A program made the position numbers and the translations under genes. This document shows positions 1-64,000 of a stretch of 64,000 nucleotides of DNA, piece after piece. This stretch comes from a virus. Lineage: Duplodnaviria; Caudoviricetes. The notes under the pieces are model-generated. The model had not been told where the DNA came from and made no database searches. It saw only the letters and a program-made list of their open reading frames with translations. Within the stretch, counting starts at the first letter, position 1, and each line of letters opens with the position of its first letter. The stretch lies in the IMG/VR virus record IMGVR_UViG_3300026493_000002. One strand, written 5' to 3'.

Positions 1-4
1 CGTT

Positions 5-2659
5 GTGCTGGGCAGTCGCCCGACCGAATACTTCTACAACGAGGAGCTCGACCTCACGGACGGCAAGCAGGGTCCGTGGTATGGTGTACCTCGCCGTAAG
101 ACGATCAAGGGCCATGAGTGTACGTTCTTTAGCACGCTCAGCCTGAACACGTTGGCGACCGGCCAGTCGAGTGGTGAGAACGCGATGATCGGCTACTTCG
201 GCCGTAATCTGGCGAACGCGATCACCAACAAGCACCAGTACGCCGTCGATGCTGACCGAATCTCGAACCACAAGACGGTGATGATTGATACCGTCAAGAA
301 GTTCGACAAGCTGATGGACAAGCTGGAGTCGCACGACGGTCCGGTGGCACTCGATAGTGAAACGGCGAACCTGAATCGTATCGCCAACAAGCTGTTGACC
401 ATCCAGTTCGCCAAGTGCCAGGACATTGGCTACCTGCTTCCGATTCATCACAAGGACACGCCGTTCCTGTCCGATGAATTGAAGTACATCAAGAAGCGGG
501 TGAGGAAGTTCCTCGAAGGCAACAATCGAAACACGTACCACATCTACACCAACGCGGGGTTCGACCTCAACGTCTTCCGCGCGCAGTTGAAGGTACGGTT
601 CTTCGCCAACAAGCTGTACGACATTCTCGCCGGCGAGTATGCACTGGACGAGAACCTCAAGTTCATGAGTACGGTGACCGGCGAATACTTCTATTCGTTG
701 GGCAACCTGAGCGTGCAGTACGGCTACACCGGTTACCTGACGGCCGAGTTCGGTAAGAAGAATCGTGCGACCATCGAGAGCCATGACCTGGACGAAAAGC
801 TCCAGCGTTACTGCACCCTCGACGTTGTGACGCCGTTCGCTATCGCCGAGCAGCAGGTCGCTCGCGCCGAGCATATGGGCCACAAGAAGTTCTTGTCCGT
901 CGTGACGGAACAGGTGTCCGATATGCTCCATACGTTCTCGCGTATGGAAATCAACGGCAACATGATTGACGTGAACTACCTGTTCTACCTCAAGACGCCG
1001 AACTCGCCGATTGAGGCCGAACTGAACAAGCTGCAGGACAAGCTGCTCAAGGCGCCGGCCGTAGTCAAGGCCAACAAGCGCCTGATGAAAGCCAAGGGTG
1101 TGTCTTCGCAAGGCTGGATGGGCGAAGTCACCGTCGATATGTTTTCGTTCAACAAGCCCGAGCATAAGCAACTCCTGTTCTTCGATATCCTCAAGCTGGA
1201 GCCGCTGACGCAAGGCAAGAGCGGCAAGGGCAAGATCGACAAGGCGTTCCAGGAGCATTACAAGGATGTGCCCGAAGTCGCCATGTTCCAGAACCTGGGC
1301 AAGGCGAAGAAGTTGCGTGATTCCTACGTCAACAGCTTCATCAAGCTGCTCGGCAGTTCGGACGACTTCAAGGGCGATCACCGCATTCGACCGCAGTACC
1401 AGTACCTCGTGGTGCTGACTGGTCGTACCTCGGCAAAGGATCCCAACCTGCAACAGATCCCTGCGCGTAGTGCGTTGGGTAAGCAGATCAAGCGCCTGTT
1501 CATTGCCGAGCCTGGCCACCTGTACATCAAGGTCGATTACCGTGTTCACGAAGTTCGCTGCTGGGGCCTGATCGCGTTCGACAAGAACCTGGCCAAGGTC
1601 TTCCAAGAAGCGAAGGACATGCGCGATGAATACCGCCGCAATCCGAATCCCGCTCTGGCCAAACGCCTTAAGCTGGAAGCCGACGTCCACGTCATCAACG
1701 CCGCGTACTTCTTCTCGGTCGCCGTCGACAAGGTGGACAAGGAGTTGCGTAACGCGGTTAAGGCAGTGGTGTTCGGTCTGATCTATCAGATGGCGGTGAA
1801 GACCCTGTCGAACAACCTGGGTAAGACGCTGGACTTCACCAAGAACCTGGTGAAGAACTTCCAGAAGCGATTCCCGAAAGCAATGAAGTGGAACGAAGAC
1901 GTGAAGGCGTCTGCGCGTAGCCAGTTCTTTGTCGAGTCGCCGCTTGGGTTGCGTCGTCACCTGTGGGGCTATCTGCTGCCTGAGGAAATCCAGCACGCAG
2001 AGAAGATCCACGGTGACATGGATCGTCGTGCAGTGAACAGTCCGGTGCAGGGCATGGGTGCGCAGTTCATGGCCATCGGTGCACGCGCGCTGGACAAGCT
2101 GTGGTGGAAGACGCTCAAGAAAGAGAAGCACGACACCGGCATCAAGATTTCCAACTCGGTTCACGATAGCTTGGAGAACAAGTCTCCGTACGTGACCTTC
2201 TTGGAGAACCTCGGCATGGTCGAACAGGCTCTCACTACCGAAGTGCGTAAGACCGTCCGTGATCGACACGGCTACGACTTCGACGTGGATCTTGAAATCG
2301 ACTTTGAAATCGGTTCGACTCTCGCCAACTGCGACGGCTGGGACTTCTCCCTGTTGCAGCTGGAGGAGCTGGCGTATACCTCCATCCTGTTCCAGAAGGA
2401 GGAGTTGAAGTACGACGTGTCCGTGAAGCGTGCGATGAAGGAAGTATTCGTTGAAGGCTGGGAGAGAGCGCCGGAGTGGTTGAAACTCCAGGCGAAGAAC
2501 ATCGGCTGGAAGTACGACTACGACGTGATCCGCAAGCGACTGGCAGATCGTGCTATCGCCGAAGCCAAGGCTGCTATCGAAGCCGAAGAGAAGCGTAAGG
2601 CCGAAGAGGCTGCCAAGGCGGCAGAAGAAGCCAAGCCGAAGAAGAAGGCCAAGAAGTAG
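5..2659 (+). CDS. DNA polymerase family A with 3'-5' exonuclease domain (5' end probably upstream of window)
   Basis: ExoI-like LDSET; motif A KVDYRVHEVR; motif B RNAVKAVVFGLIY; motif C NSVHDSL; RTSAKDPNLQQIP; frame open to window edge. Confidence 0.95.
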   Translation: MLGSRPTEYFYNEELDLTDGKQGPWYGVPRRKTIKGHECTFFSTLSLNTLATGQSSGENAMIGYFGRNLANAITNKHQYAVDADRISNHKTVMIDTVKKFDKLMDKLESHDGPVALDSETANLNRIANKLLTIQFAKCQDIGYLLPIHHKDTPFLSDELKYIKKRVRKFLEGNNRNTYHIYTNAGFDLNVFRAQLKVRFFANKLYDILAGEYALDENLKFMSTVTGEYFYSLGNLSVQYGYTGYLTAEFGKKNRATIESHDLDEKLQRYCTLDVVTPFAIAEQQVARAEHMGHKKFLSVVTEQVSDMLHTFSRMEINGNMIDVNYLFYLKTPNSPIEAELNKLQDKLLKAPAVVKANKRLMKAKGVSSQGWMGEVTVDMFSFNKPEHKQLLFFDILKLEPLTQGKSGKGKIDKAFQEHYKDVPEVAMFQNLGKAKKLRDSYVNSFIKLLGSSDDFKGDHRIRPQYQYLVVLTGRTSAKDPNLQQIPARSALGKQIKRLFIAEPGHLYIKVDYRVHEVRCWGLIAFDKNLAKVFQEAKDMRDEYRRNPNPALAKRLKLEADVHVINAAYFFSVAVDKVDKELRNAVKAVVFGLIYQMAVKTLSNNLGKTLDFTKNLVKNFQKRFPKAMKWNEDVKASARSQFFVESPLGLRRHLWGYLLPEEIQHAEKIHGDMDRRAVNSPVQGMGAQFMAIGARALDKLWWKTLKKEKHDTGIKISNSVHDSLENKSPYVTFLENLGMVEQALTTEVRKTVRDRHGYDFDVDLEIDFEIGSTLANCDGWDFSLLQLEELAYTSILFQKEELKYDVSVKRAMKEVFVEGWERAPEWLKLQAKNIGWKYDYDVIRKRLADRAIAEAKAAIEAEEKRKAEEAAKAAEEAKPKKKAKK

Positions 2660-2661
2660 GT

Positions 2662-2668
2662 CTGTAAA
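2662..2668 (+). promoter_or_regulatory. CTGTAAA recurrent motif (candidate phage promoter element)
   Basis: one of 11 + strand copies at gene boundaries. Confidence 0.5.
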
Positions 2669-2679
2669 TAACCAAGAGT

Positions 2680-2700
2680 GGCCCAGGACGATCCTGGGCC
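2680..2700 (+). other. 9-bp hairpin GGCCCAGGA-cga-TCCTGGGCC
   Basis: perfect inverted repeat in intergenic DNA, weak U tail. Confidence 0.5.
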
Positions 2701-2731
2701 TTAGTCGTATTGACAGGATGGGGATCCTCCT

Positions 2732-3520
2732 ATGAATGACATTGACAAGCTCCAGGAGCGCGCCGACCGCATTGATGAATTGCAGTTGCGCGTGCGCTAT
2801 GGCATCGAGGGTGAGGGTCCGTTCATCGGGCGTCCCTGCATCCACATCCACAACCTCGGTGATGACGAAGGTCTGGTCCGACGTGACGTTGAGGCCGCGA
2901 TCATCGCAGCGTACAAGTCATACATGGATCCCGAGCGTGAGCCGCGCGTTCCGTGGAGCGCGTTGCAGATCGTGTTCCACTCGCAGGACCTGTCCGACTC
3001 GTTCCAGCGTTGCCTCGCGTCCATGCTGTCCAGCAGCGATGACACCGAAGAAATCGTGATGCTGGAGACGTACTTCCCCAACATCGTGATCGAGACCAAT
3101 GGCCGTACGCCTCTCGGTCCGCTGTTGCTGGACGTGCTGCACCTGTATCCCGGCGACGTTCATTTCGTCGTGACGCAGTACATGCCGATGATCGGTCAGG
3201 CCTTCGACCCGCGTTCGATCATGACCTACATGCGTCCGAAGTCCGAGGTCAACTTCAAGTTCGTGTACGACTGCGGTTCCTTCGATGCTCACCAAATGGC
3301 CATCGGGTTCCAACAGCTGGACGAACTTCTGGCCAAGTACCGCACGCATCAGTTCCTGCGCCCGCGTGAGGCACGTGAGCCCGAACGTTACGTGTGGCTG
3401 ATCGGCTCAACGCCTGGCGGTCGTCCCGGCTCCAAGGCCTGCGACGTGCTGCAACGATTCGCGCTCAGTCGCGGCTACAACTTCACTGTCGGCTTCTCCT
3501 CACCCTTCTCCCCACGGTAG
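2732..3520 (+). CDS. QueE/NrdG-like radical-SAM-fold protein lacking CxxxCxxC
   Basis: GEGPFIGRPCIHIH, NIVIETNG, FKFVYD match QueE-family segments; the Fe-S cysteine triad is absent. Confidence 0.55.
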   Translation: MNDIDKLQERADRIDELQLRVRYGIEGEGPFIGRPCIHIHNLGDDEGLVRRDVEAAIIAAYKSYMDPEREPRVPWSALQIVFHSQDLSDSFQRCLASMLSSSDDTEEIVMLETYFPNIVIETNGRTPLGPLLLDVLHLYPGDVHFVVTQYMPMIGQAFDPRSIMTYMRPKSEVNFKFVYDCGSFDAHQMAIGFQQLDELLAKYRTHQFLRPREAREPERYVWLIGSTPGGRPGSKACDVLQRFALSRGYNFTVGFSSPFSPR

Positions 3521-3544
3521 GCCGACGCTCTATCAGAGCCCCAT

Positions 3545-3979
3545 ATGAGTCACTCTATCAAAGGCATCGCCGCGTATTTCAACACCGGCGCCTTTACCTT
3601 CTTTGAGGAAGAGGCACCCGGCTTCATCAATTCCGTTCTGGACAGATTCGGTTCTTACTGCGGTGAGTTGAATGCGGCTGCGGCTCTCGTTGATCAGGAC
3701 GCAGACTTCCCACCGTTTGCCCTCTGCGACGACTTCGCCGAGTGTGTGATCGAAGCCTTTGAGGAGCGTGCCACCGAAGCTCGCATTAAACGTCCACGTG
3801 TCGCAGAGATTGTAAAGATCCTCGAACTGTGTACGTTCACCGCCCTCAGCTATGAGTCGGCGGACAACACCCTTTACGCGCATGTGGATATGTTGATGCC
3901 CTCGATCCATGAAGAACTGGCCGAGCGTGGCGTTGACTTCTACACGCAACCCAAAACCCTGTATACCTACAAGCACTAG
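3545..3979 (+). CDS. hypothetical protein
   Basis: ORF packed between neighbours; no motif recognised. Confidence 0.75.
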   Translation: MSHSIKGIAAYFNTGAFTFFEEEAPGFINSVLDRFGSYCGELNAAAALVDQDADFPPFALCDDFAECVIEAFEERATEARIKRPRVAEIVKILELCTFTALSYESADNTLYAHVDMLMPSIHEELAERGVDFYTQPKTLYTYKH

Positions 3980-3990
3980 AGGACCAAATA

Positions 3991-5190
3991 GTGGCAATCG
4001 ACTACTCTTTCGACAAGCCCAAAGCCTTCAAGTTCAGCGCGAATGCGAAGGACTTGGAGCAGGTGCTGTCTCGCGTCAGTGGCGTCATGGGCGCCAGTGC
4101 ATCGCAGACCAAGCACTACTTTCTGATCGCACGACACCGGAAGCTGTGCGTGCTGGCATTCAATCAGGACACCTTCTGTGCCGTCGTGGCACCGAACGCC
4201 GTATCGGAATCTGACGGCGCAGTCGGCATCCAGCCTGCTACCCTGCAGGGCGTCATCAAGGCGCGTGCCGAAATGGACTTCGAGTTCTCCGGTCAGGAAC
4301 TGATCTTCAAGGCCGCGAAGGGCAAGTACAACGGCAAGGTCGTGGTCGAAGCTGTGACCAGCGAGCAGATCGCCTACATCGCTGCGACGTTCGGTGCATC
4401 GGCGAAGAAGACCGACGCAACCTCCGGCCTGTCGCGTGCAACGCTCGACACCCTCAAGGAAGGCATGCGCCTGACTGCGGTCGCCGACGTGTACACCGGC
4501 AAGGACCTGGCCTCGTTCGTCGTGTTCGAGCCGAAGTCCATCATGGTGTCGTCGTTCGATCACCATCACTTCGCGCTGTATCGCAAGAAGCTCAAGGACT
4601 CGACCCTGGACTTCCGCGTTGCACTGCCGATCAACCACTTCAACATCATCGACAAGATGATGGAGAGCGCCGGCAAGGATGCGAAGTTCATCCTGCGTCC
4701 CGAAGCGATCCGTGTTGAAGGCCCGAACTTCCTGCTGTCGCTTCCCGCCACGCAGGCCGAGGACGTCAACTTCGACCGTACCGCCAAGTTCCTGAAAACG
4801 CATGGCGAACTGCCGTACCGTTTCAGCTACTCGCACGATACCATGTCGAAGCTGGTGGACAACCTGTTCACCCTGAACGCCGACAACTCTCGCTTCGAGA
4901 TTGCGTACAAGAAGGACTCCATCGGCTTCACCTTCGCGACGCAGGCCGGCGCAGCTTCGGATGCCTTCAAGGTCAAGACCCTGACGGCGAAGAATCCCGA
5001 AGCGAAGGTCAACATCGAACCGCGTCTCCTGCGCGACCTGATCCGCCTCGGCAAGGGTCAGAAGGAAACGGTGTTGGCGTTCAAGGAGAACGTCATCTGT
5101 ATGATCGAGAGCAAGATCGAGAGCGGCGCAAGCCTGACCCTCGCCTGCGCGGTCGTGGTCGACGAAAAGAAGACCAAGAAGAAAAAGTGA
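3991..5190 (+). CDS. DNA polymerase sliding clamp, beta-subunit-like
   Basis: ~400 aa with three repeated clamp-like domains (KLCVLAFNQDTFC; GAVGIQPATLQGVIK; IMVSSFDHHHFALY); next to polymerase. Confidence 0.7.
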   Translation: MAIDYSFDKPKAFKFSANAKDLEQVLSRVSGVMGASASQTKHYFLIARHRKLCVLAFNQDTFCAVVAPNAVSESDGAVGIQPATLQGVIKARAEMDFEFSGQELIFKAAKGKYNGKVVVEAVTSEQIAYIAATFGASAKKTDATSGLSRATLDTLKEGMRLTAVADVYTGKDLASFVVFEPKSIMVSSFDHHHFALYRKKLKDSTLDFRVALPINHFNIIDKMMESAGKDAKFILRPEAIRVEGPNFLLSLPATQAEDVNFDRTAKFLKTHGELPYRFSYSHDTMSKLVDNLFTLNADNSRFEIAYKKDSIGFTFATQAGAASDAFKVKTLTAKNPEAKVNIEPRLLRDLIRLGKGQKETVLAFKENVICMIESKIESGASLTLACAVVVDEKKTKKKK

Positions 5191-5197
5191 GGGCAAC

Positions 5198-5740
5198 ATG
5201 GCAATGCGAAGCCCAGTAGTAGCGGGAGCAAAGTTCACGCTCCCGTTCTCTCGGGTACTCGGGCGTGCCAGCGGTGACGATCAACAGGAAGAAGGTACGG
5301 CAGAGGTATCACGGCTGAGTTCCGCCATGATCCAAACCGGTGAACAGCGGCTGGATGCACTTCCAGTCGCTTACACCAACCGCTTCTTGAACGTCGGTGT
5401 ACCGCGCAACAATCCCGGTATCCAGCACTCCGTCTACTTCTCCCGCAGGCCGGTAACTGATCGTTACACCATCGAACAGGAGTTCCGCGTCTCCGGCTAC
5501 ATGAGCTACAGCTACCTCCATAGCGGCTCTATGGTCGTCGGCGTCGTGTTCTCCACCGACCGTTCCAAGACTACGGTCGAAGAGTACAAGCTGGCTGTGC
5601 GTGGTCGTGAACTCGGCAAGCGATTCGTTCCCAACTTCAATCTGGAGAAGCTGGGCTTGTTGATCTTCACCGCGGACAGCAGTTCGACGCTGGTGGTTCC
5701 GAACGACTTCGACTCCAGCTTGCTGGTCCGATCGGACTAA
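5198..5740 (+). CDS. hypothetical protein
   Basis: ORF with GAGG RBS. Confidence 0.75.
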   Translation: MAMRSPVVAGAKFTLPFSRVLGRASGDDQQEEGTAEVSRLSSAMIQTGEQRLDALPVAYTNRFLNVGVPRNNPGIQHSVYFSRRPVTDRYTIEQEFRVSGYMSYSYLHSGSMVVGVVFSTDRSKTTVEEYKLAVRGRELGKRFVPNFNLEKLGLLIFTADSSSTLVVPNDFDSSLLVRSD

Positions 5741-5748
5741 GGTAACCA

Positions 5749-6282
5749 ATGAAAACAAGCACTGACCGCGTCCTCAGACTCATTAAGGGCGACAGCAAGT
5801 TCAAGCGCCTGAGCAAGGCGTTCGCCGACTCTCCGATCTACAACATCCCACGCGAACGGATGCTGGAAGAAATCAAGGAGATCCACGAGTTGCGGGAATC
5901 GCGTCGGCTGAATCGACGTGACCCTGACTTTGTGGACAAGCTGGTTGAAGCCAACATCCGTGACATGGCCAGTCGTTCGCGTCTCACGGCGATCATCGCC
6001 AACTGTGCCGAGACGTCGGACAAGCTGGCTCTGGCCTGCAAGTCCTTGAAGCAGCACATGCTGCTGACGTATCCGGAGCATCTGCGCCAGTACCGGACCA
6101 AGGAAGAGCGCATCCTGATCCTCGACATGGCTCTGAGGAAGTACCTCAACTACGTGGATCAGGTCGATTCGATCAAGAACATCGCCATCTTGGTCGTCAA
6201 CGACATTGACAAGGCCGCGTGGTCCTTGAAGCTGATCGTGGAGACGTTGAAGATCACGTCCGGCCGCGAGTCCTCACTCTGA
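5749..6282 (+). CDS. helical protein, possibly UvsY-like recombination mediator
   Basis: all-helical character, C-terminal DIDKAAWSLKLIVE resembles UvsY end, directly upstream of UvsW-like helicase. Confidence 0.4.
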   Translation: MKTSTDRVLRLIKGDSKFKRLSKAFADSPIYNIPRERMLEEIKEIHELRESRRLNRRDPDFVDKLVEANIRDMASRSRLTAIIANCAETSDKLALACKSLKQHMLLTYPEHLRQYRTKEERILILDMALRKYLNYVDQVDSIKNIAILVVNDIDKAAWSLKLIVETLKITSGRESSL

Positions 6283-6313
6283 GCCTGCGCGAGACTCGCA
6301 TTCCCGAGATCCA

Positions 6314-6336
6314 AGCCCGTCATCGCCGGACGGGCT
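6314..6336 (+). terminator. hairpin AGCCCGTC/GACGGGCT, possible terminator
   Basis: perfect 8-bp stem after gene end with T/G-rich tail. Confidence 0.4.
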
Positions 6337-6406
6337 GTCTTGCGTTTGTGGGTTGGATTCTCCTGTTGTGCCCGATGGGCTATGTTATTGTCAATGTCAT
6401 CCTAGA

Positions 6407-6413
6407 CTGTAAA
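6407..6413 (+). promoter_or_regulatory. CTGTAAA motif
   Basis: intergenic, 44 nt before helicase start. Confidence 0.5.
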
Positions 6414-6456
6414 CCGTAATTCTTATGAAGCACACCTATCCCGTTGAGAGTAGACC

Positions 6457-8157
6457 GTGAGCAAAGACAAAATCATCGTGCGGGACCGGATCTACATTCC
6501 GATCAAGGTCCTCGACATGGAGACCGTGAAGAAGGAATACTCCAAGCGTATGTATGACCACGCGGTCTGCAAGAAGTGTGACTACAGGGAAGAGCGGCAC
6601 AGCTATATCTGCGACACCTGTGAGGCGTATCAGGGTCAGGTGAAGCTCTACAACACCAAGGAGATTGACGACAGGACCTATGTCGGCGTTCCTACTGGCG
6701 ACAAGCGCCTGATCCCGAAGAAGCTGGGCATCGACTGGTCTGACTTCAAGGTACGTGACCTGCGTTCCCGCTTCCCGTTCGATCACAAGGTGAAGCTGAC
6801 GATCGACCTTCGTAAGAACCAAGAGGAGGCTGTGTCCGATTACCTGAAACACGGATACGGCATTCTCGAAGCACCGCCTCGTACGGGTAAGACCTTGATG
6901 GCGCTGGCTATCGGCGTGCGCCTCGGGTACAAGTTCGTCGTGCTTGCCAATCAGCACGAATTCCTCACTCAGTTCATGGATCATATCCACGGCAACGAGA
7001 AAGAAGGCATTCCGAAGTGTACCAACCTGCCTGAACTGGAAGAGAAGACTGGCAAGAAGCTGTACGGTATCCCGAAGACGGACGAGGACTTCAAGAACTT
7101 CCAAATCTTCGTGATGACCTATCAGCAGTACCTCAGCGAAAAGTCCGGCAAGGACCGCATGAGGAAGATCATCAAGAAGGTCGGCAGTCTCGTGGTCGAC
7201 GAAGTCCACAAGGCTGGCGCATCCGGCTATGCGAAGGTGATCCAGAAGTTCCCCGTTGCGCATCGCGTAGGCGTGACTGCAACGCTGGACCGTAAGGACG
7301 GTCGCCAGTTCATCGTGAAGCAAATCTTCGGGCCGATCAATGCCAGATCGAAGGTCGATTCGTTGATCCCCACGGTGTTCGTCCACGAGACGGGATTCAC
7401 GTCCAAGCGCAAGTATCAGGGCAAGCGTGCATGGGTGTTCGCCATGCAGGCAATCGCAAAGGACAAGGCCCGCAACAAGTTCATCGTGGACTACGTGATG
7501 AAGGACCTTGCGAAGGGTCACAACATCGTGATCCCGGTCATGTTCAAGAACCACGTCTACGAGCTCCAGCGCCTTATCAACGAACGCTGGAAGGAAATGG
7601 GCAAGCGCGACAACATCTGCGAGGTGTTCGTCGGCGGTGGTGGTAAGAAGAACAAGGACGACCGCAAGGTCAAGCTGATGGAGGCAAAGCTCAACAAGGT
7701 GCGCGTGATCGTTGGTATCCGCAGCCTGTTGCAGCTGGGTCTGAACGTGCCGTCGTGGAGCGCGATCTACACCGCCATGCCTATCAGCAACGAGCCGAAC
7801 TACAAGCAGGAGACTTCGCGTGTGCGTACGCCTCTTGAGGGCAAGCGTACTCCGATCATTCGCATCTTCTTCGAGGAGGGACTGGGCCAGAGCGTTGGCT
7901 GTGGTCGCAACTGCCTCAAGCACTGCGGCATCTTCGGCTACAACTTCTCCAAGACTCCGAAGCAGCAGCGCCTGATGGGCATCCTCGCCAACTCGGGTCG
8001 TCAACAGCGACAAGGCAATGACCTCGACGATATGTTCAAGGCGTCGATGGATGCCCTGTTCTCCGAGTCCGGCACGTCCGGCCGCGACAAGGGTAAGGGC
8101 AAGAAGGGCAAGTACGGTCAGCAGCCTCGCGCTCGACAATCCATTACCGGTTTCTAA
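6457..8157 (+). CDS. superfamily 2 helicase, UvsW/Rad25-like, with N-terminal Zn-binding CxxC pairs
   Basis: APPRTGKT (I), VVDEVH (II), GVTAT (III), GLNVP (V), QETSRVR (VI); CKKC...CDTC. Confidence 0.9.
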
Positions 8158-8166
8158 GGAGCCGAC

Positions 8167-8502
8167 ATGCGTGCAGTAAAATCTCTGTTCGATCTACTGC
8201 CGGGCGCTGCAATGCCGCCTCTTCCGAACTTGCCCGAACCGGCACGTAAGGAAGAGGACGGCACCCGTCTGTACACCGAGGAGCAGGTGACCGTCTTGCT
8301 CTACAGGCTGCTCAACAGTCCCACCCACGTAAACGATCACGTGGAGCTCAATCGAATGCTGGCTCGTCTTGGCCAATTCGTGGATGCCGAAGAGGGTTAC
8401 ATGACCCGTGACCGGCACCATGATTTGCAGTTCATCCTGATCGGCCTGTTGTCGGTCCGCAACGAACTCTTCGGATTACCGTCGAATTTGCCTCCCGTCT
8501 AA
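8167..8502 (+). CDS. hypothetical protein
   Basis: AAGGAG RBS. Confidence 0.75.
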   Translation: MRAVKSLFDLLPGAAMPPLPNLPEPARKEEDGTRLYTEEQVTVLLYRLLNSPTHVNDHVELNRMLARLGQFVDAEEGYMTRDRHHDLQFILIGLLSVRNELFGLPSNLPPV

Positions 8503-8504
8503 TG

Positions 8505-8511
8505 CTGTAAA
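8505..8511 (+). promoter_or_regulatory. CTGTAAA motif
   Basis: immediately after stop codon, intergenic. Confidence 0.5.
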
Positions 8512-8553
8512 GAACCCATGTAACACCCACCGAGTATTCACCAAGGAATCACT

Positions 8554-9078
8554 ATGACTGACACCATTACCCACCTCAAACTGAGCGATCCGATTGCCAA
8601 TTTCGATCTGGCTTTCGATGACTGTGCGGACACCGGCAACCTCTGCATTTCCGTGGAGCTCGTGGACAGCACGGCACTTGCCGACTTCGGCATTCAGGGT
8701 CCCGCGGCCAACATCAAGGCAAAGTTCCTGCTGGTGTCGGCGCTGCCTGCAATCTTGAGGAAGATCATCGAGGGCAAGCAGCACCGAGGCGGCGTGACGT
8801 TCTCGATGCTCGACGCGGAAGGCAAGACCGTCGCGTCACGCCGCTTCCGTGTGAAGTCGGCCAGCAGCAAGATCAAGATGAACGCCTCCGACGGCGGTCG
8901 TCGCACCCGAAAGCCGGATCCCAAGAGCGACACCTTGTACGAGCAGGCCGAAATGTTCGAGAAGTGGACCATGCGCCAGAGCGCAGAAATCCGTGACCTC
9001 TTGGCGTGCATCGCCAGCAGTGGCGCCACTCTGCCGACTGTCGAAGTCCTGTTCATCGAGGAGAGTAACGGTGTCTGA
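8554..9078 (+). CDS. hypothetical protein
   Basis: AAGGA RBS. Confidence 0.75.
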   Translation: MTDTITHLKLSDPIANFDLAFDDCADTGNLCISVELVDSTALADFGIQGPAANIKAKFLLVSALPAILRKIIEGKQHRGGVTFSMLDAEGKTVASRRFRVKSASSKIKMNASDGGRRTRKPDPKSDTLYEQAEMFEKWTMRQSAEIRDLLACIASSGATLPTVEVLFIEESNGV

Positions 9079-9754
9079 TATTGACGAACTGGAAGACGAA
9101 GTAGACGAACAGCAGATTCAGGTCGAGCCGATCAAGATTCGCCCGCTCCCTGATGATCGCAAGAAGCTGCTGATCGCACGTGGTGTCCCCGGCCAGGACC
9201 TCATGACTGACGGTGTTCCGGTGTTCGATGCCGTGGACTACTTGGTGCGCATGGAGCCTGACGTTCCGGGCGTGACCAACAAGACCATCAGTGCCAAGAA
9301 ACAGATGGACAAGCTGCGCACCATCCTGCGCAATCCGCTGCGTCGTCAGCCCTACACGATTGCCATTGGGTCCTATCCGAGCGATGCGCGTGCGAAGTAT
9401 CTGGCGCACACGTTGTTCAACGCCGCGATCACCCAGTATCAGAAGGATCGTCTGCGCTTCGGTGCCCGCGGTCTGCCGATGTGGCATCGCGTGTGGGGCA
9501 ACTACAAGGACGCGCTGCGCGATGCTCCCGGTAAGGAGACGCCCAGCATGTTGTTCATCGCCAACATCCATGACGAGTCCACGAGTCTCAAGATCGAGAA
9601 GGTCCGTGACTTGTTGGAAATGTACTCCGACATTCCTCGCGTTGTCATCACCGGCGGCAGCGCACCGATCGACCTCTTCCAATACCGATTGTCCTATCCG
9701 CTGACGGCCGGCTTCTACGTTGGCCCGCCGAACCTGATCAAGGAGAACATCTGA
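9071..9754 (+). CDS. degenerate DnaC/IstB-like AAA+ fold protein (start moved to GTG 9071)
   Basis: AKYLAHTLFNAA, SMLFIANIHDE, DLLEMY...PRVVIT follow DnaC topology; Walker A/B not intact; GGAG RBS. Confidence 0.45.
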   Translation: MSDIDELEDEVDEQQIQVEPIKIRPLPDDRKKLLIARGVPGQDLMTDGVPVFDAVDYLVRMEPDVPGVTNKTISAKKQMDKLRTILRNPLRRQPYTIAIGSYPSDARAKYLAHTLFNAAITQYQKDRLRFGARGLPMWHRVWGNYKDALRDAPGKETPSMLFIANIHDESTSLKIEKVRDLLEMYSDIPRVVITGGSAPIDLFQYRLSYPLTAGFYVGPPNLIKENI

Positions 9755-10737
9755 TGCGCCTCGACCTTTCTCTCGAAGGCACCGCTGCCCAGAAGCGCCG
9801 CAAGAAAAAGAAAGCTGCGCCCGCCAAGGACTTGACCTTCACCGAGTCGATGGATGCTCTTGCCACCTTCGACGACGTGCTGCTGACCGGCCGATTGAAC
9901 GACACGCAGATCACGGCCGAAGTACAGCAGCCGTGGGCACGCGCCGAACTGGTCGAAGGCGAAGTGCACCAAATGCTCCACATCGTGCCGCTGCGCGATA
10001 TGCCGGCGGGCACTCTCCTGTACGTCAACGGTCAGGTGCCCAACTTCAACGCGGCGACGCTGGTCAACGAGTTGCAGGAGCAGATGCGTCAGTTCCAGAA
10101 CGCGGTCAACATCGTGCTGCTCATGCGCAACCAAGATATGCTGCTGGCGAATACGCTGCAGGCGGCTATCAATCGTTGGGCCACGGCCAACGCCGAGACG
10201 CTCCAGATCTTGGGCATCAACGCTGATGACCTGTACCCGAAGTTCCCGACCGTCCAGGAAACGAAGCTCCGGGAAGGTGATACGGAAGTCTTCGATGAAG
10301 ACCGGCAGGCCAAGATCGAACACGCCAAGGATGCCAGCGGCGTGATGCCCCGCATCCACGGCACCGAGTTCCTGATGACGCCGGAAGAAACGGTCGCATA
10401 CGACGTGCCCGTGATCTTCGCCGCAGACGTTATCGAGTTCGGCGACCTCATGAACATCAAGAAAGCCTTCAAGGGCCAGACGGTGTTCCTGTTCGAGTCG
10501 GGCATGTTCTTCGACGCCGATCCCGAGGGCCCCGATTTCTGGGACGTGATCTTCGACTCCCGTTCCGAGTGCAACATCGTTCCGATCTTCCTGCCGTCGG
10601 ACGTCGAAGCGTGGGCCCAGCTGTTCGGCGGCAAGATGATGACGCGCTCCGATATCGCCACTCCCGGCTTTGAGAAGGGCGCCATCGTGTTGCGTCGCGG
10701 CCGGGTGACGAAAGACACCTTCGAGTTCACTACCTGA
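9754..10737 (+). CDS. hypothetical protein with Lys-rich N-terminus
   Basis: TGATG coupling to upstream gene. Confidence 0.8.
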   Translation: MRLDLSLEGTAAQKRRKKKKAAPAKDLTFTESMDALATFDDVLLTGRLNDTQITAEVQQPWARAELVEGEVHQMLHIVPLRDMPAGTLLYVNGQVPNFNAATLVNELQEQMRQFQNAVNIVLLMRNQDMLLANTLQAAINRWATANAETLQILGINADDLYPKFPTVQETKLREGDTEVFDEDRQAKIEHAKDASGVMPRIHGTEFLMTPEETVAYDVPVIFAADVIEFGDLMNIKKAFKGQTVFLFESGMFFDADPEGPDFWDVIFDSRSECNIVPIFLPSDVEAWAQLFGGKMMTRSDIATPGFEKGAIVLRRGRVTKDTFEFTT

Positions 10738-10747
10738 GTACAGAGCA

Positions 10748-10942
10748 ATGTCTGACAAAACCCACGCACCGATGCCGACCTGCGACTGTCTTCCGTGCAG
10801 TCATGTGGAACGGGATCGCCTGCGCAATCTGCTGAACAATCGGCCGGCGGTGAATGCCGGTCTGGAAAGTGCGTACGTCAAATGGAGCGGACAGGTGTAC
10901 GAGTCCGACATGTTGGCACACGCTGGTATCCGTCCCAACTAG
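10748..10942 (+). CDS. small hypothetical protein
   Basis: fills gap between genes. Confidence 0.6.
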   Translation: MSDKTHAPMPTCDCLPCSHVERDRLRNLLNNRPAVNAGLESAYVKWSGQVYESDMLAHAGIRPN

Positions 10943-10949
10943 GTGAGTT

Positions 10950-11378
10950 ATGCGCCTCCACTTCAAAGCTGACAATCAGAACAAGCTGTTGCCGTTCAGT
11001 GTCGATCACTGGCAGCGCGTGTTCCTGCCATACGACAAGCTGATGGTGACTGCCGATTCGGTTGTCGAGGCACCCTCCGTGTTTGAACACTGCGAGCGCG
11101 TGGCTCAACGTACTGGTCTGGGCTGGGAACTGCCTTCGATTGAGACGTTGCAACTGATCGTGGACTTCACCAAGTATCAACCTGCGGCCGATAGCCGTTA
11201 CTTCCGTTTTGAGCGTGGCTTCTTTTGGTCGTCCACGCCAACTCCGTGGAGTGACGGTCACCGCTTCGGCATTGAGTTCTTCACGGGCGAAGTGCGCTAT
11301 CGGCAGATCACCGAGCAGGGAATGGCGCTTTCTGTGCTGAGGGATTTCCGCCCTCCGGCAGGCAAGGCCCGGCGTTAA
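10950..11378 (+). CDS. DUF1566 (Lcl C-terminal) domain protein
   Basis: WELPSIETLQLIV...FWSSTP...FFTGEV signature. Confidence 0.75.
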   Translation: MRLHFKADNQNKLLPFSVDHWQRVFLPYDKLMVTADSVVEAPSVFEHCERVAQRTGLGWELPSIETLQLIVDFTKYQPAADSRYFRFERGFFWSSTPTPWSDGHRFGIEFFTGEVRYRQITEQGMALSVLRDFRPPAGKARR

Positions 11379-11380
11379 AT

Positions 11381-11387
11381 CTGTAAA
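11381..11387 (+). promoter_or_regulatory. CTGTAAA motif heading the DNA-modification operon
   Basis: intergenic, after stop codon. Confidence 0.5.
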
Positions 11388-11442
11388 TACCAAACGTTAT
11401 CAACGAGGCCTTAGCGCCAACCACTACAAGGCAAACGACAAG

Positions 11443-12261
11443 ATGGGCAAGCACCTGAAACTTACGGACCTGCGTGAGGCCGAATACAACCCGCGAATCA
11501 TCAGCGCCAAGCGACTGGAGAATCTCCAGAAGTCCATGCTGCGCTTCGGTGACCTCTCGGGCGTCGTGTTCAACGAGTCCACCAAGAAGCTCGTTTCCGG
11601 CCACCAGCGTTTGAAGACGATCCGCGAAGCCGGCCTCGAAACCGAAATCGTGACGTCCAAGCGCAAGGACAAGCACGGCACCGTGGCAGAAGGCTACATC
11701 ATCGCCAAGACCCCGGACGGCGAGATTCGTCTGCCGCTGCGCGTCGTCAACTGGGCCGACAAGAAGGCTGAAATCGCGGCGAACATCGCAGCCAATGCGC
11801 ACGGCGGTGACTTCGACCGTACCAAGCTCGGCGCGCTGTTGGTCAAGCTCGAAAAGGGCAAGGCGTTCGACATTGACACGCTGGGCCTCGACCCGCTGTC
11901 TCTGCGTGGCCTGATGCAGGTCATGCCGACGCTGGGCACCAAGGGTGAAGGCGGCGGTGAAGAAGACGGCGAGAGCTTCCCGGAGTACGGCGAAGACAGC
12001 TTCGACCTGCATCACACCTGCCCCAAGTGCAAGTTCCGTTTCAGCGCATCGGCTTCTTCCAAGAAGGCGCCGGGCCCGAAGGAGAACAAGCAGGTCGAGG
12101 CAGCCAAGAAGACCAAGGCTGCGAAGAAGGATGCCGAGAAGAAGGCGTCCAAGAAGTCCAAGAGCGACGACGATGCACCGGTGAAGAAAAAGAAGTCCAA
12201 GAACAAGGACGAGCCGGCGAAGAAGTCGAAGAAGGACAAGTTCAAGAAGCTGCGTAAGTAA
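11443..12261 (+). CDS. ParB/Srx-fold protein with CxxC ribbon and Lys-rich tail
   Basis: EYNPRIIS, VSGHQRLK, NIAANAHGGDFD; HTCPKCKFRF; ~70-aa Lys-rich tail. Confidence 0.85.
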   Translation: MGKHLKLTDLREAEYNPRIISAKRLENLQKSMLRFGDLSGVVFNESTKKLVSGHQRLKTIREAGLETEIVTSKRKDKHGTVAEGYIIAKTPDGEIRLPLRVVNWADKKAEIAANIAANAHGGDFDRTKLGALLVKLEKGKAFDIDTLGLDPLSLRGLMQVMPTLGTKGEGGGEEDGESFPEYGEDSFDLHHTCPKCKFRFSASASSKKAPGPKENKQVEAAKKTKAAKKDAEKKASKKSKSDDDAPVKKKKSKNKDEPAKKSKKDKFKKLRK

Positions 12262-12274
12262 CCGGAGAACAGAC

Positions 12275-13156
12275 ATGGCGCGTAAGGCCCAGAACAAGAT
12301 CGCAGTGCCGGCATTCAAACGCCGTAAGTCGGCAAGCGATGCCAAACCGCGCATTCGTCTGCGCTTGACCAAGAGCCTGGAGAAGCACAAGGACGAGCCG
12401 TTGGCTATCCTGTTGTCCTCGGGCCTCGACTCCAATGCCGTGCTGTTCTCGGCATTGGAGCTCGGCATGAAGCCGCATATCTACAGCTTCACGCTCGATG
12501 ACCGCGAGGCTCGTGACTTCCGTATCGCTCGACAGACGGCCGAGACCTTCGGCCTAAAGTTCACACCGATCTACCTTCCGACCGACCTCAAGAAGGTCAA
12601 GAAGGGCCTGATCAGTACCGTGAAGGAGCTCGACGCCAGCGGCAAGTCGGCCATCGAATGTCTGTACGCTTTCAAGTACGCGGTCGACTCCATCAAGGAG
12701 AAGAACATCGTCAGCGGTCTGGCGGCCGACATTTACTTCGTGCTGTCCAAGAAGGGCTGTATGCACTACAAGGACTGCGCAGACGACTACCGCATTCCGC
12801 GACACGCTACGGTCAAGGGTCCCACGTCGCAGACTTCCAAGCTGCGTGCCTACTGCAGGAAAAAGGGCAAGCGCTGGTTGAGTCCGTGGCTGACCGATCA
12901 GATGATGGACGAGTTCCGTGGTACCAGCTGGGATGACGTGAACAAGCCCAAGCAGAAGAACCCGATCCACGTGCAGTACCCGGAGTTCCTGGCTCACGCC
13001 AAGACCTACCAACACACCAACCTGCAGCTGGGCGACAGCGGTATCTCGGCACTGTTCACGCAGCTGCTGGACGATCCTCACTGGAATCCCGAGCGCCGGT
13101 TCAAGAGCATGACGGGCGTGTACAACCGCCTCGTTCGTGGAGAGATTACCAAATGA
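12275..13156 (+). CDS. asparagine-synthetase-like ATP-dependent amide ligase (synthetase domain only)
   Basis: PP-loop LLSSGLDS, VSGLAADIYF, SPWL; no N-terminal Ntn glutaminase domain. Confidence 0.8.
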   Translation: MARKAQNKIAVPAFKRRKSASDAKPRIRLRLTKSLEKHKDEPLAILLSSGLDSNAVLFSALELGMKPHIYSFTLDDREARDFRIARQTAETFGLKFTPIYLPTDLKKVKKGLISTVKELDASGKSAIECLYAFKYAVDSIKEKNIVSGLAADIYFVLSKKGCMHYKDCADDYRIPRHATVKGPTSQTSKLRAYCRKKGKRWLSPWLTDQMMDEFRGTSWDDVNKPKQKNPIHVQYPEFLAHAKTYQHTNLQLGDSGISALFTQLLDDPHWNPERRFKSMTGVYNRLVRGEITK

Positions 13157-13758
13157 TCTTTGAACTGAGCCGCAAAGGCTACAGGATCGAGAAGCTGGAG
13201 AAGAGCGCACGCGGTGTCGTCGCTCTCCTCCCTATCTTCGACTACCTGCGAACGTTGCCCGGCATGAGCCTGTGCACGGATCTGGATGCCCAGATCTCAT
13301 ACGTCGATCAGGAGGACCTCGACCTCTACGTGGCCCACAATTTGGACTCGATCTTCGACGTTCCCGCAGAGGGACAAGGCGTGATCGCCATAGCGGGCGT
13401 CAAGAACCACCGGTCGTACAGCTACGAGCCGCGCCCGTACGTGTTCAACGAACCGGGCAGCTTCGGCATGAAGCACGTTGCTCGCGCCGCCGAACTGTGT
13501 TGCCTTGCGGTGATGCCCAACTTCCGGGGCAAGGGGCTTTGCCGCTCACTCACTCTACATCGCCTCGACAAGATGCCCGACAACCGTACGGCAGTCATTG
13601 AGTTGCGGCCGAGTGCTGACAGCCTCAACCAGCTTTCGCGTGAGCCGGAAGCGCACGCATCTACGACCAGTGTGCAGCGCATCGCGCAGCGCCTGGGATT
13701 CAAGTACGAGGGCCGCGCTCTCGCAGACAACAGCATGGTGCTGGTAGCACCGTTCTAA
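13153..13758 (+). CDS. GNAT-family acetyltransferase
   Basis: LAVMPNFRGKGLC acetyl-CoA motif A; ATGA overlap with ligase gene. Confidence 0.75.
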   Translation: MIFELSRKGYRIEKLEKSARGVVALLPIFDYLRTLPGMSLCTDLDAQISYVDQEDLDLYVAHNLDSIFDVPAEGQGVIAIAGVKNHRSYSYEPRPYVFNEPGSFGMKHVARAAELCCLAVMPNFRGKGLCRSLTLHRLDKMPDNRTAVIELRPSADSLNQLSREPEAHASTTSVQRIAQRLGFKYEGRALADNSMVLVAPF

Positions 13759-13769
13759 GGACTTCAACC

Positions 13770-14666
13770 GTGCAAATGACCAATGTAGACCTCATTAGCG
13801 CCCCGTTTGGTGAGGGCGCTGGTGTTCTGGGATCCGAGAACGGCCCGAGTATGCTGGTTAAGCTCGGACTCTGCTCGGCGATCGGGCACGAAGGACTGTG
13901 CATCAATCAGTTCCACGAAATCAAGGCGAAGGTGCATCCGTATGTGCCTCAGCCCAGCCTCAAGTGCGGCGGTCACACGATTGCCTACAACGATGCGATC
14001 TACGAACGCTGCATCCTGAGTCTGCGCGACGACAGGTTCCCGCTGATGCTCGCCGGCGATCATTCGCTCTCCATCGGTTCGATCCTCGCCGCCAGCGACT
14101 ACGCGAAGGAGAATCGGAAGAAGTTCATCTGCCTGTACATCGACGCCCACACGGACTTCAACACTCCGGAGACGACGATGACGGGCAACACCCACGGCAT
14201 GACGCTTGCCGCTGCCGGTGGCCTGTTCCTCGATCTTGCGGTTGAGGCCTCGGAGAACCACCTGGACCTGTCCAGCATCATCTATTACGGTGCGCGTGAC
14301 ATTGACCACGAGGAGCAGAAGCTGCTGGATGAACATCCGGAGATTACCGTCATCGACATGAAGGACCAGTTCCACCTTCTGACGCTGATGGATCTGCTGG
14401 ACGAACGTCTCGACGAGGACACCCACATCCACGTCAGCTTCGATGTGGACAGTCTGGATCCGAATCACTTCCTCGCTACTGGCCTGAACGTGCCGAACGG
14501 TCTCCTTCCACAGGAAGTCGAGGCCCTCTTCCAGGATCTGCGTGCCAGCGGCGCGGTCAAATCCCTTGACGTGGTTGAGTACAACCCGTCCAAGGACAAC
14601 GCCACTTTTGAAGGCGGCCTGATGGTCAACACCATCGTGTCCCGTCTCTTCCACAACGCCCGGTGA
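13770..14666 (+). CDS. arginase (ureohydrolase family)
   Basis: AGDHSLSIGS, IDAHTDFNT, GNTHGM, SFDVDSLDP, DVVEYNP: all Mn-binding residues present. Confidence 0.9.
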   Translation: MQMTNVDLISAPFGEGAGVLGSENGPSMLVKLGLCSAIGHEGLCINQFHEIKAKVHPYVPQPSLKCGGHTIAYNDAIYERCILSLRDDRFPLMLAGDHSLSIGSILAASDYAKENRKKFICLYIDAHTDFNTPETTMTGNTHGMTLAAAGGLFLDLAVEASENHLDLSSIIYYGARDIDHEEQKLLDEHPEITVIDMKDQFHLLTLMDLLDERLDEDTHIHVSFDVDSLDPNHFLATGLNVPNGLLPQEVEALFQDLRASGAVKSLDVVEYNPSKDNATFEGGLMVNTIVSRLFHNAR

Positions 14667-15679
14667 CAGACGTGTCCAAGAAAATCTTCAAGATGCCTAC
14701 GATGAAGGCAATCAACGCCAAGGAGAAGCACTTCAAGGGTATCAGCACGTTCAGTGGCTGCGGTGGCAGTTCGACTGGCGTGAAGATGGCCGGCGTCAAG
14801 GTGCTGGTGGCAACCGAGTTCATCAAGCCTGCGATTGAGACCTACAAGGCGAACCACAAGGGCACCAAAGTGCTGGGTGATGACATTCGCAAGGTCGACT
14901 GGGAAGCTGTGCGCAAGGAGTTCAAGCTCAAGCGCGGTCAGCTGGACTTCTCCGAGGGCAGTCCGCCGTGCAAGTCGTTCTCCACTGCTGGCACCAAGAG
15001 TGAAGGCTGGGGCGAGGAAAAGAAGTACTCCGAGAACGTCAGTCAGCGTACCGACGACCTGTTCTACGAGGAAATGCGCAAGCTGTCCGAGTTCATGCCC
15101 AAGACCTTTGTGTGCGAGAACGTCAAGGGCATGGTCGAAGGTGACGCCAAGGGTTACTTCCTTGAAATCCTCCGTGACCTCAAGGCGGTCGGCTACAACG
15201 TCCGTGCGCAGGTGTTGAATGCTGCGCGTCTCGGTGTTCCGCAGGCCCGTGAGCGCATCATCTTCGTTGGCGTCCGTGACGATCTGGCGAAGAAGGGCCA
15301 CATGCCCGTATTCCCCAAGCCGCAGAAGCACGAAATCTACGTCACTGACGTGCTGCCGAAGATCGCCTACCTCAAGTCGAAGAAGAACGGCATCATGCAG
15401 TACGTGCCGGCTACCATCCCGAGTCCGACCATTGTTGCATCCGATGGCCTGAACTCGGAGACTGCGGGCTTCTCGACCGGCGGCTTCATCGAGACCATTG
15501 AGGGCGAACGTCGCAAGTACACCATCGAGGAGTTGAAGAAAATCTTCACCTTCCCCGAGGACTTCGTGTTCACCGGCAACTATCGCCAGCAGTTCGAGCG
15601 CATCGGCCGTTCGGTTCCGCCGTTGATGATGTACCACGTCGTCCGCGAAATCCGTAGGCAGATCCTCGAAAAGCTGTAA
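14663..15679 (+). CDS. C5-cytosine DNA methyltransferase, predicted carboxymethyltransferase (motif X Asn replaced by Arg316)
   Basis: FSGCGG (I), GSPPCKSFS (IV), ENVKG (VI), QARERIIFVG (VIII), ERIGRSVPP (X); GTGA overlap with arginase. Confidence 0.9.
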   Translation: MTDVSKKIFKMPTMKAINAKEKHFKGISTFSGCGGSSTGVKMAGVKVLVATEFIKPAIETYKANHKGTKVLGDDIRKVDWEAVRKEFKLKRGQLDFSEGSPPCKSFSTAGTKSEGWGEEKKYSENVSQRTDDLFYEEMRKLSEFMPKTFVCENVKGMVEGDAKGYFLEILRDLKAVGYNVRAQVLNAARLGVPQARERIIFVGVRDDLAKKGHMPVFPKPQKHEIYVTDVLPKIAYLKSKKNGIMQYVPATIPSPTIVASDGLNSETAGFSTGGFIETIEGERRKYTIEELKKIFTFPEDFVFTGNYRQQFERIGRSVPPLMMYHVVREIRRQILEKL

Positions 15680-15680
15680 A
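15674..15680 (+). promoter_or_regulatory. CTGTAAA motif
   Basis: overlaps methyltransferase stop codon. Confidence 0.4.
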
Positions 15681-15708
15681 CCATCCTCACATCCAATCGG
15701 AGATTCCC

Positions 15709-16353
15709 GTGAGCGAAGAACAGAACGAAACGGCTGTCGTTGTGCCGCCGGAACCCAAGACCATCACGGTGCTGATTCTCGGCACCGATCGCAACGTCGG
15801 CCAGGACAAGCTCGGTGAGCAGCTGGCCGCACAGTTGATCGCTGGTGGCATCAAGGTGCAGCACACGCCGACCGATGACTACGCGCGCATCCGCGCTGGC
15901 GAACTGCCCAGCCTGATCGAGAGCCACCTGAGCAAGAAGCACGCCATCAACGTGCTGTCCTACAACGGTGCGCTGTCGCATCCCGAGACCGGCCCCGTGG
16001 CCCTCGCGCTGCTGTACACGGTGAAGCCCAGCCTCGTCATCATGTGCCACGCGGGCTTTCGCGGTACGCAGGACGGTGTCAGCGTGCAGGGCGTTGGCCT
16101 TGCATCTGAAATCGCCAACACACTGCTGTTCGCTCGCCGCTTCAATCCCGATGCGAAGCTGGCGGGCATCAATCTGCATGGCGAAGGCCAGACCGAGGCC
16201 GACCTCAAGACCACGATTGACGAGACCTATCCCCTGGGTCAGTCGTTCGGCGTCGAAGTGTTCTCCTTCGACAGTGGCTCCGACGATTCGGAACTGCCCG
16301 AGGAGTTCGTTGAATCCATTGACGTGCTGGCACGAAAGGCGAAGTCACGATGA
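15709..16353 (+). CDS. DUF1611-like (DgcN-related) P-loop-fold protein, divergent
   Basis: ILGTDRNVGQDK, LLYTVKPSLVIMCH, KLAGINL parallel DUF1611 segments GTDCxVGK, LLHGSQPDALILCH, VVAIALN. Confidence 0.5.
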   Translation: MSEEQNETAVVVPPEPKTITVLILGTDRNVGQDKLGEQLAAQLIAGGIKVQHTPTDDYARIRAGELPSLIESHLSKKHAINVLSYNGALSHPETGPVALALLYTVKPSLVIMCHAGFRGTQDGVSVQGVGLASEIANTLLFARRFNPDAKLAGINLHGEGQTEADLKTTIDETYPLGQSFGVEVFSFDSGSDDSELPEEFVESIDVLARKAKSR

Positions 16354-17198
16354 ACGCGATTACTGATACGGAGTTCCAGGACCAGGGCGTCGTCTCGCCT
16401 CCGTGCGTCAAGAAGGTCGATGACCACCAGCCGGGCGCGAAGTGGGAGTTCAATGCCGACGTCGCCGTCAAGTTCGATGACATGCTGGGCCGCTCGATTC
16501 CGGGCTACCTGCAGATGCGCGAACTGGCGTACGAACTGGGCAAGAAGTTCATCCCCGATCAGAACGTCAACGTGATCGACCTGGGCGCTTCGCGTGGTGA
16601 GTCGGCTTCGGCCTTCATCGACACGCCTGCGTTCTCGGGCGCCAACTACTTCCTCAGCGAAGTCAGCGAGCCGATGCTGGATCAGATGCGTGAGCGCTGG
16701 AACGGCGTGTCGAACGTCCATCCGGTCAGCTACGACCTGCGGCGCAAGTACACCGATATCGCCTACGCGATCCACGATCCCGTGCGCAACATGGTGAACA
16801 ACGGCAAGATACCAAGCACGCCGTACACGCTGCATCCGACGACGCTGGTGCAGGCTATCCTGACCCTGATCTTCGTGCCGATCAACTTCCGGCAGGGCAT
16901 CCTCAAGGGTGTCCACGAGGGCTTGGCTCCGGGCGGCGCGTTCATCATGGTCGAGAAGGTCCTGGGCGACAGCGCCGAAATGCAGGACCTGTTGGTCGAT
17001 GCCTACCACGATCACAAGCATCGTCACGGCTACAGCTGGGAAGACATTGAGCGCAAGCGTGCGTCTCTGGAGGGCGTGCAGGTTCCCGTGCGCCACGAGG
17101 AGAACATCGCCATGCTGCGCTCGGCCGGCTTCCGCAACGTCGAAACCTTCTGGCGCCATCTGAACTTCGTCGGGTACATCTGCATCAAGGACCAGTGA
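16350..17198 (+). CDS. cmoA: carboxy-S-adenosyl-L-methionine synthase CmoA-like
   Basis: WEFNADVAVKFDDMLGRSIPGY, DLGASRG, LTLIFVP, PGGAFIMVEK, KRASLEGVQVP, LRSAGF...WRHLNF; ATGA overlap. Confidence 0.88.
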   Translation: MNAITDTEFQDQGVVSPPCVKKVDDHQPGAKWEFNADVAVKFDDMLGRSIPGYLQMRELAYELGKKFIPDQNVNVIDLGASRGESASAFIDTPAFSGANYFLSEVSEPMLDQMRERWNGVSNVHPVSYDLRRKYTDIAYAIHDPVRNMVNNGKIPSTPYTLHPTTLVQAILTLIFVPINFRQGILKGVHEGLAPGGAFIMVEKVLGDSAEMQDLLVDAYHDHKHRHGYSWEDIERKRASLEGVQVPVRHEENIAMLRSAGFRNVETFWRHLNFVGYICIKDQ

Positions 17199-17230
17199 CC
17201 TCTTAGAGGCTCACCGCGACAGTCTACAAC

Positions 17231-17250
17231 GGGCCTTCTCAGGAAGGCCC
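17231..17250 (+). terminator. 8-bp GC-rich hairpin ending modification operon
   Basis: GGGCCTTC-tcag-GAAGGCCC; no U-tract. Confidence 0.4.
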
Positions 17251-17268
17251 CATGAAGAGGGCTTCACT

Positions 17269-17742
17269 ATGTTCGGTTGGCGTAACATCCTGACCGCACC
17301 GAAGAACAAACGTATCCTCGTGTGCGGCAACAACTGGTCCGACTCGCAGGGTCCATTGAAGGAGCCGGTGATTGCTCAGTGGAATGAAAGTCGTGAACGC
17401 TGGGAGACTGGCACCGGCATTCTGGGTACTTACGGCATTCGCCCGACCCACTGGCAGCCGCTCCCTGAGGTCTACTCCACGTCGTCGATGGATCCGAAGC
17501 ACATGATCTACGTTGACACGGGTCGCGTCCTGAGCATTCACGCCGCGGTGAAGGTCGTGCTGGCGTACGAGGGTGTTCCGTTCGACGTGGTGACTGGCCC
17601 TCACGGTGCAGGCCTGCTGGTCGAACCCCAGCATCTGGACAAGATGAATCGCGTTGCCAATGATTGGGGCGGGCTGCGTGACTCCATTCCACGCGCGCTG
17701 TTCAACGCTACCGTGGACTACCAACAGAGGAACAAGCCGTGA
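17269..17742 (+). CDS. DUF551-like domain protein
   Basis: RILV...W...PTHWQPLPE signature. Confidence 0.6.
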   Translation: MFGWRNILTAPKNKRILVCGNNWSDSQGPLKEPVIAQWNESRERWETGTGILGTYGIRPTHWQPLPEVYSTSSMDPKHMIYVDTGRVLSIHAAVKVVLAYEGVPFDVVTGPHGAGLLVEPQHLDKMNRVANDWGGLRDSIPRALFNATVDYQQRNKP

Positions 17743-17876
17743 GCGACACCCTGAAATGCGACTACTGCGGCTACGTGTACCAGCTCGGTCTCAGCCTGTA
17801 CAAGGCCGGCGACAAGTGCCCGAAGTGCAACGGTCGCGGCATTCTCTGTTCCAAAGGCTCGCGAGGTAACCCGTGA
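17739..17876 (+). CDS. small Zn-ribbon protein (45 aa, not in ORF track)
   Basis: VSDTLKCDYCGY...KCPKCNG; GTGA overlaps at both ends. Confidence 0.7.
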   Translation: MSDTLKCDYCGYVYQLGLSLYKAGDKCPKCNGRGILCSKGSRGNP

Positions 17877-18652
17877 GCAGCCACGTTCTTCGAGTAGTGG
17901 ACAACCCCACACTTCCGCTCGTTCCGGAATTCTCGGTCGCCGTCGGTCATTCCATCGGTGACTTCGGAGCGCAGGCCAGCAGTCTCGGAGGCATCGTCTA
18001 TGCAACGTTGCTTAAGAAGAGCTCCATTCCGAATGAGGAGTCGGCGCGTCGTCTGCACGCTTCGATATCCAAGCTGTACACGGAAGATCTGGATCGACCG
18101 ATAGCGGGCATGACCGCTCAGCTTGATGACTACAGCATTCCTCTCTTGCGCATGTCTAGCGCCGAGATTGACCAGTTGGTATATCTCGGATTCAATCCGA
18201 TCCGCTGCGCAATCCAGTTCGGCGTTGTTCCGTGGGCGCAGCATACGTCTCATGGGTACAGCATCCAGCTGCTGCGCCTCTTGGTGACGGCTATTCATGC
18301 CATTTCAGTACGGGCGGGGCGTGCCTGCGAAGCCTGTTCGCTGGAAGGACCTGCACGCAATCACGCCCTGTACCACCACTCTGCTGAGGTCTTCATGGAG
18401 CTCCAGCAGTTCAGGCTTTCGCATATGTTCCAACTGGTAGCAGGCAGACACGGAGCGCACGGTATCGCCATTATGCTTGAGCGCGACGCCCCGCCGTTCG
18501 GAAAGAACTTCCTTGAGGAGGCTCTGTGCATAAGCACGGACGTCATGGAGGTCGGTAACGTTTTCGGAACCCTCCACCAGTTGCAGATCCTGCATGAACT
18601 GTGGCCGAGCATGTTCACTGGTGGCCCGCAAATCTGTAAAGGGAATCGGTAG
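17873..18652 (+). CDS. hypothetical protein
   Basis: GTGA-coupled ORF, codon use less biased than neighbours. Confidence 0.65.
   Translation: MSSHVLRVVDNPTLPLVPEFSVAVGHSIGDFGAQASSLGGIVYATLLKKSSIPNEESARRLHASISKLYTEDLDRPIAGMTAQLDDYSIPLLRMSSAEIDQLVYLGFNPIRCAIQFGVVPWAQHTSHGYSIQLLRLLVTAIHAISVRAGRACEACSLEGPARNHALYHHSAEVFMELQQFRLSHMFQLVAGRHGAHGIAIMLERDAPPFGKNFLEEALCISTDVMEVGNVFGTLHQLQILHELWPSMFTGGPQICKGNR
18634..18640 (+). promoter_or_regulatory. CTGTAAA motif
   Basis: last codons of upstream gene, 33 nt before next start. Confidence 0.45.
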
Positions 18653-18672
18653 TTTCAGCTGAGGAAATATCC

Positions 18673-19125
18673 ATGCGCGAATTGAAGTTGCTACGCAAGC
18701 GCGTAAAGGCAATGTGGAAAATGGAAGAGGAGTTGTCGCCTCCGGAGCGCAAGCTCCATCAGTGGCAATTCCTCTCGACCCAGACGGGCATCCCGTATCT
18801 CGTAGGCAAGGGTGACGCAAACACCTTCTTCTACAAGATCGGCGAGAAGGGCGAAATGCAGTACGTCATGCCCGACAAGATGTTTGCCATCTTGGACAAG
18901 TGGTGCGGCGAGAAGTACGTCATGTACGCCATCGCTCGCAACTCCAACGTGAAGAAGGCCAAGCGCCAATCGAAGGTCCTCGCCGACCTGTTGAAGCGCA
19001 CCAACTCCAAGTATGCGGACTACCACATCGTGGGTATCACCGCCGACAGCCGAGTGGACAAGCTGTACTCGATGAAGACAGGCCTGACGGCCAACCAGTG
19101 GGTGCCGTTGAAGGTCAAGCCGTAG
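18673..19125 (+). CDS. hypothetical basic protein
   Basis: GAGG RBS. Confidence 0.8.
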   Translation: MRELKLLRKRVKAMWKMEEELSPPERKLHQWQFLSTQTGIPYLVGKGDANTFFYKIGEKGEMQYVMPDKMFAILDKWCGEKYVMYAIARNSNVKKAKRQSKVLADLLKRTNSKYADYHIVGITADSRVDKLYSMKTGLTANQWVPLKVKP

Positions 19126-19130
19126 ATGCA

Positions 19131-19201
19131 GTGTGACGTGTTCAGAAACCGGTGCGCACGTTCTGCCCGGAAACACTAATTTCTGAACACGTTTGGCACA
19201 C
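19131..19201 (+). repeat. long intergenic hairpin with 13-bp perfect inverted repeat
   Basis: ACGTGTTCAGAAA (19136-19148) / TTTCTGAACACGT (19180-19192), extended by GTGTG/CACAC and inner CCGG/CCGG. Confidence 0.8.
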
Positions 19202-19237
19202 CAAGGTGAGCCTCTTCCACACTACAGGTACTTCCCC

Positions 19238-19621
19238 ATGAATCCACCCTCGGCAGAGTCGAAGGCATCATCCGGGTCGCGTTACATAACAGTGATGCTG
19301 ATTCCGGTACTTGGTGCCAACGGCAAGGTGCAGAATCGCACCATCCCGTTTGACCGTCCTCCCACGAAGGAATTCGCTGTCAATACCTGCGAGCGCCTCC
19401 ACGAGGAGTACGTCACCCGTGACGGTTACGATTCGGAATGGGAGCGTTGCGCGGCAGTACTGAGGCAAATCCCCGAAGAGCGGTTCTCGCGTATGAATCA
19501 GCGTCGTGCTACCAGCATGACTCACCTGGTCGACGTGGCGCTTCCCAACGGTACGATCACCCAGCGAATGTTCAGCGCACGCTCCTGCCTCGTCCACGAG
19601 GTCAAGCATTCGGAGCGGTAA
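19238..19621 (+). CDS. hypothetical protein (start moved to ATG 19238)
   Basis: track start lies inside the hairpin. Confidence 0.65.
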   Translation: MNPPSAESKASSGSRYITVMLIPVLGANGKVQNRTIPFDRPPTKEFAVNTCERLHEEYVTRDGYDSEWERCAAVLRQIPEERFSRMNQRRATSMTHLVDVALPNGTITQRMFSARSCLVHEVKHSER

Positions 19622-19803
19622 TGCCAAGCATCAACTCCAATCCAAGGCGTCTTCCCTCCCCGTCTGAGGCGAGGGCGCTCTCGCTACAGATGCGCGAGCG
19701 AGCGGAGAATCACCCGGACGCTACGCAGGACGATTGGCTGATTCGCAATCTTCTGCTGGCGTACAGTCGAGGCGAAGTACAGCCTCGTCCGAAAAAGAAG
19801 TAA
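19621..19803 (+). CDS. small hypothetical protein (60 aa)
   Basis: TAATG coupling, GGAG RBS. Confidence 0.65.
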   Translation: MPSINSNPRRLPSPSEARALSLQMRERAENHPDATQDDWLIRNLLLAYSRGEVQPRPKKK

Positions 19804-19809
19804 CCGCGT

Positions 19810-20434
19810 TACAGGCGAACGACTGAATCCCGTCATCCTCTCAGGATAGTGAGTAGGTGCTGCCAGGCACCGAGAGCGATGTGACAGTTTGCCTAACCCT
19901 GGCGTCCTCGACTGAGTGTGAGCAACCCAGTTGAGTAAAACCACACGACAACTAGCCAGCTCTCTTGTCTTGGCACCGCCGCTCACTGAACGCCTGGAAA
20001 ACGTTCGGCAGGCTTGCACGTCGTGGTTAAGAGTTGGGATTATAGGTCGTACCCTAGTCCCGATGGGTTTATGCGAGCCACACTGGTGCCCTATGAGGTC
20101 TGACATACGGCATGGGTAATCTACCAAAGCACCTCAGACAAGCTGCTAACGCCATTTGGTTTACGGGATTTTCCGATGGCGTCGGCCGATGAATTCGGGC
20201 AGCACCTGCCTACCAAGATACACTGCTAGTTTAATCGTTCGCGTGTCTCCTCGCCGTCGCCCCGGTTTAGGATTGACTACGAACCACTAAAACATCATTC
20301 TCGATTGGCACTCGGTGATCCTTGCCCACCGTTGAGCATCTTGCGCGAACACGCGGTTCCCCGTCCCGCACGTAATGCGCACTATCCTCACGCCACGACT
20401 GATATCCGGAATTTCGGTCTCCGGGCAGTGTACC
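19810..20434 (+). ncRNA. candidate large structured non-coding RNA with tRNA-like 3' domain
   Basis: no credible ORF; helices 19843-51/20380-88, 19853-64/20198-209, 19907-14/19928-35, 20149-55/20176-82, 20220-26/20425-31; boundaries approximate. Confidence 0.55.
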
Positions 20435-20442
20435 CTCCAAAT

Positions 20443-20449
20443 CTGTAAA
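20443..20449 (+). promoter_or_regulatory. CTGTAAA motif
   Basis: inside non-coding island, upstream of tRNA-like element and terminator. Confidence 0.5.
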
Positions 20450-20472
20450 GACAGACTGTGAGGATCTTCTAC

Positions 20473-20561
20473 GCGCCGCTAGTTTAATAGCGAATGTGGC
20501 AATTCAGTAATCGCCGGCCTTATCCCCCTTTGGCCCGCGGTCCTGTTCCGGTTGCCGCGCT
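20473..20561 (+). ncRNA. degenerate tRNA-like element
   Basis: 6/7-bp acceptor GCGCCGC/GCCGCGC, TAGTTTAAT at positions 8-16, long variable arm; T-loop, anticodon stem and CCA non-canonical. Confidence 0.3.
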
Positions 20562-20661
20562 ACCGTCAAAACAGATTGCTTGACAATGGCCTTCCCCAGC
20601 CGGAGTCACTACCCAGAGCAATCTATCCGGTCCATGAAACCGGGCGGCGCACCCTACCCAG

Positions 20662-20697
20662 AGCCTCACGCCTAATCAAACGGGCGTGGGGCTTTTT
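20662..20697 (+). terminator. intrinsic terminator
   Basis: AGCCTCACGCC/GGCGTGGGGCT 11-bp stem followed by TTTT. Confidence 0.8.
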
Positions 20698-20729
20698 CGT
20701 TTGTGTCACCAGTCTGGAGCCTACAGAGA

Positions 20730-21272
20730 ATGAAACGCACCACCATCTTCGGCACCCGAATCAAGGGTCGTCTTTCTCCACTGCCGATCATCACCTTCAA
20801 GCTCAAGCTGAATGGTCCCGATGACAAGATCGTCAACGGTATCGGCGTGTACGTCTTCTCGGTATTCGATGACGACGGCAAGCTGCACGTGGTCGATGCC
20901 GCTACCCAGGTCTGGCACGACCTGAACAACACGCTGGTGCTCGCCGACGGCCGTGCCCTGCCGCTCCTCGAAGGCAGCATCGTTGATCGCCGTATGCGTA
21001 CCAAGGTCGATCACGTTCCGTCGCCGTCCGACAATGCCATCGAGTATGCCAAAGAGCATATCGCCAGCATGAACGCTCACATCCTCAAGCAGTTTCACGA
21101 GAAGTTCAACACCACACTCATGGAGGAAGTAGATGAAGCCGAAGAAGACGACACCGATCAGGAAGTCCCCGCCGCAGGCGCTGCCGGCAGTACCGCGACC
21201 GGTGATCCCAACTACTGGTATGCCAAGCGTGACGACGGCGTCAGCGACAATGACGACGCGCCGATGCTCTAA
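20730..21272 (+). CDS. hypothetical protein with acidic tail (start ATG 20730)
   Basis: GGAG upstream. Confidence 0.75.
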   Translation: MKRTTIFGTRIKGRLSPLPIITFKLKLNGPDDKIVNGIGVYVFSVFDDDGKLHVVDAATQVWHDLNNTLVLADGRALPLLEGSIVDRRMRTKVDHVPSPSDNAIEYAKEHIASMNAHILKQFHEKFNTTLMEEVDEAEEDDTDQEVPAAGAAGSTATGDPNYWYAKRDDGVSDNDDAPML

Positions 21273-21334
21273 CCATCTGCCGGCCAAACGCTGAAAGAAT
21301 TAGGCGACAGTCAAACCTGCACTGGTCGCCAGTT

Positions 21335-21341
21335 CTGTAAA
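21335..21341 (+). promoter_or_regulatory. CTGTAAA motif
   Basis: intergenic. Confidence 0.5.
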
Positions 21342-21347
21342 CAACAA

Positions 21348-21400
21348 GGGTAGGCAGTACGCTTCGATATTCGTTGCCTACTGCCTACCCATTTTCTTTT
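21348..21400 (+). terminator. intrinsic terminator or attenuator hairpin
   Basis: GGGTAGGCAGTA/TACTGCCTACCC perfect 12-bp stem then ATTTTCTTTT. Confidence 0.7.
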
Positions 21401-21418
21401 CCAGAGCATAAAACGACA

Positions 21419-21877
21419 ATGAACGAATCTCGCCTGGGTTTGCTTTGCAACACCTATCCGTCCGACTGGGAAGAGACTCACACGGGCGTGCTGGTTCTGC
21501 TGGACGTCGAGGCCCGCTCCGCGCTTATCGTGGGCTATACTCCGTCCGGCGACACGGGCCGCACCGTGGAATTGAACGACGCCCAGCAGTTCATGAACCT
21601 GTTTGGTCTCTCGGGCAAGAGCCTCGAAGGAGACTGTGCAGGCCAGCGCGCTCTGTTCTACGTGACGGTTGATGCACTGAACACCATCGGCAGCACCGTC
21701 TACTTCCTGCGTACCGACTTCAAGGTCAAGGGCGGTGTCGAGGATCAGGCAAAGCTGGCCCAGCATCTGTTCGAGGTCATTTCGGACAGCAGCGATCCCG
21801 CGCACGAATACATGGACGATCTTCGCATTCTCAAGAACGACGTGTTCGGCAATACCGACGTAGTTATCGGAGTCTAA
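21419..21877 (+). CDS. tail-sheath N-terminal-domain-like stand-alone protein
   Basis: ALIVGYTPSGDTGRTVELNDAQQFMNLFG...GSTVYFLR parallels sheath N-terminus. Confidence 0.45.
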   Translation: MNESRLGLLCNTYPSDWEETHTGVLVLLDVEARSALIVGYTPSGDTGRTVELNDAQQFMNLFGLSGKSLEGDCAGQRALFYVTVDALNTIGSTVYFLRTDFKVKGGVEDQAKLAQHLFEVISDSSDPAHEYMDDLRILKNDVFGNTDVVIGV

Positions 21878-21880
21878 CCT

Positions 21881-22828
21881 GTGTCCAAGAACAACGATCC
21901 GCGACGCCGTCCTCACCACAGCAGCACCCTGATCGACGTACATAACGACGACACGGTGCGCGATCTTGCGGACTCCCTGGCTACGGAAATCCGACACGAT
22001 TCCACGGCTCGCATCCTGCTGATCGTCGGCTCGTTCTCCGACGGCATTCAGTTGACCAAGCGGCTGCACGCTTTCGATCCGTACATGAAGATCGAGTCCT
22101 GCGGCGCCGTGCGTCACATGCGTGGTGTGATGCCCCGCAATGACACGCAGGTGTACGTCATCCCGTCGATGATTGCCGAACTGGGCAACTCCTGGCCGGG
22201 CTTCAACGTCATGTACCTCGTGTCGTGTCCCGCGAACGACCAAAGCCTCGTTCAGGTGGTGTCCCGCGTCAACCGCGCAGGCAAGAGCAATCCGCGTGTC
22301 CGCATCTTCGCCAGCACTGCGGTGCGCGAGGTGTTTGAGAACGCGCGCTGGCTCGAATCCCGCATCAAGGAAACGATTGACGTTGATCTGCACGTCACGT
22401 ATCCGTCCAACCTTCGCGACCAGCTGGTCATCATCACGCCTCAGAATAGCGAGTCCCCGATGATGCTTCTGTCGGACGCCAACCACGTAACGCAGGTGCT
22501 GATCGGCTTCTCCACGTCGGGGCCGGACGACCGAATCTACTGCGTGCAGTCTCTGGCTGCCATGGACGCGATCTACTCCGATCGCGGACGTGACTACCTG
22601 ATGCGGCGCACCGCATCCCAGTTGTTCCTCGATCACAACTCGCCGGTGTTCATCAACCGTATGCGGGAAGGCTCGATGCTCACTTCCGATGGTGTGCGGG
22701 TAGGTGCCGCCGCGCAGTCGCATATGCTCAACACCGCAATCGGTAATGCGTATCGCAACTCACACCCGCTGATGACGCTCTTGCGCCGTGCGTCCAAGTC
22801 TGTACCGTTCAACTCGCTGGCCCAGTAG
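21881..22828 (+). CDS. hypothetical protein with helicase C-terminal-like segment
   Basis: ELGNSWPGFNVMYLV...LVQVVSRVNRAGK resembles SF2 motifs V-VI. Confidence 0.5.
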   Translation: MSKNNDPRRRPHHSSTLIDVHNDDTVRDLADSLATEIRHDSTARILLIVGSFSDGIQLTKRLHAFDPYMKIESCGAVRHMRGVMPRNDTQVYVIPSMIAELGNSWPGFNVMYLVSCPANDQSLVQVVSRVNRAGKSNPRVRIFASTAVREVFENARWLESRIKETIDVDLHVTYPSNLRDQLVIITPQNSESPMMLLSDANHVTQVLIGFSTSGPDDRIYCVQSLAAMDAIYSDRGRDYLMRRTASQLFLDHNSPVFINRMREGSMLTSDGVRVGAAAQSHMLNTAIGNAYRNSHPLMTLLRRASKSVPFNSLAQ

Positions 22829-22859
22829 TACCTATCAATCTACATATCAGGGGAAGTCC

Positions 22860-23222
22860 ATGTCAGTGCAAGTCGATCCCAAGTATCTCGCCGCGTTGGA
22901 GAAGGCAGCGTCCCTCGGCGGTTTGTGCCACGTATCTGGCCTTACCGGCGAAGAGCGCAACCTGATCGCCCGCCGTCTTCTGTCTGTGTACGAAGGCGCG
23001 TTCGCTACGACGCATCCTCGCATCATCCATCACGGGCCTGCTGCGGTGCACACCCAGGCATGCGCTGTGCATCACGACAAGACGGCTGCGGTCTATGACT
23101 GCAACTCAGGCGTGTTCCACCCGTCGTGGGCTGCGCAGTCTCAGGGCTGGAAGCTGGTGCAGGCGAAAACTTGGTGGCAGCGTCTGCTGCTGAATCTCGG
23201 CTTCGGTGACCAGGACTTCTGA
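22860..23222 (+). CDS. hypothetical protein
   Basis: ATG 22860 with GGGGA RBS. Confidence 0.7.
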   Translation: MSVQVDPKYLAALEKAASLGGLCHVSGLTGEERNLIARRLLSVYEGAFATTHPRIIHHGPAAVHTQACAVHHDKTAAVYDCNSGVFHPSWAAQSQGWKLVQAKTWWQRLLLNLGFGDQDF

Positions 23223-23229
23223 GGAGTAA

Positions 23230-23829
23230 GTGGTGGCAAAAGATAAGAAGTCGTCGGCCAGAGCAGAGGTCGACATTACCCCGTCCTACCCGACGTATGA
23301 CGGCGACAATCCGCCGTGGCCGTACACTCGACCCGATCCGCGTCCGTACGGCTATCGTGCGAAGTACGACAAGACCGTCCGCCTGCTGATCCTGCCGGGT
23401 CATCTGCCGCACGATCCCGCCATGAATCAGATCGAGCGCGTAGTCCGTCGCATGATGGACAAGAAGATCGACGTGGTGATCGTCGTTCCCGACTGCTATC
23501 GCGGCATCGGTGAAATCATGGCGAGGCGTAACGGTCTGAACTACCTGATCGTCAACACCGACTACAAGGACAACGTCAACCTGCCGGGCAACAACCTCAT
23601 GTCGGTGTTGATGACCAGCAAGACGGCCCGCATCCGTGTCATGCAGTCTGCGGATCGCGCCTGTGTGGTGTTGAAGAATCCGGTGACCGAGCGCTTCATC
23701 GAGGAACTGGAAGAAAGCGACATTCAGGTCAAGACGTTCAAGCCAATCTATCGCACGCCGAAGCCGCGCCCCAAGCCGGAAGCGGTTGTGCCCGAAAAGA
23801 AATCCAAGAAGAAGGGGAAGAAACGATGA
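23230..23829 (+). CDS. hypothetical protein, possibly degenerate SLOG fold, Lys-rich tail
   Basis: GAGGAG RBS; RIRVMQSADRACVV loosely SLOG-like. Confidence 0.6.
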   Translation: MVAKDKKSSARAEVDITPSYPTYDGDNPPWPYTRPDPRPYGYRAKYDKTVRLLILPGHLPHDPAMNQIERVVRRMMDKKIDVVIVVPDCYRGIGEIMARRNGLNYLIVNTDYKDNVNLPGNNLMSVLMTSKTARIRVMQSADRACVVLKNPVTERFIEELEESDIQVKTFKPIYRTPKPRPKPEAVVPEKKSKKKGKKR

Positions 23830-24188
23830 TGCGTCTGTTGGTTATTGCATTCGTGCTGGCGCTGGTCGCGTGCAGCCCGAGTCAGGAAGATCGAATCGAG
23901 GCTGATGCCTTCAACAAGGCTTCGCTCTCCAATCCACGCTACGTCGGCTGTCTGCCTGACGGCCGTGCGGTGTTCGTTGCGGAAATGAAGGCATTCCGTC
24001 CGGGCAGCAGTGTCGCGCAGACCGACCGCCTGTACATGACGCTCGACGGTGAAGCCACTGTTGCGATTCAGCAGCCCAGCGGCAAAAGCACGGTGCCTCA
24101 GTCCGTCTTCTGGCCTGGCACTGGCAACACCGTCCCCGGAGATCCGTGTGCGTTGCAGCTGTCGAAGGACGTGGGAAATGGCCGATGA
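23826..24188 (+). CDS. putative lipoprotein
   Basis: lipobox LVAC after hydrophobic signal. Confidence 0.7.
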   Translation: MMRLLVIAFVLALVACSPSQEDRIEADAFNKASLSNPRYVGCLPDGRAVFVAEMKAFRPGSSVAQTDRLYMTLDGEATVAIQQPSGKSTVPQSVFWPGTGNTVPGDPCALQLSKDVGNGR

Positions 24189-24642
24189 ACTGATACCTGC
24201 TCCGGAAGCGCCGGAGACCGCCGAGCAGATGATCGAGCGCATCTTTCTCGCGCACGGCTTCACCAAGAAGCCTCAGGAAGACGGCACCGAGGCACTGAAC
24301 GACTACGTGTTCAAGGCCGCCCATGCGCTGATCGAAGAAGCACTGAATGCGGAGGCGATGAAGAATCTGTTGCCTTCGCGCTTCCAGTTGAATGACTGGA
24401 TCACAGCTTCGGATGGCAAACGCTACCAGATTTGCGGCGTGTCGTTCGTTCTGATGGACTTCAACGACGGTTGGGGTGAAGGCGGCAAGATCATCTACCA
24501 GCTGCGCGATCAACAGGGCAATACGATGGATATCCTGTCCAACTTCGCGGAGGAAAAGGCATCTGCTCCGCCTCCGAAGCACAACGGTCTACGTCTCGTG
24601 GTGAGCAACGATGGGGCATCCGAAGAGCCGAGTGGCGCATAG
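24178..24642 (+). CDS. hypothetical protein
   Basis: ATG 24178. Confidence 0.7.
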   Translation: MADELIPAPEAPETAEQMIERIFLAHGFTKKPQEDGTEALNDYVFKAAHALIEEALNAEAMKNLLPSRFQLNDWITASDGKRYQICGVSFVLMDFNDGWGEGGKIIYQLRDQQGNTMDILSNFAEEKASAPPPKHNGLRLVVSNDGASEEPSGA

Positions 24643-24648
24643 TAACCG

Positions 24649-25227
24649 ATGAACATTTTTGTGCTGCACGAAAACCCACGTAAGGCGGCGCAGATGCACT
24701 GTGACCGCCACGTCGTCAAAATGGTAACCGAGAGCGCGCAGCTTCTGTGCTTTGCTCACTACGTGGCCAATGACGACAAGCGTTGGGTGAAGCGCCACGT
24801 GAAGTTCAAGCTCAACAAGGGTCATGCTGCGCATCCCTGCACCCTGTGGATGCTGGAAGACCCTAGGCACTACGCGTGGGTGTATCGTCTACTGCAACAC
24901 CTGTTGAAGGAGTACGACTACCGATACGATGGTCTCAAGAAAGGCAAGTACGCCAACATCCTCAAGATGCTGCCCGCTCTGGCAAACATCCCGGGCACGG
25001 ACCTCACGGTTGACCGTGTGCGCCGTCGGCCGACTGAGTTTGTCCTCGCCATGGGACGCGCTCCCGAGTGCATTGGTGAGTACGCAGTAGAGTCTTACCG
25101 CAGGTTCTATCTCGCCAACAAGCGTGAGTTCGCCACGTGGAAACACCGAGACGTGCCTGAGTGGTTCACGTCCGGCCTCAAGCAACTGAATCGAAGCGGT
25201 GACGTTCGTAAGGTCACCGTCGTCTAA
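24649..25227 (+). CDS. pyrimidine-dimer DNA glycosylase (DenV/endonuclease V)-like family protein
   Basis: MNIFVL...AQMHCDRHVVKM..ESAQLL, HPCTLW, AVESYRRFY...ATWK.R.VPEWF. Confidence 0.8.
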   Translation: MNIFVLHENPRKAAQMHCDRHVVKMVTESAQLLCFAHYVANDDKRWVKRHVKFKLNKGHAAHPCTLWMLEDPRHYAWVYRLLQHLLKEYDYRYDGLKKGKYANILKMLPALANIPGTDLTVDRVRRRPTEFVLAMGRAPECIGEYAVESYRRFYLANKREFATWKHRDVPEWFTSGLKQLNRSGDVRKVTVV

Positions 25228-25243
25228 TATCGGCAGTAACCAT

Positions 25244-25675
25244 ATGAACTATGATCTTGTCCTCTATCTAACAGCATCCCAGCCTGTAAGCGACACCCAC
25301 GCCATGATTGGCCCCGCCAGTCCAACGGCGATTGACGAGTCTCGGATCTACATCGCGATGGTCTGCCACAGTGCAGACGCTCCTCGCGATACGCTGGTGT
25401 GTATCGAAACCCTGAACGACCTGTATCGTCTCTTCCCTGACGTTGAGCATAAGCCCTTCAACTCCGGCTACCTGACCGCACACGGTGTGCTGTCGGCCGG
25501 CGGCTCTGTTCAAGCCCTGTTCGTTGCTCACGATGACGCCGTGTACAAGGCCAGCTATCGGGTAATGACCGAAGCTCTTGCACGTCGCATTCACGCGCAT
25601 GAAGAAGACGAACGGTTCAAGAAACCCTTGCGCCGTATCGTGTCGTCGTCGAAGTACCACAAGGTGGTCAGGTAG
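25244..25675 (+). CDS. second tail-sheath N-terminal-like stand-alone protein
   Basis: APRDTLVCIETLNDLYRLF...YLTAHGVLSAGGSVQALFV. Confidence 0.4.
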   Translation: MNYDLVLYLTASQPVSDTHAMIGPASPTAIDESRIYIAMVCHSADAPRDTLVCIETLNDLYRLFPDVEHKPFNSGYLTAHGVLSAGGSVQALFVAHDDAVYKASYRVMTEALARRIHAHEEDERFKKPLRRIVSSSKYHKVVR

Positions 25676-25717
25676 TCCCATTTATCGTAACGCCCATATT
25701 GGCCTGAGGGGAATCTC

Positions 25718-26284
25718 ATGGCGCGGAAGACCAAGATGCGAATGTCGGATGTTGTGCTGGTGTACGCTGACGCCAGCTACTGTTCAAGCACGGCTGCATG
25801 GGGATACGGCTACTGCATTTTGGTTGGTGAGCCGGTGATGCGAAAGACCTATTCGGGAGGCAGCATCTACTGTGTGTCTTCCCAGCAGGCTGAAATGATG
25901 GCGGTACGTGAAGCCTTGGATTTCTTGCGCGTGCATATGACGCCGATGATCCGAGGCAGACAAATCGAGGTCCGCAGTGATTGCCTTGGAGCCATCGCTG
26001 CAATCCGTAAAGAGGCGCAAGAGTTCATCGACCTGACGGGCGTGTCGGGCGTTGCACTGCACCACGTGCGCTCACACTCCGGACGACGGGACGCTCATTC
26101 CCAACTGAATTACCTGTGCCACTGTCTCGCAAAGCAGGCAATGGCCAAGTACCGCGCTCGCGTGTCCAAGCACCGTGCGCGTAAACGAGGACGACACCGT
26201 GGCAAAGAAGCTCCTGAGCATCACCGTGCGAGGAAAGCACAAGAAGTGGTGCTTCACTCTCTTGGAAGATCCGAAGTATCTTGA
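25718..26284 (+). CDS. RNase H-like protein
   Basis: YADAS, QAEMMAVREAL, RSDC, HVRSHSG, NYLCHCLAK (last Asp replaced by His). Confidence 0.8.
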   Translation: MARKTKMRMSDVVLVYADASYCSSTAAWGYGYCILVGEPVMRKTYSGGSIYCVSSQQAEMMAVREALDFLRVHMTPMIRGRQIEVRSDCLGAIAAIRKEAQEFIDLTGVSGVALHHVRSHSGRRDAHSQLNYLCHCLAKQAMAKYRARVSKHRARKRGRHRGKEAPEHHRARKAQEVVLHSLGRSEVS

Positions 26285-26456
26285 AGAGTGGCGTGAAGAC
26301 GGACTGGAGATTGACGAGATTTGCAACTCCATCCCGAAGTGGGTTGTTGACGTCGGCTTGATGCAACCGTACATCATCCTGCAGGACATTTTCAATTTCA
26401 AGTTTGGCGAAGCCTGGGATGGCATCAAGCACCTCTTCGCCAAGAACAAGGAGTGA
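26199..26456 (+). CDS. hypothetical protein
   Basis: GTG with GAGG RBS, overlaps RNase H tail. Confidence 0.65.
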   Translation: MAKKLLSITVRGKHKKWCFTLLEDPKYLEEWREDGLEIDEICNSIPKWVVDVGLMQPYIILQDIFNFKFGEAWDGIKHLFAKNKE

Positions 26457-26460
26457 CACC

Positions 26461-27108
26461 ATGAAGTACGCAGTGATGATTGCAGGCCCGACGTCTGCCT
26501 ATGGCTCGCTCGGCCGATACCTTTCGTTCTCGACCTTCTCACAGGTTGTCGGCCAGAAGGAGCGACCGCGTGCTGACCGCGACAACAACATCTACCATCA
26601 GCACGCCGTGCTGCTGTACGATGGGATGACGCTGGAGACTCTCTTCCGCGAGATTGCTTTCGGCATCGCCGCGCCCAAATCCCAGGAAGCTCGTTCCGCA
26701 GTATCGTGGGATGCGAACGGCGGGCTGGTGGTTGCTGCTGTGATGCGCGAGCCTCCGATGGCAGCCGTCGAGTACGCCTCACTCGGCGAGCATCATGGTT
26801 ACGAGTGCATCCTGATCCACAAGCCCTTTGTGAAGGAGAGTGACCGTCCTGATTCTGTCGTCTCTGTGCGTAGGGTGCCTGTCTATGGCGAACGTAGTAT
26901 CTCCCGTGCGTTCAATCATCTGCGCCGTATGATCGCCGGTGAGAGTCATCCCTCTGGCCCCATCCACGTTGAGGACGAGAAGGACCGTTGGTTGAAGCTC
27001 GACCTGCTGGACGTGTTCTACCACGCAGGCTTGGCTCACAACAAGGCTGTCCTGACCGAAGCCGTCGAGGTTGACCCTCTGCTGGATGAAGACGACGGCG
27101 AAGAGTAA
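26461..27108 (+). CDS. hypothetical protein
   Basis: ATG 26461 with GGAG RBS. Confidence 0.75.
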   Translation: MKYAVMIAGPTSAYGSLGRYLSFSTFSQVVGQKERPRADRDNNIYHQHAVLLYDGMTLETLFREIAFGIAAPKSQEARSAVSWDANGGLVVAAVMREPPMAAVEYASLGEHHGYECILIHKPFVKESDRPDSVVSVRRVPVYGERSISRAFNHLRRMIAGESHPSGPIHVEDEKDRWLKLDLLDVFYHAGLAHNKAVLTEAVEVDPLLDEDDGEE

Positions 27109-27150
27109 GCCGAGTCCTTGAAGTCCACAATCGAGTCTACAGAGAACCCC

Positions 27151-27855
27151 ATGAATATCAGCAGCGACAAAGTCCTCATCCGCTCCCATTTCACCGCGCC
27201 GCCGAAAGCTATCCTGTGGAACGATGGCAGCTTCCCGACGTCCTCCCTCAATCTTCCCGATGGCGTCTACCTTCCGAGTCACGAAGACCTCGAACGCGCG
27301 CTGTATCGCCGAGAGAATCGTGTCGGTACGGACAACGACATTCCCCATTGGTCCACCTGCGCAAAGATCGAAACGGCACGAGGCACAGCCGTCGTGTTTC
27401 CCGGCGATTGGCTGGTTTCAGACTTGACGCGCACTCTCGACGTGCCGTACAGGTGGACGGTGATGACGCCGATGCAGTACATGCGTTATCAGGAGACAGT
27501 CTTCTTGATGGAGGACCTGCTACAGGCTTCGGTCAGCGAAATACCAGACCTGATCGAACGTCTGGCGGTTCTCACCGACCTGTCTTCTGACTACGAGCCG
27601 ACCAAGTGTTCTGGCTCTTGCGAAGGCGTGATGTTCCCGATCGAGGCCAGTACCTACATCCGTTGCGAAGCTGGCACTCTGGAGATAACGGGTATTCCTC
27701 GCGCTCGCTGCTGCCTCTGCCGTACTCCGGTCACTCTCAGCTATCAGCAGCGTGCTGGACAGCGCATCGTTGAGAAGTTCAAACAAGAGAACCTGGACGA
27801 CGGCAGGCTGATCGTGCGACCCACTTCGGTTGTGCGGAGGGAGTATGAAACCTAA
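27151..27855 (+). CDS. hypothetical protein with PGDW motif and C-terminal MqsA/YgiT-type Zn finger
   Basis: TARGTAVVFPGDWLV; CSGSCEGVM...EITGIPRARCCLC. Confidence 0.6.
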   Translation: MNISSDKVLIRSHFTAPPKAILWNDGSFPTSSLNLPDGVYLPSHEDLERALYRRENRVGTDNDIPHWSTCAKIETARGTAVVFPGDWLVSDLTRTLDVPYRWTVMTPMQYMRYQETVFLMEDLLQASVSEIPDLIERLAVLTDLSSDYEPTKCSGSCEGVMFPIEASTYIRCEAGTLEITGIPRARCCLCRTPVTLSYQQRAGQRIVEKFKQENLDDGRLIVRPTSVVRREYET

Positions 27856-27874
27856 TCGCCGCGTCGATCACGGG

Positions 27875-27997
27875 ATGCAAAACACGATTAACGCTGCTGC
27901 CCGTCTCGGCTTGGCCCTTGCCGCGTGGTCGTATCCAAGTCTCGGTCGTCGCAAGCAGAAGTCGAAGTACACCCGTAAGAAGGGAAAGCGTAAGTGA
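27875..27997 (+). CDS. small basic peptide (40 aa, not in ORF track)
   Basis: MQNTINAAARLGLALAAWSYPSLGRRKQKSKYTRKKGKRK fills intergenic gap. Confidence 0.45.
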   Translation: MQNTINAAARLGLALAAWSYPSLGRRKQKSKYTRKKGKRK

Positions 27998-28012
27998 CCT
28001 AGGCTGCCCAAT

Positions 28013-28019
28013 CTGTAAA
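28013..28019 (+). promoter_or_regulatory. CTGTAAA motif
   Basis: intergenic. Confidence 0.5.
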
Positions 28020-28053
28020 CAGACCTACAGAGACAGGCACAGCCTGAATAGAA

Positions 28054-28554
28054 ATGGAGAGAGGTATGCAGTCTTACCGCGTGACGGCCAGTGATTACAA
28101 CATCCGCGAAATGGCGCAGCGGTTTGAGTCTTACGCGCACGCCAAAGTTTTCAGTCCGAGCTTCAAGGATGCCTTGCACCTTACGCCGAGTCGGGATCCA
28201 GGCTATCTGGAAATCATCGTCACCGGCATTGACTGCGACTCCGTAGTCATTCGCGCAGACAGCATCGCTTTCGAGTGCGATTCGATTTACGCGAAGGTCG
28301 GCGACTACGAATTCGAGGAGTATCACTACCCGTTGACCACCGAGGGCGGCTGGTGTCGCGTCGCCTACGAACAGTGGGAACTCGCCGGCCGTAAGGGCCC
28401 GATCAAGAGCCGGCTGATGGCCGAGAAGTGGTTCGACGATTCCATCGACTTGATTGAGGAACGTGCGCTGTGGGTTCGCAACTCGGTGCAGGCCTTCGCC
28501 TTCAACGCCGAGCGCGAAGTCCACTTCATCGTACAGGAAATGTTCAAGGACTAG
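28054..28554 (+). CDS. hypothetical protein
   Basis: packed ORF. Confidence 0.75.
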   Translation: MERGMQSYRVTASDYNIREMAQRFESYAHAKVFSPSFKDALHLTPSRDPGYLEIIVTGIDCDSVVIRADSIAFECDSIYAKVGDYEFEEYHYPLTTEGGWCRVAYEQWELAGRKGPIKSRLMAEKWFDDSIDLIEERALWVRNSVQAFAFNAEREVHFIVQEMFKD

Positions 28555-28557
28555 ACC

Positions 28558-29130
28558 GTGCCGTACCACAAACCACAATTCGTTCGTGACATTGACGGGA
28601 ACAAGCTCGACCTTGCACGGTGCGACTGGACGACCAACGTCTACGCACCGGAAGCAGTTGAGATACTCTGGCCTATCACCGTAGTGCAGGAGTTCCTTTG
28701 CGCATGTGGTGAGATTCGCTACGCATCGGAGTCGATTGGCGAACCCTGCGAGAGCCCAGCCTTCGATAGCCTCGACTATCACTGCCCGAAGTGCCGCACG
28801 TACTACAAGAAACTCTGGCGTGTGCCGCAGCGAGACAGACTGCGCATCGGTTTCATCCCTTGGCTTTCCGAAGCGGACTACCGTCGCATGTATATGCCCG
28901 GCGAGGCCCCGTCCTACAAGAAGGTCAAGGGAGGCAAGATCAAGGCGACCATCGAGTCGCGCAAGCCCGATAGCAAGCTGTTCTCCGAGTGGTCCATCGC
29001 CGATGAAGCTATCGGCGCGAGCCTGCCCGATGTTGAACGTCACGTTGAGGCCTTCCTTGCGTGGAACGGACACTACGAAACCTATTACAACCTCACGGGC
29101 TGGGAAGTCCGTGTCCTTTGGAAAAAGTGA
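28558..29130 (+). CDS. hypothetical protein with Zn-ribbon
   Basis: CACG...CPKC. Confidence 0.75.
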   Translation: MPYHKPQFVRDIDGNKLDLARCDWTTNVYAPEAVEILWPITVVQEFLCACGEIRYASESIGEPCESPAFDSLDYHCPKCRTYYKKLWRVPQRDRLRIGFIPWLSEADYRRMYMPGEAPSYKKVKGGKIKATIESRKPDSKLFSEWSIADEAIGASLPDVERHVEAFLAWNGHYETYYNLTGWEVRVLWKK

Positions 29131-29138
29131 GAGCCCAT

Positions 29139-29954
29139 ATGAACCACCCGAACAATCCGCATGGCAATCGTTTCGTGCGCAAGACCAACAAGGTCACGAC
29201 CACCAAACAGATCCTGGCCCAGATCGACCGCGCCCTGCCGCGTGACTACTACGAAGGTCGCAAGACGCGCACGACGCAGTACAAGCTTGGCGTCGGCTCC
29301 ATCTGGGAATGCCGTCTGTTCCACATCAAGGACGTGTTCGACAGCCAGGTACGTCAGCGCGTCGAAGGTACGCCGTACGATGCACACGTCCACGTGAATC
29401 GTCTCGACAACGCCTTCAAGAGCCTGCGCCATCAGCTGCTGGACGTGATTTCCGATCACGGTGTGTACGACCTGGATTCCAACCTGGTCCAAGTCACGAT
29501 CACCAGCGGCAAGTTCGGCGAAGTTCTCTCCGTCACGATCCAGGTGCATCTGGACTCGGCGGGCAATGCCGTGGTTCCGTCCCCGAGCGACTACACCCCG
29601 CCGGTGTTTGCCGAGAAGGCCAAGACCGACACCGATCCGCTGCTGGACGATGACGAGCATGATGGCCCTGCGTTCCTCGTGACGCCCAAGGAAATCACCT
29701 CGCTGGAAGGGCTGACGGCCAAGCAGCGTCTGCTCAAGCTGCGCGTCGGCCATATCGTGTCGTACCGCACCAACGGCCTAAATGGTCCGAAGCGCATCGG
29801 CTTTGTGCGTGAAGTCAACGGCGTCAAGGGTCCGATCAACTTGCCTCAGCAGGCTGTGCAGATCCTGGACAAGAACCGTCGTCGCACGTGGGTGAGCGCG
29901 CTCGCAGTCGTCTGCATCTACGGTGACCTGACGAAGGCACTGGCCAAGTTCTAA
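29139..29954 (+). CDS. hypothetical protein with C-terminal SH3/KOW-like domain
   Basis: LRVGHIVSYR...IGFVREV. Confidence 0.7.
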   Translation: MNHPNNPHGNRFVRKTNKVTTTKQILAQIDRALPRDYYEGRKTRTTQYKLGVGSIWECRLFHIKDVFDSQVRQRVEGTPYDAHVHVNRLDNAFKSLRHQLLDVISDHGVYDLDSNLVQVTITSGKFGEVLSVTIQVHLDSAGNAVVPSPSDYTPPVFAEKAKTDTDPLLDDDEHDGPAFLVTPKEITSLEGLTAKQRLLKLRVGHIVSYRTNGLNGPKRIGFVREVNGVKGPINLPQQAVQILDKNRRRTWVSALAVVCIYGDLTKALAKF

Positions 29955-29964
29955 GGAGTAGTAC

Positions 29965-30294
29965 ATGGGACGCATCGACCTTGTCGAGATTCGCCGTAGA
30001 CAGGCTGCACGCGAGAAACAGAAGAGACGCGAAGTGTTCGTTCGCACCCGATTGAAGAACTGGCGCTGGTACGTGTGGCTGCCGGTCGGAATCCCGTTCG
30101 GCCTATTCGTCATTCTCTTCTCCTACTCGGTTGAGGGCCTGAACGCGGTGTCGCGCTTCTTCTCCAATCTGGAGAATCGCTTTGACAGGTCGATCCGTCC
30201 ATACACCGGCCTCGTTCTCAAATGGCTCAACGCGCCGTACGAGAAGAAGAAGCCGAACACAGTCACCGACGACGAGGAGGAAGACGATGAATGA
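29965..30294 (+). CDS. single-pass membrane protein
   Basis: hydrophobic WYVWLPVGIPFGLFVILF; AAGGAG RBS. Confidence 0.75.
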   Translation: MGRIDLVEIRRRQAAREKQKRREVFVRTRLKNWRWYVWLPVGIPFGLFVILFSYSVEGLNAVSRFFSNLENRFDRSIRPYTGLVLKWLNAPYEKKKPNTVTDDEEEDDE

Positions 30295-30538
30295 TCGGGC
30301 ACCCAGCTATCCGGAACATGACCGCACGTCGTGCAACGAATCGAACCCCAACATCAATGCAACGGCTGATGGCAGCACCGGTTGCGCGCGCTGCACTGCG
30401 CTCCTGCTGGAACGTGAGACGATGACTGCCGAATTCCTGGCAGCCTACGCAAAGGGCACGCGCAAGGGTCGTGACGCTTCGCCTCTCCAGAAGACGGAGC
30501 TCATTACCAGCCTGCTCGAACTTTACGGGCTGCGCTGA
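30287..30538 (+). CDS. hypothetical protein
   Basis: overlapping start, GGAGG RBS. Confidence 0.6.
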   Translation: MNDRAPSYPEHDRTSCNESNPNINATADGSTGCARCTALLLERETMTAEFLAAYAKGTRKGRDASPLQKTELITSLLELYGLR

Positions 30539-30951
30539 TGACCGGTAGCCTTCACTCCGCATGGATGGTAGTGCTGCATGTTCCTGGCAAACCTGACGTG
30601 CCGCACGTACTCATGCTAGGCAACAAGAGTCCGCAGCTGTCTGCCCAGATCCGCAGCATCCAATACTTCAAGCGGCGGGAGGCTGATCGGGTGGGCCTCA
30701 CGTCCCGTTTCAGCCTCGGGCTTGGCGAGTATATGCGCCTGTCAAAGCTGATCCGGTACTGCTCGGTAACCCCTATTAGCACCCAAAACGGCCAGTGCGA
30801 AAGGCTCCCTTTTGACAGCTTGGCGTGTGTAGAGCGTGAACACGGTCCAATCGACACCTGGGCGCAATGTGAGAGCATTTGGGAGCTATACCGCGCCATC
30901 GGCTATAACCGCAAAAGAAAGCGGTATGATGAACCGGAGACAGTCGAATGA
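30538..30951 (+). CDS. hypothetical protein
   Basis: TGATG coupling. Confidence 0.6.
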   Translation: MTGSLHSAWMVVLHVPGKPDVPHVLMLGNKSPQLSAQIRSIQYFKRREADRVGLTSRFSLGLGEYMRLSKLIRYCSVTPISTQNGQCERLPFDSLACVEREHGPIDTWAQCESIWELYRAIGYNRKRKRYDEPETVE

Positions 30952-31169
30952 AGCTCTATGCGTTTTACCCGGACAGCTACTACCCGACCAGCGCCGTGGT
31001 GCTAGCTGAGGACCGCGAAACCGCGAAGCAGTTGATCCGTGCTGAGGTGTTGAAGGAGTACGCGTATCTCGAGGACGGCAATGGCGTTTTTCCGTCAATA
31101 GACGAAATGCTCGAACACTACACCAAGACCGCGCCGCCCGGAACCGTCATCACGATGCCGCAGTCGTGA
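30948..31169 (+). CDS. hypothetical protein
   Basis: ATGA overlap. Confidence 0.7.
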   Translation: MKLYAFYPDSYYPTSAVVLAEDRETAKQLIRAEVLKEYAYLEDGNGVFPSIDEMLEHYTKTAPPGTVITMPQS

Positions 31170-31522
31170 AGGACCTTGTGATCTTCGCCGTAACGGGCGG
31201 TCGCGACTACATCGACAAGCAGAAGGTATGGGACAAGCTGGACAAGTTCTGGCTCAAGTACCGATTCAACTACCTGCTGCACGGCGGCGCATCAGGTGTT
31301 GACAGCTTCGCCGATGCTTGGTGCGATACCAAACCGGGCGTGCAGTCGCTGTGCGCTCGGGCACACTGGAACCGCGATCAAAAGGCAGCTGGTCCGATCC
31401 GCAACGGTATGATGGGTCGCCTGATGCCGCTGCGTCTCGTGGCATTCCCCGGCGGTACAGGCACCGCTCACATGCGCCGAACGGCAGAACGCCTCGGCAT
31501 CAAGATCATCAACGTCAAGTAG
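31166..31522 (+). CDS. SLOG family protein (DUF2493/YspA-related)
   Basis: VTGGRDY, LLHGGASGVD, AAGPIRNGMM, AFPGGTGT. Confidence 0.85.
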   Translation: MKDLVIFAVTGGRDYIDKQKVWDKLDKFWLKYRFNYLLHGGASGVDSFADAWCDTKPGVQSLCARAHWNRDQKAAGPIRNGMMGRLMPLRLVAFPGGTGTAHMRRTAERLGIKIINVK

Positions 31523-31530
31523 AGGCACCA

Positions 31531-31824
31531 ATGCGTCGTCAGAAGGGATTCACTCTCACTCAGGTTTCCGTCGTCATCCTGTTGCTGGCCATCTTCCTCA
31601 CGCTCACTTCGGATATCATCCCGCTGCGTATGCGTGAGGAGCGTGCGATCAAGGCTGTGCAGTCGGCTGGCATGACGAACGTCCAGCTTGGCGGCGTTGC
31701 CTTCTTGGGTTGCAAGGGCGAGAAGTTCCGTCGCAAGTTCGTCGCCGTCAATGCGCAGAATCAGACCGTGACTGGCGTAGTCTGCGGCGGCTGGTTCAGC
31801 GACGACACCATTCGATACCACTGA
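31531..31824 (+). CDS. small membrane protein with prepilin-type N-terminus
   Basis: MRRQKG/FTLTQVSVVILLLAIF; two C-terminal Cys. Confidence 0.7.
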   Translation: MRRQKGFTLTQVSVVILLLAIFLTLTSDIIPLRMREERAIKAVQSAGMTNVQLGGVAFLGCKGEKFRRKFVAVNAQNQTVTGVVCGGWFSDDTIRYH

Positions 31825-31831
31825 GGTCACC

Positions 31832-32491
31832 ATGCTGCTGATTCGACCCGAAACCGAACGTCACCGTGGCATTCTGGAACTCCAGAGAGGCGATGACTTC
31901 TCGCACAAGCAATACGTCAAGCGCATCCTCGATCCGGTCACGGGCTTCCGCGCTTTCAACGCCTACCTCGACTTCAACCAGGAGGGTCCGAACTGGATCA
32001 CCTTCTCCTGCGAGCATTACGATCACGGCGCACGCGAGGAACTGGAGCTCACTCGCAAGGTGATGCAGACCAAGACCGGCGACAAGGGCGACTGCGCACG
32101 TGCCGCGATTGCGACCTATCTCGGCCTGCCCCTCAGTGCCGTGCCCGACTTCATCGAGACGTCCGACGGTATCGCACGCAACTTCTGGATGGACATTGAG
32201 GAGTTCTTCGAGGACAGAGGCTTCTCATTCGTGGAGACCAGGCTGGTGCGTGAGTTCGCGGGCGAGGAACGACGCACGGCACCCGCAGGCCTGTGGCTGG
32301 CGTCGGGCACCACCGTGAGGTCCGAGAGCAACAACAAGACCCACATGGTCGTGATGAAGGGCTTCGACCTCTACCACGATCCGCACCCGAGCAACGCCGG
32401 TCTGTTGAAGATCAATCACGGCTGGATAGCCCAGCTGAGTAGCGTCATCGACGTTGCCTCGTTCGGTCGCCAAGTGACCATAGTACCGTGA
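31832..32491 (+). CDS. putative papain-fold (C39-like) protein
   Basis: GDCARAAIA...HMVV...HDPHP Cys-His-Asp order. Confidence 0.5.
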   Translation: MLLIRPETERHRGILELQRGDDFSHKQYVKRILDPVTGFRAFNAYLDFNQEGPNWITFSCEHYDHGAREELELTRKVMQTKTGDKGDCARAAIATYLGLPLSAVPDFIETSDGIARNFWMDIEEFFEDRGFSFVETRLVREFAGEERRTAPAGLWLASGTTVRSESNNKTHMVVMKGFDLYHDPHPSNAGLLKINHGWIAQLSSVIDVASFGRQVTIVP

Positions 32492-32594
32492 CCACTGAGC
32501 GGCATCCGGCAGAGACGCTGGGTGCCGCTCTGTCGTTTCCGGCATCTGTCAAACCCGAGTGACAGCCCACGTGAGGCACGCTCAGACGTAGCCC

Positions 32595-32666
32595 TTGACA
32601 CGTCTAACAGCGTGTGTTATACTGTAAGTGAGCAGCGACTAGACGCCACGACGATTCGGGTTTGAC
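32595..32666 (+). promoter_or_regulatory. early sigma70 promoter cassette 1
   Basis: TTGACA(32595)-17 bp-TATACT(32618); ATTCGGGTTTG at 32654. Confidence 0.85.
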
Positions 32667-32718
32667 AGATGCCGCTCAGTGACACTCACACAAAAACGAC
32701 AACACAGAGAGCTACGCA

Positions 32719-33237
32719 ATGGCTAAGAAGACGAACACCCCGGCAGCACAGCAGATTCAGGGCACGCGCGTTGTGATTCCGAAGGAGGCCTATCAGGGCC
32801 TGCCCGCAGTGCGCTTCCCCAACGACGGCGGTTACTCCACGGTAGTAGGCGTAGGCAAGACGGGCGAGTATTGCAGCTGGAAGAAGGCACGCGATGCGAC
32901 GAAGCACCGCAGCGGGTTTACTGTCATCGGCAACGCGCTGGTCGTCGGCAGCTACGAGGCATCGGGTCAGTCGATTGCCAAGTTCCTGGCGTCGCACGGT
33001 CTGACCGCGAAGGCGGACGCCGGCAGCCTCTCGGGTTTGCCCATCCCGGCAACGGGCAACACGCGCCGCTGGGCCACGCAGGCTGAGACTGACGCCTACG
33101 TCAAGGCCGAGTGCGAAATGCGCCGCAAGATGCTGGGCAAGGCAGTCGCCTACGCGAACGCACAGCGGCGCAAGGCAGAGAAGATGCTGGTCGAGGCGCA
33201 GCGCACGCTCGACGCCTGGTCCAATCTGGACTGCTGA
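32719..33237 (+). CDS. hypothetical early protein
   Basis: first gene after promoter cassette 1. Confidence 0.8.
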   Translation: MAKKTNTPAAQQIQGTRVVIPKEAYQGLPAVRFPNDGGYSTVVGVGKTGEYCSWKKARDATKHRSGFTVIGNALVVGSYEASGQSIAKFLASHGLTAKADAGSLSGLPIPATGNTRRWATQAETDAYVKAECEMRRKMLGKAVAYANAQRRKAEKMLVEAQRTLDAWSNLDC

Positions 33238-33245
33238 TCGCATCA

Positions 33246-33274
33246 CGGTGGAGGGGCCTCGCGCTCCTCCATCG
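33246..33274 (+). other. 12-bp GC-rich hairpin without U-tract
   Basis: CGGTGGAGGGGC/GCTCCTCCATCG (two GU pairs), followed directly by GTCAAACCCGAAT. Confidence 0.6.
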
Positions 33275-33326
33275 GTCAAACCCGAATACCACATCCCATA
33301 TCAGACTACATATCAAGGACACCACA

Positions 33327-34022
33327 ATGGCTACCACCAAGACCGCTGCCTCCGTCAAGACCGCCGCTGCCAAGAAGCTCGCTACTGCCACCAAGACTGC
33401 CGGGTTCAACGCCGTCGGTGAGTCAAACCCGAGCGCCGAGCGCCGCATGACGGCAGCCGACCGCAAGGCGCGCATCCAGCGCATGGCCAAGCTCATGTTC
33501 AACAGCGAACTGCGCATCCTGATCGACGAGGTGGACACCAGAAAGCACTCGCATGGCGGCCGCGCCCTCTGGCGCTTGGCCCAGACCGGCGAGGTGTTCA
33601 CGGTGCACACGTCCCACGACGGCGTCGAGACCGGCCTGGAGATTTCGGCGTACCTCGCGAACGAACTGTACGACTCGGGTTTGGTCATCCGCCGGGCCAT
33701 CAACGGTGCCGACCAGCTGCTGCACGCATGGGAGGACACCGCCGGCTTCAACAACCCGAGCCGCAACTACGGCCTGCCGGGCGCCATGAAGGTGTCGGAC
33801 CTCAAGCCGGGCGCCATGCTGACCGTCCGCTTCCTCGACACCGAAGAAGACGAACCCGCAATTCTGATCAGCCGCGACAGCATCGACCGCAAGAACAAGT
33901 CCGGCTACGAGTACAGCGCCAAGGTGCTGTCGCGCGATGCCGACGGTGACTGGACCGCACGCAGCATTGGCTGGCACCAGATCATGATGCACAACGGCAT
34001 GGTCAAGACCTTCCGCGACTGA
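33327..34022 (+). CDS. hypothetical protein with C-terminal SH3/KOW-like domain
   Basis: ATG 33327 with AAGGA RBS; LKPGAMLTVRF. Confidence 0.75.
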   Translation: MATTKTAASVKTAAAKKLATATKTAGFNAVGESNPSAERRMTAADRKARIQRMAKLMFNSELRILIDEVDTRKHSHGGRALWRLAQTGEVFTVHTSHDGVETGLEISAYLANELYDSGLVIRRAINGADQLLHAWEDTAGFNNPSRNYGLPGAMKVSDLKPGAMLTVRFLDTEEDEPAILISRDSIDRKNKSGYEYSAKVLSRDADGDWTARSIGWHQIMMHNGMVKTFRD

Positions 34023-34043
34023 CCGCTGGCGAGTGACACAAAC

Positions 34044-34075
34044 GAGGGGCGTCGGGCATTGGCTCGCCGCCCCTC
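34044..34075 (+). other. 13-bp interrupted GC-rich hairpin without U-tract
   Basis: GAGGGGCG/CGCCCCTC plus CGGGC/GCTCG; CAAACCCGAAT at 34082. Confidence 0.6.
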
Positions 34076-34090
34076 TTGGCGCAAACCCGA

Positions 34091-34786
34091 ATGGACACAC
34101 CGATGACGACCGCAACCCCGACCGCACCGAGCAAACCCGAACTGAGCCGCGCCACCGACGGCCTGCCGATCTACACCGCTGCCACGCAGATCGAACGCGA
34201 GCATGGCCCCGACTTCGCCATCCAGATGCCGGCACCCTTCGGGTATGCAACCCTCCTGGTTGCGTGCAGTGACGTTACCCCGCTTCGCGTCTGGAAGCTG
34301 CACGCCGACTACGTGCGTCAGGGACCGATCCACGTCGGCTACATCCCGTACGCCAAGTGTCGTCCCCACATCGACAACGAGTTCAGCCCTGGCTGCCTCA
34401 TGCGCTCGCACAACCCCGGGTGCGAGTTTGACGACCGGGACGCATACGCTTACAACGAACCCGAGGCGCTCTTCCTGTTGAGCCGCGTACATCCGCGCTA
34501 CGGCATGAACCCGGACCGCATGGGTCTGCCGCTGCCCGAAGGCGTCACACCCGAACACCTGACGGTAGGCACGCGCGTGCTGCTCCGCTTCACCGACCGC
34601 CGCGACCGTGAGGGCATCATCACTCGGGTTGCTCCTCCGGGAAACATCGGCGACGCGGCTCTGCCGATGCGCGCCATGGTCGACAACTCCTCTGACGAGG
34701 ACGCGTACCCCGTGTTCAGCGAAGTCACTGCCGACTACCGACAGGTCGTCAAGGTCCTCGGCAAAATCAAGCTCCCGATTCTCTAA
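34091..34786 (+). CDS. hypothetical protein with C-terminal SH3/KOW-like domain
   Basis: LTVGTRVLLRF...EGIITRV; exact start uncertain. Confidence 0.75.
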   Translation: MDTPMTTATPTAPSKPELSRATDGLPIYTAATQIEREHGPDFAIQMPAPFGYATLLVACSDVTPLRVWKLHADYVRQGPIHVGYIPYAKCRPHIDNEFSPGCLMRSHNPGCEFDDRDAYAYNEPEALFLLSRVHPRYGMNPDRMGLPLPEGVTPEHLTVGTRVLLRFTDRRDREGIITRVAPPGNIGDAALPMRAMVDNSSDEDAYPVFSEVTADYRQVVKVLGKIKLPIL

Positions 34787-34821
34787 TCCGCTGTCCAAAC
34801 TACAACAAGGCATAGACCACA

Positions 34822-36327
34822 ATGAACACCAAGACCAAGACCACCAAAGAAGCCGGCCGCGCGATGAAGAAGAAAAAGAACCCGGTCGCCGCAGCGCAGA
34901 AGGCAGCAGTCGTGAAGAAGGCGGTTGCCAAACCCGAATCCAAGATCGGCCTTGCGGGACGCGGTCAGGCCGTCATCATGTGCGGTGGCCTGACTCTGGA
35001 GCAGTCGCTCGAAAAGATCCGTGAACTCCCGAGCGCATCGGTGATCCAAGCCGAAGTGCTGTGGAACACTGACTTCTCGATCACGCCGAAGACGAGAAAG
35101 AAGTGGCGCACGGCCGCATCCGCCGTCCTCCTCGCCGACCTCATTGAGGAGCTCAGCCAGGATTCGATCATCGACACGCGCGAGTATCTGGCCGCGTTGC
35201 AGAACGATATCGGTATCATCCGCTGGACCAAACCCGCTGCAAAGAAAAAGCAGGCTACTCCCGTGTCGACGCCTGCACCGCTTCCGTCCGTCCCCACGCC
35301 GAACGCGGTGATTATCGGCGGCCGCACGTTCACCCAGATCCTCCAGATCTTTGGCGCCATGCCGCAGAAGACGATGAACTCGGTGGTCGCCACGTGGAAC
35401 GAATGGGAGGACGAGATTAACCGCGGCCCCAACGTGACCCGTGCGAAGCTGACGCCCGAAGAGTTCACTGCCCACCTGCAGAAGGTGTACGACGGCCCTA
35501 ACGGGTTTGAAACCGTACGCGGGTTCTGCCACTACCTGATGCACGAAGAGGGCCTGATCGACTGGAACAAGACCAAGCTGCCGCTGCCGCTGCCCGAAGA
35601 GTTCTTCGCCGAAGCTCCCGAAGAGCGCAAAATACCGTCCAAAGCCGTCATCCAGGCAGCCGCCAGGGCGTCGAAAAAGGGCAGTGGCGTACACAATACG
35701 AGTTGCTCCCAGTTGAACAAGATTCGCACCGAAACCGTCGCGGCTCTTGTCATGCGTGGTGCCGATCCCCAAAAGCTGGGCCTGGCACCGCAGTCGCACC
35801 ATGCCAACGCGATCTGCGAATCCGAGGCGGTCGAGGCCGTCACCGTCCAGTACATCAATCATCGTATGATGGAAGTGGTGATGATCCTCGGCCCTCTCGG
35901 CAAGTCCAAGACGTACCGTGCGCTGTCGGCAACCGGTGACGAAATGTGGGTGCATCCCGCGCAGATCGTCAACGTGCGGGAAGACGTGACGGTCGGCTTT
36001 GCCGAAGTCCTCGAGGCCGCCAACGACCAACTCCACCTGGGTCGCAATCCCACCGCACTCCTCTACTTCATGAAGGAGTACAACGCCTACCTGACCTACG
36101 GCGGCAACGTCTACACCGCAGGCAGCCGCGTGCCGTTGTTCACCGCCGACAAGTCGGTCATCAAGGATCTGGAGAATCAGCCGGGTGTCGTCGAGCGCCT
36201 GATCTGGGACAAGGGCAGCGACCTGTGCAAGGTGCTGTGCGTCGAATCCGATCCGGTCGTCCGCAAGCTGCAGGTCGAAATCAACTTCGAGGATCGCGCT
36301 CGCAAGCTCGAAGACGTCCTGAACTGA
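34822..36327 (+). CDS. hypothetical multidomain protein
   Basis: 501 aa, AAGG RBS, Lys/Ala-rich N-terminus. Confidence 0.8.
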   Translation: MNTKTKTTKEAGRAMKKKKNPVAAAQKAAVVKKAVAKPESKIGLAGRGQAVIMCGGLTLEQSLEKIRELPSASVIQAEVLWNTDFSITPKTRKKWRTAASAVLLADLIEELSQDSIIDTREYLAALQNDIGIIRWTKPAAKKKQATPVSTPAPLPSVPTPNAVIIGGRTFTQILQIFGAMPQKTMNSVVATWNEWEDEINRGPNVTRAKLTPEEFTAHLQKVYDGPNGFETVRGFCHYLMHEEGLIDWNKTKLPLPLPEEFFAEAPEERKIPSKAVIQAAARASKKGSGVHNTSCSQLNKIRTETVAALVMRGADPQKLGLAPQSHHANAICESEAVEAVTVQYINHRMMEVVMILGPLGKSKTYRALSATGDEMWVHPAQIVNVREDVTVGFAEVLEAANDQLHLGRNPTALLYFMKEYNAYLTYGGNVYTAGSRVPLFTADKSVIKDLENQPGVVERLIWDKGSDLCKVLCVESDPVVRKLQVEINFEDRARKLEDVLN

Positions 36328-36338
36328 TCCATCCCAAG

Positions 36339-36368
36339 GCCCCTGCCCTAACCCGGCAGGGGCTTTTT
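36339..36368 (+). terminator. intrinsic terminator
   Basis: GCCCCTGCC/GGCAGGGGC 9-bp stem + TTTTT. Confidence 0.85.
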
Positions 36369-36452
36369 CGTTGTGGTGAAGATACCGTGAAATCTCAAAC
36401 CCGAACTGTTCGCCTCTGAGGCGCTGTCTGACACGGCTTGTTAGCAAGACTC

Positions 36453-36522
36453 TTGACGACTCTAACAGACTGTGTTATACTGAAAGTGCGACGAATCTAA
36501 CAGAAACAACGATTCGGGTTTG
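36453..36522 (+). promoter_or_regulatory. early sigma70 promoter cassette 2
   Basis: TTGACG(36453)-17 bp-TATACT(36476); ATTCGGGTTTG at 36512. Confidence 0.85.
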
Positions 36523-36560
36523 CGATCCTACCAAAACTACAACATCAAGGAATTGCTAAA

Positions 36561-36914
36561 ATGAAGACCCTGACTTTCGCTGCTGCCAAGAAGATCATCA
36601 AGAGCGTTGCCGACGAGCGCAGCATCTGGAACCAAAGTAGCAGCTTCCACCGCGGCGGTTACTGCGTCCTGTTCGACCGCTGGAACAACAATCGCGGTCA
36701 TCACGTCAAACTGGAATTGACCTTCATTCAGAGCGGCGCGGTCCTGCTGGCATGTGTCGGCGCGGTCGACACTCACACGGGCCGCGACTACGAATCGAAC
36801 TTCATGCGCGGTCCTGAACTGCGCGCGGCAATTCAGGTTGCGGCCCAGACGACCGGCCTGAGCAAGAAGCAGGCGAGCGAAGTCATCGCGTATCTCGACG
36901 CGCTGGTCGCCTGA
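36561..36914 (+). CDS. tandem paralog 1 of 3
   Basis: C-terminal GxxLRxxIxxxxxxxGLxxxxxxxxxxxLD shared with next two genes. Confidence 0.8.
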   Translation: MKTLTFAAAKKIIKSVADERSIWNQSSSFHRGGYCVLFDRWNNNRGHHVKLELTFIQSGAVLLACVGAVDTHTGRDYESNFMRGPELRAAIQVAAQTTGLSKKQASEVIAYLDALVA

Positions 36915-36958
36915 TTCAAACTCAAACCCGAATCATTCAATCTACAGGGAATTCACCA

Positions 36959-37363
36959 ATGTCCAAGTTCAATCGCAACAAGCTCGACCTCGTCGACCTG
37001 CTGGAAACCGCCGACCACTTCATGTCCAAAGCGGGTTACATCACCACGCTGCACGCGAGTCGCCGTCGTCGCGGCAAGCGTCGTAACCCCGAAGTGACTG
37101 CCGAAGGCAAGCGCATGATTCGCGCCGATGACGGCAAGCGCTGGAGCTACGTGCTGACGTTCAAGGTCATCAAGGATCAACTGATGGCTTCCTTCTGTGT
37201 CGAAGGCGATCACGCGCAGAACGAAGACGCGCCGAGCCATTTCAGCGTCTTCGCTCAAGGCAGGCTGCTGCGCAAGAACATTGTTCGGATCTGCAAGAAG
37301 GCTGGACTGCCGATGGCTCTCGCCAACGACGTGTGCGCCGCGCTGGACCGTATCAAGGGCTAA
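36959..37363 (+). CDS. tandem paralog 2 of 3
   Basis: GRLLRKNIVRICKKAGLPMALANDVCAALD. Confidence 0.8.
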   Translation: MSKFNRNKLDLVDLLETADHFMSKAGYITTLHASRRRRGKRRNPEVTAEGKRMIRADDGKRWSYVLTFKVIKDQLMASFCVEGDHAQNEDAPSHFSVFAQGRLLRKNIVRICKKAGLPMALANDVCAALDRIKG

Positions 37364-37415
37364 ACCCGAAACACTCCGCTTCACCAATCGAATCTACTAC
37401 TCTCTGGAGAACACC

Positions 37416-37802
37416 ATGTCCAAGTCTGTCGCCATCAACGCCAACAACCTCAACGCCAAGCAACTGATCGACGCCGTCACGAAGCGCGCCGAGTTCGACT
37501 CCATGGAGGTTGTCAACGCGCGCTCCAAGTTCAACAAGCACGCGGTTGCCATCGAGTTCCCCGCCGTAAAGGGCAAGAAGAAGGCTGAGTGGATGCCGAC
37601 CCTCGTTTTCATGGCCCACGACATTGACGGGTTGACTGCTCGCCTCCATCTGGAAGAGTGGGAAGGTGAAGGTTACATCGAAACGGAATACACCAACGGC
37701 GCCAAGCTGCGTAAGCGCATCCAGAAGGCTGCGAAGAAGGCTGGCATCAAGAAGAAGGCGGTCAAGGACTTCACCAACTTCCTGGACAGCCTCGTTGGCT
37801 AA
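37416..37802 (+). CDS. tandem paralog 3 of 3 (start ATG 37416)
   Basis: GAKLRKRIQKAAKKAGIKKKAVKDFTNFLD; GGAG RBS. Confidence 0.8.
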   Translation: MSKSVAINANNLNAKQLIDAVTKRAEFDSMEVVNARSKFNKHAVAIEFPAVKGKKKAEWMPTLVFMAHDIDGLTARLHLEEWEGEGYIETEYTNGAKLRKRIQKAAKKAGIKKKAVKDFTNFLDSLVG

Positions 37803-37845
37803 ACCCGAAGAGCGCCATATCAACCAAGTCGAATGTGAGTCTACA

Positions 37846-38988
37846 ATGTCTACGATCAAATCACTGAACATCTACAACGTTGCCGATATCGGTCAGTACG
37901 TCGAGCGGGTTATCTCCGACGTCCGTGAGGCTCACATTCGCACTTGGTTCCGTACCACCTACCTGCGTTGGTTCCGGCACGAATCGGACAACGTGCGTAT
38001 CATGGTTCCGGGCGTGTTTCGCAACCTGCACGAACCCTTCGGCCTGCGTTCGACAAAGACGGACGTGCTGGCGACGTCCTTGAAGCATGACGTGTTCCAC
38101 TTTGTGGACGATTACCCCACGGAGCAGTGGGCCATCGACGCGATGCTTCACGGTAAGCTGTTGTGGTGGGTTGAGCCGCGTCGTCGCGCGACGGACATTC
38201 TGCGCCACTGGATCGACTTCATGCGCACGCTGCCTGCCGATAAGCCGATTCGCCAAAGCGTTGACGCCATGATCGAAGCCGTGCGGAAGTACGATGAAAT
38301 GCTGGAGCGCCAGAAGTTGATCGACAACCTCAACGACGGCGTTTTGAAGGTTCACGAAGATCCGCAACGTGGGTTCCAGATAGTTCGTCTCGACACGAGG
38401 GAGGCAGTGCGCGCCGAGGGCGCCTACATGAAACACTGCATCTGGACCAGTCGATATGATTTGCGCCTGCACACTAGGCTGTTCTCAATCCGTTCAATCG
38501 AAACTGGTTTGCCGCTAGCCTCTATTGAAGTGCGCGCCGCCTCGATCAGGCTGCCTGCGGACAAGGTCAAGACGTTCTGCGGCTTGTCGGTATTCAAACG
38601 CGAGTTCATGGACTTCGACGGTTATGTGCTTGTGCAGGTCTCAGGGCCGCGCAACCGTGAAGTCGCTGACGAAGTTCTCGCCAGTGTCAACGAGTGGTTT
38701 GTTGATTCCTGCGATCATCGGGTCAACTTGGTATCTCCTCCGCCGGAAGGAAATCCGACCTACGTCTTCGAGGTCTCCGGCAAGAGTGAATACGGTGACG
38801 ACGATGACGATGGTGAAAACGACGCCCACTTTGACGACGGTGAAGCTGACGGCGAGGACGATGATGATGACGCCGAGGACGAAGCCGAACCGGAAAACGA
38901 CGATGACAAGGACAAAGCCGAGGACGAGGACTTCGACGACGAAGCCATCGAAGAAATCAGTGCCGCCCTTGATTACGTCGATGACTAA
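37846..38988 (+). CDS. PcfJ-like domain protein with acidic tail
   Basis: AEGAYMKHCI...LFSIR; paralog of 50930-52204. Confidence 0.7.
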   Translation: MSTIKSLNIYNVADIGQYVERVISDVREAHIRTWFRTTYLRWFRHESDNVRIMVPGVFRNLHEPFGLRSTKTDVLATSLKHDVFHFVDDYPTEQWAIDAMLHGKLLWWVEPRRRATDILRHWIDFMRTLPADKPIRQSVDAMIEAVRKYDEMLERQKLIDNLNDGVLKVHEDPQRGFQIVRLDTREAVRAEGAYMKHCIWTSRYDLRLHTRLFSIRSIETGLPLASIEVRAASIRLPADKVKTFCGLSVFKREFMDFDGYVLVQVSGPRNREVADEVLASVNEWFVDSCDHRVNLVSPPPEGNPTYVFEVSGKSEYGDDDDDGENDAHFDDGEADGEDDDDDAEDEAEPENDDDKDKAEDEDFDDEAIEEISAALDYVDD

Positions 38989-39022
38989 CTGAAACACCTA
39001 CAACTTTCTACAGGAAACACCC

Positions 39023-39295
39023 ATGAACACCCAGACGATCCTCACCCAGAACAATAAGCACTTCCTCCTCAGCGAAGGCGCAACCAAGATCGTCAAGGCG
39101 CTCCAGAAAGCAGGCGACAACGGCCTGACCTATGCCGAGCTCCAGACGAAGACTAAGACGGCACAGGCCTCCATCTACGTGTTCGCGCAGCGTCTGCGCG
39201 ACGCCAAGCTGGTCGACACGAAAGAAGGCACCATCAAGCGTCTGGTGTTGAAGAACGCCAAGACTGTTTCCATTGGAAACGCAACCCGACTTTGA
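39023..39295 (+). CDS. winged helix-turn-helix protein
   Basis: IVKAL...LTYAELQTKT...SIYVFAQRLRDAKLV. Confidence 0.7.
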   Translation: MNTQTILTQNNKHFLLSEGATKIVKALQKAGDNGLTYAELQTKTKTAQASIYVFAQRLRDAKLVDTKEGTIKRLVLKNAKTVSIGNATRL

Positions 39296-39305
39296 GGTAA
39301 AGAAC

Positions 39306-39785
39306 ATGGACAACAGGAGCCAGTGGCACGTACACAGTAACGCCGCAGTACGGATGAACGGATCGGGTTCAAGCATAGCCGATGAAGTTCAGGTCACCTA
39401 CTACAACAACTGCGGCCTACAACCACGTAGCGAAGACACGCTGCGACACAAGATGGCTGAGCGCGTTACGTCGCTTCTGAACCAGTTGCCTCAGGACGAA
39501 TTTGGCATGCCCTGCTTGCCTGATGACTTCGAGAGCCTGCTTCGCAAAGCGAAGAACTGGGACGACCTGCAGGAAGTGCGTAGACAGTCCTACGCCAACA
39601 GCACCGATCCTGATCCAATGTGGAAGCGACTGGCGCTGCAGGGCAAGGTAACAGATGCGATCAAGTCGCACCGCATTTTGCACGGTAGCAGTCTCGCCGA
39701 ATCGCGCGACGTTGTGAACCACTACATCAACAATCAGAACAAGGGCGGCGACACCTCGCTGAACTCCGTTCTGGAACGACCGTAA
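39306..39785 (+). CDS. hypothetical protein
   Basis: ATG 39306, GAGGT RBS. Confidence 0.7.
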   Translation: MDNRSQWHVHSNAAVRMNGSGSSIADEVQVTYYNNCGLQPRSEDTLRHKMAERVTSLLNQLPQDEFGMPCLPDDFESLLRKAKNWDDLQEVRRQSYANSTDPDPMWKRLALQGKVTDAIKSHRILHGSSLAESRDVVNHYINNQNKGGDTSLNSVLERP

Positions 39786-39801
39786 ATAGGAGAACACCGC
39801 A

Positions 39802-40137
39802 ATGAACGTCAAGAACACCGAACTGCCGCAGAACGTGAGCGACACCCTGAACAAGCTGGTCGGCACCCTGAACGAACAGGATCGCCTGCGTCTCGCAACG
39901 GCCCTGATGCTGTCGATCCCGCACACGCTGATGGGCCCGACCATCGGCGCAGCGAACAACATGATCCACGCTGACGCCAACATGGATCGCGCCCATGAAG
40001 TGCTGCGCGTCTTCTCGCACGTGGAACGCGACGTTCGCTTGCACGTCGAGGCGCTGGTGAAAACCGGTGTGGAACTCAGCACTCTGGCCACGGTGCTGAA
40101 CTACGTGAAGCCCGACCCCGAGCCGGTAGAGGCTTGA
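39802..40137 (+). CDS. hypothetical protein
   Basis: AGGAG RBS. Confidence 0.8.
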   Translation: MNVKNTELPQNVSDTLNKLVGTLNEQDRLRLATALMLSIPHTLMGPTIGAANNMIHADANMDRAHEVLRVFSHVERDVRLHVEALVKTGVELSTLATVLNYVKPDPEPVEA

Positions 40138-40141
40138 CCGC

Positions 40142-40384
40142 ATGGCGGCCGCAGTACCAACGAAAGCGCAGGCAGCAAAAGCGTGGCGCGACCTGAAAGC
40201 CGCCGAGTCGGATATGGCTCGGCTCAAGACGTACAAGCGCATGGATCAGTCTATGCGCTCTCGCTACAACAGGATGCGGGACCTCCACTTTGAGAGCGAA
40301 CGCATCCTGACCGCATTCTTCTCTGGCAAGCCCTACACGGCGCCTGCTGCCGAAGAACCCATGGACGACAATCTGCCGTTCTAA
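40142..40384 (+). CDS. hypothetical protein
   Basis: GAGG RBS. Confidence 0.7.
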   Translation: MAAAVPTKAQAAKAWRDLKAAESDMARLKTYKRMDQSMRSRYNRMRDLHFESERILTAFFSGKPYTAPAAEEPMDDNLPF

Positions 40385-40423
40385 CCGAAGTACAATCCCT
40401 AAAACTACAACAAGAGGTGTCAT

Positions 40424-40732
40424 ATGAAATACCGTATCGCAATCATCGTCGCAGCCGCATTGGCAATCACTGCCTGTTCGGAGAGCAAACCCGAGCCGGC
40501 GAGCATCGAACGTTCCTTGCCTCACTTCATCGTGAACTGCAAGGAACAGTACAAGCGCAACAACAACCAGACCATCGACACGCCGCTGATGTTCCAGTAT
40601 TGCGGCTGTCTCAGCAACACCTGGGCGGCCGAGACCAGCAACGGTCGCACGGAGCAGAACAAAGTCTTCCAGAACGAAATGCTCGCGCGATGCCGCGAAG
40701 TCACCGCCGTCACGCAGCCGAAGGGGAACTGA
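40424..40732 (+). CDS. putative lipoprotein (Cys-rich)
   Basis: lipobox ITAC; C, YCGC, CRE. Confidence 0.75.
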   Translation: MKYRIAIIVAAALAITACSESKPEPASIERSLPHFIVNCKEQYKRNNNQTIDTPLMFQYCGCLSNTWAAETSNGRTEQNKVFQNEMLARCREVTAVTQPKGN

Positions 40733-40734
40733 AC

Positions 40735-41049
40735 ATGAAGCGCACCATGATGCTGCTCGCACCGACCGCCGTGCTGCTGATTGCAGCCGCCTGCTCCAAC
40801 AACGAGGTCGCTACGCGGCCTCCGAACCAGCCCGACTTTGTTCTCCAGTGTCGGGCCGACATTCACAACATGACTGGCTCCAGCAAGGTCAGTCCTCTCG
40901 CTGACGCCTATTGCCTGTGCGTCAACGTTGAAGCACTGGATATCAGCGGTGGCTACGCTCGCAGCATCAACCCGAGCGAACGCAACACCATCGTGTCCAT
41001 GTGCCGCGAGAAAGCGGAGCTCAACGTAACCCAACGCCCGGTGAATTGA
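40735..41049 (+). CDS. putative lipoprotein (Cys-rich), paralog of upstream gene
   Basis: lipobox AAAC; C, YCLC, CRE. Confidence 0.75.
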   Translation: MKRTMMLLAPTAVLLIAAACSNNEVATRPPNQPDFVLQCRADIHNMTGSSKVSPLADAYCLCVNVEALDISGGYARSINPSERNTIVSMCREKAELNVTQRPVN

Positions 41050-41050
41050 C

Positions 41051-41356
41051 ATGGCCGCTTCCAGGAAGAAGACGACGTTTCAGGTTGCAGTCGATCTGGA
41101 GGACGTCAACACCAGCGACTGGTACCCGCTTGAAGGTACATCGGCAAATCCGGTACCGGAAATGCTTCCGCACTTGATGCACTCCGGGTCCTACGAAAGT
41201 CTCACGATCAAGGTGCGTAAGCGTATCAAGGCCGAGGCGCGTAAGGCCCGCCGCGAAATGAAGTACAAGATCGCGGTGGAGGTTCTGCACTACGATCCGA
41301 CCGACATTGACGAATCCATCGGCACGTTCTTGGTCGCCAACGTCACCATGTGGTAA
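41051..41356 (+). CDS. hypothetical protein
   Basis: packed ORF. Confidence 0.7.
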   Translation: MAASRKKTTFQVAVDLEDVNTSDWYPLEGTSANPVPEMLPHLMHSGSYESLTIKVRKRIKAEARKARREMKYKIAVEVLHYDPTDIDESIGTFLVANVTMW

Positions 41357-41393
41357 CAGGCTTCAACATCCCTCAACTACCCAAACTACAACA

Positions 41394-41996
41394 ATGCCCC
41401 AGAATAATCGTCCCTTCCTGAGCATCGAAGACCTGGTAGCAGCGGCCCTCGATCACGACTACGTGTCCAACAATCGCCGTCTCGTTCGTTTCGACCTGAA
41501 TCAAATCCGTGTGGCTATTCGCGCACGGTTTGTCACCAAGCCGATGCTGTCCAAGATCTTCGGCATCTTGGAAGAGAAGCAGTACATCATCATGCGGCCT
41601 AGTGACTTGGCGGAAATCATCCCGTCCGAGTTCGAGGACGTGTACGTGATGATGAAGCGTCCTCCGATGATGGTGGCGTCGACCATCATGTTCGGGCCTG
41701 ACGATCTGGACCGCGCCGAATTGCGACTGCTCGGTGAAGTGGAGCTCGCAGACGGCAGCCGCATCAAGCACGGCAAGGTCAAGCGCGTGCCCGCCAACGG
41801 TGACTGGATCAAGTACCGCGACAAGAAGGGCGCCATCCACGACGTGCTGGTTGTTGACGTTCGCCGTGATGGCTCCTCCAAGCACTTCGCGTACACGGTG
41901 TTGGCCCGTGTCGGCAAGGCGGGCAAGATCGACAGCATCGACATTACGGCTGACTCCGTGGTCGAACTCGGCCGCAGTTCGTTCGAGGGGAAGTGA
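41394..41996 (+). CDS. hypothetical protein with C-terminal SH3/KOW-like domain
   Basis: ATG 41394; NGDWIKYR...VLVVDV. Confidence 0.7.
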   Translation: MPQNNRPFLSIEDLVAAALDHDYVSNNRRLVRFDLNQIRVAIRARFVTKPMLSKIFGILEEKQYIIMRPSDLAEIIPSEFEDVYVMMKRPPMMVASTIMFGPDDLDRAELRLLGEVELADGSRIKHGKVKRVPANGDWIKYRDKKGAIHDVLVVDVRRDGSSKHFAYTVLARVGKAGKIDSIDITADSVVELGRSSFEGK

Positions 41997-42388
41997 GCAT
42001 GTCGGTATCACGCAACAGTAGTCACGTCAACTCCAGTGTGGAGTGCCCGCGCTGCCTCGCTCTTCCCGGCGAGCGTTGCCGCACCAAGATGAACCGCCCG
42101 TTCGTTGCCGAGTGTGACGCTCACCAGGAACGGGTTGCTGTCGTCAAGGCAAATCTGGCGGAGTTCGAGATTCTGAAAGAACGCGCGCGTGCTGCTGCGC
42201 AGGTCAACGTCGGCAAGATGGATCCGCGCGCGGCCGAGTTCGTGTACCACTACACGCGCCTGTGTCGCCGTCTCGGCATCGCATTGGCCCACGAGGACGA
42301 TCGCGGTTCTTTCGTCATCACCGACCAGGACCTCCAAGACAACATCAACTGGGTCAGTCACGCCGACGTTCGACTCAAGGAGAAGTGA
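41993..42388 (+). CDS. Zn-finger protein
   Basis: CPRCLALPGERC...HQER. Confidence 0.7.
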   Translation: MSMSVSRNSSHVNSSVECPRCLALPGERCRTKMNRPFVAECDAHQERVAVVKANLAEFEILKERARAAAQVNVGKMDPRAAEFVYHYTRLCRRLGIALAHEDDRGSFVITDQDLQDNINWVSHADVRLKEK

Positions 42389-42389
42389 T

Positions 42390-42827
42390 ATGAACCATCG
42401 CCGCAGAATGGAAATCGCCGAGAAGCTGCGGGTTGCGCTCCAGACCAAGAACGCTGCCGAACGGCGTTCAGGCTTCACTCGCGCAGCAACCGTCGAAATC
42501 TTCAAGACGGAATGCAGCCAGTTGATCGACAAGCACGGAGCCGAGCTTCTGGAACTGATGGAAGCCGTGAGCGAAGAAGAGTCGACCGAGCCTGATGACG
42601 GCCCGAAAGTCTTCGCCGATATTGAGTCTCTGCGCTCGGAGTTCAACGAAGCATCGGACGCGCATTCGGCCTTGAACACCAGTCCGAAGGCACTGGCCAA
42701 CTTTGAACGCTCGGCTGGTGTCTTCTTCGCTGCCAACATGAACATCATCCGCGACTGGCTGGCGGGCAAGAAGATCGTTGCGCTCAACAGCGATGGCAGT
42801 GTCAGCGATACGAAGCTCGGCGGTTGA
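42390..42827 (+). CDS. hypothetical protein
   Basis: ATG 42390, AAGGAG RBS. Confidence 0.7.
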   Translation: MNHRRRMEIAEKLRVALQTKNAAERRSGFTRAATVEIFKTECSQLIDKHGAELLELMEAVSEEESTEPDDGPKVFADIESLRSEFNEASDAHSALNTSPKALANFERSAGVFFAANMNIIRDWLAGKKIVALNSDGSVSDTKLGG

Positions 42828-42830
42828 GCC

Positions 42831-43238
42831 ATGAAGGGCCAGAAGAAGAAAGCCTTGTGGGCAGCAAAGCGTGCGGCCAATGCCGAGAAGCGCGAAGCCG
42901 AACGCAAGGCAAACACCGCCAAGCCCTTCAGGAAGAAGCGCGAGTTTGTAGAACTGAAACCCCGTGACTCCAAGTACGTCATCACCGATGAAATGAAGCG
43001 AGCCGCGGAAGCACCGTCTGCTGCAATGCCTGCACCAACTGGAGTCGTGCGGGTCGACGGCAAGAAGGCCAAGCGCAACATGGGCGAGGACGAGTATGCC
43101 CGTCGTGAGGCCGAAGCGCAGAAAGAAATCAAGCGCAAGAAGACCAAGGTCGCCCCGCTCTACAACAAGGGCGGGTATCAGTACGTGGGCGACGACGCGC
43201 CGCCTGAAATCATCAAGAACCTGGGAAGAAAGGTATGA
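42831..43238 (+). CDS. hypothetical basic protein
   Basis: C-terminal KVAPLYNKGGYQYV. Confidence 0.75.
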   Translation: MKGQKKKALWAAKRAANAEKREAERKANTAKPFRKKREFVELKPRDSKYVITDEMKRAAEAPSAAMPAPTGVVRVDGKKAKRNMGEDEYARREAEAQKEIKRKKTKVAPLYNKGGYQYVGDDAPPEIIKNLGRKV

Positions 43239-43630
43239 CTGACAAGAGCAACGCTTTCGACATTGCCAAGCCGTTTGGCACCGGCACCGTGCGCATTCTC
43301 ACTACGAGCCCGGCTACGCGCTTCTACTCTGGCGCAGCGTTTGAGAAGCTCCGCCGCGAACAGGAGGGGAGTCAGTGCCGTATCCACGAGGTGAAGGACA
43401 CGCCGCAAACCCGAACGATGCTGAACGCCTACAAGACCAAGGGCGTCAAGAGTCGTCGTCTGCGGAAGCGCGGTGTCATCGTGATGGGCAATCCCGTCGT
43501 GATGAATATGTCCTCAACGTTGTGCGAACGCATCGCAGCGAAGATTGTCGAGGTCGACACCAAGCAAAAGACCAAGCGTGACAACTGGAAGGCCCGCTAC
43601 AAGAAGCCGACCAAGCGAATCAAACGCTGA
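43235..43630 (+). CDS. hypothetical basic protein
   Basis: ATGA overlap. Confidence 0.7.
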   Translation: MTDKSNAFDIAKPFGTGTVRILTTSPATRFYSGAAFEKLRREQEGSQCRIHEVKDTPQTRTMLNAYKTKGVKSRRLRKRGVIVMGNPVVMNMSSTLCERIAAKIVEVDTKQKTKRDNWKARYKKPTKRIKR

Positions 43631-43640
43631 CGAGAAGATC

Positions 43641-43967
43641 ATGACCAATTCATTGAAAGGCGGCACTGAGACAATCCGTGCCGAACTGAAAGCGGCCGAG
43701 TATTCGCGCGGTGTGATCCACGACGTGATGCTGGAGCATGTGCCAATCGCCGATCTGCCTGGCGATCTGGGCATTCCCGATGCCGCCGTTATCGCCGTGA
43801 TCGACAGCATGACCGAAGACGAACTCCTCGAGGCTGGACGTTGGGGAGTGGACGACACGGTGGTGCGCGACACGATCTTCACCCGTTTGGAAGAGAACGG
43901 CCTGCCGCAAGCTGCACTCGATGCCATCAAGGAGCAGAAAGATGCCTACCGCACAGTATCGCCGTAA
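43641..43967 (+). CDS. hypothetical acidic protein
   Basis: ATG 43641. Confidence 0.65.
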   Translation: MTNSLKGGTETIRAELKAAEYSRGVIHDVMLEHVPIADLPGDLGIPDAAVIAVIDSMTEDELLEAGRWGVDDTVVRDTIFTRLEENGLPQAALDAIKEQKDAYRTVSP

Positions 43968-44457
43968 GTTCATCACCGAAGACACCCTCGGCATGAAGGT
44001 GCACAAGATCCTTCGGGCCAACGGTACGGAAGTCGCCACGATCTTCGCAACCACGATCAACACCGTGAATGCGGTCGTGGAAGAACTGAACAACGTGGCC
44101 CCGCCGCCGGACGTGCTTTTCCCTCACGGTCCGATGCGACTGCACAACGTCTTCAACTGGCGCATCGTCACTCGCCATCGCAACGGCGTGACGCACAGCA
44201 TCCGCACGCGCACCGGTCAGTACCACATGGCAGTCAACGCCATTTTGGCAATGCTCACTGTGGAGGAACTCGACTCGGTGACTCTCGCCAGCGGTGAGTT
44301 CCACGCCTGGATAGAAATCTGGATGAAGGACTTGGTCGATGCGAACGGGCCGTATCCCTACGTGTTCAATGGCCATTCGGCACAAGCCATCATCTACTCC
44401 GACGAAGAACTGGAAGCAGCCCGCTTCTCGATCCTCAACAACGCAGCAGAAGCCTGA
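43942..44457 (+). CDS. hypothetical protein
   Basis: ATG 43942 with AAGGAG RBS (alternative 43993). Confidence 0.65.
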   Translation: MPTAQYRRKFITEDTLGMKVHKILRANGTEVATIFATTINTVNAVVEELNNVAPPPDVLFPHGPMRLHNVFNWRIVTRHRNGVTHSIRTRTGQYHMAVNAILAMLTVEELDSVTLASGEFHAWIEIWMKDLVDANGPYPYVFNGHSAQAIIYSDEELEAARFSILNNAAEA

Positions 44458-44467
44458 GGTAAGCACT

Positions 44468-44812
44468 ATGGCAAAGTGGATCGAGTACGACGCCGAAGAT
44501 CAGGCTGGCTATCAGGAGTGGTTGAAGCAGGCACCGCCCGATGTTCGCGCTCGGATCGAGGAACTCGGGTTGCATCCCGACGTGCTGTTCCGCATGAAGT
44601 CCACTGACCAGCGTGTGTTCGTCAGTGGCTTCGCAGCAGACGGCAAGGTCACCGTCGTCATCCTGCATCGCTACAACACGCACCTGAAAGATCGTCCGCC
44701 GCTCGACTTCAAGGTGTTCGGCGTTGATCCTCACGATCTTGTCGAGTGTGACCTGCCTGACGGTATCGAAATCATCCGGCGCGAGCCGCGTCCGCAACCC
44801 AGGGTTCACTAG
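44468..44812 (+). CDS. hypothetical protein
   Basis: ATG 44468, GAGGT RBS. Confidence 0.75.
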   Translation: MAKWIEYDAEDQAGYQEWLKQAPPDVRARIEELGLHPDVLFRMKSTDQRVFVSGFAADGKVTVVILHRYNTHLKDRPPLDFKVFGVDPHDLVECDLPDGIEIIRREPRPQPRVH

Positions 44813-44820
44813 GAGCAACC

Positions 44821-45066
44821 GTGGCAAAGGAGTACATGACGTACTGGAAATACTGGCGCAAGAGTGGTTGGGCGGCACGCCATCTGTTCGCGCTACCTGC
44901 ACTGTTCATCGGACTGGTTAGTCTGTACGGCGGAGAGCCCAAGTACAGCTACACCATTTCCATTCTCAGCCAACTGCTGGTTCAGGTGTTCATCCATGGA
45001 GCTGTCCTGTTGCTCGCGCGTTTCGAGTGGAAAGTTGAATACGGAGACCATCACAAAGCTATGTGA
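44821..45066 (+). CDS. small membrane protein
   Basis: two hydrophobic segments; GGAG RBS. Confidence 0.65.
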   Translation: MAKEYMTYWKYWRKSGWAARHLFALPALFIGLVSLYGGEPKYSYTISILSQLLVQVFIHGAVLLLARFEWKVEYGDHHKAM

Positions 45067-45082
45067 TGATCCATGGACGGTG

Positions 45083-45496
45083 ATGATGCTTAGGGATCAT
45101 GCCGACGACATGGAGAAGATGATGCCGGGGATAACCGAGATATTCAACAGGTATATCCCGAGAGCAATCGGCGTTACGTCAGGTCGCAATCGCGTCGTGT
45201 TCCACATGGGGCACTACGTGGTGAAAATCCCGATGAATTACAACGGCATCGCAGACAACGACTGGGAGGGATCGGTGCGACATAGCCCTGATCCTCGCAT
45301 GGCGAAGTATGCGCGAACCCGAATGGTGTATCACACCGAAATACCCGTGGTCTTTATGGAGTATGTAAAGTACATTGCGTACGGCGAACTCCGTGAGCGC
45401 GGGCCTGTTCCCCACTGGGTTGACGGTATCGACTGTCAGCAAGTCGGGTTTAATAGACGCGGCCAATTGGTCGCATATGATTACGGCATAAGGTAA
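45083..45496 (+). CDS. minimal protein-kinase-like fold protein
   Basis: SGRNRVVF, VVKIP, NDWE, FMEYV, QVG...LVAYDYG. Confidence 0.5.
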   Translation: MMLRDHADDMEKMMPGITEIFNRYIPRAIGVTSGRNRVVFHMGHYVVKIPMNYNGIADNDWEGSVRHSPDPRMAKYARTRMVYHTEIPVVFMEYVKYIAYGELRERGPVPHWVDGIDCQQVGFNRRGQLVAYDYGIR

Positions 45497-45756
45497 TGAC
45501 AAACAACAACGAAATGATCCAGCCTGCACCGAACCCCAACATCCCCGGCATCGCAGCCACTGGCCTGACGCGCAATCAGGTTGACGTGCTGACCATCGGG
45601 CGAGCTACCAACCCCGCTGCAGGCAACACGGGCGTTCGTGTCCAGCGCGGTGTGATGACCGACATGCTCTGGAACTATCTCGATCCGAATCCGGAAGAGA
45701 CGACGCTCGCAGTCATCAACCTGCAGGCTCGTATGCGAAAGGCGAGCAAGCCGTGA
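45496..45756 (+). CDS. hypothetical protein
   Basis: TAATG coupling. Confidence 0.7.
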   Translation: MTNNNEMIQPAPNPNIPGIAATGLTRNQVDVLTIGRATNPAAGNTGVRVQRGVMTDMLWNYLDPNPEETTLAVINLQARMRKASKP

Positions 45757-45974
45757 GCCGTATGACTGAGCGTATGGCGGCTCGCGCCAAGGAAATCACG
45801 GATCAGACGGTGGCGAGTCTCGGACTTGATCCTGCCGAAGTCCACGCAGCCGCAGCCTCGATTCCAGTCGGTGAGCAGCGTGTCTTCTCTCCGACCGAAC
45901 TCAAGACCAGCCGTGAGCGCCACATGCAGGCTCTCGCCCCGTTCGTTCCCATGCACATGTTCGACGCACTCTAA
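45753..45974 (+). CDS. hypothetical protein
   Basis: GTGA overlap. Confidence 0.65.
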   Translation: MSRMTERMAARAKEITDQTVASLGLDPAEVHAAAASIPVGEQRVFSPTELKTSRERHMQALAPFVPMHMFDAL

Positions 45975-45987
45975 GGACTAGACCACA

Positions 45988-46539
45988 ATGACTGACAAGA
46001 CCTTCTCCGATATTGTCAACGCGCGCGGCACTCACCTCATCAAGATCGAGGGCAGCTGGTTCTGCATCGAAAACACGAACCTCAGCATGGCGTTGAAGTA
46101 CGGGTTGCAATCGGCCGGCTCGTTGATCGACGGCGAATACTTCATCGCCAAGCTCGGCCCGATGACCAACACCGAGGAGTTGGGCGAAGCGCTGGAAGCC
46201 TATCGCGCTGGGCGCATCCCCGAAATCAAGCGCCTCAGGGGACTGGCCATGACCGACGTGGTCTACGCCAACGCCAACATGCTGCACGTCGTCAGTTGCT
46301 CCATGCTGGAAGTCAGTTCGATTGAGGACGTGTACGCGCTGCAGGAGAAGCAGTTCGGCAAGCCGACCGATCCCACCGTGATCGCTGCCCGTGACGCTGC
46401 CACGAAGGCGAGGAAGAACCTGGAAGAGGCGCTGGCCGAGAATCAGAATGCAATGACCGCACGCTCTGCTGCCGGTTACGCATCGGGTTTGAAGCTGAGG
46501 AACACCCCGACCGCGCCGCAAGAATCGCACGAACTCTGA
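45988..46539 (+). CDS. hypothetical protein
   Basis: AAGGA RBS. Confidence 0.75.
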   Translation: MTDKTFSDIVNARGTHLIKIEGSWFCIENTNLSMALKYGLQSAGSLIDGEYFIAKLGPMTNTEELGEALEAYRAGRIPEIKRLRGLAMTDVVYANANMLHVVSCSMLEVSSIEDVYALQEKQFGKPTDPTVIAARDAATKARKNLEEALAENQNAMTARSAAGYASGLKLRNTPTAPQESHEL

Positions 46540-46574
46540 TCCACCACAACTAAAACTACAACGAAGGAAGTCCC

Positions 46575-46994
46575 ATGTACCGTAACCTCATGATCGCTGC
46601 TCTCCTGATGGCAGCAACCAACGTCGCCAGCGCACGTCTCCTGAACGGCGATGACCTGGAGTACTGCGGAAACACCGCAGGTCTGGCCGAAGTCGCAATG
46701 AAGCATCGCCAGTATGTGGATGATCTGGCGCAGGCCAACAAGACCAATCAGGAGTCGAACGACGGCTCGCCCTCTGGGCAGATGGTGACCGAAGTGTTGA
46801 CGGCGTTGCTTGCCGATGCCTACATGCGACCGATCGTGTTCGGTGAGCAGAAGAAGGCGGAGGCAGTCGCCAAGTTCCGTAGTGACGTGCAGCGCCAGTG
46901 TTTGGAAACACAGCAGCAGCAGCCGGACTACGAGGCACAGCGAACGCCGCCGCGCCCGCCGCAACTCCCCGTGAACAAATCCAAGTCCAAGTAA
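46575..46994 (+). CDS. putative exported protein
   Basis: signal peptide MYRNLMIAALLMAATNVASA; two Cys. Confidence 0.75.
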   Translation: MYRNLMIAALLMAATNVASARLLNGDDLEYCGNTAGLAEVAMKHRQYVDDLAQANKTNQESNDGSPSGQMVTEVLTALLADAYMRPIVFGEQKKAEAVAKFRSDVQRQCLETQQQQPDYEAQRTPPRPPQLPVNKSKSK

Positions 46995-47007
46995 GGAGCA
47001 GCGCATC

Positions 47008-47625
47008 ATGAAGGTCACTATCGCAAAGGGCGAGTCCCTGATCGTCAACCTCGAAGGCACTGACGGCGAATTCATCATCACCTACGGCCAGTCGGTGCTG
47101 AGTGTCACCGCCGATCTGCCTGACACCGACGGCCGTGAGGGTGTCATCTACAGCGAACGCTTCGGCGCTGACGACGATGACGACGAGGATACGGTCGACA
47201 ACGTGCGCCCTCCGAAGCGTCCCGTTCCAACCGACGAAGAAGTCGTGATCGGTCGCTTCCCGAAACTCCCGAGGGCGGCGCCCCGCAAGAGAGCGTCGGC
47301 CAACTCGTACTTGCCGAAGAACACCAAGGTCGCTCTTCCGAGCGGCTACTACTCCAAGATGGCCTTCGCTAGCCGTCGAATGTTCCTCGAAAATCTCGCG
47401 CTGGTTGAAGCTAGCCCGCTTACCCGTCAGATCCCCGCCGAGCTAGTTGACCACTGCAATAACTGCGATGACGAAGAGTCGGTCACTCTGGACACGAACG
47501 GTGATAGTTTCCGTACCGACAACGACGTTCAGTGGCCCAAGGCGCTGCGTCACCACGTCGAGAAGCACGGCTGGCGTCCGCCTCGCTGGTTCATCAACTA
47601 CATTGCCAACAAGGCGGTGAACTGA
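47008..47625 (+). CDS. hypothetical protein with C-terminal WPxxLxHxVxxH module
   Basis: CNNC...WPKALRHHVEKHGWRPPRWFINYI. Confidence 0.75.
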   Translation: MKVTIAKGESLIVNLEGTDGEFIITYGQSVLSVTADLPDTDGREGVIYSERFGADDDDDEDTVDNVRPPKRPVPTDEEVVIGRFPKLPRAAPRKRASANSYLPKNTKVALPSGYYSKMAFASRRMFLENLALVEASPLTRQIPAELVDHCNNCDDEESVTLDTNGDSFRTDNDVQWPKALRHHVEKHGWRPPRWFINYIANKAVN

Positions 47626-47939
47626 TGGCCGGCAAGAGCAACCCGAAGCGCGAAGGCTTCTTCACCGAGAGAGTGAAGCCGACCGTTGATCCCGACTGGG
47701 ATGGCCGTGACAAGTTCCTGCGCGCGTTGAACAACGTCGAGCGCGAACTCAAGCGTCACATGTGGCGAGGCATTGAGCGGTGCCAGTTGTGCCCCGTGTC
47801 CAAAAGCATCGCCGAGTATGCACTCGATGATTGGGAATGGTCCGGCTTCTACAACCACTACATCGACGCGCATGACGTGCGGCCCTCGCCGGAGTTCATC
47901 GCCTTCATCGAAAAGGAATACGCAAAGTACCATGGCTAA
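47625..47939 (+). CDS. paralog of upstream C-terminal module
   Basis: CQLC...WSGFYNHYIDAHDVRPSPEFIAFI; TGATG coupling. Confidence 0.75.
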   Translation: MAGKSNPKREGFFTERVKPTVDPDWDGRDKFLRALNNVERELKRHMWRGIERCQLCPVSKSIAEYALDDWEWSGFYNHYIDAHDVRPSPEFIAFIEKEYAKYHG

Positions 47940-48435
47940 GACCCGTGACACTCGACACCTCCGGGCCGGCACTCGGCCCGCACACCTGACTCCGAAGCAG
48001 GAGGTCGTGGAGGACAAGCTGATTATGATTCTCCAGCTGCAGGAGCAGTTCGAGGCGATCAACATTCCTCTGAAAGCACGACGCGCATCCATGATGCTGG
48101 TGTACGATGACCACTATCCCAAGGTGTTCATCAAGACTGCGAACAGCGAACCCGAAGTAATCGCAATCATGGACACGCGTAACAAGCGGGTCAGCATGGT
48201 GAAGCCCGCGAACGAGGACAACCGCATCTGTGCCGACCACATCATCGAACGGCTCAAGAAGTTGGACTGCTCCTTGCTCATGTCCTACGACGTAGACCCG
48301 AAGACCCAGCGCAAGCGCGTCAAGCTCCAGCTGGGTAGTCAGTTCGCACGCACCGTACGCCACACGTTGTGGTGGTGCTGGAAGGGCGAGACGAGTCCGT
48401 GGCTTGAAGGCTTCACCGTACCCGAACACCTCTGA
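47932..48435 (+). CDS. hypothetical protein
   Basis: ATG 47932. Confidence 0.7.
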   Translation: MAKTRDTRHLRAGTRPAHLTPKQEVVEDKLIMILQLQEQFEAINIPLKARRASMMLVYDDHYPKVFIKTANSEPEVIAIMDTRNKRVSMVKPANEDNRICADHIIERLKKLDCSLLMSYDVDPKTQRKRVKLQLGSQFARTVRHTLWWCWKGETSPWLEGFTVPEHL

Positions 48436-48489
48436 TCCGCATTCCGTATTCGACACACGACACCTATCAAACTACAAGGTATATCTCAG

Positions 48490-49524
48490 ATGACTTCTCA
48501 GCTTCCGTTCAAGGCTGTCACGCGCGACAACAACCCGTTCTACATCGAGCGTCAGGTCGTCAACTCGCTTCCGTCGGGTATGACCGTTTCGGACCTGGCG
48601 CCCTTCACGTTCATCGCGTGCCAGGCCATGTCGATGCGCGAGCCGTTCGATGCCATGGTGATTAGCGCAGACCCGCGCTCCCGCATCGTGAGCGTTCTCG
48701 ACCGCATGGGCCGTCAGCGCAAGCTGCGTTTCGATCAGGTTCTGGCCGTCACCAAGACCAGCGAGAAGTTCGAGGACGGCTATGCCGAAATCTTCCCGCT
48801 TGAAACCGAGTACGTGCGTAGCTGCTCGCCGAACACCCTGCTGGACCAGTTGAATGATCGCCAATACCCACGCGTCCTCGTGTTCAGCAACGACGCATGG
48901 CTGCTGATCCCCGTCAGCCCCAACGGTTCTTCCAGTGTCGTTCCGACGGAAGCTGCCAACATCGTCGTCCAGAACGAACTGATGTTCGAGGCGCCGGTGA
49001 CCGTGCAGGGCCGCGACTACGAACACGGGTACGTCTCGCTGGGGAACAGCAGTGCTGGTGAGGCCCTCAACTGGAGCGCACGCGCGCTGGCCCAGTTCCT
49101 GGAGACGCGACCGGAGTCGATGCTGGACCTCTCCTACGAGTACAGCGAAGCCACTGTGTACCTCGACCTGATGGAGCAGTTCAGCATCGAGGTCAACTGG
49201 CCGGTCGATCTGGAAACCGCCGAAGCCGTGGCCCGCTACACCAACTTCGTTCGCACCGATATCAAGAAGGAGAACATGGCTCCGCGTCAGGTCATCGTGC
49301 CGCACGGCCATCCGATTCTGGAATACGCCGTGACGTTCGAGAAGCGCAGCGTTCCGAAGCCTGGGAAGAAGGGACCGGCCGTTCGCAAGTCTATCGCCAA
49401 GAAGGTTGCTCGCAAGGGCGTGCCGCGTGACGTGCAGCGCGAAGTCGGCGCCAGCTTCTCCAAGCCCAAGCCCGCAGTGAAGCGTACCGTGAAGAAGGCT
49501 GCCAAGAAGGCGGTCAAGTCGTGA
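48490..49524 (+). CDS. hypothetical protein with Lys-rich tail
   Basis: 344 aa; AAGG RBS. Confidence 0.8.
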   Translation: MTSQLPFKAVTRDNNPFYIERQVVNSLPSGMTVSDLAPFTFIACQAMSMREPFDAMVISADPRSRIVSVLDRMGRQRKLRFDQVLAVTKTSEKFEDGYAEIFPLETEYVRSCSPNTLLDQLNDRQYPRVLVFSNDAWLLIPVSPNGSSSVVPTEAANIVVQNELMFEAPVTVQGRDYEHGYVSLGNSSAGEALNWSARALAQFLETRPESMLDLSYEYSEATVYLDLMEQFSIEVNWPVDLETAEAVARYTNFVRTDIKKENMAPRQVIVPHGHPILEYAVTFEKRSVPKPGKKGPAVRKSIAKKVARKGVPRDVQREVGASFSKPKPAVKRTVKKAAKKAVKS

Positions 49525-49913
49525 TCCGGGTCGGCAGCCATGTGATCGACAAGGCTGGACGTGTGGTCGTGTGCCGTGAAGCGACCGCCAGCCTCGACGA
49601 CCATAGGACGGTGATGGCCCGCACGTCGAACAACCTGATCGGCACTGATCCCGTCATGGACTTCCGCTTTATCAACGGCCAACGTGTGCAATCGCTCACG
49701 TTGAGTGCCGAAGCGGCCAAGACGTTGATGCTCCTGTTGATGGGCGCGTTCAACACCGTTGTCGATGGGGACGATGTTCACACCAACCTCGAGGCGTTCT
49801 CCATCGAGGGCATGCCCTTCCCGTTCACCTACGAACAGTACCAAGACTACATGGCGAAGAGACATGCCGAAGAAGAACAAGCAGAAGAACATCCGTCGCA
49901 GGAAGATCGCTGA
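49521..49913 (+). CDS. hypothetical protein
   Basis: GTGA overlap. Confidence 0.7.
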   Translation: MIRVGSHVIDKAGRVVVCREATASLDDHRTVMARTSNNLIGTDPVMDFRFINGQRVQSLTLSAEAAKTLMLLLMGAFNTVVDGDDVHTNLEAFSIEGMPFPFTYEQYQDYMAKRHAEEEQAEEHPSQEDR

Positions 49914-50547
49914 GGCAGCACGGTCGACGCCCGCCATGTTCCACAATCCGGAAATGATCCACGTCATCGAGGATTCCATGCGCAAGAGCTTCCTCGACCC
50001 GATGCCGAAATGCAGCCCGAACCTGATCCTGCTAGGGGATAAGGACCCGTCTATCCATCTTGACGTGCTGCACTCCAGCCGTCTGGACGTTCTCGGTGAC
50101 CTGCACGTTGGCTTGATGACCGAAAGCCCGAAGTGCAGCCCGTTCGCCGACAAATCAATTCGAGAGCTAATCCAAAACATGTTCAATCCTCAGAGCAAGA
50201 TCAACCCGAAGGTCTACGTCACCGACAAGGACTGCGATATCCTCAAGGTCGATGGTTACGTCCACGTCATCAGCGGTGATCCCACCATGGACTTTGGCAT
50301 GATCCTGGAGTCGGTGACTGGCGACAACTACGACGACACGGGCAACCGCGACAAGCTCCTCAAGTACGGCATCACGTTCGCGCACGGCCGCCGCCTGATC
50401 GACCTCGAAGACGCCAACGTTCTCGGCATCTTCGCGCAGTACCTGATCGACAACGGCGTCAGCTACGTCCACTTCGAGTGGGATGCGCGCGACATTGACC
50501 TAGGCCGTGTCGCACTGATGGCCGGCGAGTACCAGGAGCGCATGTGA
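49864..50547 (+). CDS. hypothetical protein
   Basis: probable ATG 49864, overlapping upstream gene. Confidence 0.65.
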   Translation: MPKKNKQKNIRRRKIAEAARSTPAMFHNPEMIHVIEDSMRKSFLDPMPKCSPNLILLGDKDPSIHLDVLHSSRLDVLGDLHVGLMTESPKCSPFADKSIRELIQNMFNPQSKINPKVYVTDKDCDILKVDGYVHVISGDPTMDFGMILESVTGDNYDDTGNRDKLLKYGITFAHGRRLIDLEDANVLGIFAQYLIDNGVSYVHFEWDARDIDLGRVALMAGEYQERM

Positions 50548-50933
50548 ACATCGTGCTGGTAGTAGGCGCACGGAACTTCGATGACTGCGCTCGCGTGCAT
50601 CGGGTTCTCGACAAGGCCCACGCCAAGAAGCCGATCACTCACGTCGTCCACGAGGGCTACAGCGCAGGTGCATTCGCATCTGCCTGGTCGCGGGTTAACG
50701 ACGGCGTGATCGAAGTGGCGATGCCCGCACTGTTGCATCGCCGCATCAAGCGCAAGATGGAACACAAGGCGAAAGCCATCTTCGACCTACTAAAGGTCAG
50801 GACCGTGCTGACGTTCAATGTGGATCCCGAGTGCTACTTCCTCCTCAAGGAGGCCGAGGCCCGCGGCGTGACCATTCGTCCGTTCAAGCCCAAGGACGAA
50901 CCCGTAAAGGAACGCAAATCGAGGAAGCGATGA
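50544..50933 (+). CDS. second SLOG/DUF2493-like protein, degenerate
   Basis: VLVVGARNFDDCARVHRVLD...ITHVVHEG; Gly-rich motifs eroded. Confidence 0.65.
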   Translation: MNIVLVVGARNFDDCARVHRVLDKAHAKKPITHVVHEGYSAGAFASAWSRVNDGVIEVAMPALLHRRIKRKMEHKAKAIFDLLKVRTVLTFNVDPECYFLLKEAEARGVTIRPFKPKDEPVKERKSRKR

Positions 50934-52204
50934 ACTTCAACATCTACAACGAGAAGCGCATCGACGATTGGATAGATGCGATGATCGGCGGACAGTTGGT
51001 GACGTGCTATGTGGATACGTGGTTCTATACCATCTTCCGACGTTGGGCACGAAAGCAACCCAGCATGTTGCGACTCGCACTGCCGAACAAGCTGCTCGAC
51101 TCTCCGCTGCTGCACGACCTGTACAGGAAGCGTCTGGACGGCGGGTTGGTGCCTGATGAAAGTTCGGTTCTCTCCGAGTCTCGATTCGACCTCATTCCTA
51201 CTCCTACTGAGGACTGGGCAATGAAGGCGATGTTGAACGGCGAACTGTACACGTTCCGTCCGTCGATTCAGGTCACACGCCTGATTCCACACTGGCTCGA
51301 CTTCATGCGTACACTGCCCGATCGTCCAATACGACACACGGTAGAGAGCCTGATGAAGGCTGTGGACCGCTGGGATGAACAAGCTCTGCGTCGCAAAACG
51401 GTCATCGACTCCACGACAGGCGTCACCGAAGTGTGGTCGTCCGGTGAGCATTACGTGGTGAGGCTTGACGCGCAGGATTCGGTGAGGGCAGAAGGCGCAC
51501 TGATGGGCCATTGTGTTTGGTCGCAGCGTTACGACCTGCGCCGAGGTTCAACCCTGTTCTCTCTGCGTCGTCGCAATGTTGATCGACCTCTCGCCACGAT
51601 GGAAGTGACCGAGCCCGTGTCAAAGTTGCGACTGGCCGATCTTGCGGGTCTGATCGGTGAGCCGTTCCAAAGTAGGCTCACTGCCATGAGTGGCTCCCAC
51701 AGCAGCATTGCGCAGCTACTGGTAGATAGAGCTATGGAGCAGTGGGAGACGAACGCTGGGGGCCAGGTCGTCGGCAATTTCACTGTGCCTCTGCCGAAAG
51801 AACACATGCCGCTGGGTAAGCCGATCCTCGCTCAGATTTGCACGGTACGGAATCGCGCGCTTAGTGAGGAGATAGTCCGCTCGGTGCACGCATGGTTCAG
51901 CGAGAAGTACCCAACGTGCAGTCTCAGCCCGCAAGCTATCGTTGAGGTCGTCGCTGCTGCCGCTGAGTTAGTACCTGACGGAGTCAACCCAAACAATCGC
52001 CCAGGCCCGTTGCGAGACCTCCTCGGTATAGCACTGCCTGACGTCTGGGAGCCGGTGCGTGAGATTGGTGAAGATGACGTCCAGCGTCGAATGATGCACG
52101 CACTCGGTATCCCTCAGGATATGCTCACCGGTCGTCCAGACTGCGCAGGCTACACCGTAGAGTTCAACGCCGATCGTTTCCCACAACAACCAAACAACAA
52201 CTAA
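50930..52204 (+). CDS. PcfJ-like domain protein
   Basis: AEGALMGHCV...LFSLR; shares TExWAxxAML and HWxDFMRTLP with 37846. Confidence 0.7.
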   Translation: MNFNIYNEKRIDDWIDAMIGGQLVTCYVDTWFYTIFRRWARKQPSMLRLALPNKLLDSPLLHDLYRKRLDGGLVPDESSVLSESRFDLIPTPTEDWAMKAMLNGELYTFRPSIQVTRLIPHWLDFMRTLPDRPIRHTVESLMKAVDRWDEQALRRKTVIDSTTGVTEVWSSGEHYVVRLDAQDSVRAEGALMGHCVWSQRYDLRRGSTLFSLRRRNVDRPLATMEVTEPVSKLRLADLAGLIGEPFQSRLTAMSGSHSSIAQLLVDRAMEQWETNAGGQVVGNFTVPLPKEHMPLGKPILAQICTVRNRALSEEIVRSVHAWFSEKYPTCSLSPQAIVEVVAAAAELVPDGVNPNNRPGPLRDLLGIALPDVWEPVREIGEDDVQRRMMHALGIPQDMLTGRPDCAGYTVEFNADRFPQQPNNN

Positions 52205-52216
52205 GTGGAGTTTCCC

Positions 52217-52801
52217 ATGAATCACAACATGACCCTGCTGTCCGGCGCAATGCCCGTTACCGTCGAACTGGAATCGCTGCACAAGCTCAACCTTGTGCTG
52301 CTCCTGAAATTGATCGACCATATCGGCGAGGCTGCACGGCGCCACCAGCTGGAACTGGGCCTCAACTCGCGCGTGACCATCGAGCAGAAGACCGAGACCT
52401 TCGAGGTCAAGATCAAGCCGCTGGACCACATGCCGCAGACCTACGTGTTCGAGTTCGGATACGACCGCGACAAGCTGTCGGTCACGTATGTTCCTCCGCA
52501 GAAGAAGGTCGCTCCGTACCTGATCTTCGCTCTCTTCGGCAAGGCGTGGTATGCGTCCACGCTCGGCGAGGGTTCGGCACTCGGCCACAAGCTGCGCGAG
52601 TATTCCGACCTCATGATCCGTATGCAATTCGACGGCAGCTACTGCATCATCAAGGACAAGGGACAGCCTGATTTCCGTGTCACCGATGTGGTCAGCGCGT
52701 ATATCGCCGGCGATCTTCCCGAAATGCCCGAGTTCGATTCGCGCATTACTTCCAGTGATTTGCTTGAGCGTCTTCGCAATCACTCCGCAGTGACCGCCTA
52801 A
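52217..52801 (+). CDS. hypothetical protein
   Basis: GGAG RBS before ATG 52217. Confidence 0.75.
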   Translation: MNHNMTLLSGAMPVTVELESLHKLNLVLLLKLIDHIGEAARRHQLELGLNSRVTIEQKTETFEVKIKPLDHMPQTYVFEFGYDRDKLSVTYVPPQKKVAPYLIFALFGKAWYASTLGEGSALGHKLREYSDLMIRMQFDGSYCIIKDKGQPDFRVTDVVSAYIAGDLPEMPEFDSRITSSDLLERLRNHSAVTA

Positions 52802-52806
52802 CAAGT

Positions 52807-52813
52807 CTGTAAA
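52807..52813 (+). promoter_or_regulatory. CTGTAAA motif
   Basis: intergenic, after stop codon. Confidence 0.5.
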
Positions 52814-52847
52814 GATTCGTTAGACACCTCAGTGAAGTGAGCAACCT

Positions 52848-53657
52848 GTGACCAAGCCTTTTAATGCCGGCGACGTGGTTAATCTCAATGGCGCTTCTGT
52901 CAAAATCACCGATGTGACCTGTGATGGAGACGAAGCGACGCTGCATATGGACATTGAGGCAGCACGTCCCGTCTCCGCAATCACCGTTTATACCGTAGTC
53001 AATCGCAAGGGATCCACTATGAACCAGTCTGTGAATGAAGATCAGGATATCGCGGATATCATGCGCGCGTCCGATGCCCAAGCCGCTGTCGAGGCGGGCG
53101 CTACCGAACCATCCGGCGTGCTGTACGCGGCACGCAATCTGCTGACGGGCTACGAATACCCGTCCGAGCAGATCGACGAATTCGGTGGCATTCCGCTGGA
53201 TACCAGCTACGACTACGTGGCCGATCAGTTCCTGTACGGCCTCGTCAACTACGGCAAGAACCATCGCGTCTACCTGATGTGCCGTTACGGCCTGAACAAC
53301 GAACACCAGACCGGCGTCGCTGACGACGACTACGTTCCGACCGAAGAAGAGTACAAGAAGTTCATCGACAACAAGATCATGACCCGCAACAACAGGCTGG
53401 ACGGCGACGACTGGCTGGTCATGTACGAAACGGCCAACAGCTTCTTCTCCATGTGGTTCGATCAGGACTCCAGCGACTGCTCGGTCGATCGTTGGAGCAA
53501 GGATCTGTGCGCCCAGCTCGGCATCAACACCATCGACGAGTTCGAGGCCGCTCGCGTTCAGTGGCACAACGCGATGGCCGACTCGTTGCGGAAGCGCGAC
53601 AACTGGCCCAAGATCCTGTTGAAGATGGAAGTGCGCAACCCGTGGTTCGGCCCGTAA
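52848..53657 (+). CDS. hypothetical acidic protein
   Basis: GTG start (alternative ATG 53019). Confidence 0.7.
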   Translation: MTKPFNAGDVVNLNGASVKITDVTCDGDEATLHMDIEAARPVSAITVYTVVNRKGSTMNQSVNEDQDIADIMRASDAQAAVEAGATEPSGVLYAARNLLTGYEYPSEQIDEFGGIPLDTSYDYVADQFLYGLVNYGKNHRVYLMCRYGLNNEHQTGVADDDYVPTEEEYKKFIDNKIMTRNNRLDGDDWLVMYETANSFFSMWFDQDSSDCSVDRWSKDLCAQLGINTIDEFEAARVQWHNAMADSLRKRDNWPKILLKMEVRNPWFGP

Positions 53658-53712
53658 GACCGTAGCACCGAAACACCACCAAGTATATCTCGTACACCAA
53701 AAGGAAATACCG

Positions 53713-54381
53713 ATGACTGTCGAAACCGTTGAACACGCCGTCCAAATGAATCACCGTCGCATGGTTCTGGATCCCAAGCCGAAGCTGTCGCGTGAGGACA
53801 AGATCCTCAGCATGAGCCAGTTGTTCAATAGCTCCGGCCGGCACCCCGGCCACGCCCTCTTCCTGCCGCAGAGTACGCCGCGCACCATGAAGGTCGATAG
53901 CTACAACGACTACGACGTGGTGCTGATCGCCCAGGAGATTGTGTCGGAACATCGCTGGATGTATATCAACGAAGACCGCAGTTTGACGCCGGTGAGCAGA
54001 CGGCACGTGCCGGTATTCCTGTTGAAGTGCTTGCTCCTTCGCTACACGTCGCCGTGGGGTGAACCCATCATCGAGAGCGAGCGCGTCTACGCACCGGAGT
54101 TCAAGCCTCGTGCAGGCACGACAAACTCGCGCAAGACGTCCTATCGAAAACGAGTGCAGAAGAAGTGGAACAAGCGTTTTGGTGGTGAACGCCTTGTCCA
54201 CTCCGCGCAAGAAGTCTACGTTCTCATGGGCTCTATCTACGTGCAGTCGATCGGCCAGATCTTGGATAGCAAGCTGGCCGCAGCCGTCGACAGGCCCGAA
54301 GGTGGAAGGTTCCCGCCTCCGTACAACGCGCCGAGATTTGAGCCGGTAGACTTCAAGCGGCTCCTGTCTCCAATCAAGTAA
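53713..54381 (+). CDS. hypothetical protein
   Basis: AAGGA RBS. Confidence 0.75.
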   Translation: MTVETVEHAVQMNHRRMVLDPKPKLSREDKILSMSQLFNSSGRHPGHALFLPQSTPRTMKVDSYNDYDVVLIAQEIVSEHRWMYINEDRSLTPVSRRHVPVFLLKCLLLRYTSPWGEPIIESERVYAPEFKPRAGTTNSRKTSYRKRVQKKWNKRFGGERLVHSAQEVYVLMGSIYVQSIGQILDSKLAAAVDRPEGGRFPPPYNAPRFEPVDFKRLLSPIK

Positions 54382-54410
54382 CTTCCAGTCAACAACAAAC
54401 GACAACGACA

Positions 54411-55229
54411 ATGACTACCAAATACCGCATTCGCAATCGTTCGACCCGGCAGTCCCCGGTTCGACACGTCAATCGCCTCGCCAAGTGGAAGAAGCCGCCC
54501 CTGTTGGCATCCATGACGCTGGAGCAGATCGCAAAGGCCAGCTACGGCACCGTTCTCGCTCGCGTCGTACTGTCGCCGGACTCGGCCTTCATCTGGGTGT
54601 ATCAGGTGATGGGCCGCCCGAACACCCTGAGCGGCTTCAACAGCGTGTACACGGACAATCGCCGTAATCACCTGATCCGACTGGAGACTCGCCACTACGG
54701 CGGCAAGGGTCGATTCCGTTGCGACACGCAGGTGCTGATCCCGGCTACTCTGATCGGCACGTACTACGTCGATGCCAACGTGGTCAGTCGTCAGGCTCGC
54801 AGCCGTCCCGGCAAATGCCACAGCGCGCGTGACGTGTTCAGGAACCTCAAGCCTGATGGCAGCCGTCATGACTTCGGCGGCGGTGACCTGCATCACCTGT
54901 CGTCGTTCGTTGCGCACAACCGCGTGCTGACCTTCGACAGTGCGCAGAAGGCCATTGCATCAGTGCAGCGCGCGATGCGTACCAACTACTACGCCGAGTA
55001 CGTGCGCGACGAGCAGTTGCTGGACGAAGAGGACCTGTATCCGTATCAGGTCGAGGCGCTTGATCGTCTTTCCTCCGGCTACAAGATCAACAGGATCAAT
55101 CTCGCGCCCGGTACGGGCAAGACGTTCCAGATTGAGGCCAGGGCCGAGAACGCCGCCTCTCTGGAAGAACACGAAGCCGCCATGGGCGGTATCAACGTTG
55201 AGCAGGAACTGGCGAGGACGAAGCGATGA
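54411..55229 (+). CDS. hypothetical protein ending in a helicase Q-motif/Walker A remnant
   Basis: LYPYQVEAL...NLAPGTGKTFQI near C-terminus. Confidence 0.7.
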   Translation: MTTKYRIRNRSTRQSPVRHVNRLAKWKKPPLLASMTLEQIAKASYGTVLARVVLSPDSAFIWVYQVMGRPNTLSGFNSVYTDNRRNHLIRLETRHYGGKGRFRCDTQVLIPATLIGTYYVDANVVSRQARSRPGKCHSARDVFRNLKPDGSRHDFGGGDLHHLSSFVAHNRVLTFDSAQKAIASVQRAMRTNYYAEYVRDEQLLDEEDLYPYQVEALDRLSSGYKINRINLAPGTGKTFQIEARAENAASLEEHEAAMGGINVEQELARTKR

Positions 55230-55498
55230 CCAAGGCGAAGAAGAACAGCCCGCTGCTGGAACAGGCAGCGATGAACCTTCCGAAGGACGTGGACTTCATC
55301 GACGTGATGGCGTCTGTCAGCAAGGTGACGACCGTCAACGGCGTGATCCCGTATTCGGTTGCGTTGAAGACCGATCACGCCGACAAGTACGTGCTGCATA
55401 TCGGCGTGCGTAACGCCGAGGGCGCACCCATCGTGTGGACCTCGTACCGCATGGACAACAAGGGTGGTCTCAAGGCGGTGATCAATGGCGCGGCGTAA
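55226..55498 (+). CDS. hypothetical protein
   Basis: ATGA overlap. Confidence 0.7.
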   Translation: MTKAKKNSPLLEQAAMNLPKDVDFIDVMASVSKVTTVNGVIPYSVALKTDHADKYVLHIGVRNAEGAPIVWTSYRMDNKGGLKAVINGAA

Positions 55499-56108
55499 GG
55501 ACGAAACGGAAATCGCTCCTCGTACCTACAACGTTGCGCCGTCGTATCTGGACCGCGCCCTGGGTACACGCCGTCTGGAGGCCGTGCGTGAGCGCATCAA
55601 TAGGCTGCCTCGCTTGCGTGCGCGTGGCACCAGCCTGTACAAGTTCCCGCCCGAACTCCTGCGCGAGACCTACGACATTGTGCGTACGGCTGCCGAGCGC
55701 TGGAAGGAACTTGGGTTGAAGCAGCACGAATGGCGTGCGGTGAAGGGCGCCCAGACGGCCATCGAACGCTCCGTTGATCTGGACAGCAGACTGCTGGTTC
55801 TCGGCGTGAAGCCGATCCTGCGCGGTGAGTGCCGCAAGCTCAAGGGCAATGAGGTCGTGCGGGTCTACGTGCATACGCTCGACAACCAGCCTGCGGTGTT
55901 CATGGGCAACCGCATCGAAGTAGTCCCCTTGGGCAAGTCGTTGCAGTACGAGACGCCCCAAGACCATCATCAGGTCCGTCGTGAACAGCGCGAGGCACTC
56001 ACTGCCTATGCGAAATCGGGCGGTGATCGCAAACAGCTGGAAGCCCGCCTCGGCTGGGTCAGCTACAAAATGTCGGCGCCGTCTGCGCGCAATCCATCTC
56101 AGGAGTAA
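55485..56108 (+). CDS. hypothetical basic protein
   Basis: overlapping start. Confidence 0.7.
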   Translation: MARRKDETEIAPRTYNVAPSYLDRALGTRRLEAVRERINRLPRLRARGTSLYKFPPELLRETYDIVRTAAERWKELGLKQHEWRAVKGAQTAIERSVDLDSRLLVLGVKPILRGECRKLKGNEVVRVYVHTLDNQPAVFMGNRIEVVPLGKSLQYETPQDHHQVRREQREALTAYAKSGGDRKQLEARLGWVSYKMSAPSARNPSQE

Positions 56109-56113
56109 TCGTT

Positions 56114-56968
56114 GTGACCTATGAAGCACCCACTATTCTGATGACCGTCAAGGATCGCCCGGAGTTCAACCGCGATCTGGGTCTGGCTCCGGGTCGCGCG
56201 ATGAATCGCATCATCAAGCGTGCGATCCGTATGAACAACGGCGACAAGATCCGTCTGACCTGCGGTGAAGGCTTCGACTCCTTCGGCTTCCACGCAATCG
56301 AGGTCCAGACGCCGACAGGTCTCGCCCGTGTTCTGTCGTGGCTGCACGATCAGGCTCACCTGCATCGCTACAACGAGGTGACGCCCGAACTGAACGGCCT
56401 GCTGAGTGAACTGCGTGCGCTCTCGCGTCGTACCGATATCGACATTACCGACCTGCCCTTCATCGACCTCGATATGGACGGGTTGTTCGCCGACTTCGAT
56501 CTGGCGTATCCGACGCGGTTCAAGCATCACCACCTCGAAGTGGATCGTGCGGAAATGTGGGAGCATCTGGCTACGGCCGATGACTTCTATTACACCATCC
56601 CGCTGATGCCGCACGCCTACGAGTTCTATCACTCGATCCGTGGATTCCAGCACGGCTTCCTGTCGGCCACGCGCAACAGTCTCATTGGTCGAGGCAAGCA
56701 GCACTGGCTGGATGAAGTCCTGCACGTTCCCAAGGGCCAGCTCGACGGCAGGCTGATCGCCGTTGATTGCGGTAACGGTACCACGCGGTGCAAGTCGGAC
56801 TTCATCATCCAGAACGGTCAGATCCTGATCGACGACTACGCGGAAAATATCAAGCGCTGGGAGGCGCGTGGAGGCGTTGGCATTGCGCACACCGACTTCA
56901 CGTCCACGGCACGTTCTCTGTTGCGACACCTCAAAGCTGCGGCGGATAAGCTGGCGGCGAACACATAA
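56114..56968 (+). CDS. HAD-family 5'(3')-deoxyribonucleotidase (NT5C-like) with N-terminal extension
   Basis: DLDMDGLFADF, GKQHWL, KSDF, ILIDDYAENIKRWEARGGVGI. Confidence 0.8.
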   Translation: MTYEAPTILMTVKDRPEFNRDLGLAPGRAMNRIIKRAIRMNNGDKIRLTCGEGFDSFGFHAIEVQTPTGLARVLSWLHDQAHLHRYNEVTPELNGLLSELRALSRRTDIDITDLPFIDLDMDGLFADFDLAYPTRFKHHHLEVDRAEMWEHLATADDFYYTIPLMPHAYEFYHSIRGFQHGFLSATRNSLIGRGKQHWLDEVLHVPKGQLDGRLIAVDCGNGTTRCKSDFIIQNGQILIDDYAENIKRWEARGGVGIAHTDFTSTARSLLRHLKAAADKLAANT

Positions 56969-56988
56969 CTACAACACCGAGGTAATCA

Positions 56989-57432
56989 GTGAGCAATAGC
57001 ATCGAGAAGCAACCGACCGCAGAAGGTCGCACGATGGATATCCGTCGCCCGAAGCCCAACGAGTATGGCATCTACTGCATCCAGTTGGAGTTCGGCCTCG
57101 GCGTGTTCCGTCGTCGCTACACTGCCGAAGTGCGCTCGCTTTACGACAACCATCGCGGTCTGGAATTGGTCCAGCTGGCCATCGAGTACATCTACGGCAT
57201 CCTGAGTGCCGACGACAACCTCGGTGACTCCACCTGCATCGTTCTGGAAGACAGCGAAGGCGCACGCCTTGAAGTGTGCGATGACCACGACCAGTACGAG
57301 AACTGGCTCGACGAGCTCCTTGTTTCATCGTCCATCATCGGTGTCGAGTACCGGCCGCGAGCGCGGTTCAACTACGACGACGAAATGGATATCGCCATCA
57401 CGGAGGACAGTGTCGATGCAGCCAGTACCTAA
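56989..57432 (+). CDS. hypothetical acidic protein
   Basis: GAGGT RBS. Confidence 0.75.
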   Translation: MSNSIEKQPTAEGRTMDIRRPKPNEYGIYCIQLEFGLGVFRRRYTAEVRSLYDNHRGLELVQLAIEYIYGILSADDNLGDSTCIVLEDSEGARLEVCDDHDQYENWLDELLVSSSIIGVEYRPRARFNYDDEMDIAITEDSVDAAST

Positions 57433-57880
57433 CGGACTGCTGCGTGACAAGGACATGGAGGAATCCCTCACGGGGTTCCTCTCTGAAATGGACGCCTACC
57501 GCAAAGAGAACCGACATGGCATCACGACCAGCATGTGGCTTGAAGCCGCTGACGGTCATGTGTATGTCCGCATCGGTGATCGCTTCTTCGCAGGCGACCA
57601 GCAGACCTATGTCACCATCAGCAACATCGACGTGTGGAAAGACTACCGACGTCAAGGACGTTTCCGTCGCATCATGGCTCTCGCCGAAACGTGGGCAGCC
57701 GCCCAAGGCTACGGTGTCCTCATTGAAAACGTCATGAACGGCAGCATCACTGCAATGTATCGCGGTGATCCCCATTGGGTCGAGTGGATGAATCACGGAT
57801 CCCTGTCGCTGGTCATCAGTCCCTCTTCACTGCAAAACAAGATCAAGGAGCAAGCCCCGTGTCAAAGTCCCCAAGCGTGA
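57416..57880 (+). CDS. GNAT-fold protein
   Basis: ISNIDVWKDYRRQGRFRRIM. Confidence 0.6.
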   Translation: MQPVPNGLLRDKDMEESLTGFLSEMDAYRKENRHGITTSMWLEAADGHVYVRIGDRFFAGDQQTYVTISNIDVWKDYRRQGRFRRIMALAETWAAAQGYGVLIENVMNGSITAMYRGDPHWVEWMNHGSLSLVISPSSLQNKIKEQAPCQSPQA

Positions 57881-58719
57881 AACAGATGCAGGACAAGTTG
57901 GAGAACATGCCTCTCCAGCTGACGACCTGCAGCCCCGTCTGGTGGTTCGATGAAAACCGCGTGCAGCTGATGGATCGCCTGATGATGCACCTGGCCTTCG
58001 CCACCAACAGCAAGGCATACCGCGTGGTCGATAAGACGCGGGCTCGCGCACGACCACACGCCTACCAGTACACCACGATCTACGGATTCATCGGCGAGTC
58101 GATGAAGAAGCCGGAAATGGCCAAGCTGCTGCGGGACTTCATGGACCGCATCTACGTCAGCCAGTTCTCCGCTACGCCGCTCGCGCAGATCGAATCGACC
58201 ATCGTCCACGCGCGGCAGGATCAGGGTGAGCGCATCATCCGGTTCGGCAGCGGTCTGGCCACGCCGCGTGACTACAACGAACGCAATCCGTTGCCGACCG
58301 AAGCGTGGTCGCTCTCGCGTAATCGGGTCAAGCAGCTTATCGCCCGAGCTTTCGGTCCGAGCGTCGTCACCGTCAGTGAGCGCGTGCGTAGTCTGCCGGT
58401 GTGCTACTCCCTGCCCGACGAGCGCCGCTTCCTGGTCATGACCGTCAGGCGTAAGGACTATCGTCGTCCTGGCGCCAAGCCTTTCGACAACAAGCAGATC
58501 ACCAAGTCGAAGGAGCTGGTCGATCATCTGCTGGCCCTCGGGTTCACCGGCGTACGGCGCAAGTACGTGGTCATGAAGGGTGCCTGTTCGTCGCCTCTCC
58601 TGTCCATGTACGATTCGATCCGCTATGAGTTCCCGATTGACAGCAATCTCAATCTGCTCAACTGGCGGGAGTTCCATCGTCGTCTCGCGCGAGTGCCGTC
58701 TACCGACAGCCTCTTGTAG
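57859..58719 (+). CDS. hypothetical protein
   Basis: GTG 57859 with AAGGAG RBS. Confidence 0.75.
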   Translation: MSKSPSVKQMQDKLENMPLQLTTCSPVWWFDENRVQLMDRLMMHLAFATNSKAYRVVDKTRARARPHAYQYTTIYGFIGESMKKPEMAKLLRDFMDRIYVSQFSATPLAQIESTIVHARQDQGERIIRFGSGLATPRDYNERNPLPTEAWSLSRNRVKQLIARAFGPSVVTVSERVRSLPVCYSLPDERRFLVMTVRRKDYRRPGAKPFDNKQITKSKELVDHLLALGFTGVRRKYVVMKGACSSPLLSMYDSIRYEFPIDSNLNLLNWREFHRRLARVPSTDSLL

Positions 58720-58758
58720 ACCTCGCCTGAGGACGTCAAACCCGAAATCAGTTTCACG

Positions 58759-58783
58759 GGAGCATCTGAAAAGATGCTCCTTT
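58759..58783 (+). terminator. hairpin terminator abutting promoter cassette 3
   Basis: GGAGCATCT-gaaa-AGATGCTCC + TTT. Confidence 0.6.
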
Positions 58784-58851
58784 GACGTATCTAACAGACT
58801 GTGTTATACTGTAAGTGAGTCAGCGACGACGAGTACACTGATTCGGGTTTG
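58782..58851 (+). promoter_or_regulatory. early sigma70 promoter cassette 3
   Basis: TTGACG(58782)-17 bp-TATACT(58805); ATTCGGGTTTG at 58841. Confidence 0.85.
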
Positions 58852-58886
58852 AAAAACTCCACAAAAACTACAACAGCGAGAATGCA

Positions 58887-59447
58887 ATGAATACGAACAC
58901 CAAAGAAATCGAAGCTCTGAGCATGGACGACCTTGTCGAGATTCTTGCGAAGCGCAGGGGCGGCGAAGTGATCGTGGTCGGTCCGAATGACGAAGACGAA
59001 AATACGCTGATCGTTTACGCGGACAACGGCGACACGCTCGGCACCATCACCAAGAATATGCGTCAGCGCGTTCTGAACATGACGGACACGCTTCGCCCCG
59101 AAGATAGTCCGCAGTGCCTTGAGTGGTTCTGCAATACGCGCTTCGGCGATGCGAACAGTCTGACCGACCTGATCGAGTCGGGCTTCGGCACGGGTTTCAT
59201 GGACGTGGACACCAGCAAGTATACGGTGTCAGTCGAAACGGTGATCTTCGACGGCATTCGCTGCCACCGTGTCGAAGTCCTGGAAGTGAACTACGACGAG
59301 TCGCTCGGCGACCGCGATGAAGAAGGCGATTGGGGTTTCCCGATCGGCATGGTTCCTGCACGCACGTTTGAAAACGTGAAAGAGAAGTACAGCTGCGGTG
59401 TGCTTGGTCCGATGGGCCGCGAAGTCTGGGCATTCCGCCGCAAGTAA
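58887..59447 (+). CDS. hypothetical acidic early protein
   Basis: first gene after cassette 3. Confidence 0.8.
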   Translation: MNTNTKEIEALSMDDLVEILAKRRGGEVIVVGPNDEDENTLIVYADNGDTLGTITKNMRQRVLNMTDTLRPEDSPQCLEWFCNTRFGDANSLTDLIESGFGTGFMDVDTSKYTVSVETVIFDGIRCHRVEVLEVNYDESLGDRDEEGDWGFPIGMVPARTFENVKEKYSCGVLGPMGREVWAFRRK

Positions 59448-59460
59448 TACCTGAACACGG

Positions 59461-59482
59461 GCGGTAGGCAAACGTCTACCGC
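59461..59482 (+). other. GC-rich hairpin without U-tract
   Basis: GCGGTAG/CTACCGC. Confidence 0.5.
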
Positions 59483-59529
59483 TCACTCTACAGATCCTAC
59501 AAAACTATACAACAGGATTCAGTACAGTC

Positions 59530-59949
59530 ATGGCAAAAGCAGAAGTCACCACCGTAAAGTCCGAACTGGTTGTCGTCACCCGCCGGGTCCTTGCAAACCC
59601 GACCAAGAAGGATCGTCAAGAGGCACTGATCGAACGTCTGGGCCGTTCGCGCCAGCATCGGCGCCAGTGGGTCGAACCCGAAGACGCTTCGCTCATTCTC
59701 AATCTGCACTTCGCGGTGCACAGCTACAAGCGCAACCAGCACCACGCATCTGCGACGCTGGAGATTCCGTGCAAGGGCGGTACCGACAGCTACTCCATCG
59801 CACGTTCGGCAGGCACGCGCCAGAGCGCGCTGATCCTGGTCATCCAGGAAATCGAAAACTCGATGTGGTTCCACGAGTTCAAGAAGCAAGGTGTCTACTT
59901 CCGGATCACGGGTTGTGAAATGGAAAAGCTCTACCGCGGTTACCTGTAA
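59530..59949 (+). CDS. hypothetical protein
   Basis: packed ORF. Confidence 0.75.
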   Translation: MAKAEVTTVKSELVVVTRRVLANPTKKDRQEALIERLGRSRQHRRQWVEPEDASLILNLHFAVHSYKRNQHHASATLEIPCKGGTDSYSIARSAGTRQSALILVIQEIENSMWFHEFKKQGVYFRITGCEMEKLYRGYL

Positions 59950-59970
59950 TCATCAAGGACGAAGTCTACA

Positions 59971-60066
59971 ATGTCGAAGCGAAATATTCCAATGATCGTC
60001 GCCATCGCATTCGCGGCGATCTATCTCCTGTCAGTCGTGCAAACCCGCAAGGCGGTGCGCGCATGA
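59971..60066 (+). CDS. small membrane peptide (31 aa, not in ORF track)
   Basis: MSKRNIPMIVAIAFAAIYLLSVVQTRKAVRA; AAGGA RBS; ATGA overlap with next gene. Confidence 0.6.
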   Translation: MSKRNIPMIVAIAFAAIYLLSVVQTRKAVRA

Positions 60067-60269
60067 AGGACTTCCTGCTCTACACTCTGGCGTTGCTCAC
60101 TAACGGCCGCCCGATGCACCTGCTGGACGTCAAGTTCATCGACGAAGACGGCAGGCCCGTGTTCACCTGCAGGGATCAATTCGGCCGCATGTGGTACGCC
60201 ACGGGTCGCTGGTCCACCTTCCGCGTTAAGCCGGCACCCATGCCGATCGACAACATCAAGTTCTGGTGA
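60063..60269 (+). CDS. hypothetical protein
   Basis: ATGA overlap. Confidence 0.7.
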   Translation: MKDFLLYTLALLTNGRPMHLLDVKFIDEDGRPVFTCRDQFGRMWYATGRWSTFRVKPAPMPIDNIKFW

Positions 60270-60278
60270 GGGAACGAT

Positions 60279-60551
60279 ATGACGAACACCGTGAAGAAAG
60301 AATTGGTTGACGCCGCCTTCAACGCAGCCGGAGGGCACACGCCCCAGCCGTTGACGTGGGTTCGCATGGAGCAGGGACTGGCAGCGGTCCTGCCCGAACT
60401 CGCCAAGGACGTTCCGTGCAAGCACGACCTCGCGAGAGCGAACGAGTATCTGGAGCGTATGCGCAGGTTGATCGACGCCTGCCCCGATGCTTACACGCGG
60501 CAGCAGTTGACGTTCCTGCTGGTTGACACTCAGACGGCACTCGGAGGGTGA
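60279..60551 (+). CDS. hypothetical protein
   Basis: GAGG RBS. Confidence 0.7.
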   Translation: MTNTVKKELVDAAFNAAGGHTPQPLTWVRMEQGLAAVLPELAKDVPCKHDLARANEYLERMRRLIDACPDAYTRQQLTFLLVDTQTALGG

Positions 60552-60556
60552 GAGCC

Positions 60557-60862
60557 ATGTCCAAGACCAAGACTTACGACAACATGCCGAAGCGTAGCAT
60601 CGGTAATCGTGAGGCAGTGTATCGCGCGCTGGAACTCTACGGCGCCGAGAACCTCGGCTTCCTGGTCAGCATTAGTTACAACCCGCACACCGATTGTGTC
60701 GTGTACACGGCGCTCACCAAACGTCCCAAGTGGGTGAAGCGACTGCTGAACTTCTTCCTCCAGCTGCGCCGTGTGAAGTACGAATTGGACTACGGCATCA
60801 ACGAAATCATGGACGACGTATCTCGGGGACCGATGCGGTCAGTCCTCCGGGTTGAACTGTAA
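60557..60862 (+). CDS. hypothetical protein
   Basis: ATG 60557. Confidence 0.7.
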   Translation: MSKTKTYDNMPKRSIGNREAVYRALELYGAENLGFLVSISYNPHTDCVVYTALTKRPKWVKRLLNFFLQLRRVKYELDYGINEIMDDVSRGPMRSVLRVEL

Positions 60863-60900
60863 CCGACCGCTACCACAAACTACAACAAAAGAGACTACAA

Positions 60901-61404
60901 ATGATTGACGCTATCGGCAACCTGAACGCCCGTATCAGCAGCCCTCAGATCAAACTGCTGGCTGTGATGATGGCACGCTTCGCCGGCCTGGGAATTCGCT
61001 CGGTGAAGATCGAACGCCTGGCACCGACCGAAATGGAAATGAAGGCGCTGCTGGATGCGGCACGCAACAAGGAAGGTCCGGGCGCGACCGCAACGGCGGT
61101 CAATGCCATCCGCTTCTATCTGGAATTCAACCAGACCTACGAAGCAACCCGTGCACGGCCGATCGGCACCATGATCGAAGAGTGCCTGCGAGCAGTCGAT
61201 CTGGAGCCGGACGACTACGGCGACGAAGACGATGACGGTCCGTTCCAGTTCAACGGCACGACGCTCGACGGCAAGTCCTGGCGCAAGGACAACTTCAAGT
61301 ACAACGGTCTCCAGATCATCATTCCGTTGAACTACTTCCCGGAATACGCGCACAGCGGTATCGAAGTCAACAAGATCGGCGTCTACACCTCGCTGCAGGC
61401 GTAA
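60901..61404 (+). CDS. hypothetical protein
   Basis: A-rich leader with CTACAA x2. Confidence 0.75.
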   Translation: MIDAIGNLNARISSPQIKLLAVMMARFAGLGIRSVKIERLAPTEMEMKALLDAARNKEGPGATATAVNAIRFYLEFNQTYEATRARPIGTMIEECLRAVDLEPDDYGDEDDDGPFQFNGTTLDGKSWRKDNFKYNGLQIIIPLNYFPEYAHSGIEVNKIGVYTSLQA

Positions 61405-61415
61405 GCAAACCCGAG

Positions 61416-61439
61416 CGGGTTGTTCTACGGGGCAGCCCG
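61416..61439 (+). other. 10-bp hairpin with cUACGg tetraloop
   Basis: CGGGTTGTTC-tacg-GGGCAGCCCG directly after CAAACCCGA (61406). Confidence 0.6.
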
Positions 61440-61473
61440 CTCCCTGCCAATCAAAACTCCTACAGGCACGCAC

Positions 61474-62433
61474 ATGAACACCACTACGCATCTTCGCCGC
61501 TCTGACCTCACGCACGCCTTGAGCCGCTGTACGCCGCTCGGTGTGTCGCAGACCGGCTTGAACGATCCCGAGACGGACGACTTTAGCCTCATCCTGCGTT
61601 CGCCTTCTCCGTTCAGCGCCGAATTCGAGTCCAAGTTTGTCGCCTGCATTCACGACCTGCAGCAGCGCGGCTTGGTACTCAACCTGACCTTCGCCTCGAC
61701 CGATGCCTGCCGCTTCTTGGGCTTCAACATCATCAAGATCGACGTACTCGCCGAGTTCAATCCGGGTTTCGTCCGCCAGGAAGATGACGACACGTGGATC
61801 GAACTGGACGAAGCTGCTGTAGGCGAACTGATCGAAGCACTGGTTCGCAACGAATACAGCCGCGACTGCACGACAAGCGTGGTGTTTGACCACGACACCA
61901 TCATGGTCACCGTTGAGCGCACGCGCGCTCCGTTGAACATCGACAATGACGAATACCTCAAGGCCCAGCTCATGACCCATATGCAGAAGATCCACCCGAA
62001 CACCGAAGCCGTTGCGCCCCGCGCCAACACCACCATGTATCGCATCCCGCGCAAGGACAGCAACGTGGGCGCGCTGATCGAACGCATCGTCGGTGATGCA
62101 GTGCCTGCCGATGCCGGTCCGACGCAGGCATTCAACGTTCTGCTGACGGCGATGGGCAAGCCGCACCTGTCCAAGATCAAGATGGACTACAACTACGACC
62201 GTCATGGTTACGACTTCGGGTTTTCGACCTACGACTCCTGCCTGAACGCCACCGAAGACACGCTGCGCACGGCCCTCGAAGGCATCGGCCTCAAGGACTG
62301 CGCGGTCAAGGTCAATCACACCAAGCGTCGCCTGCCGCACGTGCGCAATGCCTTCACCGACATTCGCGTGTTCGTGCCGACTGCGAGCAACGCCGGCATG
62401 GTGCGTAACACCAGCGGTGACGCCAATGAGTGA
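61474..62433 (+). CDS. hypothetical protein
   Basis: ATG 61474. Confidence 0.75.
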   Translation: MNTTTHLRRSDLTHALSRCTPLGVSQTGLNDPETDDFSLILRSPSPFSAEFESKFVACIHDLQQRGLVLNLTFASTDACRFLGFNIIKIDVLAEFNPGFVRQEDDDTWIELDEAAVGELIEALVRNEYSRDCTTSVVFDHDTIMVTVERTRAPLNIDNDEYLKAQLMTHMQKIHPNTEAVAPRANTTMYRIPRKDSNVGALIERIVGDAVPADAGPTQAFNVLLTAMGKPHLSKIKMDYNYDRHGYDFGFSTYDSCLNATEDTLRTALEGIGLKDCAVKVNHTKRRLPHVRNAFTDIRVFVPTASNAGMVRNTSGDANE

Positions 62434-63217
62434 TTCCGTACGGCAACGCTACGGGTTTGTCGACCACATGCCGACGCGCTCGGACATGGCCGGCATCATC
62501 CAGAAAGCCTATCGCGGCGTGACTGGGATTCACTACACTGGGTATACGCTCGCCGACCAGTGCGTGTGGCGCTTCCACGATGAAAACGGCAATCTGCCGT
62601 CGCAGGAACAGATGAAGGTGTTGCGACTGCTGGTGCGTGACCTCCGCGATCTGGGCTTCGACGGCGTCAGGTCATCGACAGTTCGCAAGCCAGCAGGCCC
62701 GAACAACAACGGGTTCTTCGAGGTCAGGATTCACATCGAAGCAAACCCGAGCCTGTCGATTGTCAACGGCAAGCCCACGAGAACGGCAGTTCGCAAAACG
62801 CACGCTGACCTGATTGTGGATGAACTGGTGGGTGAGCCGGTGCAGACCTATCGTGCGTTGCATGATCGTGTGCAGAAGGTCGATCCGCAGATGACGTCCT
62901 CGCAGTGGTCCAATGCGATTCGCTGGCTCACCACCCACAACATCATCGTCAGCATCGAGGTGATCGTGCCTGACCCGACTCATGGCGCGGACAAGGCAGG
63001 GCTGCGCCTTATCGTGCTGGAGTCGGTCCGGATGACGGTCAAGAATAATGCCAAGCGTGAAGTTCGTCTGACCCAGATCCTGGAAGCCGGCCAAGCGGCC
63101 CTCGCCGATAATGTGCGAAATGGCGGCAAGATCAAGAACGACCCGGACCGCGGACGCATAATGGCCGAGCGGGATCGTGTCTCCGAAGCGCGAGCGCGTG
63201 GACGTAACGCAGGCTAA
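62426..63217 (+). CDS. hypothetical protein, possible winged helix in the middle
   Basis: ATG 62426 overlapping upstream gene. Confidence 0.7.
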   Translation: MSDSVRQRYGFVDHMPTRSDMAGIIQKAYRGVTGIHYTGYTLADQCVWRFHDENGNLPSQEQMKVLRLLVRDLRDLGFDGVRSSTVRKPAGPNNNGFFEVRIHIEANPSLSIVNGKPTRTAVRKTHADLIVDELVGEPVQTYRALHDRVQKVDPQMTSSQWSNAIRWLTTHNIIVSIEVIVPDPTHGADKAGLRLIVLESVRMTVKNNAKREVRLTQILEAGQAALADNVRNGGKIKNDPDRGRIMAERDRVSEARARGRNAG

Positions 63218-63227
63218 TAAGCCAAAA

Positions 63228-63234
63228 CTGTAAA
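63228..63234 (+). promoter_or_regulatory. CTGTAAA motif
   Basis: intergenic before HU-like gene. Confidence 0.5.
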
Positions 63235-63367
63235 GATACCACAGAGGTACGTGATACCACTGCCTCTTCAAAGGATTCTCCACGGTGCGCAAACTCGCTA
63301 GGCGCGCCGGGGTTAATACCAGCAACACCAACCCTGTTAATCAACATATCACTCTGGAGTATTGGAA

Positions 63368-63988
63368 ATGGCTGACAAAAAGAAGAAGAAGCTGGACAAG
63401 GGCATCAAGAACAAGAAGTCCAGCCTGATCGAGAAGTCGAAGGCCGGCCGCGAAGAAAAGATCGACAAGGCCGCGAAGAAGAAGGGCAAGAAGGTCAAGG
63501 AACCGAAGGCGACCAAGCCCGAGAAGAAGCTCAAGAAGGGCGCCAAGCCGGAAAAGGCCGGCAAGGTCAACAAGAAGTCGAAGGGTGACAAGCCCGCGAA
63601 GAAGGCGAAGAAGATCATCGCCAACGAAGCGAAGCCCGTCAAGACCAAGCTGACCCGTGCTGGCACGCTGGAAGCGATCATCGCCGGCGCCGACCTGCAG
63701 GAAGTCCTGGGCAAGAAGATCGAAATCTCCGAGCGCCAGGAAAAGAAGATCGTCAAGGCCGTGATGGAAAGCCTGGAGAACCAGATCCTGGGTTCGATCC
63801 ACAAGAACGGCATCGGCACCTTCACCTTCGGCAACCTGTTCAAGATCGTCACCAAGAAGGTCGACGCCAAGCCGCGTCGCAAGGGCATCAACCCCTTCAC
63901 CAAGGAAGAGCAGTGGTTCGAGGCCAAGCCGGCCACGGTCCGCGTCAAGGCTCGCCCGATGAAGCGCCTCAAGGACGCCGCCCTGTAA
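63368..63988 (+). CDS. HU/IHF-family DNA-binding protein with long Lys-rich N-terminal extension
   Basis: FTFGNLFKIVTKK...RKGINPFTKEEQWFEAKPA.VRVKARPMKRLKDA; GGAG RBS. Confidence 0.88.
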   Translation: MADKKKKKLDKGIKNKKSSLIEKSKAGREEKIDKAAKKKGKKVKEPKATKPEKKLKKGAKPEKAGKVNKKSKGDKPAKKAKKIIANEAKPVKTKLTRAGTLEAIIAGADLQEVLGKKIEISERQEKKIVKAVMESLENQILGSIHKNGIGTFTFGNLFKIVTKKVDAKPRRKGINPFTKEEQWFEAKPATVRVKARPMKRLKDAAL

Positions 63989-64000
63989 TCGCAGAGCGCC

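Follow-up and report, generated by a model that had tools for sequence, protein, structure and literature searches.

What does the seven-gene operon at 11443-17198 of this phage do to the phage's DNA, and how far does it depart from modification systems already described? The window examined here is a 64,000-nucleotide stretch of IMG/VR record IMGVR_UViG_3300026493_000002, which belongs to a ~233-kb soil jumbo phage, a distant relative of Pseudomonas phage PaBG. Our preferred reading, to which we assign a probability of roughly 0.55, is that the operon directs postreplicative hypermodification of DNA cytosine by a CmoA/CmoX/CmoY core, with an arginase feeding formation of an ornithine amide, a GNAT-fold protein carrying out N-acylation, and antidefense as the role of the product.

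Layout of the operon and its setting

An open reading frame (ORF) check of the window found seven co-directional plus-strand ORFs, contiguous as the first-pass annotation had drawn them, with three start/stop overlaps of 4 nt each (13153, 14663, and 16350). Automated gene calling recovered the same seven genes on L005, a metagenome contig with 98% identity. The operon sits in a replication module, where genes for DNA polymerase, clamp, and helicase adjoin it. The features are as follows.

11381-11387, + strand: promoter-like CTGTAAA preceding the operon, 56 nt 5′ of the ParB start
11443-12261, + strand: ORF, ParBc protein
12275-13156, + strand: ORF, CmoY-type ligase
13153-13758, + strand: ORF, GNAT-fold protein
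13770-14666, + strand: ORF, probable arginase
14663-15679, + strand: ORF, CmoX-type methyltransferase
15674-15680, + strand: second CTGTAAA, overlapping the CmoX stop, 28 nt upstream of the DUF1611-like start
15709-16353, + strand: ORF, DUF1611/DgcN-like protein
16350-17198, + strand: ORF, CmoA-type protein
17231-17250, + strand: hairpin GGGCCTTC-TCAG-GAAGGCCC, 3′ of the CmoA stop, with an 8-bp GC-rich stem and a 4-nt loop
18673-19125, + strand: gp307-like small protein (phrog_23597), outside the interval covered by the first-pass annotation

Both flanking signals described from the letters alone, a CTGTAAA in front of the first gene and a hairpin behind the last, were recovered; the hairpin has no T tract and was missed by an intrinsic-terminator scan. 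CTGTAAA occurs 11 times in the window, on the plus strand only, compared with 2.8 copies expected on both strands, and none of 100 shuffles reached 11. Nearly all copies are intergenic and lie 30 to 70 nt upstream of a start codon, a distribution that suggests a promoter-like element. The copy overlapping the CmoX stop is a possible internal promoter, and another, at 18634, precedes the gp307-like gene.

That gene bears on the extent of the operon. While its seven ORFs are real, the operon as first described is probably incomplete, since the gp307-like gene co-travels with clusters of this kind. The encoded protein is 57% identical to PaBG gp307, which is encoded between cmoA and cmoY, and homologues lie in or beside cmoA/cmoY clusters in vB_DsoM_AD1 (AD1), Yersinia fHe-Yen9-02, and lineages L050 and L048. 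It probably belongs to the system as well.

A predicted carboxymethylcytosine core

In Synechococcus phage S-B43, CmoA makes carboxy-SAM (Cx-SAM), CmoX uses it to form 5-carboxymethylcytosine (5cxmC), and CmoY converts 5cxmC to its glycine amide (Yang et al. 2025, Nat Commun, PMC12783734). This is the cyanophage trio of CmoA, carboxymethyltransferase, and amide ligase that the first-pass annotation had pointed to, and other ligase clusters were already predicted in the same paper to use other amines. The window shares with S-B43 the same four clustered families (CmoA, CmoX, CmoY, and ParBc), a CmoX with SPPC and the Cx-SAM-binding Arg, and a synthetase-only CmoY. What it adds is an arginase, a member of a new GNAT-fold family, a gp307-like protein, and a truncated DgcN-like protein; PMC12783734 and its supplements mention none of the four.

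The 14663-15679 product has the C5-methyltransferase fold (DNA_methylase, PF00145, 2.5e-53), and its best PDB match is SpCmoX (8YF3, 1.4e-58). Its GSPPC motif places SPPC at residues 100 to 103, with Cys103 aligned with the SpCmoX SPPC. Arg316 (ERIGRSVPP, aligned with ERVGRMVPP of 8YF3) occupies the position of SpCmoX R350, where M.HhaI has Asn. Arg at that position binds the Cx-SAM carboxylate (motif X GN to GR); the R350N variant is dead, and the wild type refuses SAM (PMC12783734). With both published hallmarks of CmoX in place, the protein is predicted to be a CmoX-type DNA cytosine C5-carboxymethyltransferase. It is 80% identical to PaBG gp309. Its target recognition region does not align with that of SpCmoX, so its sequence specificity may differ.

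The 16350-17198 product scored below cutoff with both CmoA models (TIGR00740, 1.6e-33 and 116.4 bits against 193.3; PRK15451, 85.7 bits against 285) and had no Pfam match. Despite these scores, CmoA is its best and only specific family: the top PDB matches are the CmoA structures 4GEK (1e-22), 4IWN, and 1IM8 (1e-21 to 1e-23), and the protein retains the KR found in the SQKRSMLENV segment of E. coli CmoA. The protein matches phrog_4752 (1.2e-63), is 62% identical to PaBG gp308, and is predicted to be a CmoA-type carboxy-SAM synthase.

The 12275-13156 product (293 amino acids [aa]) matches only the synthetase part of Asn_synthase (PF00733, 6.9e-9); the TIGR01536 match is limited to positions 225 to 365, and there is no glutaminase domain. 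A PP-loop, SSGLDS, lies at residues 48 to 53, and the gene adjoins the CmoX/CmoA cluster, as expected of a synthetase-only CmoY. The protein matches phrog_26038 (5.6e-58) and is 87 to 98% identical to its relatives (dN/dS of 0.03 to 0.09). These features point to a CmoY-type ATP-dependent amide ligase built on an AsnB synthetase domain. The ParBc protein matches phrog_620 (2.4e-32) and, weakly, Pfam ParB_N (0.0066), has an HHTCPKC cluster of His and Cys residues as well as a tail rich in Lys, and is 66% identical to PaBG gp310. ParBc is a frequent neighbor of CmoX (PMC12783734), and here it would be an accessory DNA-binding partner.

The closest cultured relative by DNA is PaBG (Baikalvirus; gp310-gp305, 73.6% over 40% of the region), which clusters the same four core genes. 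However, its CmoY is only 38% identical, it lacks arginase, an A1-type GNAT, and DUF1611, and its gp305 has no detectable relation to the GNAT-like protein. Alexandravirus-type Erwinia/Dickeya jumbo phages (e.g., AD1 gp016-gp021) carry cmoA, DUF1611, and cmoY in that order with a gp307-like gene a short way beyond, but without arginase or an A1-type GNAT and with ParB/CmoX ~17 kb away.

Accessory genes around the core

The 13770-14666 product has the length of a bacterial arginase (298 aa) and matches PF00491 (4.5e-44). With TIGR01229 (NCBIfam rocF_arginase) it scored 180.7 bits, below the equivalog cutoff of 227.6 and far above its scores as agmatinase (57 bits) or formimidoylglutamase (52 bits). 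Its best solved relatives are arginases, and its nearest relatives are bacterial arginases (~35% identity). The motifs GDHS (96), DAHTDFNT (125), GNTHG (139), DIDHEE (177), SFDVD (223), and EYNP (270) do not vary across the phage clade. H98, D125, H127, D129, D225, D227, H142, and E270, which comprise the binuclear Mn ligands and catalytic His/Glu, all fall within canonical motifs and are the same in each of six clade members. Also invariant are the α-amino- and α-carboxylate-binding residues N131, D177, D179, and E182, which we take to correspond to human ARG1 N130, D181, D183, and E186; in the human enzyme, D181, D183, and E186 hold the substrate α-amino group and N130 the α-carboxylate. Comparison with L009 gave a dN/dS of 0.20, indicating purifying selection. 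The protein is an arginase-family ureohydrolase and probably a true L-arginase.

The 13153-13758 product scored 18.8 bits with Acetyltransf_1 (PF00583), below the Pfam threshold of 20.7, and its putative CoA-binding loop (consensus R/Q-x-x-G-x-G/A) reads RGKGLC, whereas relatives differ there (RGQHFA and QGHKVA). Its AF2 model (pLDDT of 87.6) has the GNAT fold, aligning with many GNAT structures at Z scores of 13 to 14.7 over 135 to 179 residues. The arginine/ornithine succinyltransferase AstA (1yle) gave the top Foldseek match and the longest alignment (Z score of 14.0, 179 residues), but structural matches to the model are tied across many GNAT subfamilies, and the likeness to AstA can serve only as a lead. 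The family is very small, with 6 matches among 1.84 billion representatives, and in every relative found the gene is directly 3′ of a CmoY-like gene. Distant relatives (25 to 32% identity) again directly follow CmoY, in CmoX-CmoY-GNAT-gp307like-CmoA clusters. The dN/dS compared with L009 is 0.23. We conclude that the GNAT-fold protein belongs to a new family and is a fixed downstream partner of the present CmoY subtype.

Five further metagenomic lineages (L005, L008/L009/L010, L006, L002-L004, and L007) also have CmoY, GNAT, and arginase in this order next to CmoX and/or CmoA, and across them arginase identity ranges from 98% down to 38%. Throughout the arginase-clade lineages, the arginase gene is embedded in the modification cluster, flanked by GNAT on one side and by CmoX or CmoA on the other, and it overlaps its neighbors or is separated from them by very few nucleotides; the searches made did not find the clade outside modification clusters. 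Conservation of arginase and GNAT alongside CmoA and the methyltransferase, which the first-pass annotation had made a condition of its proposal, is borne out by these lineages; for DUF1611 it holds only in part.

The two closest lineages have the DUF1611-like gene (35% identity; dN/dS of 0.75, near-neutral divergence), and the L002 cluster lacks it. In the window, the 214-aa product matches DUF1611_C (PF07755, 1.1e-12; 48.2 bits against a cutoff of 25), and Foldseek placed the N-acetyltransferase DgcN first (7XRJ, 6.7e-8), followed by 2OBN and 2G0T. The profile aligns only to 7xrj residues 129 to 299 (5.4e-10). The two-domain architecture (about 330 to 350 aa) with GxxxxGK is not found: the N domain is missing, and Gln replaces the P-loop Lys in both phage lineages (GTDRNVGQ versus GTDCSVGK). 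The DgcN equivalog score is 28 bits versus 480. The protein is a truncated, fast-evolving C-terminal P-loop-type domain. A separate link comes from Alexandravirus: 34 Erwinia/Dickeya jumbo-phage records have a full-length DUF1611 gene flanked by cmoA and cmoY, an order that makes DUF1611 a recurrent accessory of CmoA/CmoY clusters. The Alexandravirus protein is 351 aa long, whereas that of the window matches only its C-terminal part (27.6%).

Proposed pathway and the source of the amine

By analogy with the characterized homologous system, CmoA would convert SAM and prephenate to carboxy-SAM, CmoX would transfer the carboxymethyl group to C5 of phage DNA cytosine to give 5cxmC, and CmoY would adenylate the 5cxmC carboxylate and join an amine to it. 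Gene context suggests an amine other than glycine, which is probably not the substrate here. Arginase would turn free L-arginine into L-ornithine and urea. Should this CmoX target GpC, as SpCmoX does, the genome would hold ~41,000 target cytosines, each requiring an amine; with arginase supplying the very large amount of amine for CmoY, the modified base would then be 5cxmC carrying ornithine, or an ornithine-derived amine, in amide linkage. The GNAT-fold protein may N-acylate whichever amino group stays free on the added residue, either once it is attached or just before, and the truncated DgcN-like and gp307-like proteins could be optional tailoring or helper factors. An ornithine amide, possibly N-acylated, is what we infer, and the inference extends to the choice of amine, to the acyl group, and to the sequence in which the steps occur.

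Among hypermodified pyrimidines that start from a 5-hydroxymethyl handle are α-putrescinylthymine (phiW-14), α-glutamylthymine (SP10), and aminoethyl-uracils, and the putrescinyl group of phiW-14 derives from ornithine. The proposed pathway shares their logic, a reactive C5 handle followed by a small amine or amino acid, but would use a carboxyl rather than a hydroxymethyl/pyrophosphate handle, C rather than T or U, and other enzymes. The literature searched reports no arginase in hypermodified-pyrimidine pathways and no link of arginase, GNAT, or DUF1611 to the 5cxmC pathway.

Perhaps one chance in several lies with an amine that does not come from arginine: CmoY would use glycine, as its S-B43 counterpart does, or another common amino acid, GNAT would tailor the product, and arginase would be an auxiliary metabolic gene acting on host arginine, polyamines, or urea. 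Lineages L048, L050, and L051 lack arginase and keep a 52 to 74% identical CmoY with a GNAT-like partner, so the present ligase subtype can do without arginase, which could have some other purpose. Some unrelated large viral contigs also carry arginases but lack all six of the remaining operon genes, which shows that viruses can put arginase to other uses, and no arginase is present in PaBG or in 80 further records of cultured phages that have CmoA. Nevertheless, the confinement, in the searches made, of this arginase clade to modification clusters, in an order kept down to 38% identity, argues against an unrelated metabolic role.

Somewhat more doubtful is a route in which CmoY ligates L-arginine, which cells contain in abundance, through its α-amine to 5cxmC and the arginase-family enzyme then strips urea on the DNA, leaving an ornithyl amide that GNAT may acylate. 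The CmoY-GNAT-arginase order and its tight coupling would suit such an assembly line, and arginase-less relatives with a similar CmoY would simply stop at the arginine amide. Adduct sizes are similar by either route, as the arginine amide and the acetyl-ornithine amide are near isobaric (calculated [M+H]+ of 442.204 versus 442.193). However, the residues that bind a free α-amino group are invariant in the phage clade, which is unexpected if that amine is locked in an amide; arginases need free α-substituents and have a deep, narrow cleft; and the 298-aa protein carries no added DNA-binding part. Ordinary 5-methylcytosine formation, with the CmoA homologue acting on tRNA or merely depleting SAM, is very improbable: generic Pfam and NCBIfam names (C5 DNA methylase and dcm) and the PHROGs label of the CmoA homologue (tRNA methyltransferase) would fit it, but the motif X Asn is changed to Arg316 exactly as in SpCmoX, no CmoB partner is found in the operon, and a carboxylate-activating ligase gene adjoins.

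We retain the ornithine-amide reading. The core is the known 5-carboxymethylcytosine system, and what is new is the accessory set, in which the conserved arginase and GNAT-like genes point to an undescribed, probably ornithine-derived DNA base. SpCmoX-modified DNA resists HhaI, and the modification proposed here would likely shield the phage genome against restriction and against further defenses that target DNA.

Operon layout and the predicted carboxymethylation core

The first-pass annotation had proposed a seven-gene operon in this soil jumbo phage, and every open reading frame was recovered in place on the plus strand.

11443-12261, +, ParBc protein
12275-13156, +, CmoY, amide ligase
13153-13758, +, GNAT-like protein
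13770-14666, +, arginase
14663-15679, +, CmoX, C5-methyltransferase homologue
15709-16353, +, DUF1611/DgcN-like protein
16350-17198, +, CmoA

The three start/stop overlaps noted earlier are also present, each 4 nt long (13153-13156, 14663-14666, and 16350-16353), and gene calling carried out independently on L005, a metagenome contig with 98% identity, gave the same seven genes. Genes upstream of the operon encode DNA polymerase, clamp, and helicase, and a recorded 233-kb contig encodes an identical DUF1611-like protein; together these place the operon in a jumbo phage, in its replication region. Among cultured phages, Pseudomonas phage PaBG is closest, with 73.6% identity across 40% of the region. 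Directly 5′ of the operon, an Lcl C-terminal domain (PF07603, 3.6e-9) occurs in a small protein encoded at 10950-11378, which is kept in L005. No tRNA genes were found in the window.

The CTGTAAA motif claimed at the operon head is real (11381) and nonrandom by count: 11 copies occur in the window, all on the plus strand, versus 2.8 expected (~4 times chance), and no shuffle reached 11.

2662, 6407, 8505, 11381, 15674, 18634, 20443, 21335, 28013, 52807, 63228, +, CTGTAAA copies

Almost all lie in short intergenic gaps, mostly 30 to 70 nt 5′ of start codons and frequently within the longer form AAATCTGTAAA; the copy at 15674 overlaps the CmoX stop codon, just 5′ of the DUF1611-like gene. The motif is probably a phage-specific promoter element. 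Scans for sigma-70 promoters and intrinsic terminators gave no signal above background, and the hairpin described at the operon end was located at 17231-17250, with a perfect 8-bp stem and no T-run. Positions 10500-18500 have 50 to 100× word depth in soil libraries labelled metatranscriptomic (sequencing runs X2 to X7 and X11). Such libraries carry the whole stretch as 50- to 74-kb contigs, which is not proof of transcription; the phage sequence in them looks like DNA carried through the RNA preparation and may not represent transcripts. DNase resistance of hypermodified DNA is a speculative possibility here.

In Synechococcus phage S-B43, CmoA produces carboxy-SAM (Cx-SAM), the C5-methyltransferase homologue CmoX places a carboxymethyl group onto cytosine in a GC context, and CmoY, an AsnB-like ligase, then couples glycine to the added group (Yang et al., Nat Commun 2025, PMC12783734). 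This is the published form of the cyanophage trio mentioned in the first-pass annotation. Candidate CmoX proteins are defined there by an SPPC motif and Arg350, and ParBc proteins are frequent CmoX neighbours (PMC12783734). The best solved relative of the window methyltransferase is the S-B43 enzyme, SpCmoX (PDB 8YF3, 1.4e-58, versus 5.5e-25 for M.HaeIII), and the protein has SPPC at 100-103 and an arginine, Arg316, aligned with SpCmoX R350. The last operon gene finds its best matches in CmoA models and structures but scores under the NCBI equivalog cut-off; the second encodes an AsnB homologue consisting of the synthetase part only, with the PP-loop present, and the first encodes a ParBc protein. 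The same four core genes are likewise clustered in PaBG, and 82 records of cultured phages in the collection have CmoA. The cluster is very probably a hypermodification system based on 5-carboxymethylcytosine (5cxmC). The core pathway proposed earlier holds up as a match to a known type of chemistry, in which amide ligation follows the Cx-SAM-dependent carboxymethylation of cytosine, and is not new.

Several further features of the core proteins were observed. Beyond its ParBc domain, the first protein ends in 75 residues (12037-12261) with an HHTCPKC cluster and a long Lys-rich, histone-H1-like tail, a composition that suggests non-specific DNA binding. In the related metagenome contig L006, the CmoX gene (L006:2362-4263) has a ~1.1-kb in-frame insertion exactly at the catalytic Cys of SPPC; it matches the Intein_splicing, Hint_2, and LAGLIDADG_3 families and therefore represents an intein in the carboxymethyltransferase active site. 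CmoY (12275-13156) and its homologues on contigs L002, L006, L007, and L009 share 87 to 98% amino acid identity, with dN/dS of 0.03 to 0.09, while the arginase and GNAT-like proteins of the same contigs are only 38 to 76% identical. This conservation reflects either unusually strong constraint or recent exchange of the ligase gene among phages.

Linkage of the arginase and GNAT-like genes to modification clusters

Past its own lineage, the arginase has relatives at 76, 52, 50, and 38% identity, followed by bacterial arginases at ~35% (e.g., Luteimonas). All close members of the clade share one arrangement within modification clusters.

Gene order around the arginase (Arg) in metagenome contigs
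L008, L009, L010: CmoY-GNAT-Arg-CmoX-DUF1611-CmoA
L006: CmoY-GNAT-Arg-CmoX
L002 (152-kb contig): ParB-146aa-CmoX-CmoY-GNAT-Arg-CmoA
L007: CmoY-GNAT-Arg-CmoX

Co-conservation of the accessory genes with CmoA and the methyltransferase in relatives had been set beforehand as a refutation test, and the arginase and GNAT-like genes withstand it, recurring in this order beside CmoX, CmoA, or both. Relative to L009, dN/dS was 0.03 for CmoY, 0.09 for CmoX, 0.20 for arginase, 0.23 for GNAT, 0.27 for CmoA, and 0.75 for DUF1611; relative to the near-identical L005, all seven genes gave ≤0.2. These low values indicate that the arginase and GNAT-like genes are maintained by selection. Two further genes of the L002 contig (L002:4956-5318, 11794-12996) code for a SET-domain protein, upstream of the cluster, and for a Tad2-like protein (PF11195), immediately 3′ of cmoA.

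Neither this arginase nor the GNAT-like protein was found in the cultured phages of the collection. For the arginase, tblastn against cultured phages returned only two unannotated Staphylococcus phage records (30% identity), and a single-sequence scan of IMG/VR returned no relatives. Megablast with 25 kb gave no match. A clade profile did retrieve 32 arginase loci from IMG/VR, mostly giant-virus bins at ≤37% identity; none carries any of the other six genes, and they were set aside as generic arginases.

The GNAT-like family comprises 6 proteins among 1.84 billion representatives searched with a profile of five members. Three new, distant members (25 to 32% identity) are each encoded directly 3′ of a CmoY-like gene, and the metagenome contigs L048 and L050 have CmoX-CmoY-GNAT-gp307like-CmoA clusters without arginase. 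Since the GNAT-like gene follows CmoY even where arginase is missing, the pair of a CmoY subtype and its GNAT forms the conserved centre of what is new; the arginase is an addition in high-GC jumbo-phage lineages. GNAT profile scans found nothing in IMG/VR, and in JGI metagenomes no more than two short contigs, both from the L008/L009 lineage. The predicted structure (pLDDT 87.6) has a GNAT fold (Z 13 to 14.7). Its top Foldseek hit, with the longest alignment, is AstA (arginine/ornithine succinyltransferase), tied statistically with many GNATs, so that the modelled likeness to AstA is a lead and not an assignment. Complex prediction of CmoY with the GNAT-like protein scored 0.01, which is neutral as evidence. 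Positional equivalents 3′ of CmoY (PaBG gp305, Dickeya phage AD1 gp019, and Yersinia phage genes 254/255) showed no detectable relation to it and no Pfam match.

DUF1611/DgcN-like and gp307-like proteins

The DUF1611-like protein covers only the C-terminal domain of DgcN-type N-acetyltransferases (top hit, 7XRJ) and has lost the P-loop Lys. Its identity drops to 35% between lineages that share 98% in CmoY; the gene is intact, yet evolves nearly freely between lineages. No relatives were found in a single-sequence IMG/VR scan or by tblastn against cultured phages. In 34 records of Erwinia/Dickeya jumbo phages (Alexandravirus-type; in AD1, L012 13015-14070), cmoA and cmoY flank a full-length DUF1611 gene, which makes the family a recurrent accessory of these systems. 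These cultured phages could serve for probing the role of DUF1611 in the pathway.

A further small protein, named after PaBG gp307, is encoded near the operon.

18673-19125, gp307-like protein (phrog_23597), conserved VGKGxANT motif

It occurs in or beside cmoA/cmoY clusters in six lineages (PaBG, AD1, Yersinia fHe-Yen9-02, L050, L048, and the window phage) and probably belongs to the system. The CmoX paper does not discuss it (PMC12783734). Its resemblance to small GNATs (Atlas score 0.90) is a lead; relation to the GNAT-like protein was rejected by profile comparison (probability 0.3%).

Proposed pathway and alternatives

By homology to the characterised system, CmoA would supply Cx-SAM, CmoX would form 5cxmC in DNA, and CmoY would adenylate the carboxyl group and form an amide. 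In the further, inferred steps, the arginase would convert free arginine to ornithine, feeding CmoY, and the GNAT-like protein would acylate the remaining amino group either ahead of ligation or following it, with the DgcN-like and gp307-like proteins as optional helpers. We give a probability of about 0.4 to the reading that the product is an undescribed base, 5cxmC amide-linked to ornithine and possibly N-acylated by the new GNAT family, with the arginase converting host arginine. Supply of the attached amine by the arginase has slightly less than an even chance, and N-acylation of that amine by the GNAT-like protein is a more tentative proposal.

The metal ligands and catalytic His/Glu of the arginase are all present and invariant across the phage clade, as are the residues that we take, from their role in true arginases, to contact the free alpha-amino acid moiety. 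Its arginase model score is far above those of agmatinase and formimidoylglutamase models. The kept residues and this model preference favour free L-arginine as the predicted substrate. One alternative keeps the arginase in the pathway and has an arginyl amide trimmed on the DNA; the predicted preference for the free amino acid sits less easily with it. A second holds that the arginase is metabolically incidental, as the clusters without arginase might suggest; its recurrent placement inside modification clusters argues against this. Were GpC the target, ~41,000 cytosines would be open to modification in a 233-kb genome, so that a burst would need millions of amine molecules, well beyond a trace intermediate pool, which gives a rationale for a supply enzyme. 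Plain 5mC as the product is the weakest alternative, given that Arg316 takes the place of the motif X Asn as in SpCmoX.

The first description of the 5cxmC handle dates only from late 2025; it gave the glycine amide as the one downstream product and expected other amines (PMC12783734). The text and supplements of that paper contain no arginase, ornithine, acetyltransferase, DUF1611, PaBG, or jumbo phages, and literature searches found no paper in which arginase or the other accessory genes are tied to the hypermodification of phage DNA. The extended branch, which would be arginase-fed and probably acylated, is not known from the papers searched. If the ornithine reading is true, no urea-cycle-type enzyme would have been seen in DNA hypermodification before, and the CmoX/CmoY carboxyl handle would support multistep tailoring.

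As a candidate for a second and more elaborate branch of carboxymethyl-handle chemistry, the operon is concrete, conserved, and open to testing. It offers a ligase subtype under apparently extreme purifying selection, an arginase as a candidate dedicated substrate-supply enzyme, and one or two putative tailoring proteins that resemble acyltransferases and whose families have hardly any other members. Confirmation would add a new natural DNA base, provide new enzymes with which DNA could be functionalised at chosen sites (through a carboxyl handle and an amine bearing another reactive group), and give a clear case of a phage rewiring host amino acid metabolism for genome modification.

Follow-up and report, generated by a model that had tools for sequence, protein, structure and literature searches.

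Gene content of the locus

The window (the whole stretch of DNA that was analysed, 64,000 nucleotides) comes from a PaBG-like jumbo phage of soil. Every sizeable open reading frame in it lies on the plus strand, the GC content is even (56–62%), and genes for a family A DNA polymerase and a DEAD/ResIII helicase are found just upstream of a cluster with the following features:

11443..12261, plus strand: ParB-like (ParB_N/ParBc) protein encoded by the first gene of the cluster; phrog_620 2.4e-32, weak PF02195
12275..13156, plus strand: predicted CmoY-like AMP-forming amide ligase; PF00733 6.9e-9, PP-loop SSGLDS at residues 48–53
13153..13758, plus strand: putative GNAT-fold acetyltransferase, its start overlapping the stop of the ligase gene; Atlas features 0.96
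13770..14666, plus strand: predicted arginase-type ureohydrolase; PF00491 4.5e-44, TIGR01229 3.9e-53
14663..15679, plus strand: predicted CmoX-type DNA cytosine-C5 carboxymethyltransferase of 338 amino acids; PF00145 2.5e-53, 8YF3 1.4e-58
14960..14971, plus strand: SPPC motif (S100-P101-P102-C103) with the predicted catalytic Cys103; aligns with S95–C98 of S-B05/S-B43 CmoX
15608..15610, plus strand: CGT codon for Arg316, the predicted partner of the Cx-SAM carboxylate; aligns with SpCmoX Arg350
15709..16353, plus strand: stand-alone DUF1611 C-terminal P-loop-like domain protein (DgcN-related); PF07755 1.2e-12
16350..17198, plus strand: predicted CmoA-type carboxy-SAM synthase; TIGR00740 1.6e-33, phrog_4752 1.2e-63
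17058..17060, plus strand: codon of CmoA Arg237, the counterpart of Arg199 in the E. coli enzyme; position taken from the alignment to 4GEK
18673..19125, plus strand: conserved protein of 150 amino acids; phrog_23597 2.3e-49

Overlaps of start and stop codons at 13153, 14663 and 16350 suggest that the genes are read together, and a scan for promoters and terminators returned fewer sites than were found in shuffled sequences. DNA of the window was found in soil metagenomes and also in soil metatranscriptome libraries, there as contigs of 50–240 kb with flat depth. Because these contigs are very long and their depth is flat, the occurrence in metatranscriptomes is no evidence of transcription, and carried-over DNA may account for it. 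One of the sequencing runs may be where the DNA of the window originated.

A probable CmoX-type enzyme with arginine in motif X

In December 2025, Yang et al. reported in Nature Communications that CmoX of Synechococcus phage S-B43 (SpCmoX) is a DNA C5-carboxymethyltransferase (PMC12783734). This enzyme takes only carboxy-SAM (Cx-SAM), not SAM, and produces 5-carboxymethylcytosine (5cxmC) at the target motif GC, which is not necessarily the motif of the whole family; the carboxymethyl group of Cx-SAM is contacted by Arg350, and the R350N variant is dead (PMC12783734). Cx-SAM is made by a phage CmoA, and an asparagine-synthetase-like ligase, CmoY, acts after CmoX and converts 5cxmC to a glycine amide (PMC12783734). 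The survey in the same report listed 5,615 candidate CmoX sequences with the SPPC motif and Arg350, often located beside CmoA, AMP-forming ligases and ParBc proteins (PMC12783734).

The open reading frame 14663–15679 starts with GTG in an overlap with the stop codon of the preceding gene, and its residue numbering stands because relatives align from residue 4 onwards. It encodes a complete homologue of C5-cytosine methyltransferases, which besides the Pfam match is recognised by TIGR00675 (2.4e-46). Its best match in the PDB is the SpCmoX structure 8YF3, followed by HaeIII (5.5e-25). M.HaeIII, M.HhaI and DNMT1 share with it the fold and motifs I, IV, VI and VIII; however, these enzymes are SAM users and carry Asn where the window protein has Arg316.

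The preliminary description of this DNA had drawn attention to that residue, stating that motif X reads IGRSVPP in place of IGNxVPP and that codon 15608–15610, CGT, places Arg316 at the Asn position of ordinary C5-methyltransferases. Both statements agree with the sequence, since positions 15596–15622 (GAG CGC ATC GGC CGT TCG GTT CCG CCG) encode E312 R313 I314 G315 R316 S317 V318 P319 P320, i.e. ERIGRSVPP. In HMMER alignments Arg316 falls opposite the motif X Asn of both M.HaeIII (IGNAVP) and DNMT1 (IGNAVPP), and opposite Arg350 in 8YF3 (VGRMVPP). The equivalence of Arg350 to HhaI Asn304 was taken from PMC12783734.

For comparison in SpCmoX numbering, the 372-amino-acid CmoX of Synechococcus phage S-B05 was used, the aligned stretches of which read the same as 8YF3; the window protein is 36% identical to it (E 8e-71). 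The alignment equates R316 with R350, C103 with C98 and S100–C103 with the SPPC motif, and F30, E52, F53 and D74 with F25, E47, F48 and D69 of SpCmoX, which are named as Cx-SAM contacts (PMC12783734). In an alignment with eight relatives of 41–82% identity, motifs I, IV, VI, VIII and X are invariant. This applies to R316, to C103 with the whole SPPC motif, to the contacts F30, E52, F53 and D74, to F30/G32/G34/G35 of motif I (FxGxGG), to E152-N153-V154 of motif VI (ENV), and to Q194/R196/R198 of motif VIII (QxRxR).

Thus, the two proteins are alike in the C5-methyltransferase fold, the SPPC motif, the Arg at the motif X Asn and the named Cx-SAM contacts, and their loci are alike in having CmoA and an AsnB-like ligase adjacent and replication genes alongside. 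They differ in that identity is only 36%, that one phage is a PaBG-like jumbo phage of soil and the other a cyanophage, and that the window cluster has extra genes for a putative GNAT, an arginase, a DUF1611-C and a ParB-like protein. Moreover, between motifs VIII and IX the window protein is far shorter than SpCmoX, and because its target-recognition region is so much shorter, the GC specificity of SpCmoX is not transferable to it.

A further precedent named by the preliminary description, the engineered M.MpeI N374K, was verified in the literature, where it uses Cx-SAM and where Yang et al. themselves remarked on the parallel to CmoX (PMC12783734). Like the window protein, M.MpeI N374K has a basic residue in place of the motif X Asn, but there it is a Lys engineered into a CpG enzyme, whereas the window protein has a natural Arg and belongs to a distinct phage family. 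The alignment of the M.MpeI structure 4DKJ to the window protein spans residues 94–212 only, with the C-terminus outside.

Taken together, it is very likely that the open reading frame 14663–15679 of this PaBG-like jumbo phage encodes a DNA cytosine-C5 carboxymethyltransferase of the CmoX type. Support for predicting a natural DNA carboxymethyltransferase comes from the best match to 8YF3, the correspondence of R316 to R350 and the conserved Cx-SAM contacts. The prediction matches the experimental result for the homologue SpCmoX, from which we infer the activity of the window protein. The enzyme is an additional member of a recently published family, and the core idea is already known (December 2025); the preliminary description had inferred this chemistry, unpublished until that month, from the bare sequence.

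Arginine and asparagine states across the family

A HMMER search of 1.84 billion representative proteins returned 874 sequences at E 1e-30 or better. Among the best 150 of these 874, the column of Arg316 holds R in 100, N in 39, D in six, K in two, and Q, L and M in one each, and all of these best 150 share the same ERLGxSVPP context around this column. Since Asn-type enzymes are interleaved with Arg-type enzymes, the Arg/Asn state is a switch and not a lineage background.

The preliminary description had also placed a cmoA gene about 0.7 kb away, and its start indeed lies 671 bases past the stop of the methyltransferase gene. Across 18 IMG/VR loci, CmoA is a neighbour in 12 of the 13 R-type and in none of the five N-type loci; a Fisher calculation for R state against CmoA gave about 7e-4, to be read with the loci not being fully independent and the five N-type loci representing about two lineages. 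Queries with natural Lys and Asp variants (P0274 and P0246) returned the loci of R- or N-type relatives. The window confirms that the Asn-to-Arg switch together with an adjacent cmoA is a reliable signature.

These data also bear on whether the enzyme might be an ordinary 5mC methyltransferase in which the Asn-to-Arg exchange is a tolerated lineage substitution and the nearby cmoA serves tRNA or another purpose. The fold supports plain methyl transfer because close Asn-type relatives exist, 39 of the best 150 having Asn within an otherwise identical motif X; however, SpCmoX, which likewise has Arg at this position, is entirely unable to use SAM (PMC12783734), the R state goes with CmoA and the N state does not, and profile searches saw no CmoB-type tRNA enzyme in the cluster, which leaves this explanation highly improbable.

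The predicted CmoA and amide ligase, and two conserved neighbours

The best PDB matches of the window CmoA are E. coli CmoA (4GEK/4IWN) and H. influenzae YecO (1IM8). Its R237 corresponds to Arg199 of the E. coli enzyme, which forms a salt bridge with the carboxylate of Cx-SAM (PMC3663124), and Y53, D77, G79 and S81 correspond to the SAM contacts Y39, D62, G64 and S66. Relative to E. coli CmoA, the phage protein carries an insertion of about 70 residues (about residues 88–160). It scores below the NCBIfam equivalog cutoff (TIGR00740, 116.4 versus 193.3 bits); SpCmoA, for which activity was demonstrated, is about as distantly related (30% identity).

The ligase encoded beside CmoX at 12275–13156 consists of the asparagine-synthetase C-domain alone, without the glutaminase domain. 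Its AF2 model has a pLDDT of 92.7 and matches the folds of beta-lactam synthetase (1MC1, E 3e-8), AsnB (1CT9) and carbapenam synthetase. It is 30% identical to the CmoY-type protein of S-B05, a homologue of the glycine ligase, and 34–38% identical to PaBG-type ligases.

The ParB-like protein is 64–67% identical to the PaBG gp310-type neighbour of CmoX. Homologues of the 150-amino-acid protein adjoin CmoA or the ligase in PaBG (gp307), in the clusters L002–L010, L019, L020 and L022, and in Dickeya phage AD1. A Foldseek search with this protein gave no match at E 0.001 or better, and its best VIA match (Pur-alpha, Z 6.2) lies inside the noise range stated for the tool.

Comparison with Pseudomonas phage PaBG

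The nearest cultured relative of the window is the jumbo Pseudomonas phage PaBG, with which it shares CmoX (gp309, 80% identity), the ParB-like protein (67.5%), CmoA (gp308, 62%) and the 150-amino-acid protein (gp307, 57%). This kinship exists at the protein level only, as a megablast search of GenBank phages with an 11-kb part of the cluster gave no match. In PaBG, gp310 to gp305 are annotated as ParB-like, 'DNA cytosine methylase', 'tRNA methyltransferase', hypothetical, 'asparagine synthase' and hypothetical, and DNA modification is not a topic of the PaBG paper.

PaBG differs from the window in gene order and in its ligase, which is only 38% identical; it lacks both an arginase and a DUF1611 gene, and a GNAT homologue was not detectable in it. 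The same three genes are absent from nine IMG/VR relatives, which like PaBG have ligases 34–38% identical to that of the window. The ligase-GNAT-arginase triad with the DUF1611-C gene is new: it is absent both from PaBG and from the published system.

Putative GNAT, arginase and DUF1611 genes

The putative acetyltransferase matches PF00583 at 0.0021, which is below the cutoff, and its structure resembles GNAT clusters in the Atlas with TM 0.6–0.7. It has an RGKG motif-A-like loop, which is partly conserved and degenerate in some homologues. GNAT homologues follow the ligase in L012, L016, L019, L020, L021 and L023, and ligase-GNAT pairs without arginase occur where the ligase is 53–74% identical to that of the window.

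The ureohydrolase scores 180.7 bits with the arginase profile TIGR01229, as compared with 57 for agmatinase (2.1e-15) and 52 for formimidoylglutamase, and all its PDB matches are arginases; the score is under the NCBIfam arginase equivalog cutoff (227.6 bits). In the arginase alignment, the Mn ligands H98, D125, H127, D129, D225 and D227 (motifs GDHS, DAHxD and SxDxDxxDP) are invariant, and N131, T138 (Ser to Thr), N140, H142, D179, E182 and E270 are conserved. In rat arginase, N130, S137, N139, H141, D183, E186 and E277 are the contacts of the alpha-carboxylate and alpha-amino groups and the proton shuttle. D179 and E182 correspond to rat D183 and E186, which bind the free alpha-amino group, and N131 and T138 correspond to binders of the alpha-carboxylate. 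The motif residues for guanidinium binding are retained as well.

The phage arginases make up a clade of their own, which diverges fast and shares 38% identity or less with cellular arginases. A query of IMG/VR with the arginase found no relative, and there was no real arginase among 50,697 GenBank phage records. Two unannotated Staphylococcus records, 30% identical to the window arginase, were not counted as phage arginases. A literature search returned no publication joining arginase, phage and hypermodification.

The order ligase-GNAT-arginase beside CmoX was seen in five lineages, namely the window with its 98% twin (L015) and, with the identity of their arginases in brackets, L024 (76%), L016 (52%), L012–L014 (50%) and L023 (38%). 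The DUF1611-C protein matches the DgcN family NF041892 at 7.5e-7, far under the cutoff, and its structure has TM 0.77 to DUF1611 proteins in the Atlas. In Dickeya phage AD1, a full-length DUF1611 gene lies between CmoA and the ligase, and the L002 cluster includes a 2OG-Fe(II) oxygenase.

Proposed pathway

In a first step, the phage CmoA would convert SAM and prephenate to carboxy-SAM. CmoX would then flip the target cytosine, Cys103 would attack C6, and the C5 carbanion would take the carboxymethyl group of Cx-SAM, the carboxylate of which would be held by Arg316 in lieu of the motif X Asn; the product would be 5-carboxymethylcytosine in phage DNA. In the third step, the CmoY-like ligase would adenylate the carboxylate of 5cxmC and couple an amine. 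These three steps were demonstrated for the homologous system, with glycine as the amine (PMC12783734). Judged from sequence, we have high confidence that CmoA would supply Cx-SAM and that CmoX would make 5cxmC in phage DNA by means of Arg316, and good confidence that the ligase would adenylate the 5cxmC carboxylate and form an amide.

In a fourth step, the amine would probably be L-ornithine, obtained from arginine by the arginase of the cluster, and the amino group that is still free would subsequently be acetylated by the GNAT. The pathway as a whole would shield the phage DNA from host nucleases. That the amine is ornithine made from free arginine and that the GNAT acetylates its second amino group is proposed with low to moderate confidence. 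As ligases 68–74% identical to that of the window have a GNAT without an arginase, the arginase is not obligatory for this type of ligase and the amine is a guess. The triad with the DUF1611-C gene suggests an ornithine- or arginine-derived amide on 5-carboxymethylcytosine, and a tentative candidate is an undescribed base, namely 5cxmC in amide linkage to L-ornithine, with the ornithine supplied by the phage arginase and then N-acetylated by the GNAT, for which DUF1611-C might serve as a further tailoring or accessory factor. By our own calculation, the estimated [M+H]+ of the deoxynucleosides would be about 400.18 for the ornithyl and about 442.19 for the acetyl-ornithyl form.

It is also conceivable, if rather unlikely, that arginase, GNAT and DUF1611 are auxiliary metabolic or host-takeover genes (e.g. 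for arginine depletion or polyamine control) that have no link to the DNA modification and only share an early operon with the modification genes. This would agree with the arginase-free loci of these close ligase homologues, and with the observation that GNAT and arginase are only 38–58% identical where the flanking ligase and CmoX are 87–95% identical, which could mean looser constraint. However, the triad keeps its order in all five lineages and always lies beside CmoX, the GNAT comes after the ligase in loci without an arginase as well, the catalytic residues of the arginase are invariant, and nothing comparable to it is present among the 50,697 GenBank phage records.

A second alternative concerns the order of events: after formation of 5cxmC, the ligase might attach L-arginine via its alpha-amine, and the arginase-like enzyme would trim the guanidino group on the DNA to leave an ornithyl amide. 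The position of the arginase, wedged between ligase/GNAT and CmoX in five lineages, and its membership in a divergent clade would fit such a function, and amino-acid adducts are reportedly tailored on DNA in thymidine hypermodification, as Lee et al. are said to have described in 2018/2022. Against it, none of the residues with which arginases bind the free alpha-amino group (D179, E182) and the alpha-carboxylate (N131, T138) has been lost, and because an enzyme for N-alpha-acylated arginine is not expected to keep alpha-amino binders, on-DNA trimming is less favoured and appears improbable.

Thymidine hypermodification in phages builds on 5-hydroxymethyl-dU. This is also addressed in the Discussion of the CmoX report (PMC12783734). 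The two types of systems share the logic of a reactive handle on the pyrimidine C5, which is then decorated with groups derived from amino acids or amines by tailoring enzymes encoded in the cluster. However, thymidine systems use a hydroxyl as the handle and activate it by phosphorylation, whereas the CmoX type uses a carboxylate and activates it by adenylation, and the enzymes are unrelated.

Implications

The CmoX system now extends to soil jumbo phages of the PaBG type, and among these to the cultured PaBG itself. It is plausible that the operon around CmoX in the window is a new variant, the chemical product of which is a candidate amide only. Around the conserved core of CmoA and CmoX the accessory enzymes vary, with a putative GNAT and an arginase in the window, a 2OG-Fe(II) oxygenase in L002 and a full DUF1611 protein in AD1. 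This variable tailoring module, in which the practical value lies, suggests that 5cxmC amides form a family of diverse structures, and these amides would bear on restriction evasion and on tools for enzymatic DNA labelling. If the arginase does play the proposed role, the triad would be the first example in which phages have recruited a ureohydrolase for the hypermodification of their DNA.

Mosaic divergence within the cluster

The part of the window at 12275-15679, which runs from the ligase through the GNAT and arginase genes to CmoX, the predicted DNA cytosine-C5 carboxymethyltransferase, was compared with the related loci L012, L016 and L023. Between these lineages, amino acid identity to the window was 87-94% for the ligase (88% at the nucleotide level against L012) and 77-95% for CmoX, whereas it was 42-58% for GNAT and 38-52% for arginase. 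Divergence inside the cluster is mosaic, with GNAT and arginase far less conserved than the genes on either side of them. This pattern suggests that the two tailoring genes have been exchanged as a cassette or evolve fast.

Sequence identical or nearly identical to window positions 5000-24000 was found in several soil libraries labelled 'metatranscriptome', on contigs of up to 243 kb with 50-100x depth. In another soil run, a 97.8% variant was identified (409 differences in 19 kb).

Natural variation among CmoX relatives

At the column of Arg316, with motif X otherwise identical, the family representatives P0274 and P0341 carry Lys, resembling the Lys of engineered M.MpeI N374K, and six others (P0246, P0273, P0286, P0340, P0348 and P0349) carry Asp. 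The CmoX gene of L016 (L016:2341-4263), a close relative of that in the window, contains an in-frame insert of about 375 amino acids with Intein_splicing, Hint and LAGLIDADG signatures, and the break falls precisely on Cys103, the catalytic residue of SPPC. The same kind of two-piece match, with a break at residues 100-103, was obtained for more than 12 of the 150 nearest representatives (for example, P0205, P0209, P0211 and P0213).

Associated genes and related phages

Window 18673-19125: 150-amino-acid protein (phrog_23597; PaBG gp307)
L017 (Dickeya phage vB_DsoM_AD1), record 12233-15554: CmoA, full-length DUF1611, ligase and a 206-amino-acid protein
L002:6689-7360: 2OG-Fe(II) oxygenase (PF13640, 1.6e-14), between ligase and CmoA

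The phrog_23597 family accompanies CmoA/CmoX/ligase clusters in PaBG-like phages, in the related loci L019, L020 and L022, and in Dickeya phage AD1, and is not mentioned in the published CmoX work (PMC12783734). A structural search with its AlphaFold2 model (pLDDT 83) gave no clear match, the top one being Pur-alpha-like with a Z score of 6.2, within noise.

In Alexandravirus-type jumbo phages, including AD1 and many Erwinia jumbo phages, the four genes listed for L017 are grouped near the DNA polymerase. A CmoX-like gene lies about 17 kb from the CmoA/DUF1611/ligase group and is split, matching in two places.

Some PaBG-like relatives carry the 2OG-Fe(II) oxygenase between ligase and CmoA, as seen in L002 and likewise in the equivalent gap of L010, whereas the window has other accessory genes in its place. 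This arrangement would be a further tailoring variant of the 5-carboxymethylcytosine system.

What the first reader, a model, noticed from the sequence alone, without database searches (positions are those of the whole stretch)
19804..20440. Candidate ~620-nt highly structured non-coding RNA
Seen: the longest gene-free stretch of the window, in otherwise wall-to-wall coding DNA. Long-range complementarities: AGGATAGTG 19843/CACTATCCT 20380 (9 bp), GTAGGTGCTGCC 19853/GGCAGCACCTGC 20198 (12 bp, one GU), AACCAC-ACGAC 19939/GTCGTGGTT 20020, CTTGTCT 19964/AGACAAG 20136, CACCGAG 19869/CTCGGTG 20311. Local hairpins at 19907-35, 19992-20012, 20036-61, 20087-20111, 20149-82. Several hairpin loops are complementary to distant segments (GTGAGC/GCTCAC, GTCTGA/TCAGAC), implying pseudoknots. 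Inference: size and architecture are in the class of large phage-associated RNAs such as ROOL and GOLLD, or it is a new class.
Basis: partly seen in the sequence, partly recalled or inferred. Interest (0 to 1): 0.8.

Follow-up and report, generated by a model that had tools for sequence, protein, structure and literature searches.

The report
New modular structured RNA in jumbo phage
The gene-free stretch of this soil jumbo phage encodes a real, previously uncatalogued folded RNA of about 890 bases. It is built from three domains, with an internal phage promoter and a terminator just ahead of the next genes, so part of it may act as a switch for those genes rather than as one giant free RNA.

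Summary

- **Extent.** The non-coding stretch runs 19804-20729, not to 20440. It is the largest gap in the window.
- **Non-coding.** It is conserved at 78% with one divergent relative (L006). Substitutions show no codon periodicity and the indels are frame-breaking.
- **Conserved fold.** There are 14 compensatory double changes against 4.9±2.1 in shuffles. The structure conservation index (SCI) is 0.77 on the + strand against a null of 0.57±0.03. The + strand beats the - strand in every domain.
Four of its five long-range helices are broken in L006.
- **No known family.** Rfam, including ROOL and GOLLD, gives nothing. Three covariance models (CMs) built here find no copy in seven jumbo phages.
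- **Three parts.** These are D1 (19812-20215), D2 (20216-20431) and a 3' unit (20432-20700). A third, more distant lineage (L107) has only the 3' unit, again with compensatory changes.
- **Internal promoter.** The 3' unit begins at a copy of CTGTAAA. This motif occurs 11 times on + and 0 on -, almost always just upstream of genes here and in PaBG-like phages.
- **Terminator.** The unit ends at the only strong terminator in 19 kb, 30 nt before the next gene. In the two relative lineages that gene is Tad2-like.

Best reading: a new structured RNA locus whose core is a promoter-leader-terminator unit, extended 5' by 620 nt in this lineage.

The parts
19812..20215 (+). Domain D1, 5' structured domain (about 400 nt). 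It has a long multi-helix arm (19847-19988) and hairpins 19907-35, 19988-20006, 20033-64, 20082-20117 and 20149-82. There are invariant blocks of 16-22 nt.
   Evidence: 81% identity to L006. SCI is 0.85 against a null of 0.69±0.04, and consensus energy is -122 against -92±6. Compensatory pairs are listed. CMs R1 and R2 hit only the window and L006 types.
19825..19833 (+). 5' strand of a candidate long-range pseudoknot. It pairs with 20163-20171, the loop of hairpin 20149-82.
   Evidence: A 9-bp helix with one compensatory change (G-C to A-U) between window and L006. This is a single event, so support is weak.
20216..20431 (+). Domain D2, closed by the 7-bp stem 20220-26/20425-31. It opens with the same module as D3: GC, UAGUUUAAU, then GAUUGAC and AAAACA.
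   Evidence: 66% identity, yet SCI is 0.65 against a null of 0.41±0.07. Compensatory changes occur in the closing stem, in 20237-41/20280-84 (3 changes) and in 20406-12/20417-24.
20225..20235 (+). Motif GCTAGTTTAAT, copy 1, at the start of D2.
   Evidence: There are only two copies in 64 kb, even allowing one mismatch. It is invariant in L006.
20434..20463 (+). Hairpin P0 (CCUC...GAGG with inner UCUGU/ACAGA). Its loop carries the promoter-like motif.
   Evidence: It is folded in the independent minimum-free-energy (MFE) structures of window, L006 and L107. The sequence is conserved in all three lineages.
20443..20451 (+). CTGTAAAGA, a copy of a phage promoter-like motif and the probable start signal of the 3' unit.
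   Evidence: CTGTAAA occurs 11 times on + and 0 on - in the window. Ten of the 11 are intergenic, and nine of those lie 26-80 nt before the next + gene. In the six distinct related loci (PaBG and L006, L030, L032, L035, L107) there are 16 on + and 0 on -, mostly 35-50 nt before an ATG. It sits at the same place in L006 (3481) and L107 (2080).
20458..20463 (+). GUGAGG, complementary to CCUCAC (20664-20669) in the 5' arm of the terminator. This is a candidate antiterminator strand.
   Evidence: When the transcript is cut before the terminator's 3' arm, the MFE forms this helix around D3 in all three lineages. Both strands are invariant, so there is no covariation test.
20473..20650 (+). Domain D3, the conserved core. 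It has closing stem P1 (20473-79/20644-50), UAGUUUAAU, GUUU/AAAC, a long hairpin 20573-20624 with a UUCCCC loop, and hairpin 20627-43.
   Evidence: It is present in three lineages. P1 has two compensatory changes in L107 (pairs 49-227 and 50-226). By eye, GUUU/AAAC becomes GUGU/ACAC, and the UUCCCC loop is kept on a different stem. MFE z is -4.7, -6.5 and -3.8. SCI is 0.72 against a null of 0.52±0.06.
20478..20488 (+). Motif GCTAGTTTAAT, copy 2, at the start of D3.
   Evidence: In L107 it reads GCTAGTGTAAT.
20660..20695 (+). Intrinsic terminator with a 14-bp stem and a U tract. The RBS (GGAG, 20716-19) and the ATG (20730) of the next gene follow within 35 nt.
   Evidence: It is the only strong terminator-like site in 9000-28000. 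The hairpin is kept in L006 and L107. Variants keep pairing only on the + strand: U-G to U-A twice in L008, and C-G to U-G in L006. The U tract is degenerate in L107.
19238..19621 (+). g127, the constant upstream neighbour (127 aa, no known family).
   Evidence: 82% aa identity in L006 and 57% in L107, always just upstream of the RNA. There is no Pfam, PHROG or PADLOC hit, and no ESM Atlas lead.
20730..21272 (+). g180, the first gene after the terminator. It has no CTGTAAA motif of its own.
   Evidence: In L006 and L107, two Tad2-like genes (PF11195) and a 256-259-aa gene lie between the terminator and the g180 homologue.

Best explanation
The stretch 19812-20700 is a real, previously uncatalogued, modular structured RNA locus read on the + strand. 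It has two layers.

(1) The conserved core is the 3' unit, shared by three phage lineages. It consists of a phage promoter-like motif (CTGTAAAGA, 20443-51), a folded domain D3 of about 180 nt closed by a 7-bp stem, and an intrinsic terminator. The ribosome-binding site of the next gene lies 20 nt behind the terminator.

That next gene has no promoter motif of its own. I therefore infer that its transcription must pass through D3 and the terminator. On this reading the unit works as a transcription-attenuation leader. The 5' GUGAGG can pair with the 5' arm of the terminator around a folded D3 (antiterminator), or the terminator can form. An unknown ligand or protein bound to D3 would set the balance. 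The genes gated are Tad2-like anti-defence genes in the two relative lineages and g180 here. Terminated transcripts would also leave a discrete RNA of about 240 nt.

D1 has no counterpart elsewhere. D2 starts with the same sequence module as D3 and looks like a diverged duplicate. This part has no promoter motif or terminator of its own. It is probably made as the tail of the g150-g127 transcript and runs on into D3.

Shown: non-coding status, conservation, a conserved fold, the modules, the motif statistics and the synteny. Inferred: the transcription start, read-through, the switch and any ligand.
For: Non-coding but constrained:
- Divergence from L006 is 22%, against 51% and 36% at third codon positions of the flanking genes.
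- Substitutions fall 63/70/64 by position mod 3, against 15/9/65 and 36/34/66 in the flanks.
- There are 15 indels, mostly not multiples of 3, and no shared ORF.

Conserved fold:
- 14 compensatory double changes on the window's own MFE structure, against 4.9±2.1 (maximum 11) in 150 column shuffles.
- SCI is 0.765 on + and 0.675 on -, against a null of 0.570±0.025. Consensus energy is -250 against -170±8.
- Each domain is separately significant, with + above -.
- Slid-partner controls drop from 97-100% paired to 31-53%.

Third lineage:
- L107 carries only the 3' unit, with 79% blastn matches at both ends.
- Two compensatory pairs occur in the closing stem.
- Three independent folds give the same architecture, with z of -3.8 to -6.5.

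Promoter motif:
- CTGTAAA occurs 11 on + and 0 on - in the window. Ten of 11 are intergenic, and nine of those lie 26-80 nt before the next gene.
- It occurs 16 on + and 0 on - in PaBG and five related loci.
- The copy at 20443 is kept in L006 and L107. It is an outlier in lying about 280 nt from the next ATG.

Terminator and switch:
- It is the only strong terminator in 19 kb.
- g180 has no motif of its own, and the next copy is at 21335.
- The alternative GUGAGG/CCUCAC helix is the MFE of the truncated transcript in all three lineages.

Synteny: the order g127, RNA, then Tad2-like genes is seen in L006 and L107.
Against: - Only three lineages exist, and only two for D1 and D2, so each helix rests on one to three substitution events.
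- No transcript end, strand or abundance was measured. The soil RNA runs that hold the stretch cover the whole phage genome.
- The promoter role of CTGTAAA is inferred from position and strand alone.
- Both antiterminator strands are invariant, and each is already explained by P0 and by the terminator. The flanking extra pairs seen in the window are not kept in L107, so there is no covariation for the switch. A 6-mer complement within 200 nt has about a 5% chance expectation.
- The U tract is degenerate in L107, which weakens the terminator reading there.
- The gene behind the terminator differs between lineages.
- A leader does not explain why 620 nt of conserved structure sit upstream of the promoter.
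- At equilibrium the terminator state is about 13 kcal/mol more stable than the antiterminator state.
Confidence: 0.42

Rival explanations
1. It is one large, stable, trans-acting RNA of about 890 nt, in the manner of ROOL or GOLLD. It would be cut from the upstream operon transcript and protected by the terminator hairpin. It would act as an RNA-only or RNA-protein scaffold through its invariant single-stranded blocks and UUCCCC loops. On this reading its position before the next gene is only phage gene packing.
For: - The size, three domains and many invariant 14-22-nt blocks outside helices.
- A candidate pseudoknot, 19825-33/20163-71, with one compensatory change.
- Full-length z of -3.4.
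- Structure conserved across the whole length.
- A strong 3' hairpin.
- The phage setting. Earlier notes of this scan report other orphan large RNAs in jumbo phages.
Against: - There is no match to ROOL, GOLLD or any Rfam family.
- L107 keeps only the 3' 270 nt, so the 890-nt form is not the conserved unit.
- A promoter-like motif sits inside the RNA.
- No promoter motif was found at its 5' end.
- There is one copy per genome segment, and none in seven other jumbo phages.
Confidence: 0.3
2. The locus encodes several separate small RNAs (D1, D2 and the D3 RNA). They would be released by processing at the AU-rich UAGUUUAAU segments, or made from unrecognised promoters, and each would act on its own target.
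For: - The domains are separately closed by their own stems.
- The AU-rich motif sits exactly at the two domain starts.
- The internal promoter motif defines at least one separate unit.
Against: - No ends were measured.
- D1 and D2 have no promoter motif or terminator of their own.
- The candidate long-range pair 19825-33/20163-71 lies within D1, so it does not speak to this question.
- UAGUUUAAU is predicted partly paired (GUUU/AAAC), which fits a structural role better than a cleavage site.
Confidence: 0.12
3. It is a DNA-level or R-loop element of replication: an origin or a primer-precursor RNA of the ColE1 RNA II kind. This would fit its place inside the replication and DNA-modification gene region.
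For: - DNA polymerase A, a helicase, a ParB-like gene and a DNA-modification operon lie within 20 kb upstream.
Against: - There is no AT-rich unwinding region. GC is 0.56-0.57, as elsewhere, and the cumulative skew does not turn.
- There are no iterons beyond two 11-mers.
- G-U-dependent conservation and the + over - asymmetry of SCI point to RNA, not duplex DNA.
- The element is absent from PaBG and other relatives that share the replication genes.
Confidence: 0.06
4. It is not a functional element. It would be a decaying gene or spacer that looks conserved only because the two phages diverged recently, with unrecognised small peptides explaining the rest.
For:
- Only a few lineages are known.
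- The 60-aa ORF next to it comes and goes.
Against: - It is conserved well above synonymous sites of both flanking genes.
- There is no codon periodicity, and the indels are frame-breaking.
- There is an excess of compensatory changes and a high SCI.
- A third lineage at 57% protein identity still keeps the core and its helices.
Confidence: 0.04

Closest known systems
ROOL (RF03087) and GOLLD (RF01998), large ornate RNAs of phages and prophages
   Same: Phage-encoded, several hundred nucleotides long, multi-domain, with conserved unpaired blocks and probable pseudoknots. Function is unknown.
   Different: There is no sequence or structure match to either covariance model at gathering score or at E<=10. 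There are no neighbouring tRNA genes. The distribution is narrow: three lineages of one uncultured soil phage group. A promoter-like motif lies inside the RNA, and only the 3' third is conserved beyond the closest relatives.
Transcription-attenuation leaders (terminator/antiterminator riboswitches, T-box leaders), including tandem-aptamer arrangements such as the glycine riboswitch
   Same: The order is promoter, folded domain closed by a stem, intrinsic terminator, RBS, gene. A strand can pair either with the terminator's 5' arm or elsewhere. Two modules with the same opening sequence (D2, D3) precede one terminator.
   Different: No known aptamer family matches. No ligand is known. The switch helix has no covariation support. 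D2 lies upstream of the putative promoter. The total length is far above known leaders. The gated genes are phage accessory genes rather than metabolic ones.
Riboswitch- or attenuator-derived small RNAs that also act in trans (for example SreA/SreB of Listeria); from my own knowledge, not checked here
   Same: A terminated leader would accumulate as a discrete structured RNA of about 240 nt.
   Different: This is purely an analogy. No target or abundance data exist.
The other ~550-nt non-coding unit of the same phage genome
   Same: Same genome, between co-directional genes, structured, with no Rfam family.
   Different: I could not fetch its sequence because no genome is held, so relatedness is untested. 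My three CMs found no second copy inside this 64-kb window.

Membership tests
ROOL (RF03087) | A match to the Rfam covariance model at or above the gathering score. | tested here: not met
   cmscan of the whole window at gathering score gave 0 matches. A scan of 19600-20800 at E<=10 gave only terminator-like noise. L006 and L107 gave nothing.
GOLLD (RF01998) | A match to the Rfam covariance model. Members are frequently adjacent to tRNA genes in phages. | tested here: not met
   No match. ARAGORN finds no tRNA in the window.
Group I / group II introns and small self-cleaving ribozymes | A match to the Rfam models, and flanking sequences that form one split gene. | tested here: not met
   No match at E<=10. 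The upstream and downstream genes are separate. The downstream gene differs between lineages.
Terminator/antiterminator leader (riboswitch-like attenuator) | It lies between a promoter and the regulated gene, with no other promoter for that gene. | tested here: inconclusive
   The promoter-like motif lies at 20443-51 and the next copy only at 21335. The terminator ends 35 nt before the ATG. The promoter function itself is not shown.
Terminator/antiterminator leader (riboswitch-like attenuator) | A conserved folded sensor domain with covariation. | tested here: met
   D3 shows compensatory pairs across three lineages and a significant SCI and z.
Terminator/antiterminator leader (riboswitch-like attenuator) | Mutually exclusive terminator and antiterminator helices. 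| tested here: inconclusive
   GUGAGG/CCUCAC forms in the truncated-transcript MFE of all three lineages. Both strands are invariant, and the flanking pairs are not kept in L107.
Terminator/antiterminator leader (riboswitch-like attenuator) | A defined ligand or protein effector, and a consistent class of regulated genes. | not testable with these tools
   Two of three lineages have Tad2-like genes downstream and one has g180. No effector is known.
Large structured RNA families of RaK2/121Q-type jumbo phages (earlier notes e1-209182, e1-147449) | Sequence and structure similarity to those RNAs. | tested here: not met
   CMs R2 and R3 find nothing in RaK2 or 121Q. This is a one-directional test made with my models only.

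The most novel reading that the evidence does not exclude
D3, with D2 as a second copy, is a new ligand-sensing RNA. It would switch on phage counter-defence genes (Tad2-type sponges in the relatives) by antitermination. It might respond to a host immune signal or to a state of the infected cell. That would be the first riboswitch-like control of anti-defence genes in a phage.
Probability: 0.07. Interest if true: 0.9.

Novelty: new variant of a known kind. Interest (0 to 1): 0.62.

Why it matters
Large, intricately folded bacterial and phage RNAs are few, and each new one has opened new biology. This one matches no catalogued family. Its anatomy is unusually readable: a core unit shared by three lineages, with a promoter-like motif, a sensor-like domain and a terminator in front of accessory genes, and a 620-nt expansion that includes a duplicated module.

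If the core is a switch, it would show RNA-based control of phage accessory or anti-defence genes. If the whole is one RNA, it adds an orphan class to the ROOL/GOLLD kind.

A by-product is a candidate promoter consensus (aaTCTGTAAAnA) for the PaBG-like jumbo phages. These phages carry their own sigma factor (PMC7412058), and I found no published promoter for them in the papers searched.

Tried and rejected
Homologue hunts that found nothing useful:
- blastn of 19700-20800 against 50,697 phage records gave no match.
- The search for related loci in IMG/VR with g180, the 142-aa ORF 19193-19621 that contains g127, g150 and a g127 alignment gave no relatives.
- A 16-mer scan of IMG/VR gave 21 chance hits.
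- An 18-mer scan of the metagenome contigs gave only L085, which is the L006 type.
- An 18-mer scan of genome contigs gave chance hits only.
- The terminator pattern in IMG/VR gave L109, an unrelated look-alike hairpin behind a gene.
- The core-motif pattern in IMG/VR gave nothing.
- Relatives that share the 150-aa neighbour at 56-60% (PaBG, L030, L032-35) have no gap and no RNA.
- CMs R1-R3 found nothing in the jumbo phages each was run on, drawn from PaBG, HRDY3, Lu11, Yoloswag, pEa_SNUABM_5, RaK2 and 121Q. One E=0.56 hit in Lu11 was taken as noise.

Expression:
- Seven soil metatranscriptome runs hold the stretch.
- The contigs laid cover the whole 19.5 kb around it at even depth in the deep runs. 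This shows neither a discrete transcript nor its ends.
- In the shallow run X13 the bin 19614-20264 has depth 19.6 against 0-7 elsewhere. Contig depth is not a measure of expression, so I do not use this as evidence.

Strand: counting G-U against A-C pairs in strand-symmetric helices was inconclusive. The strand call rests on SCI, the terminator variants and gene orientation.

Neighbours:
- g127, g60, g180, g152, g315, g120 and g198 have no Pfam, PHROG or PADLOC hits.
- The ESM Atlas gave no lead for g127.
- The AlphaFold2 model of g180 was unusable, with pLDDT 37.
- No sigma-70-type promoter was found in 19300-21300.

Motif GCTAGTTTAAT as a general promoter: rejected, because it occurs only twice in 64 kb.

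Contigs carrying the L006-type g168 variants (L098, L099) do not reach the RNA. L102 adds only two substitutions.

Full report
**Setting.** The window comes from an uncultured jumbo phage. Its family-A DNA polymerase is 42-44% identical to those of PaBG, Lu11, Yoloswag and related Erwinia and Dickeya phages. No whole genome is held. Nearly all genes are on the + strand and GC is about 0.57. Near-identical DNA occurs in soil, rhizosphere and amphibian-associated samples.

**The observation.** The gene-free stretch is real and is the largest gap in the window. It runs from the stop of a 60-aa ORF (19803) to the ATG of a 180-aa gene (20730), which is 926 nt rather than 637. It ends in a strong + strand intrinsic terminator at 20660-20695, the only strong one between 9 and 28 kb. 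For the full 889 nt, z is -3.4. Rfam gives nothing at gathering score. At E<=10 only terminator-like noise appears.

**Relatives.**
- Exact-protein look-ups gave identical copies (L002-L005) and 99% variants (L007, L008).
- One divergent lineage was found: L006, with L085 and L102 as near-copies.
- L006 aligns over window 19812-20744 at 77.8% identity. The flanking genes align at 75-76%.
- In L006 the 60-aa ORF is absent. Two Tad2-like genes (PF11195) and a 256-aa gene lie between the terminator and the g180 homologue.
- More distant relatives that share the 150-aa neighbour at 56-60% identity (PaBG, L030, L032-35) lack the RNA. They also lack g127, g180 and the next few genes.

**Non-coding and under selection.** Substitutions between window and L006 fall 63/70/64 by position mod 3. 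In the two flanking genes they fall 15/9/65 and 36/34/66. There are 15 indels, mostly of 1, 2 or 4 nt, and no open frame is shared. Divergence is 22%, against 51% and 36% at the flanks' third codon positions. Sixteen blocks of 14-22 nt are invariant.

**A conserved fold.**
- I took the MFE structure of the window sequence alone and read it on L006. It gives 14 pairs with both sides changed and still paired. In 150 column shuffles the figure is 4.9±2.1, with a maximum of 11.
- SCI is 0.765 on + and 0.675 on -, against 0.570±0.025 for shuffled alignments. Consensus energy is -250 against -170±8 kcal/mol.
- Each domain passes alone, and + exceeds - in all three: D1 0.85 against 0.69±0.04, D2 0.65 against 0.41±0.07, and the 3' unit 0.72 against 0.52±0.06.
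- On CM-fitted alignments, 97-100% of cells pair, against 31-53% when partners are slid. That structure was derived from these sequences, which inflates the contrast.
- Direct G-U against A-C counts did not settle the strand.
- The + strand is supported by SCI and by gene orientation. It is also supported by terminator variants that keep pairing only on +: U-G to U-A twice in L008, and C-G to U-G in L006.

Hairpins 19907-35, 19988-20006, 20082-20117 and 20149-82 each carry 2-3 compensatory changes. Hairpin 20036-61 is almost invariant. The long-range pairs 19843/20380, 19853/20198, 19869/20311 and 19964/20136 are broken or uncompensated in L006. The pair 19939/20020 is invariant. A different long-range pair, 19825-33 with 20163-71 (the loop of hairpin 20149-82), has one compensatory change and is a pseudoknot candidate.

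**Modules.** The RNA falls into D1 (19812-20215), D2 (20216-20431) and a 3' unit: hairpin P0 at 20434-63, D3 at 20473-20650, and the terminator. D2 and D3 are each closed by a 7-bp stem. Both open with GC-UAGUUUAAU, followed later by GAUUGAC-like and AAAACA segments. D2 therefore looks like a diverged duplicate of D3. This is an inference from four aligned instances.

**A third lineage.**
- A full HMMER search with g127 gave homologues down to 34% identity.
- The contig of the 57% homologue (L107) has the order g127-like gene, a 55-aa membrane ORF, about 270 nt of non-coding DNA, then two Tad2-like genes.
- That non-coding DNA matches only window 20432-20490 and 20643-20696. It therefore carries P0, D3 and the terminator hairpin, but not D1 or D2.
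- The D3 closing stem changes from GCGCCGC/GCGGCGC to UUGCCGC/GCGGCAA, which is two compensatory pairs.
- By eye, GUUU/AAAC becomes GUGU/ACAC, and the UUCCCC loop sits on a different stem.
- Independent folds of the three 3' units give the same architecture, with z of -4.7, -6.5 and -3.8.

**An internal promoter-like motif.**
- The loop of P0 reads CTGTAAAGA. CTGTAAA occurs 11 times on the + strand of the window and never on the - strand.
- Ten of the 11 copies are intergenic by a crude gene map in which 14% of the DNA is intergenic. Nine of those ten lie 26-80 nt before the next + gene.
- In PaBG and five related loci it occurs 16 times on + and 0 on -, mostly 35-50 nt before an ATG.
- PaBG-like phages encode their own sigma factor (PMC7412058). 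I read the motif as a phage promoter element. This is inference from position and strand only.
- The copy at 20443 is kept in L006 and L107. It is an outlier because about 280 nt, holding D3 and the terminator, separate it from the next ATG.
- g180 has no copy of its own, and the next is at 21335, before g152. The previous copy is at 18634, before g150.
- The inferred map is: promoter(18634), g150, g127, g60, D1-D2, promoter(20443), D3, terminator, g180, promoter(21335).

**Mechanism.**
- With this map, transcription of g180 (or the Tad2-like genes in the relatives) must pass through D3 and the terminator. That is the layout of an attenuation leader.
- GUGAGG (20458-63), close to the expected start, is complementary to CCUCAC (20664-69) in the terminator's 5' arm.
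- When the transcript is cut before the terminator's 3' arm, the MFE in all three lineages closes D3 with this helix. In the full transcript, the terminator (plus P0 where present) wins by about 13 kcal/mol.
- This fits a kinetic switch set by whatever binds D3. However, both strands are invariant, and the extra flanking pairs seen in the window are lost in L107, so there is no covariation for it.
- The rival reading is a single large trans-acting RNA. It is favoured by the size and by the conserved unpaired blocks. It is weakened by L107 and by the internal motif.
- I put about 0.9 on a real conserved structured RNA on the + strand. I put about 0.42 on the leader model for the core and about 0.30 on one large trans-acting RNA.

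**Comparison with known families.** It is not a member of ROOL, GOLLD, introns, ribozymes or any Rfam family. Three CMs built here find no copy elsewhere in the window. Run between them against seven jumbo phages, including RaK2 and 121Q, for which earlier notes of this scan report other orphan large RNAs, they find no copy there either. Literature searches gave no description of it.

**Limits.** There are only three lineages, no measured transcript ends, and an unknown host. Expression data cannot separate RNA from DNA carry-over.

Noticed in passing
window 2662, 6407, 8505, 11381, 15674, 18634, 20443, 21335, 28013, 52807, 63228; also L001 (PaBG) 1342, 2622, 5182: CTGTAAA (extended aaTCTGTAAAnA) stands only on the coding strand, almost always in the short gaps 26-80 nt before a gene. 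This holds in this phage and in PaBG-like relatives. It is a candidate promoter consensus for the group's own sigma factor. Several copies are followed by ACAG, which makes a small inverted repeat.
   Followed up: partly
L006 3774-5974; L107 2301-4073: Two Tad2-like genes (PF11195) and a 256-259-aa gene follow the RNA's terminator in the two relative lineages. They are missing from the window, where g180 follows directly. The junction lies at the start codon.
   Followed up: partly
window 19621-19803: The 60-aa ORF between g127 and the RNA has GC3 below 0.6 and is absent from L006. L107 has an unrelated 55-aa hydrophobic ORF at the same place. It may not be a real gene.
   Followed up: partly
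window 20730-21272: g180 has a beta-rich N-terminal half and a long acidic tail ending in DNDDAPML. By eye this is reminiscent of single-strand DNA-binding protein tails. The AlphaFold2 model was too poor to test it (pLDDT 37).
   Followed up: partly
window 11443-17198: An operon with ParB-like, asparagine-synthase/QueC-like, GNAT, arginase-family, C5 DNA methylase-family and DUF1611 genes (Pfam).
   Followed up: no
window 20294-20298 with 20315-19 or 20398-20402; 20425-31 with 20220-26 or 20080-85: In two cases one strand has two possible partners, and both partners changed in step with it in L006 (AUCAU to AUCGC; CAGUGU to CAGUGC). This may hint at alternative conformations, or it may be coincidence.
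   Followed up: no
window 20357-62, 20521-27, 20591-97; L107 2162-2168, 2223-2229: Hairpin or junction loops repeatedly read UUCCCC or UCCCCC and are kept across lineages while their stems change. They are a possible common binding site.
   Followed up: no
L108 2483-2663: Behind a 56% g127 homologue of an AT-richer phage there is a perfect sigma-70-type promoter (TTGACA, 17 nt, TACAAT) whose spacer contains ACTGTAAAA. The contig ends 181 nt after the gene, so what follows is unknown.
   Followed up: no
L109 11421-11449: An unrelated IMG/VR contig carries an almost identical terminator hairpin (GAGCCTCACG...GGGCGTGGGGCT) behind a gene, without the rest of the RNA.
   Followed up: yes
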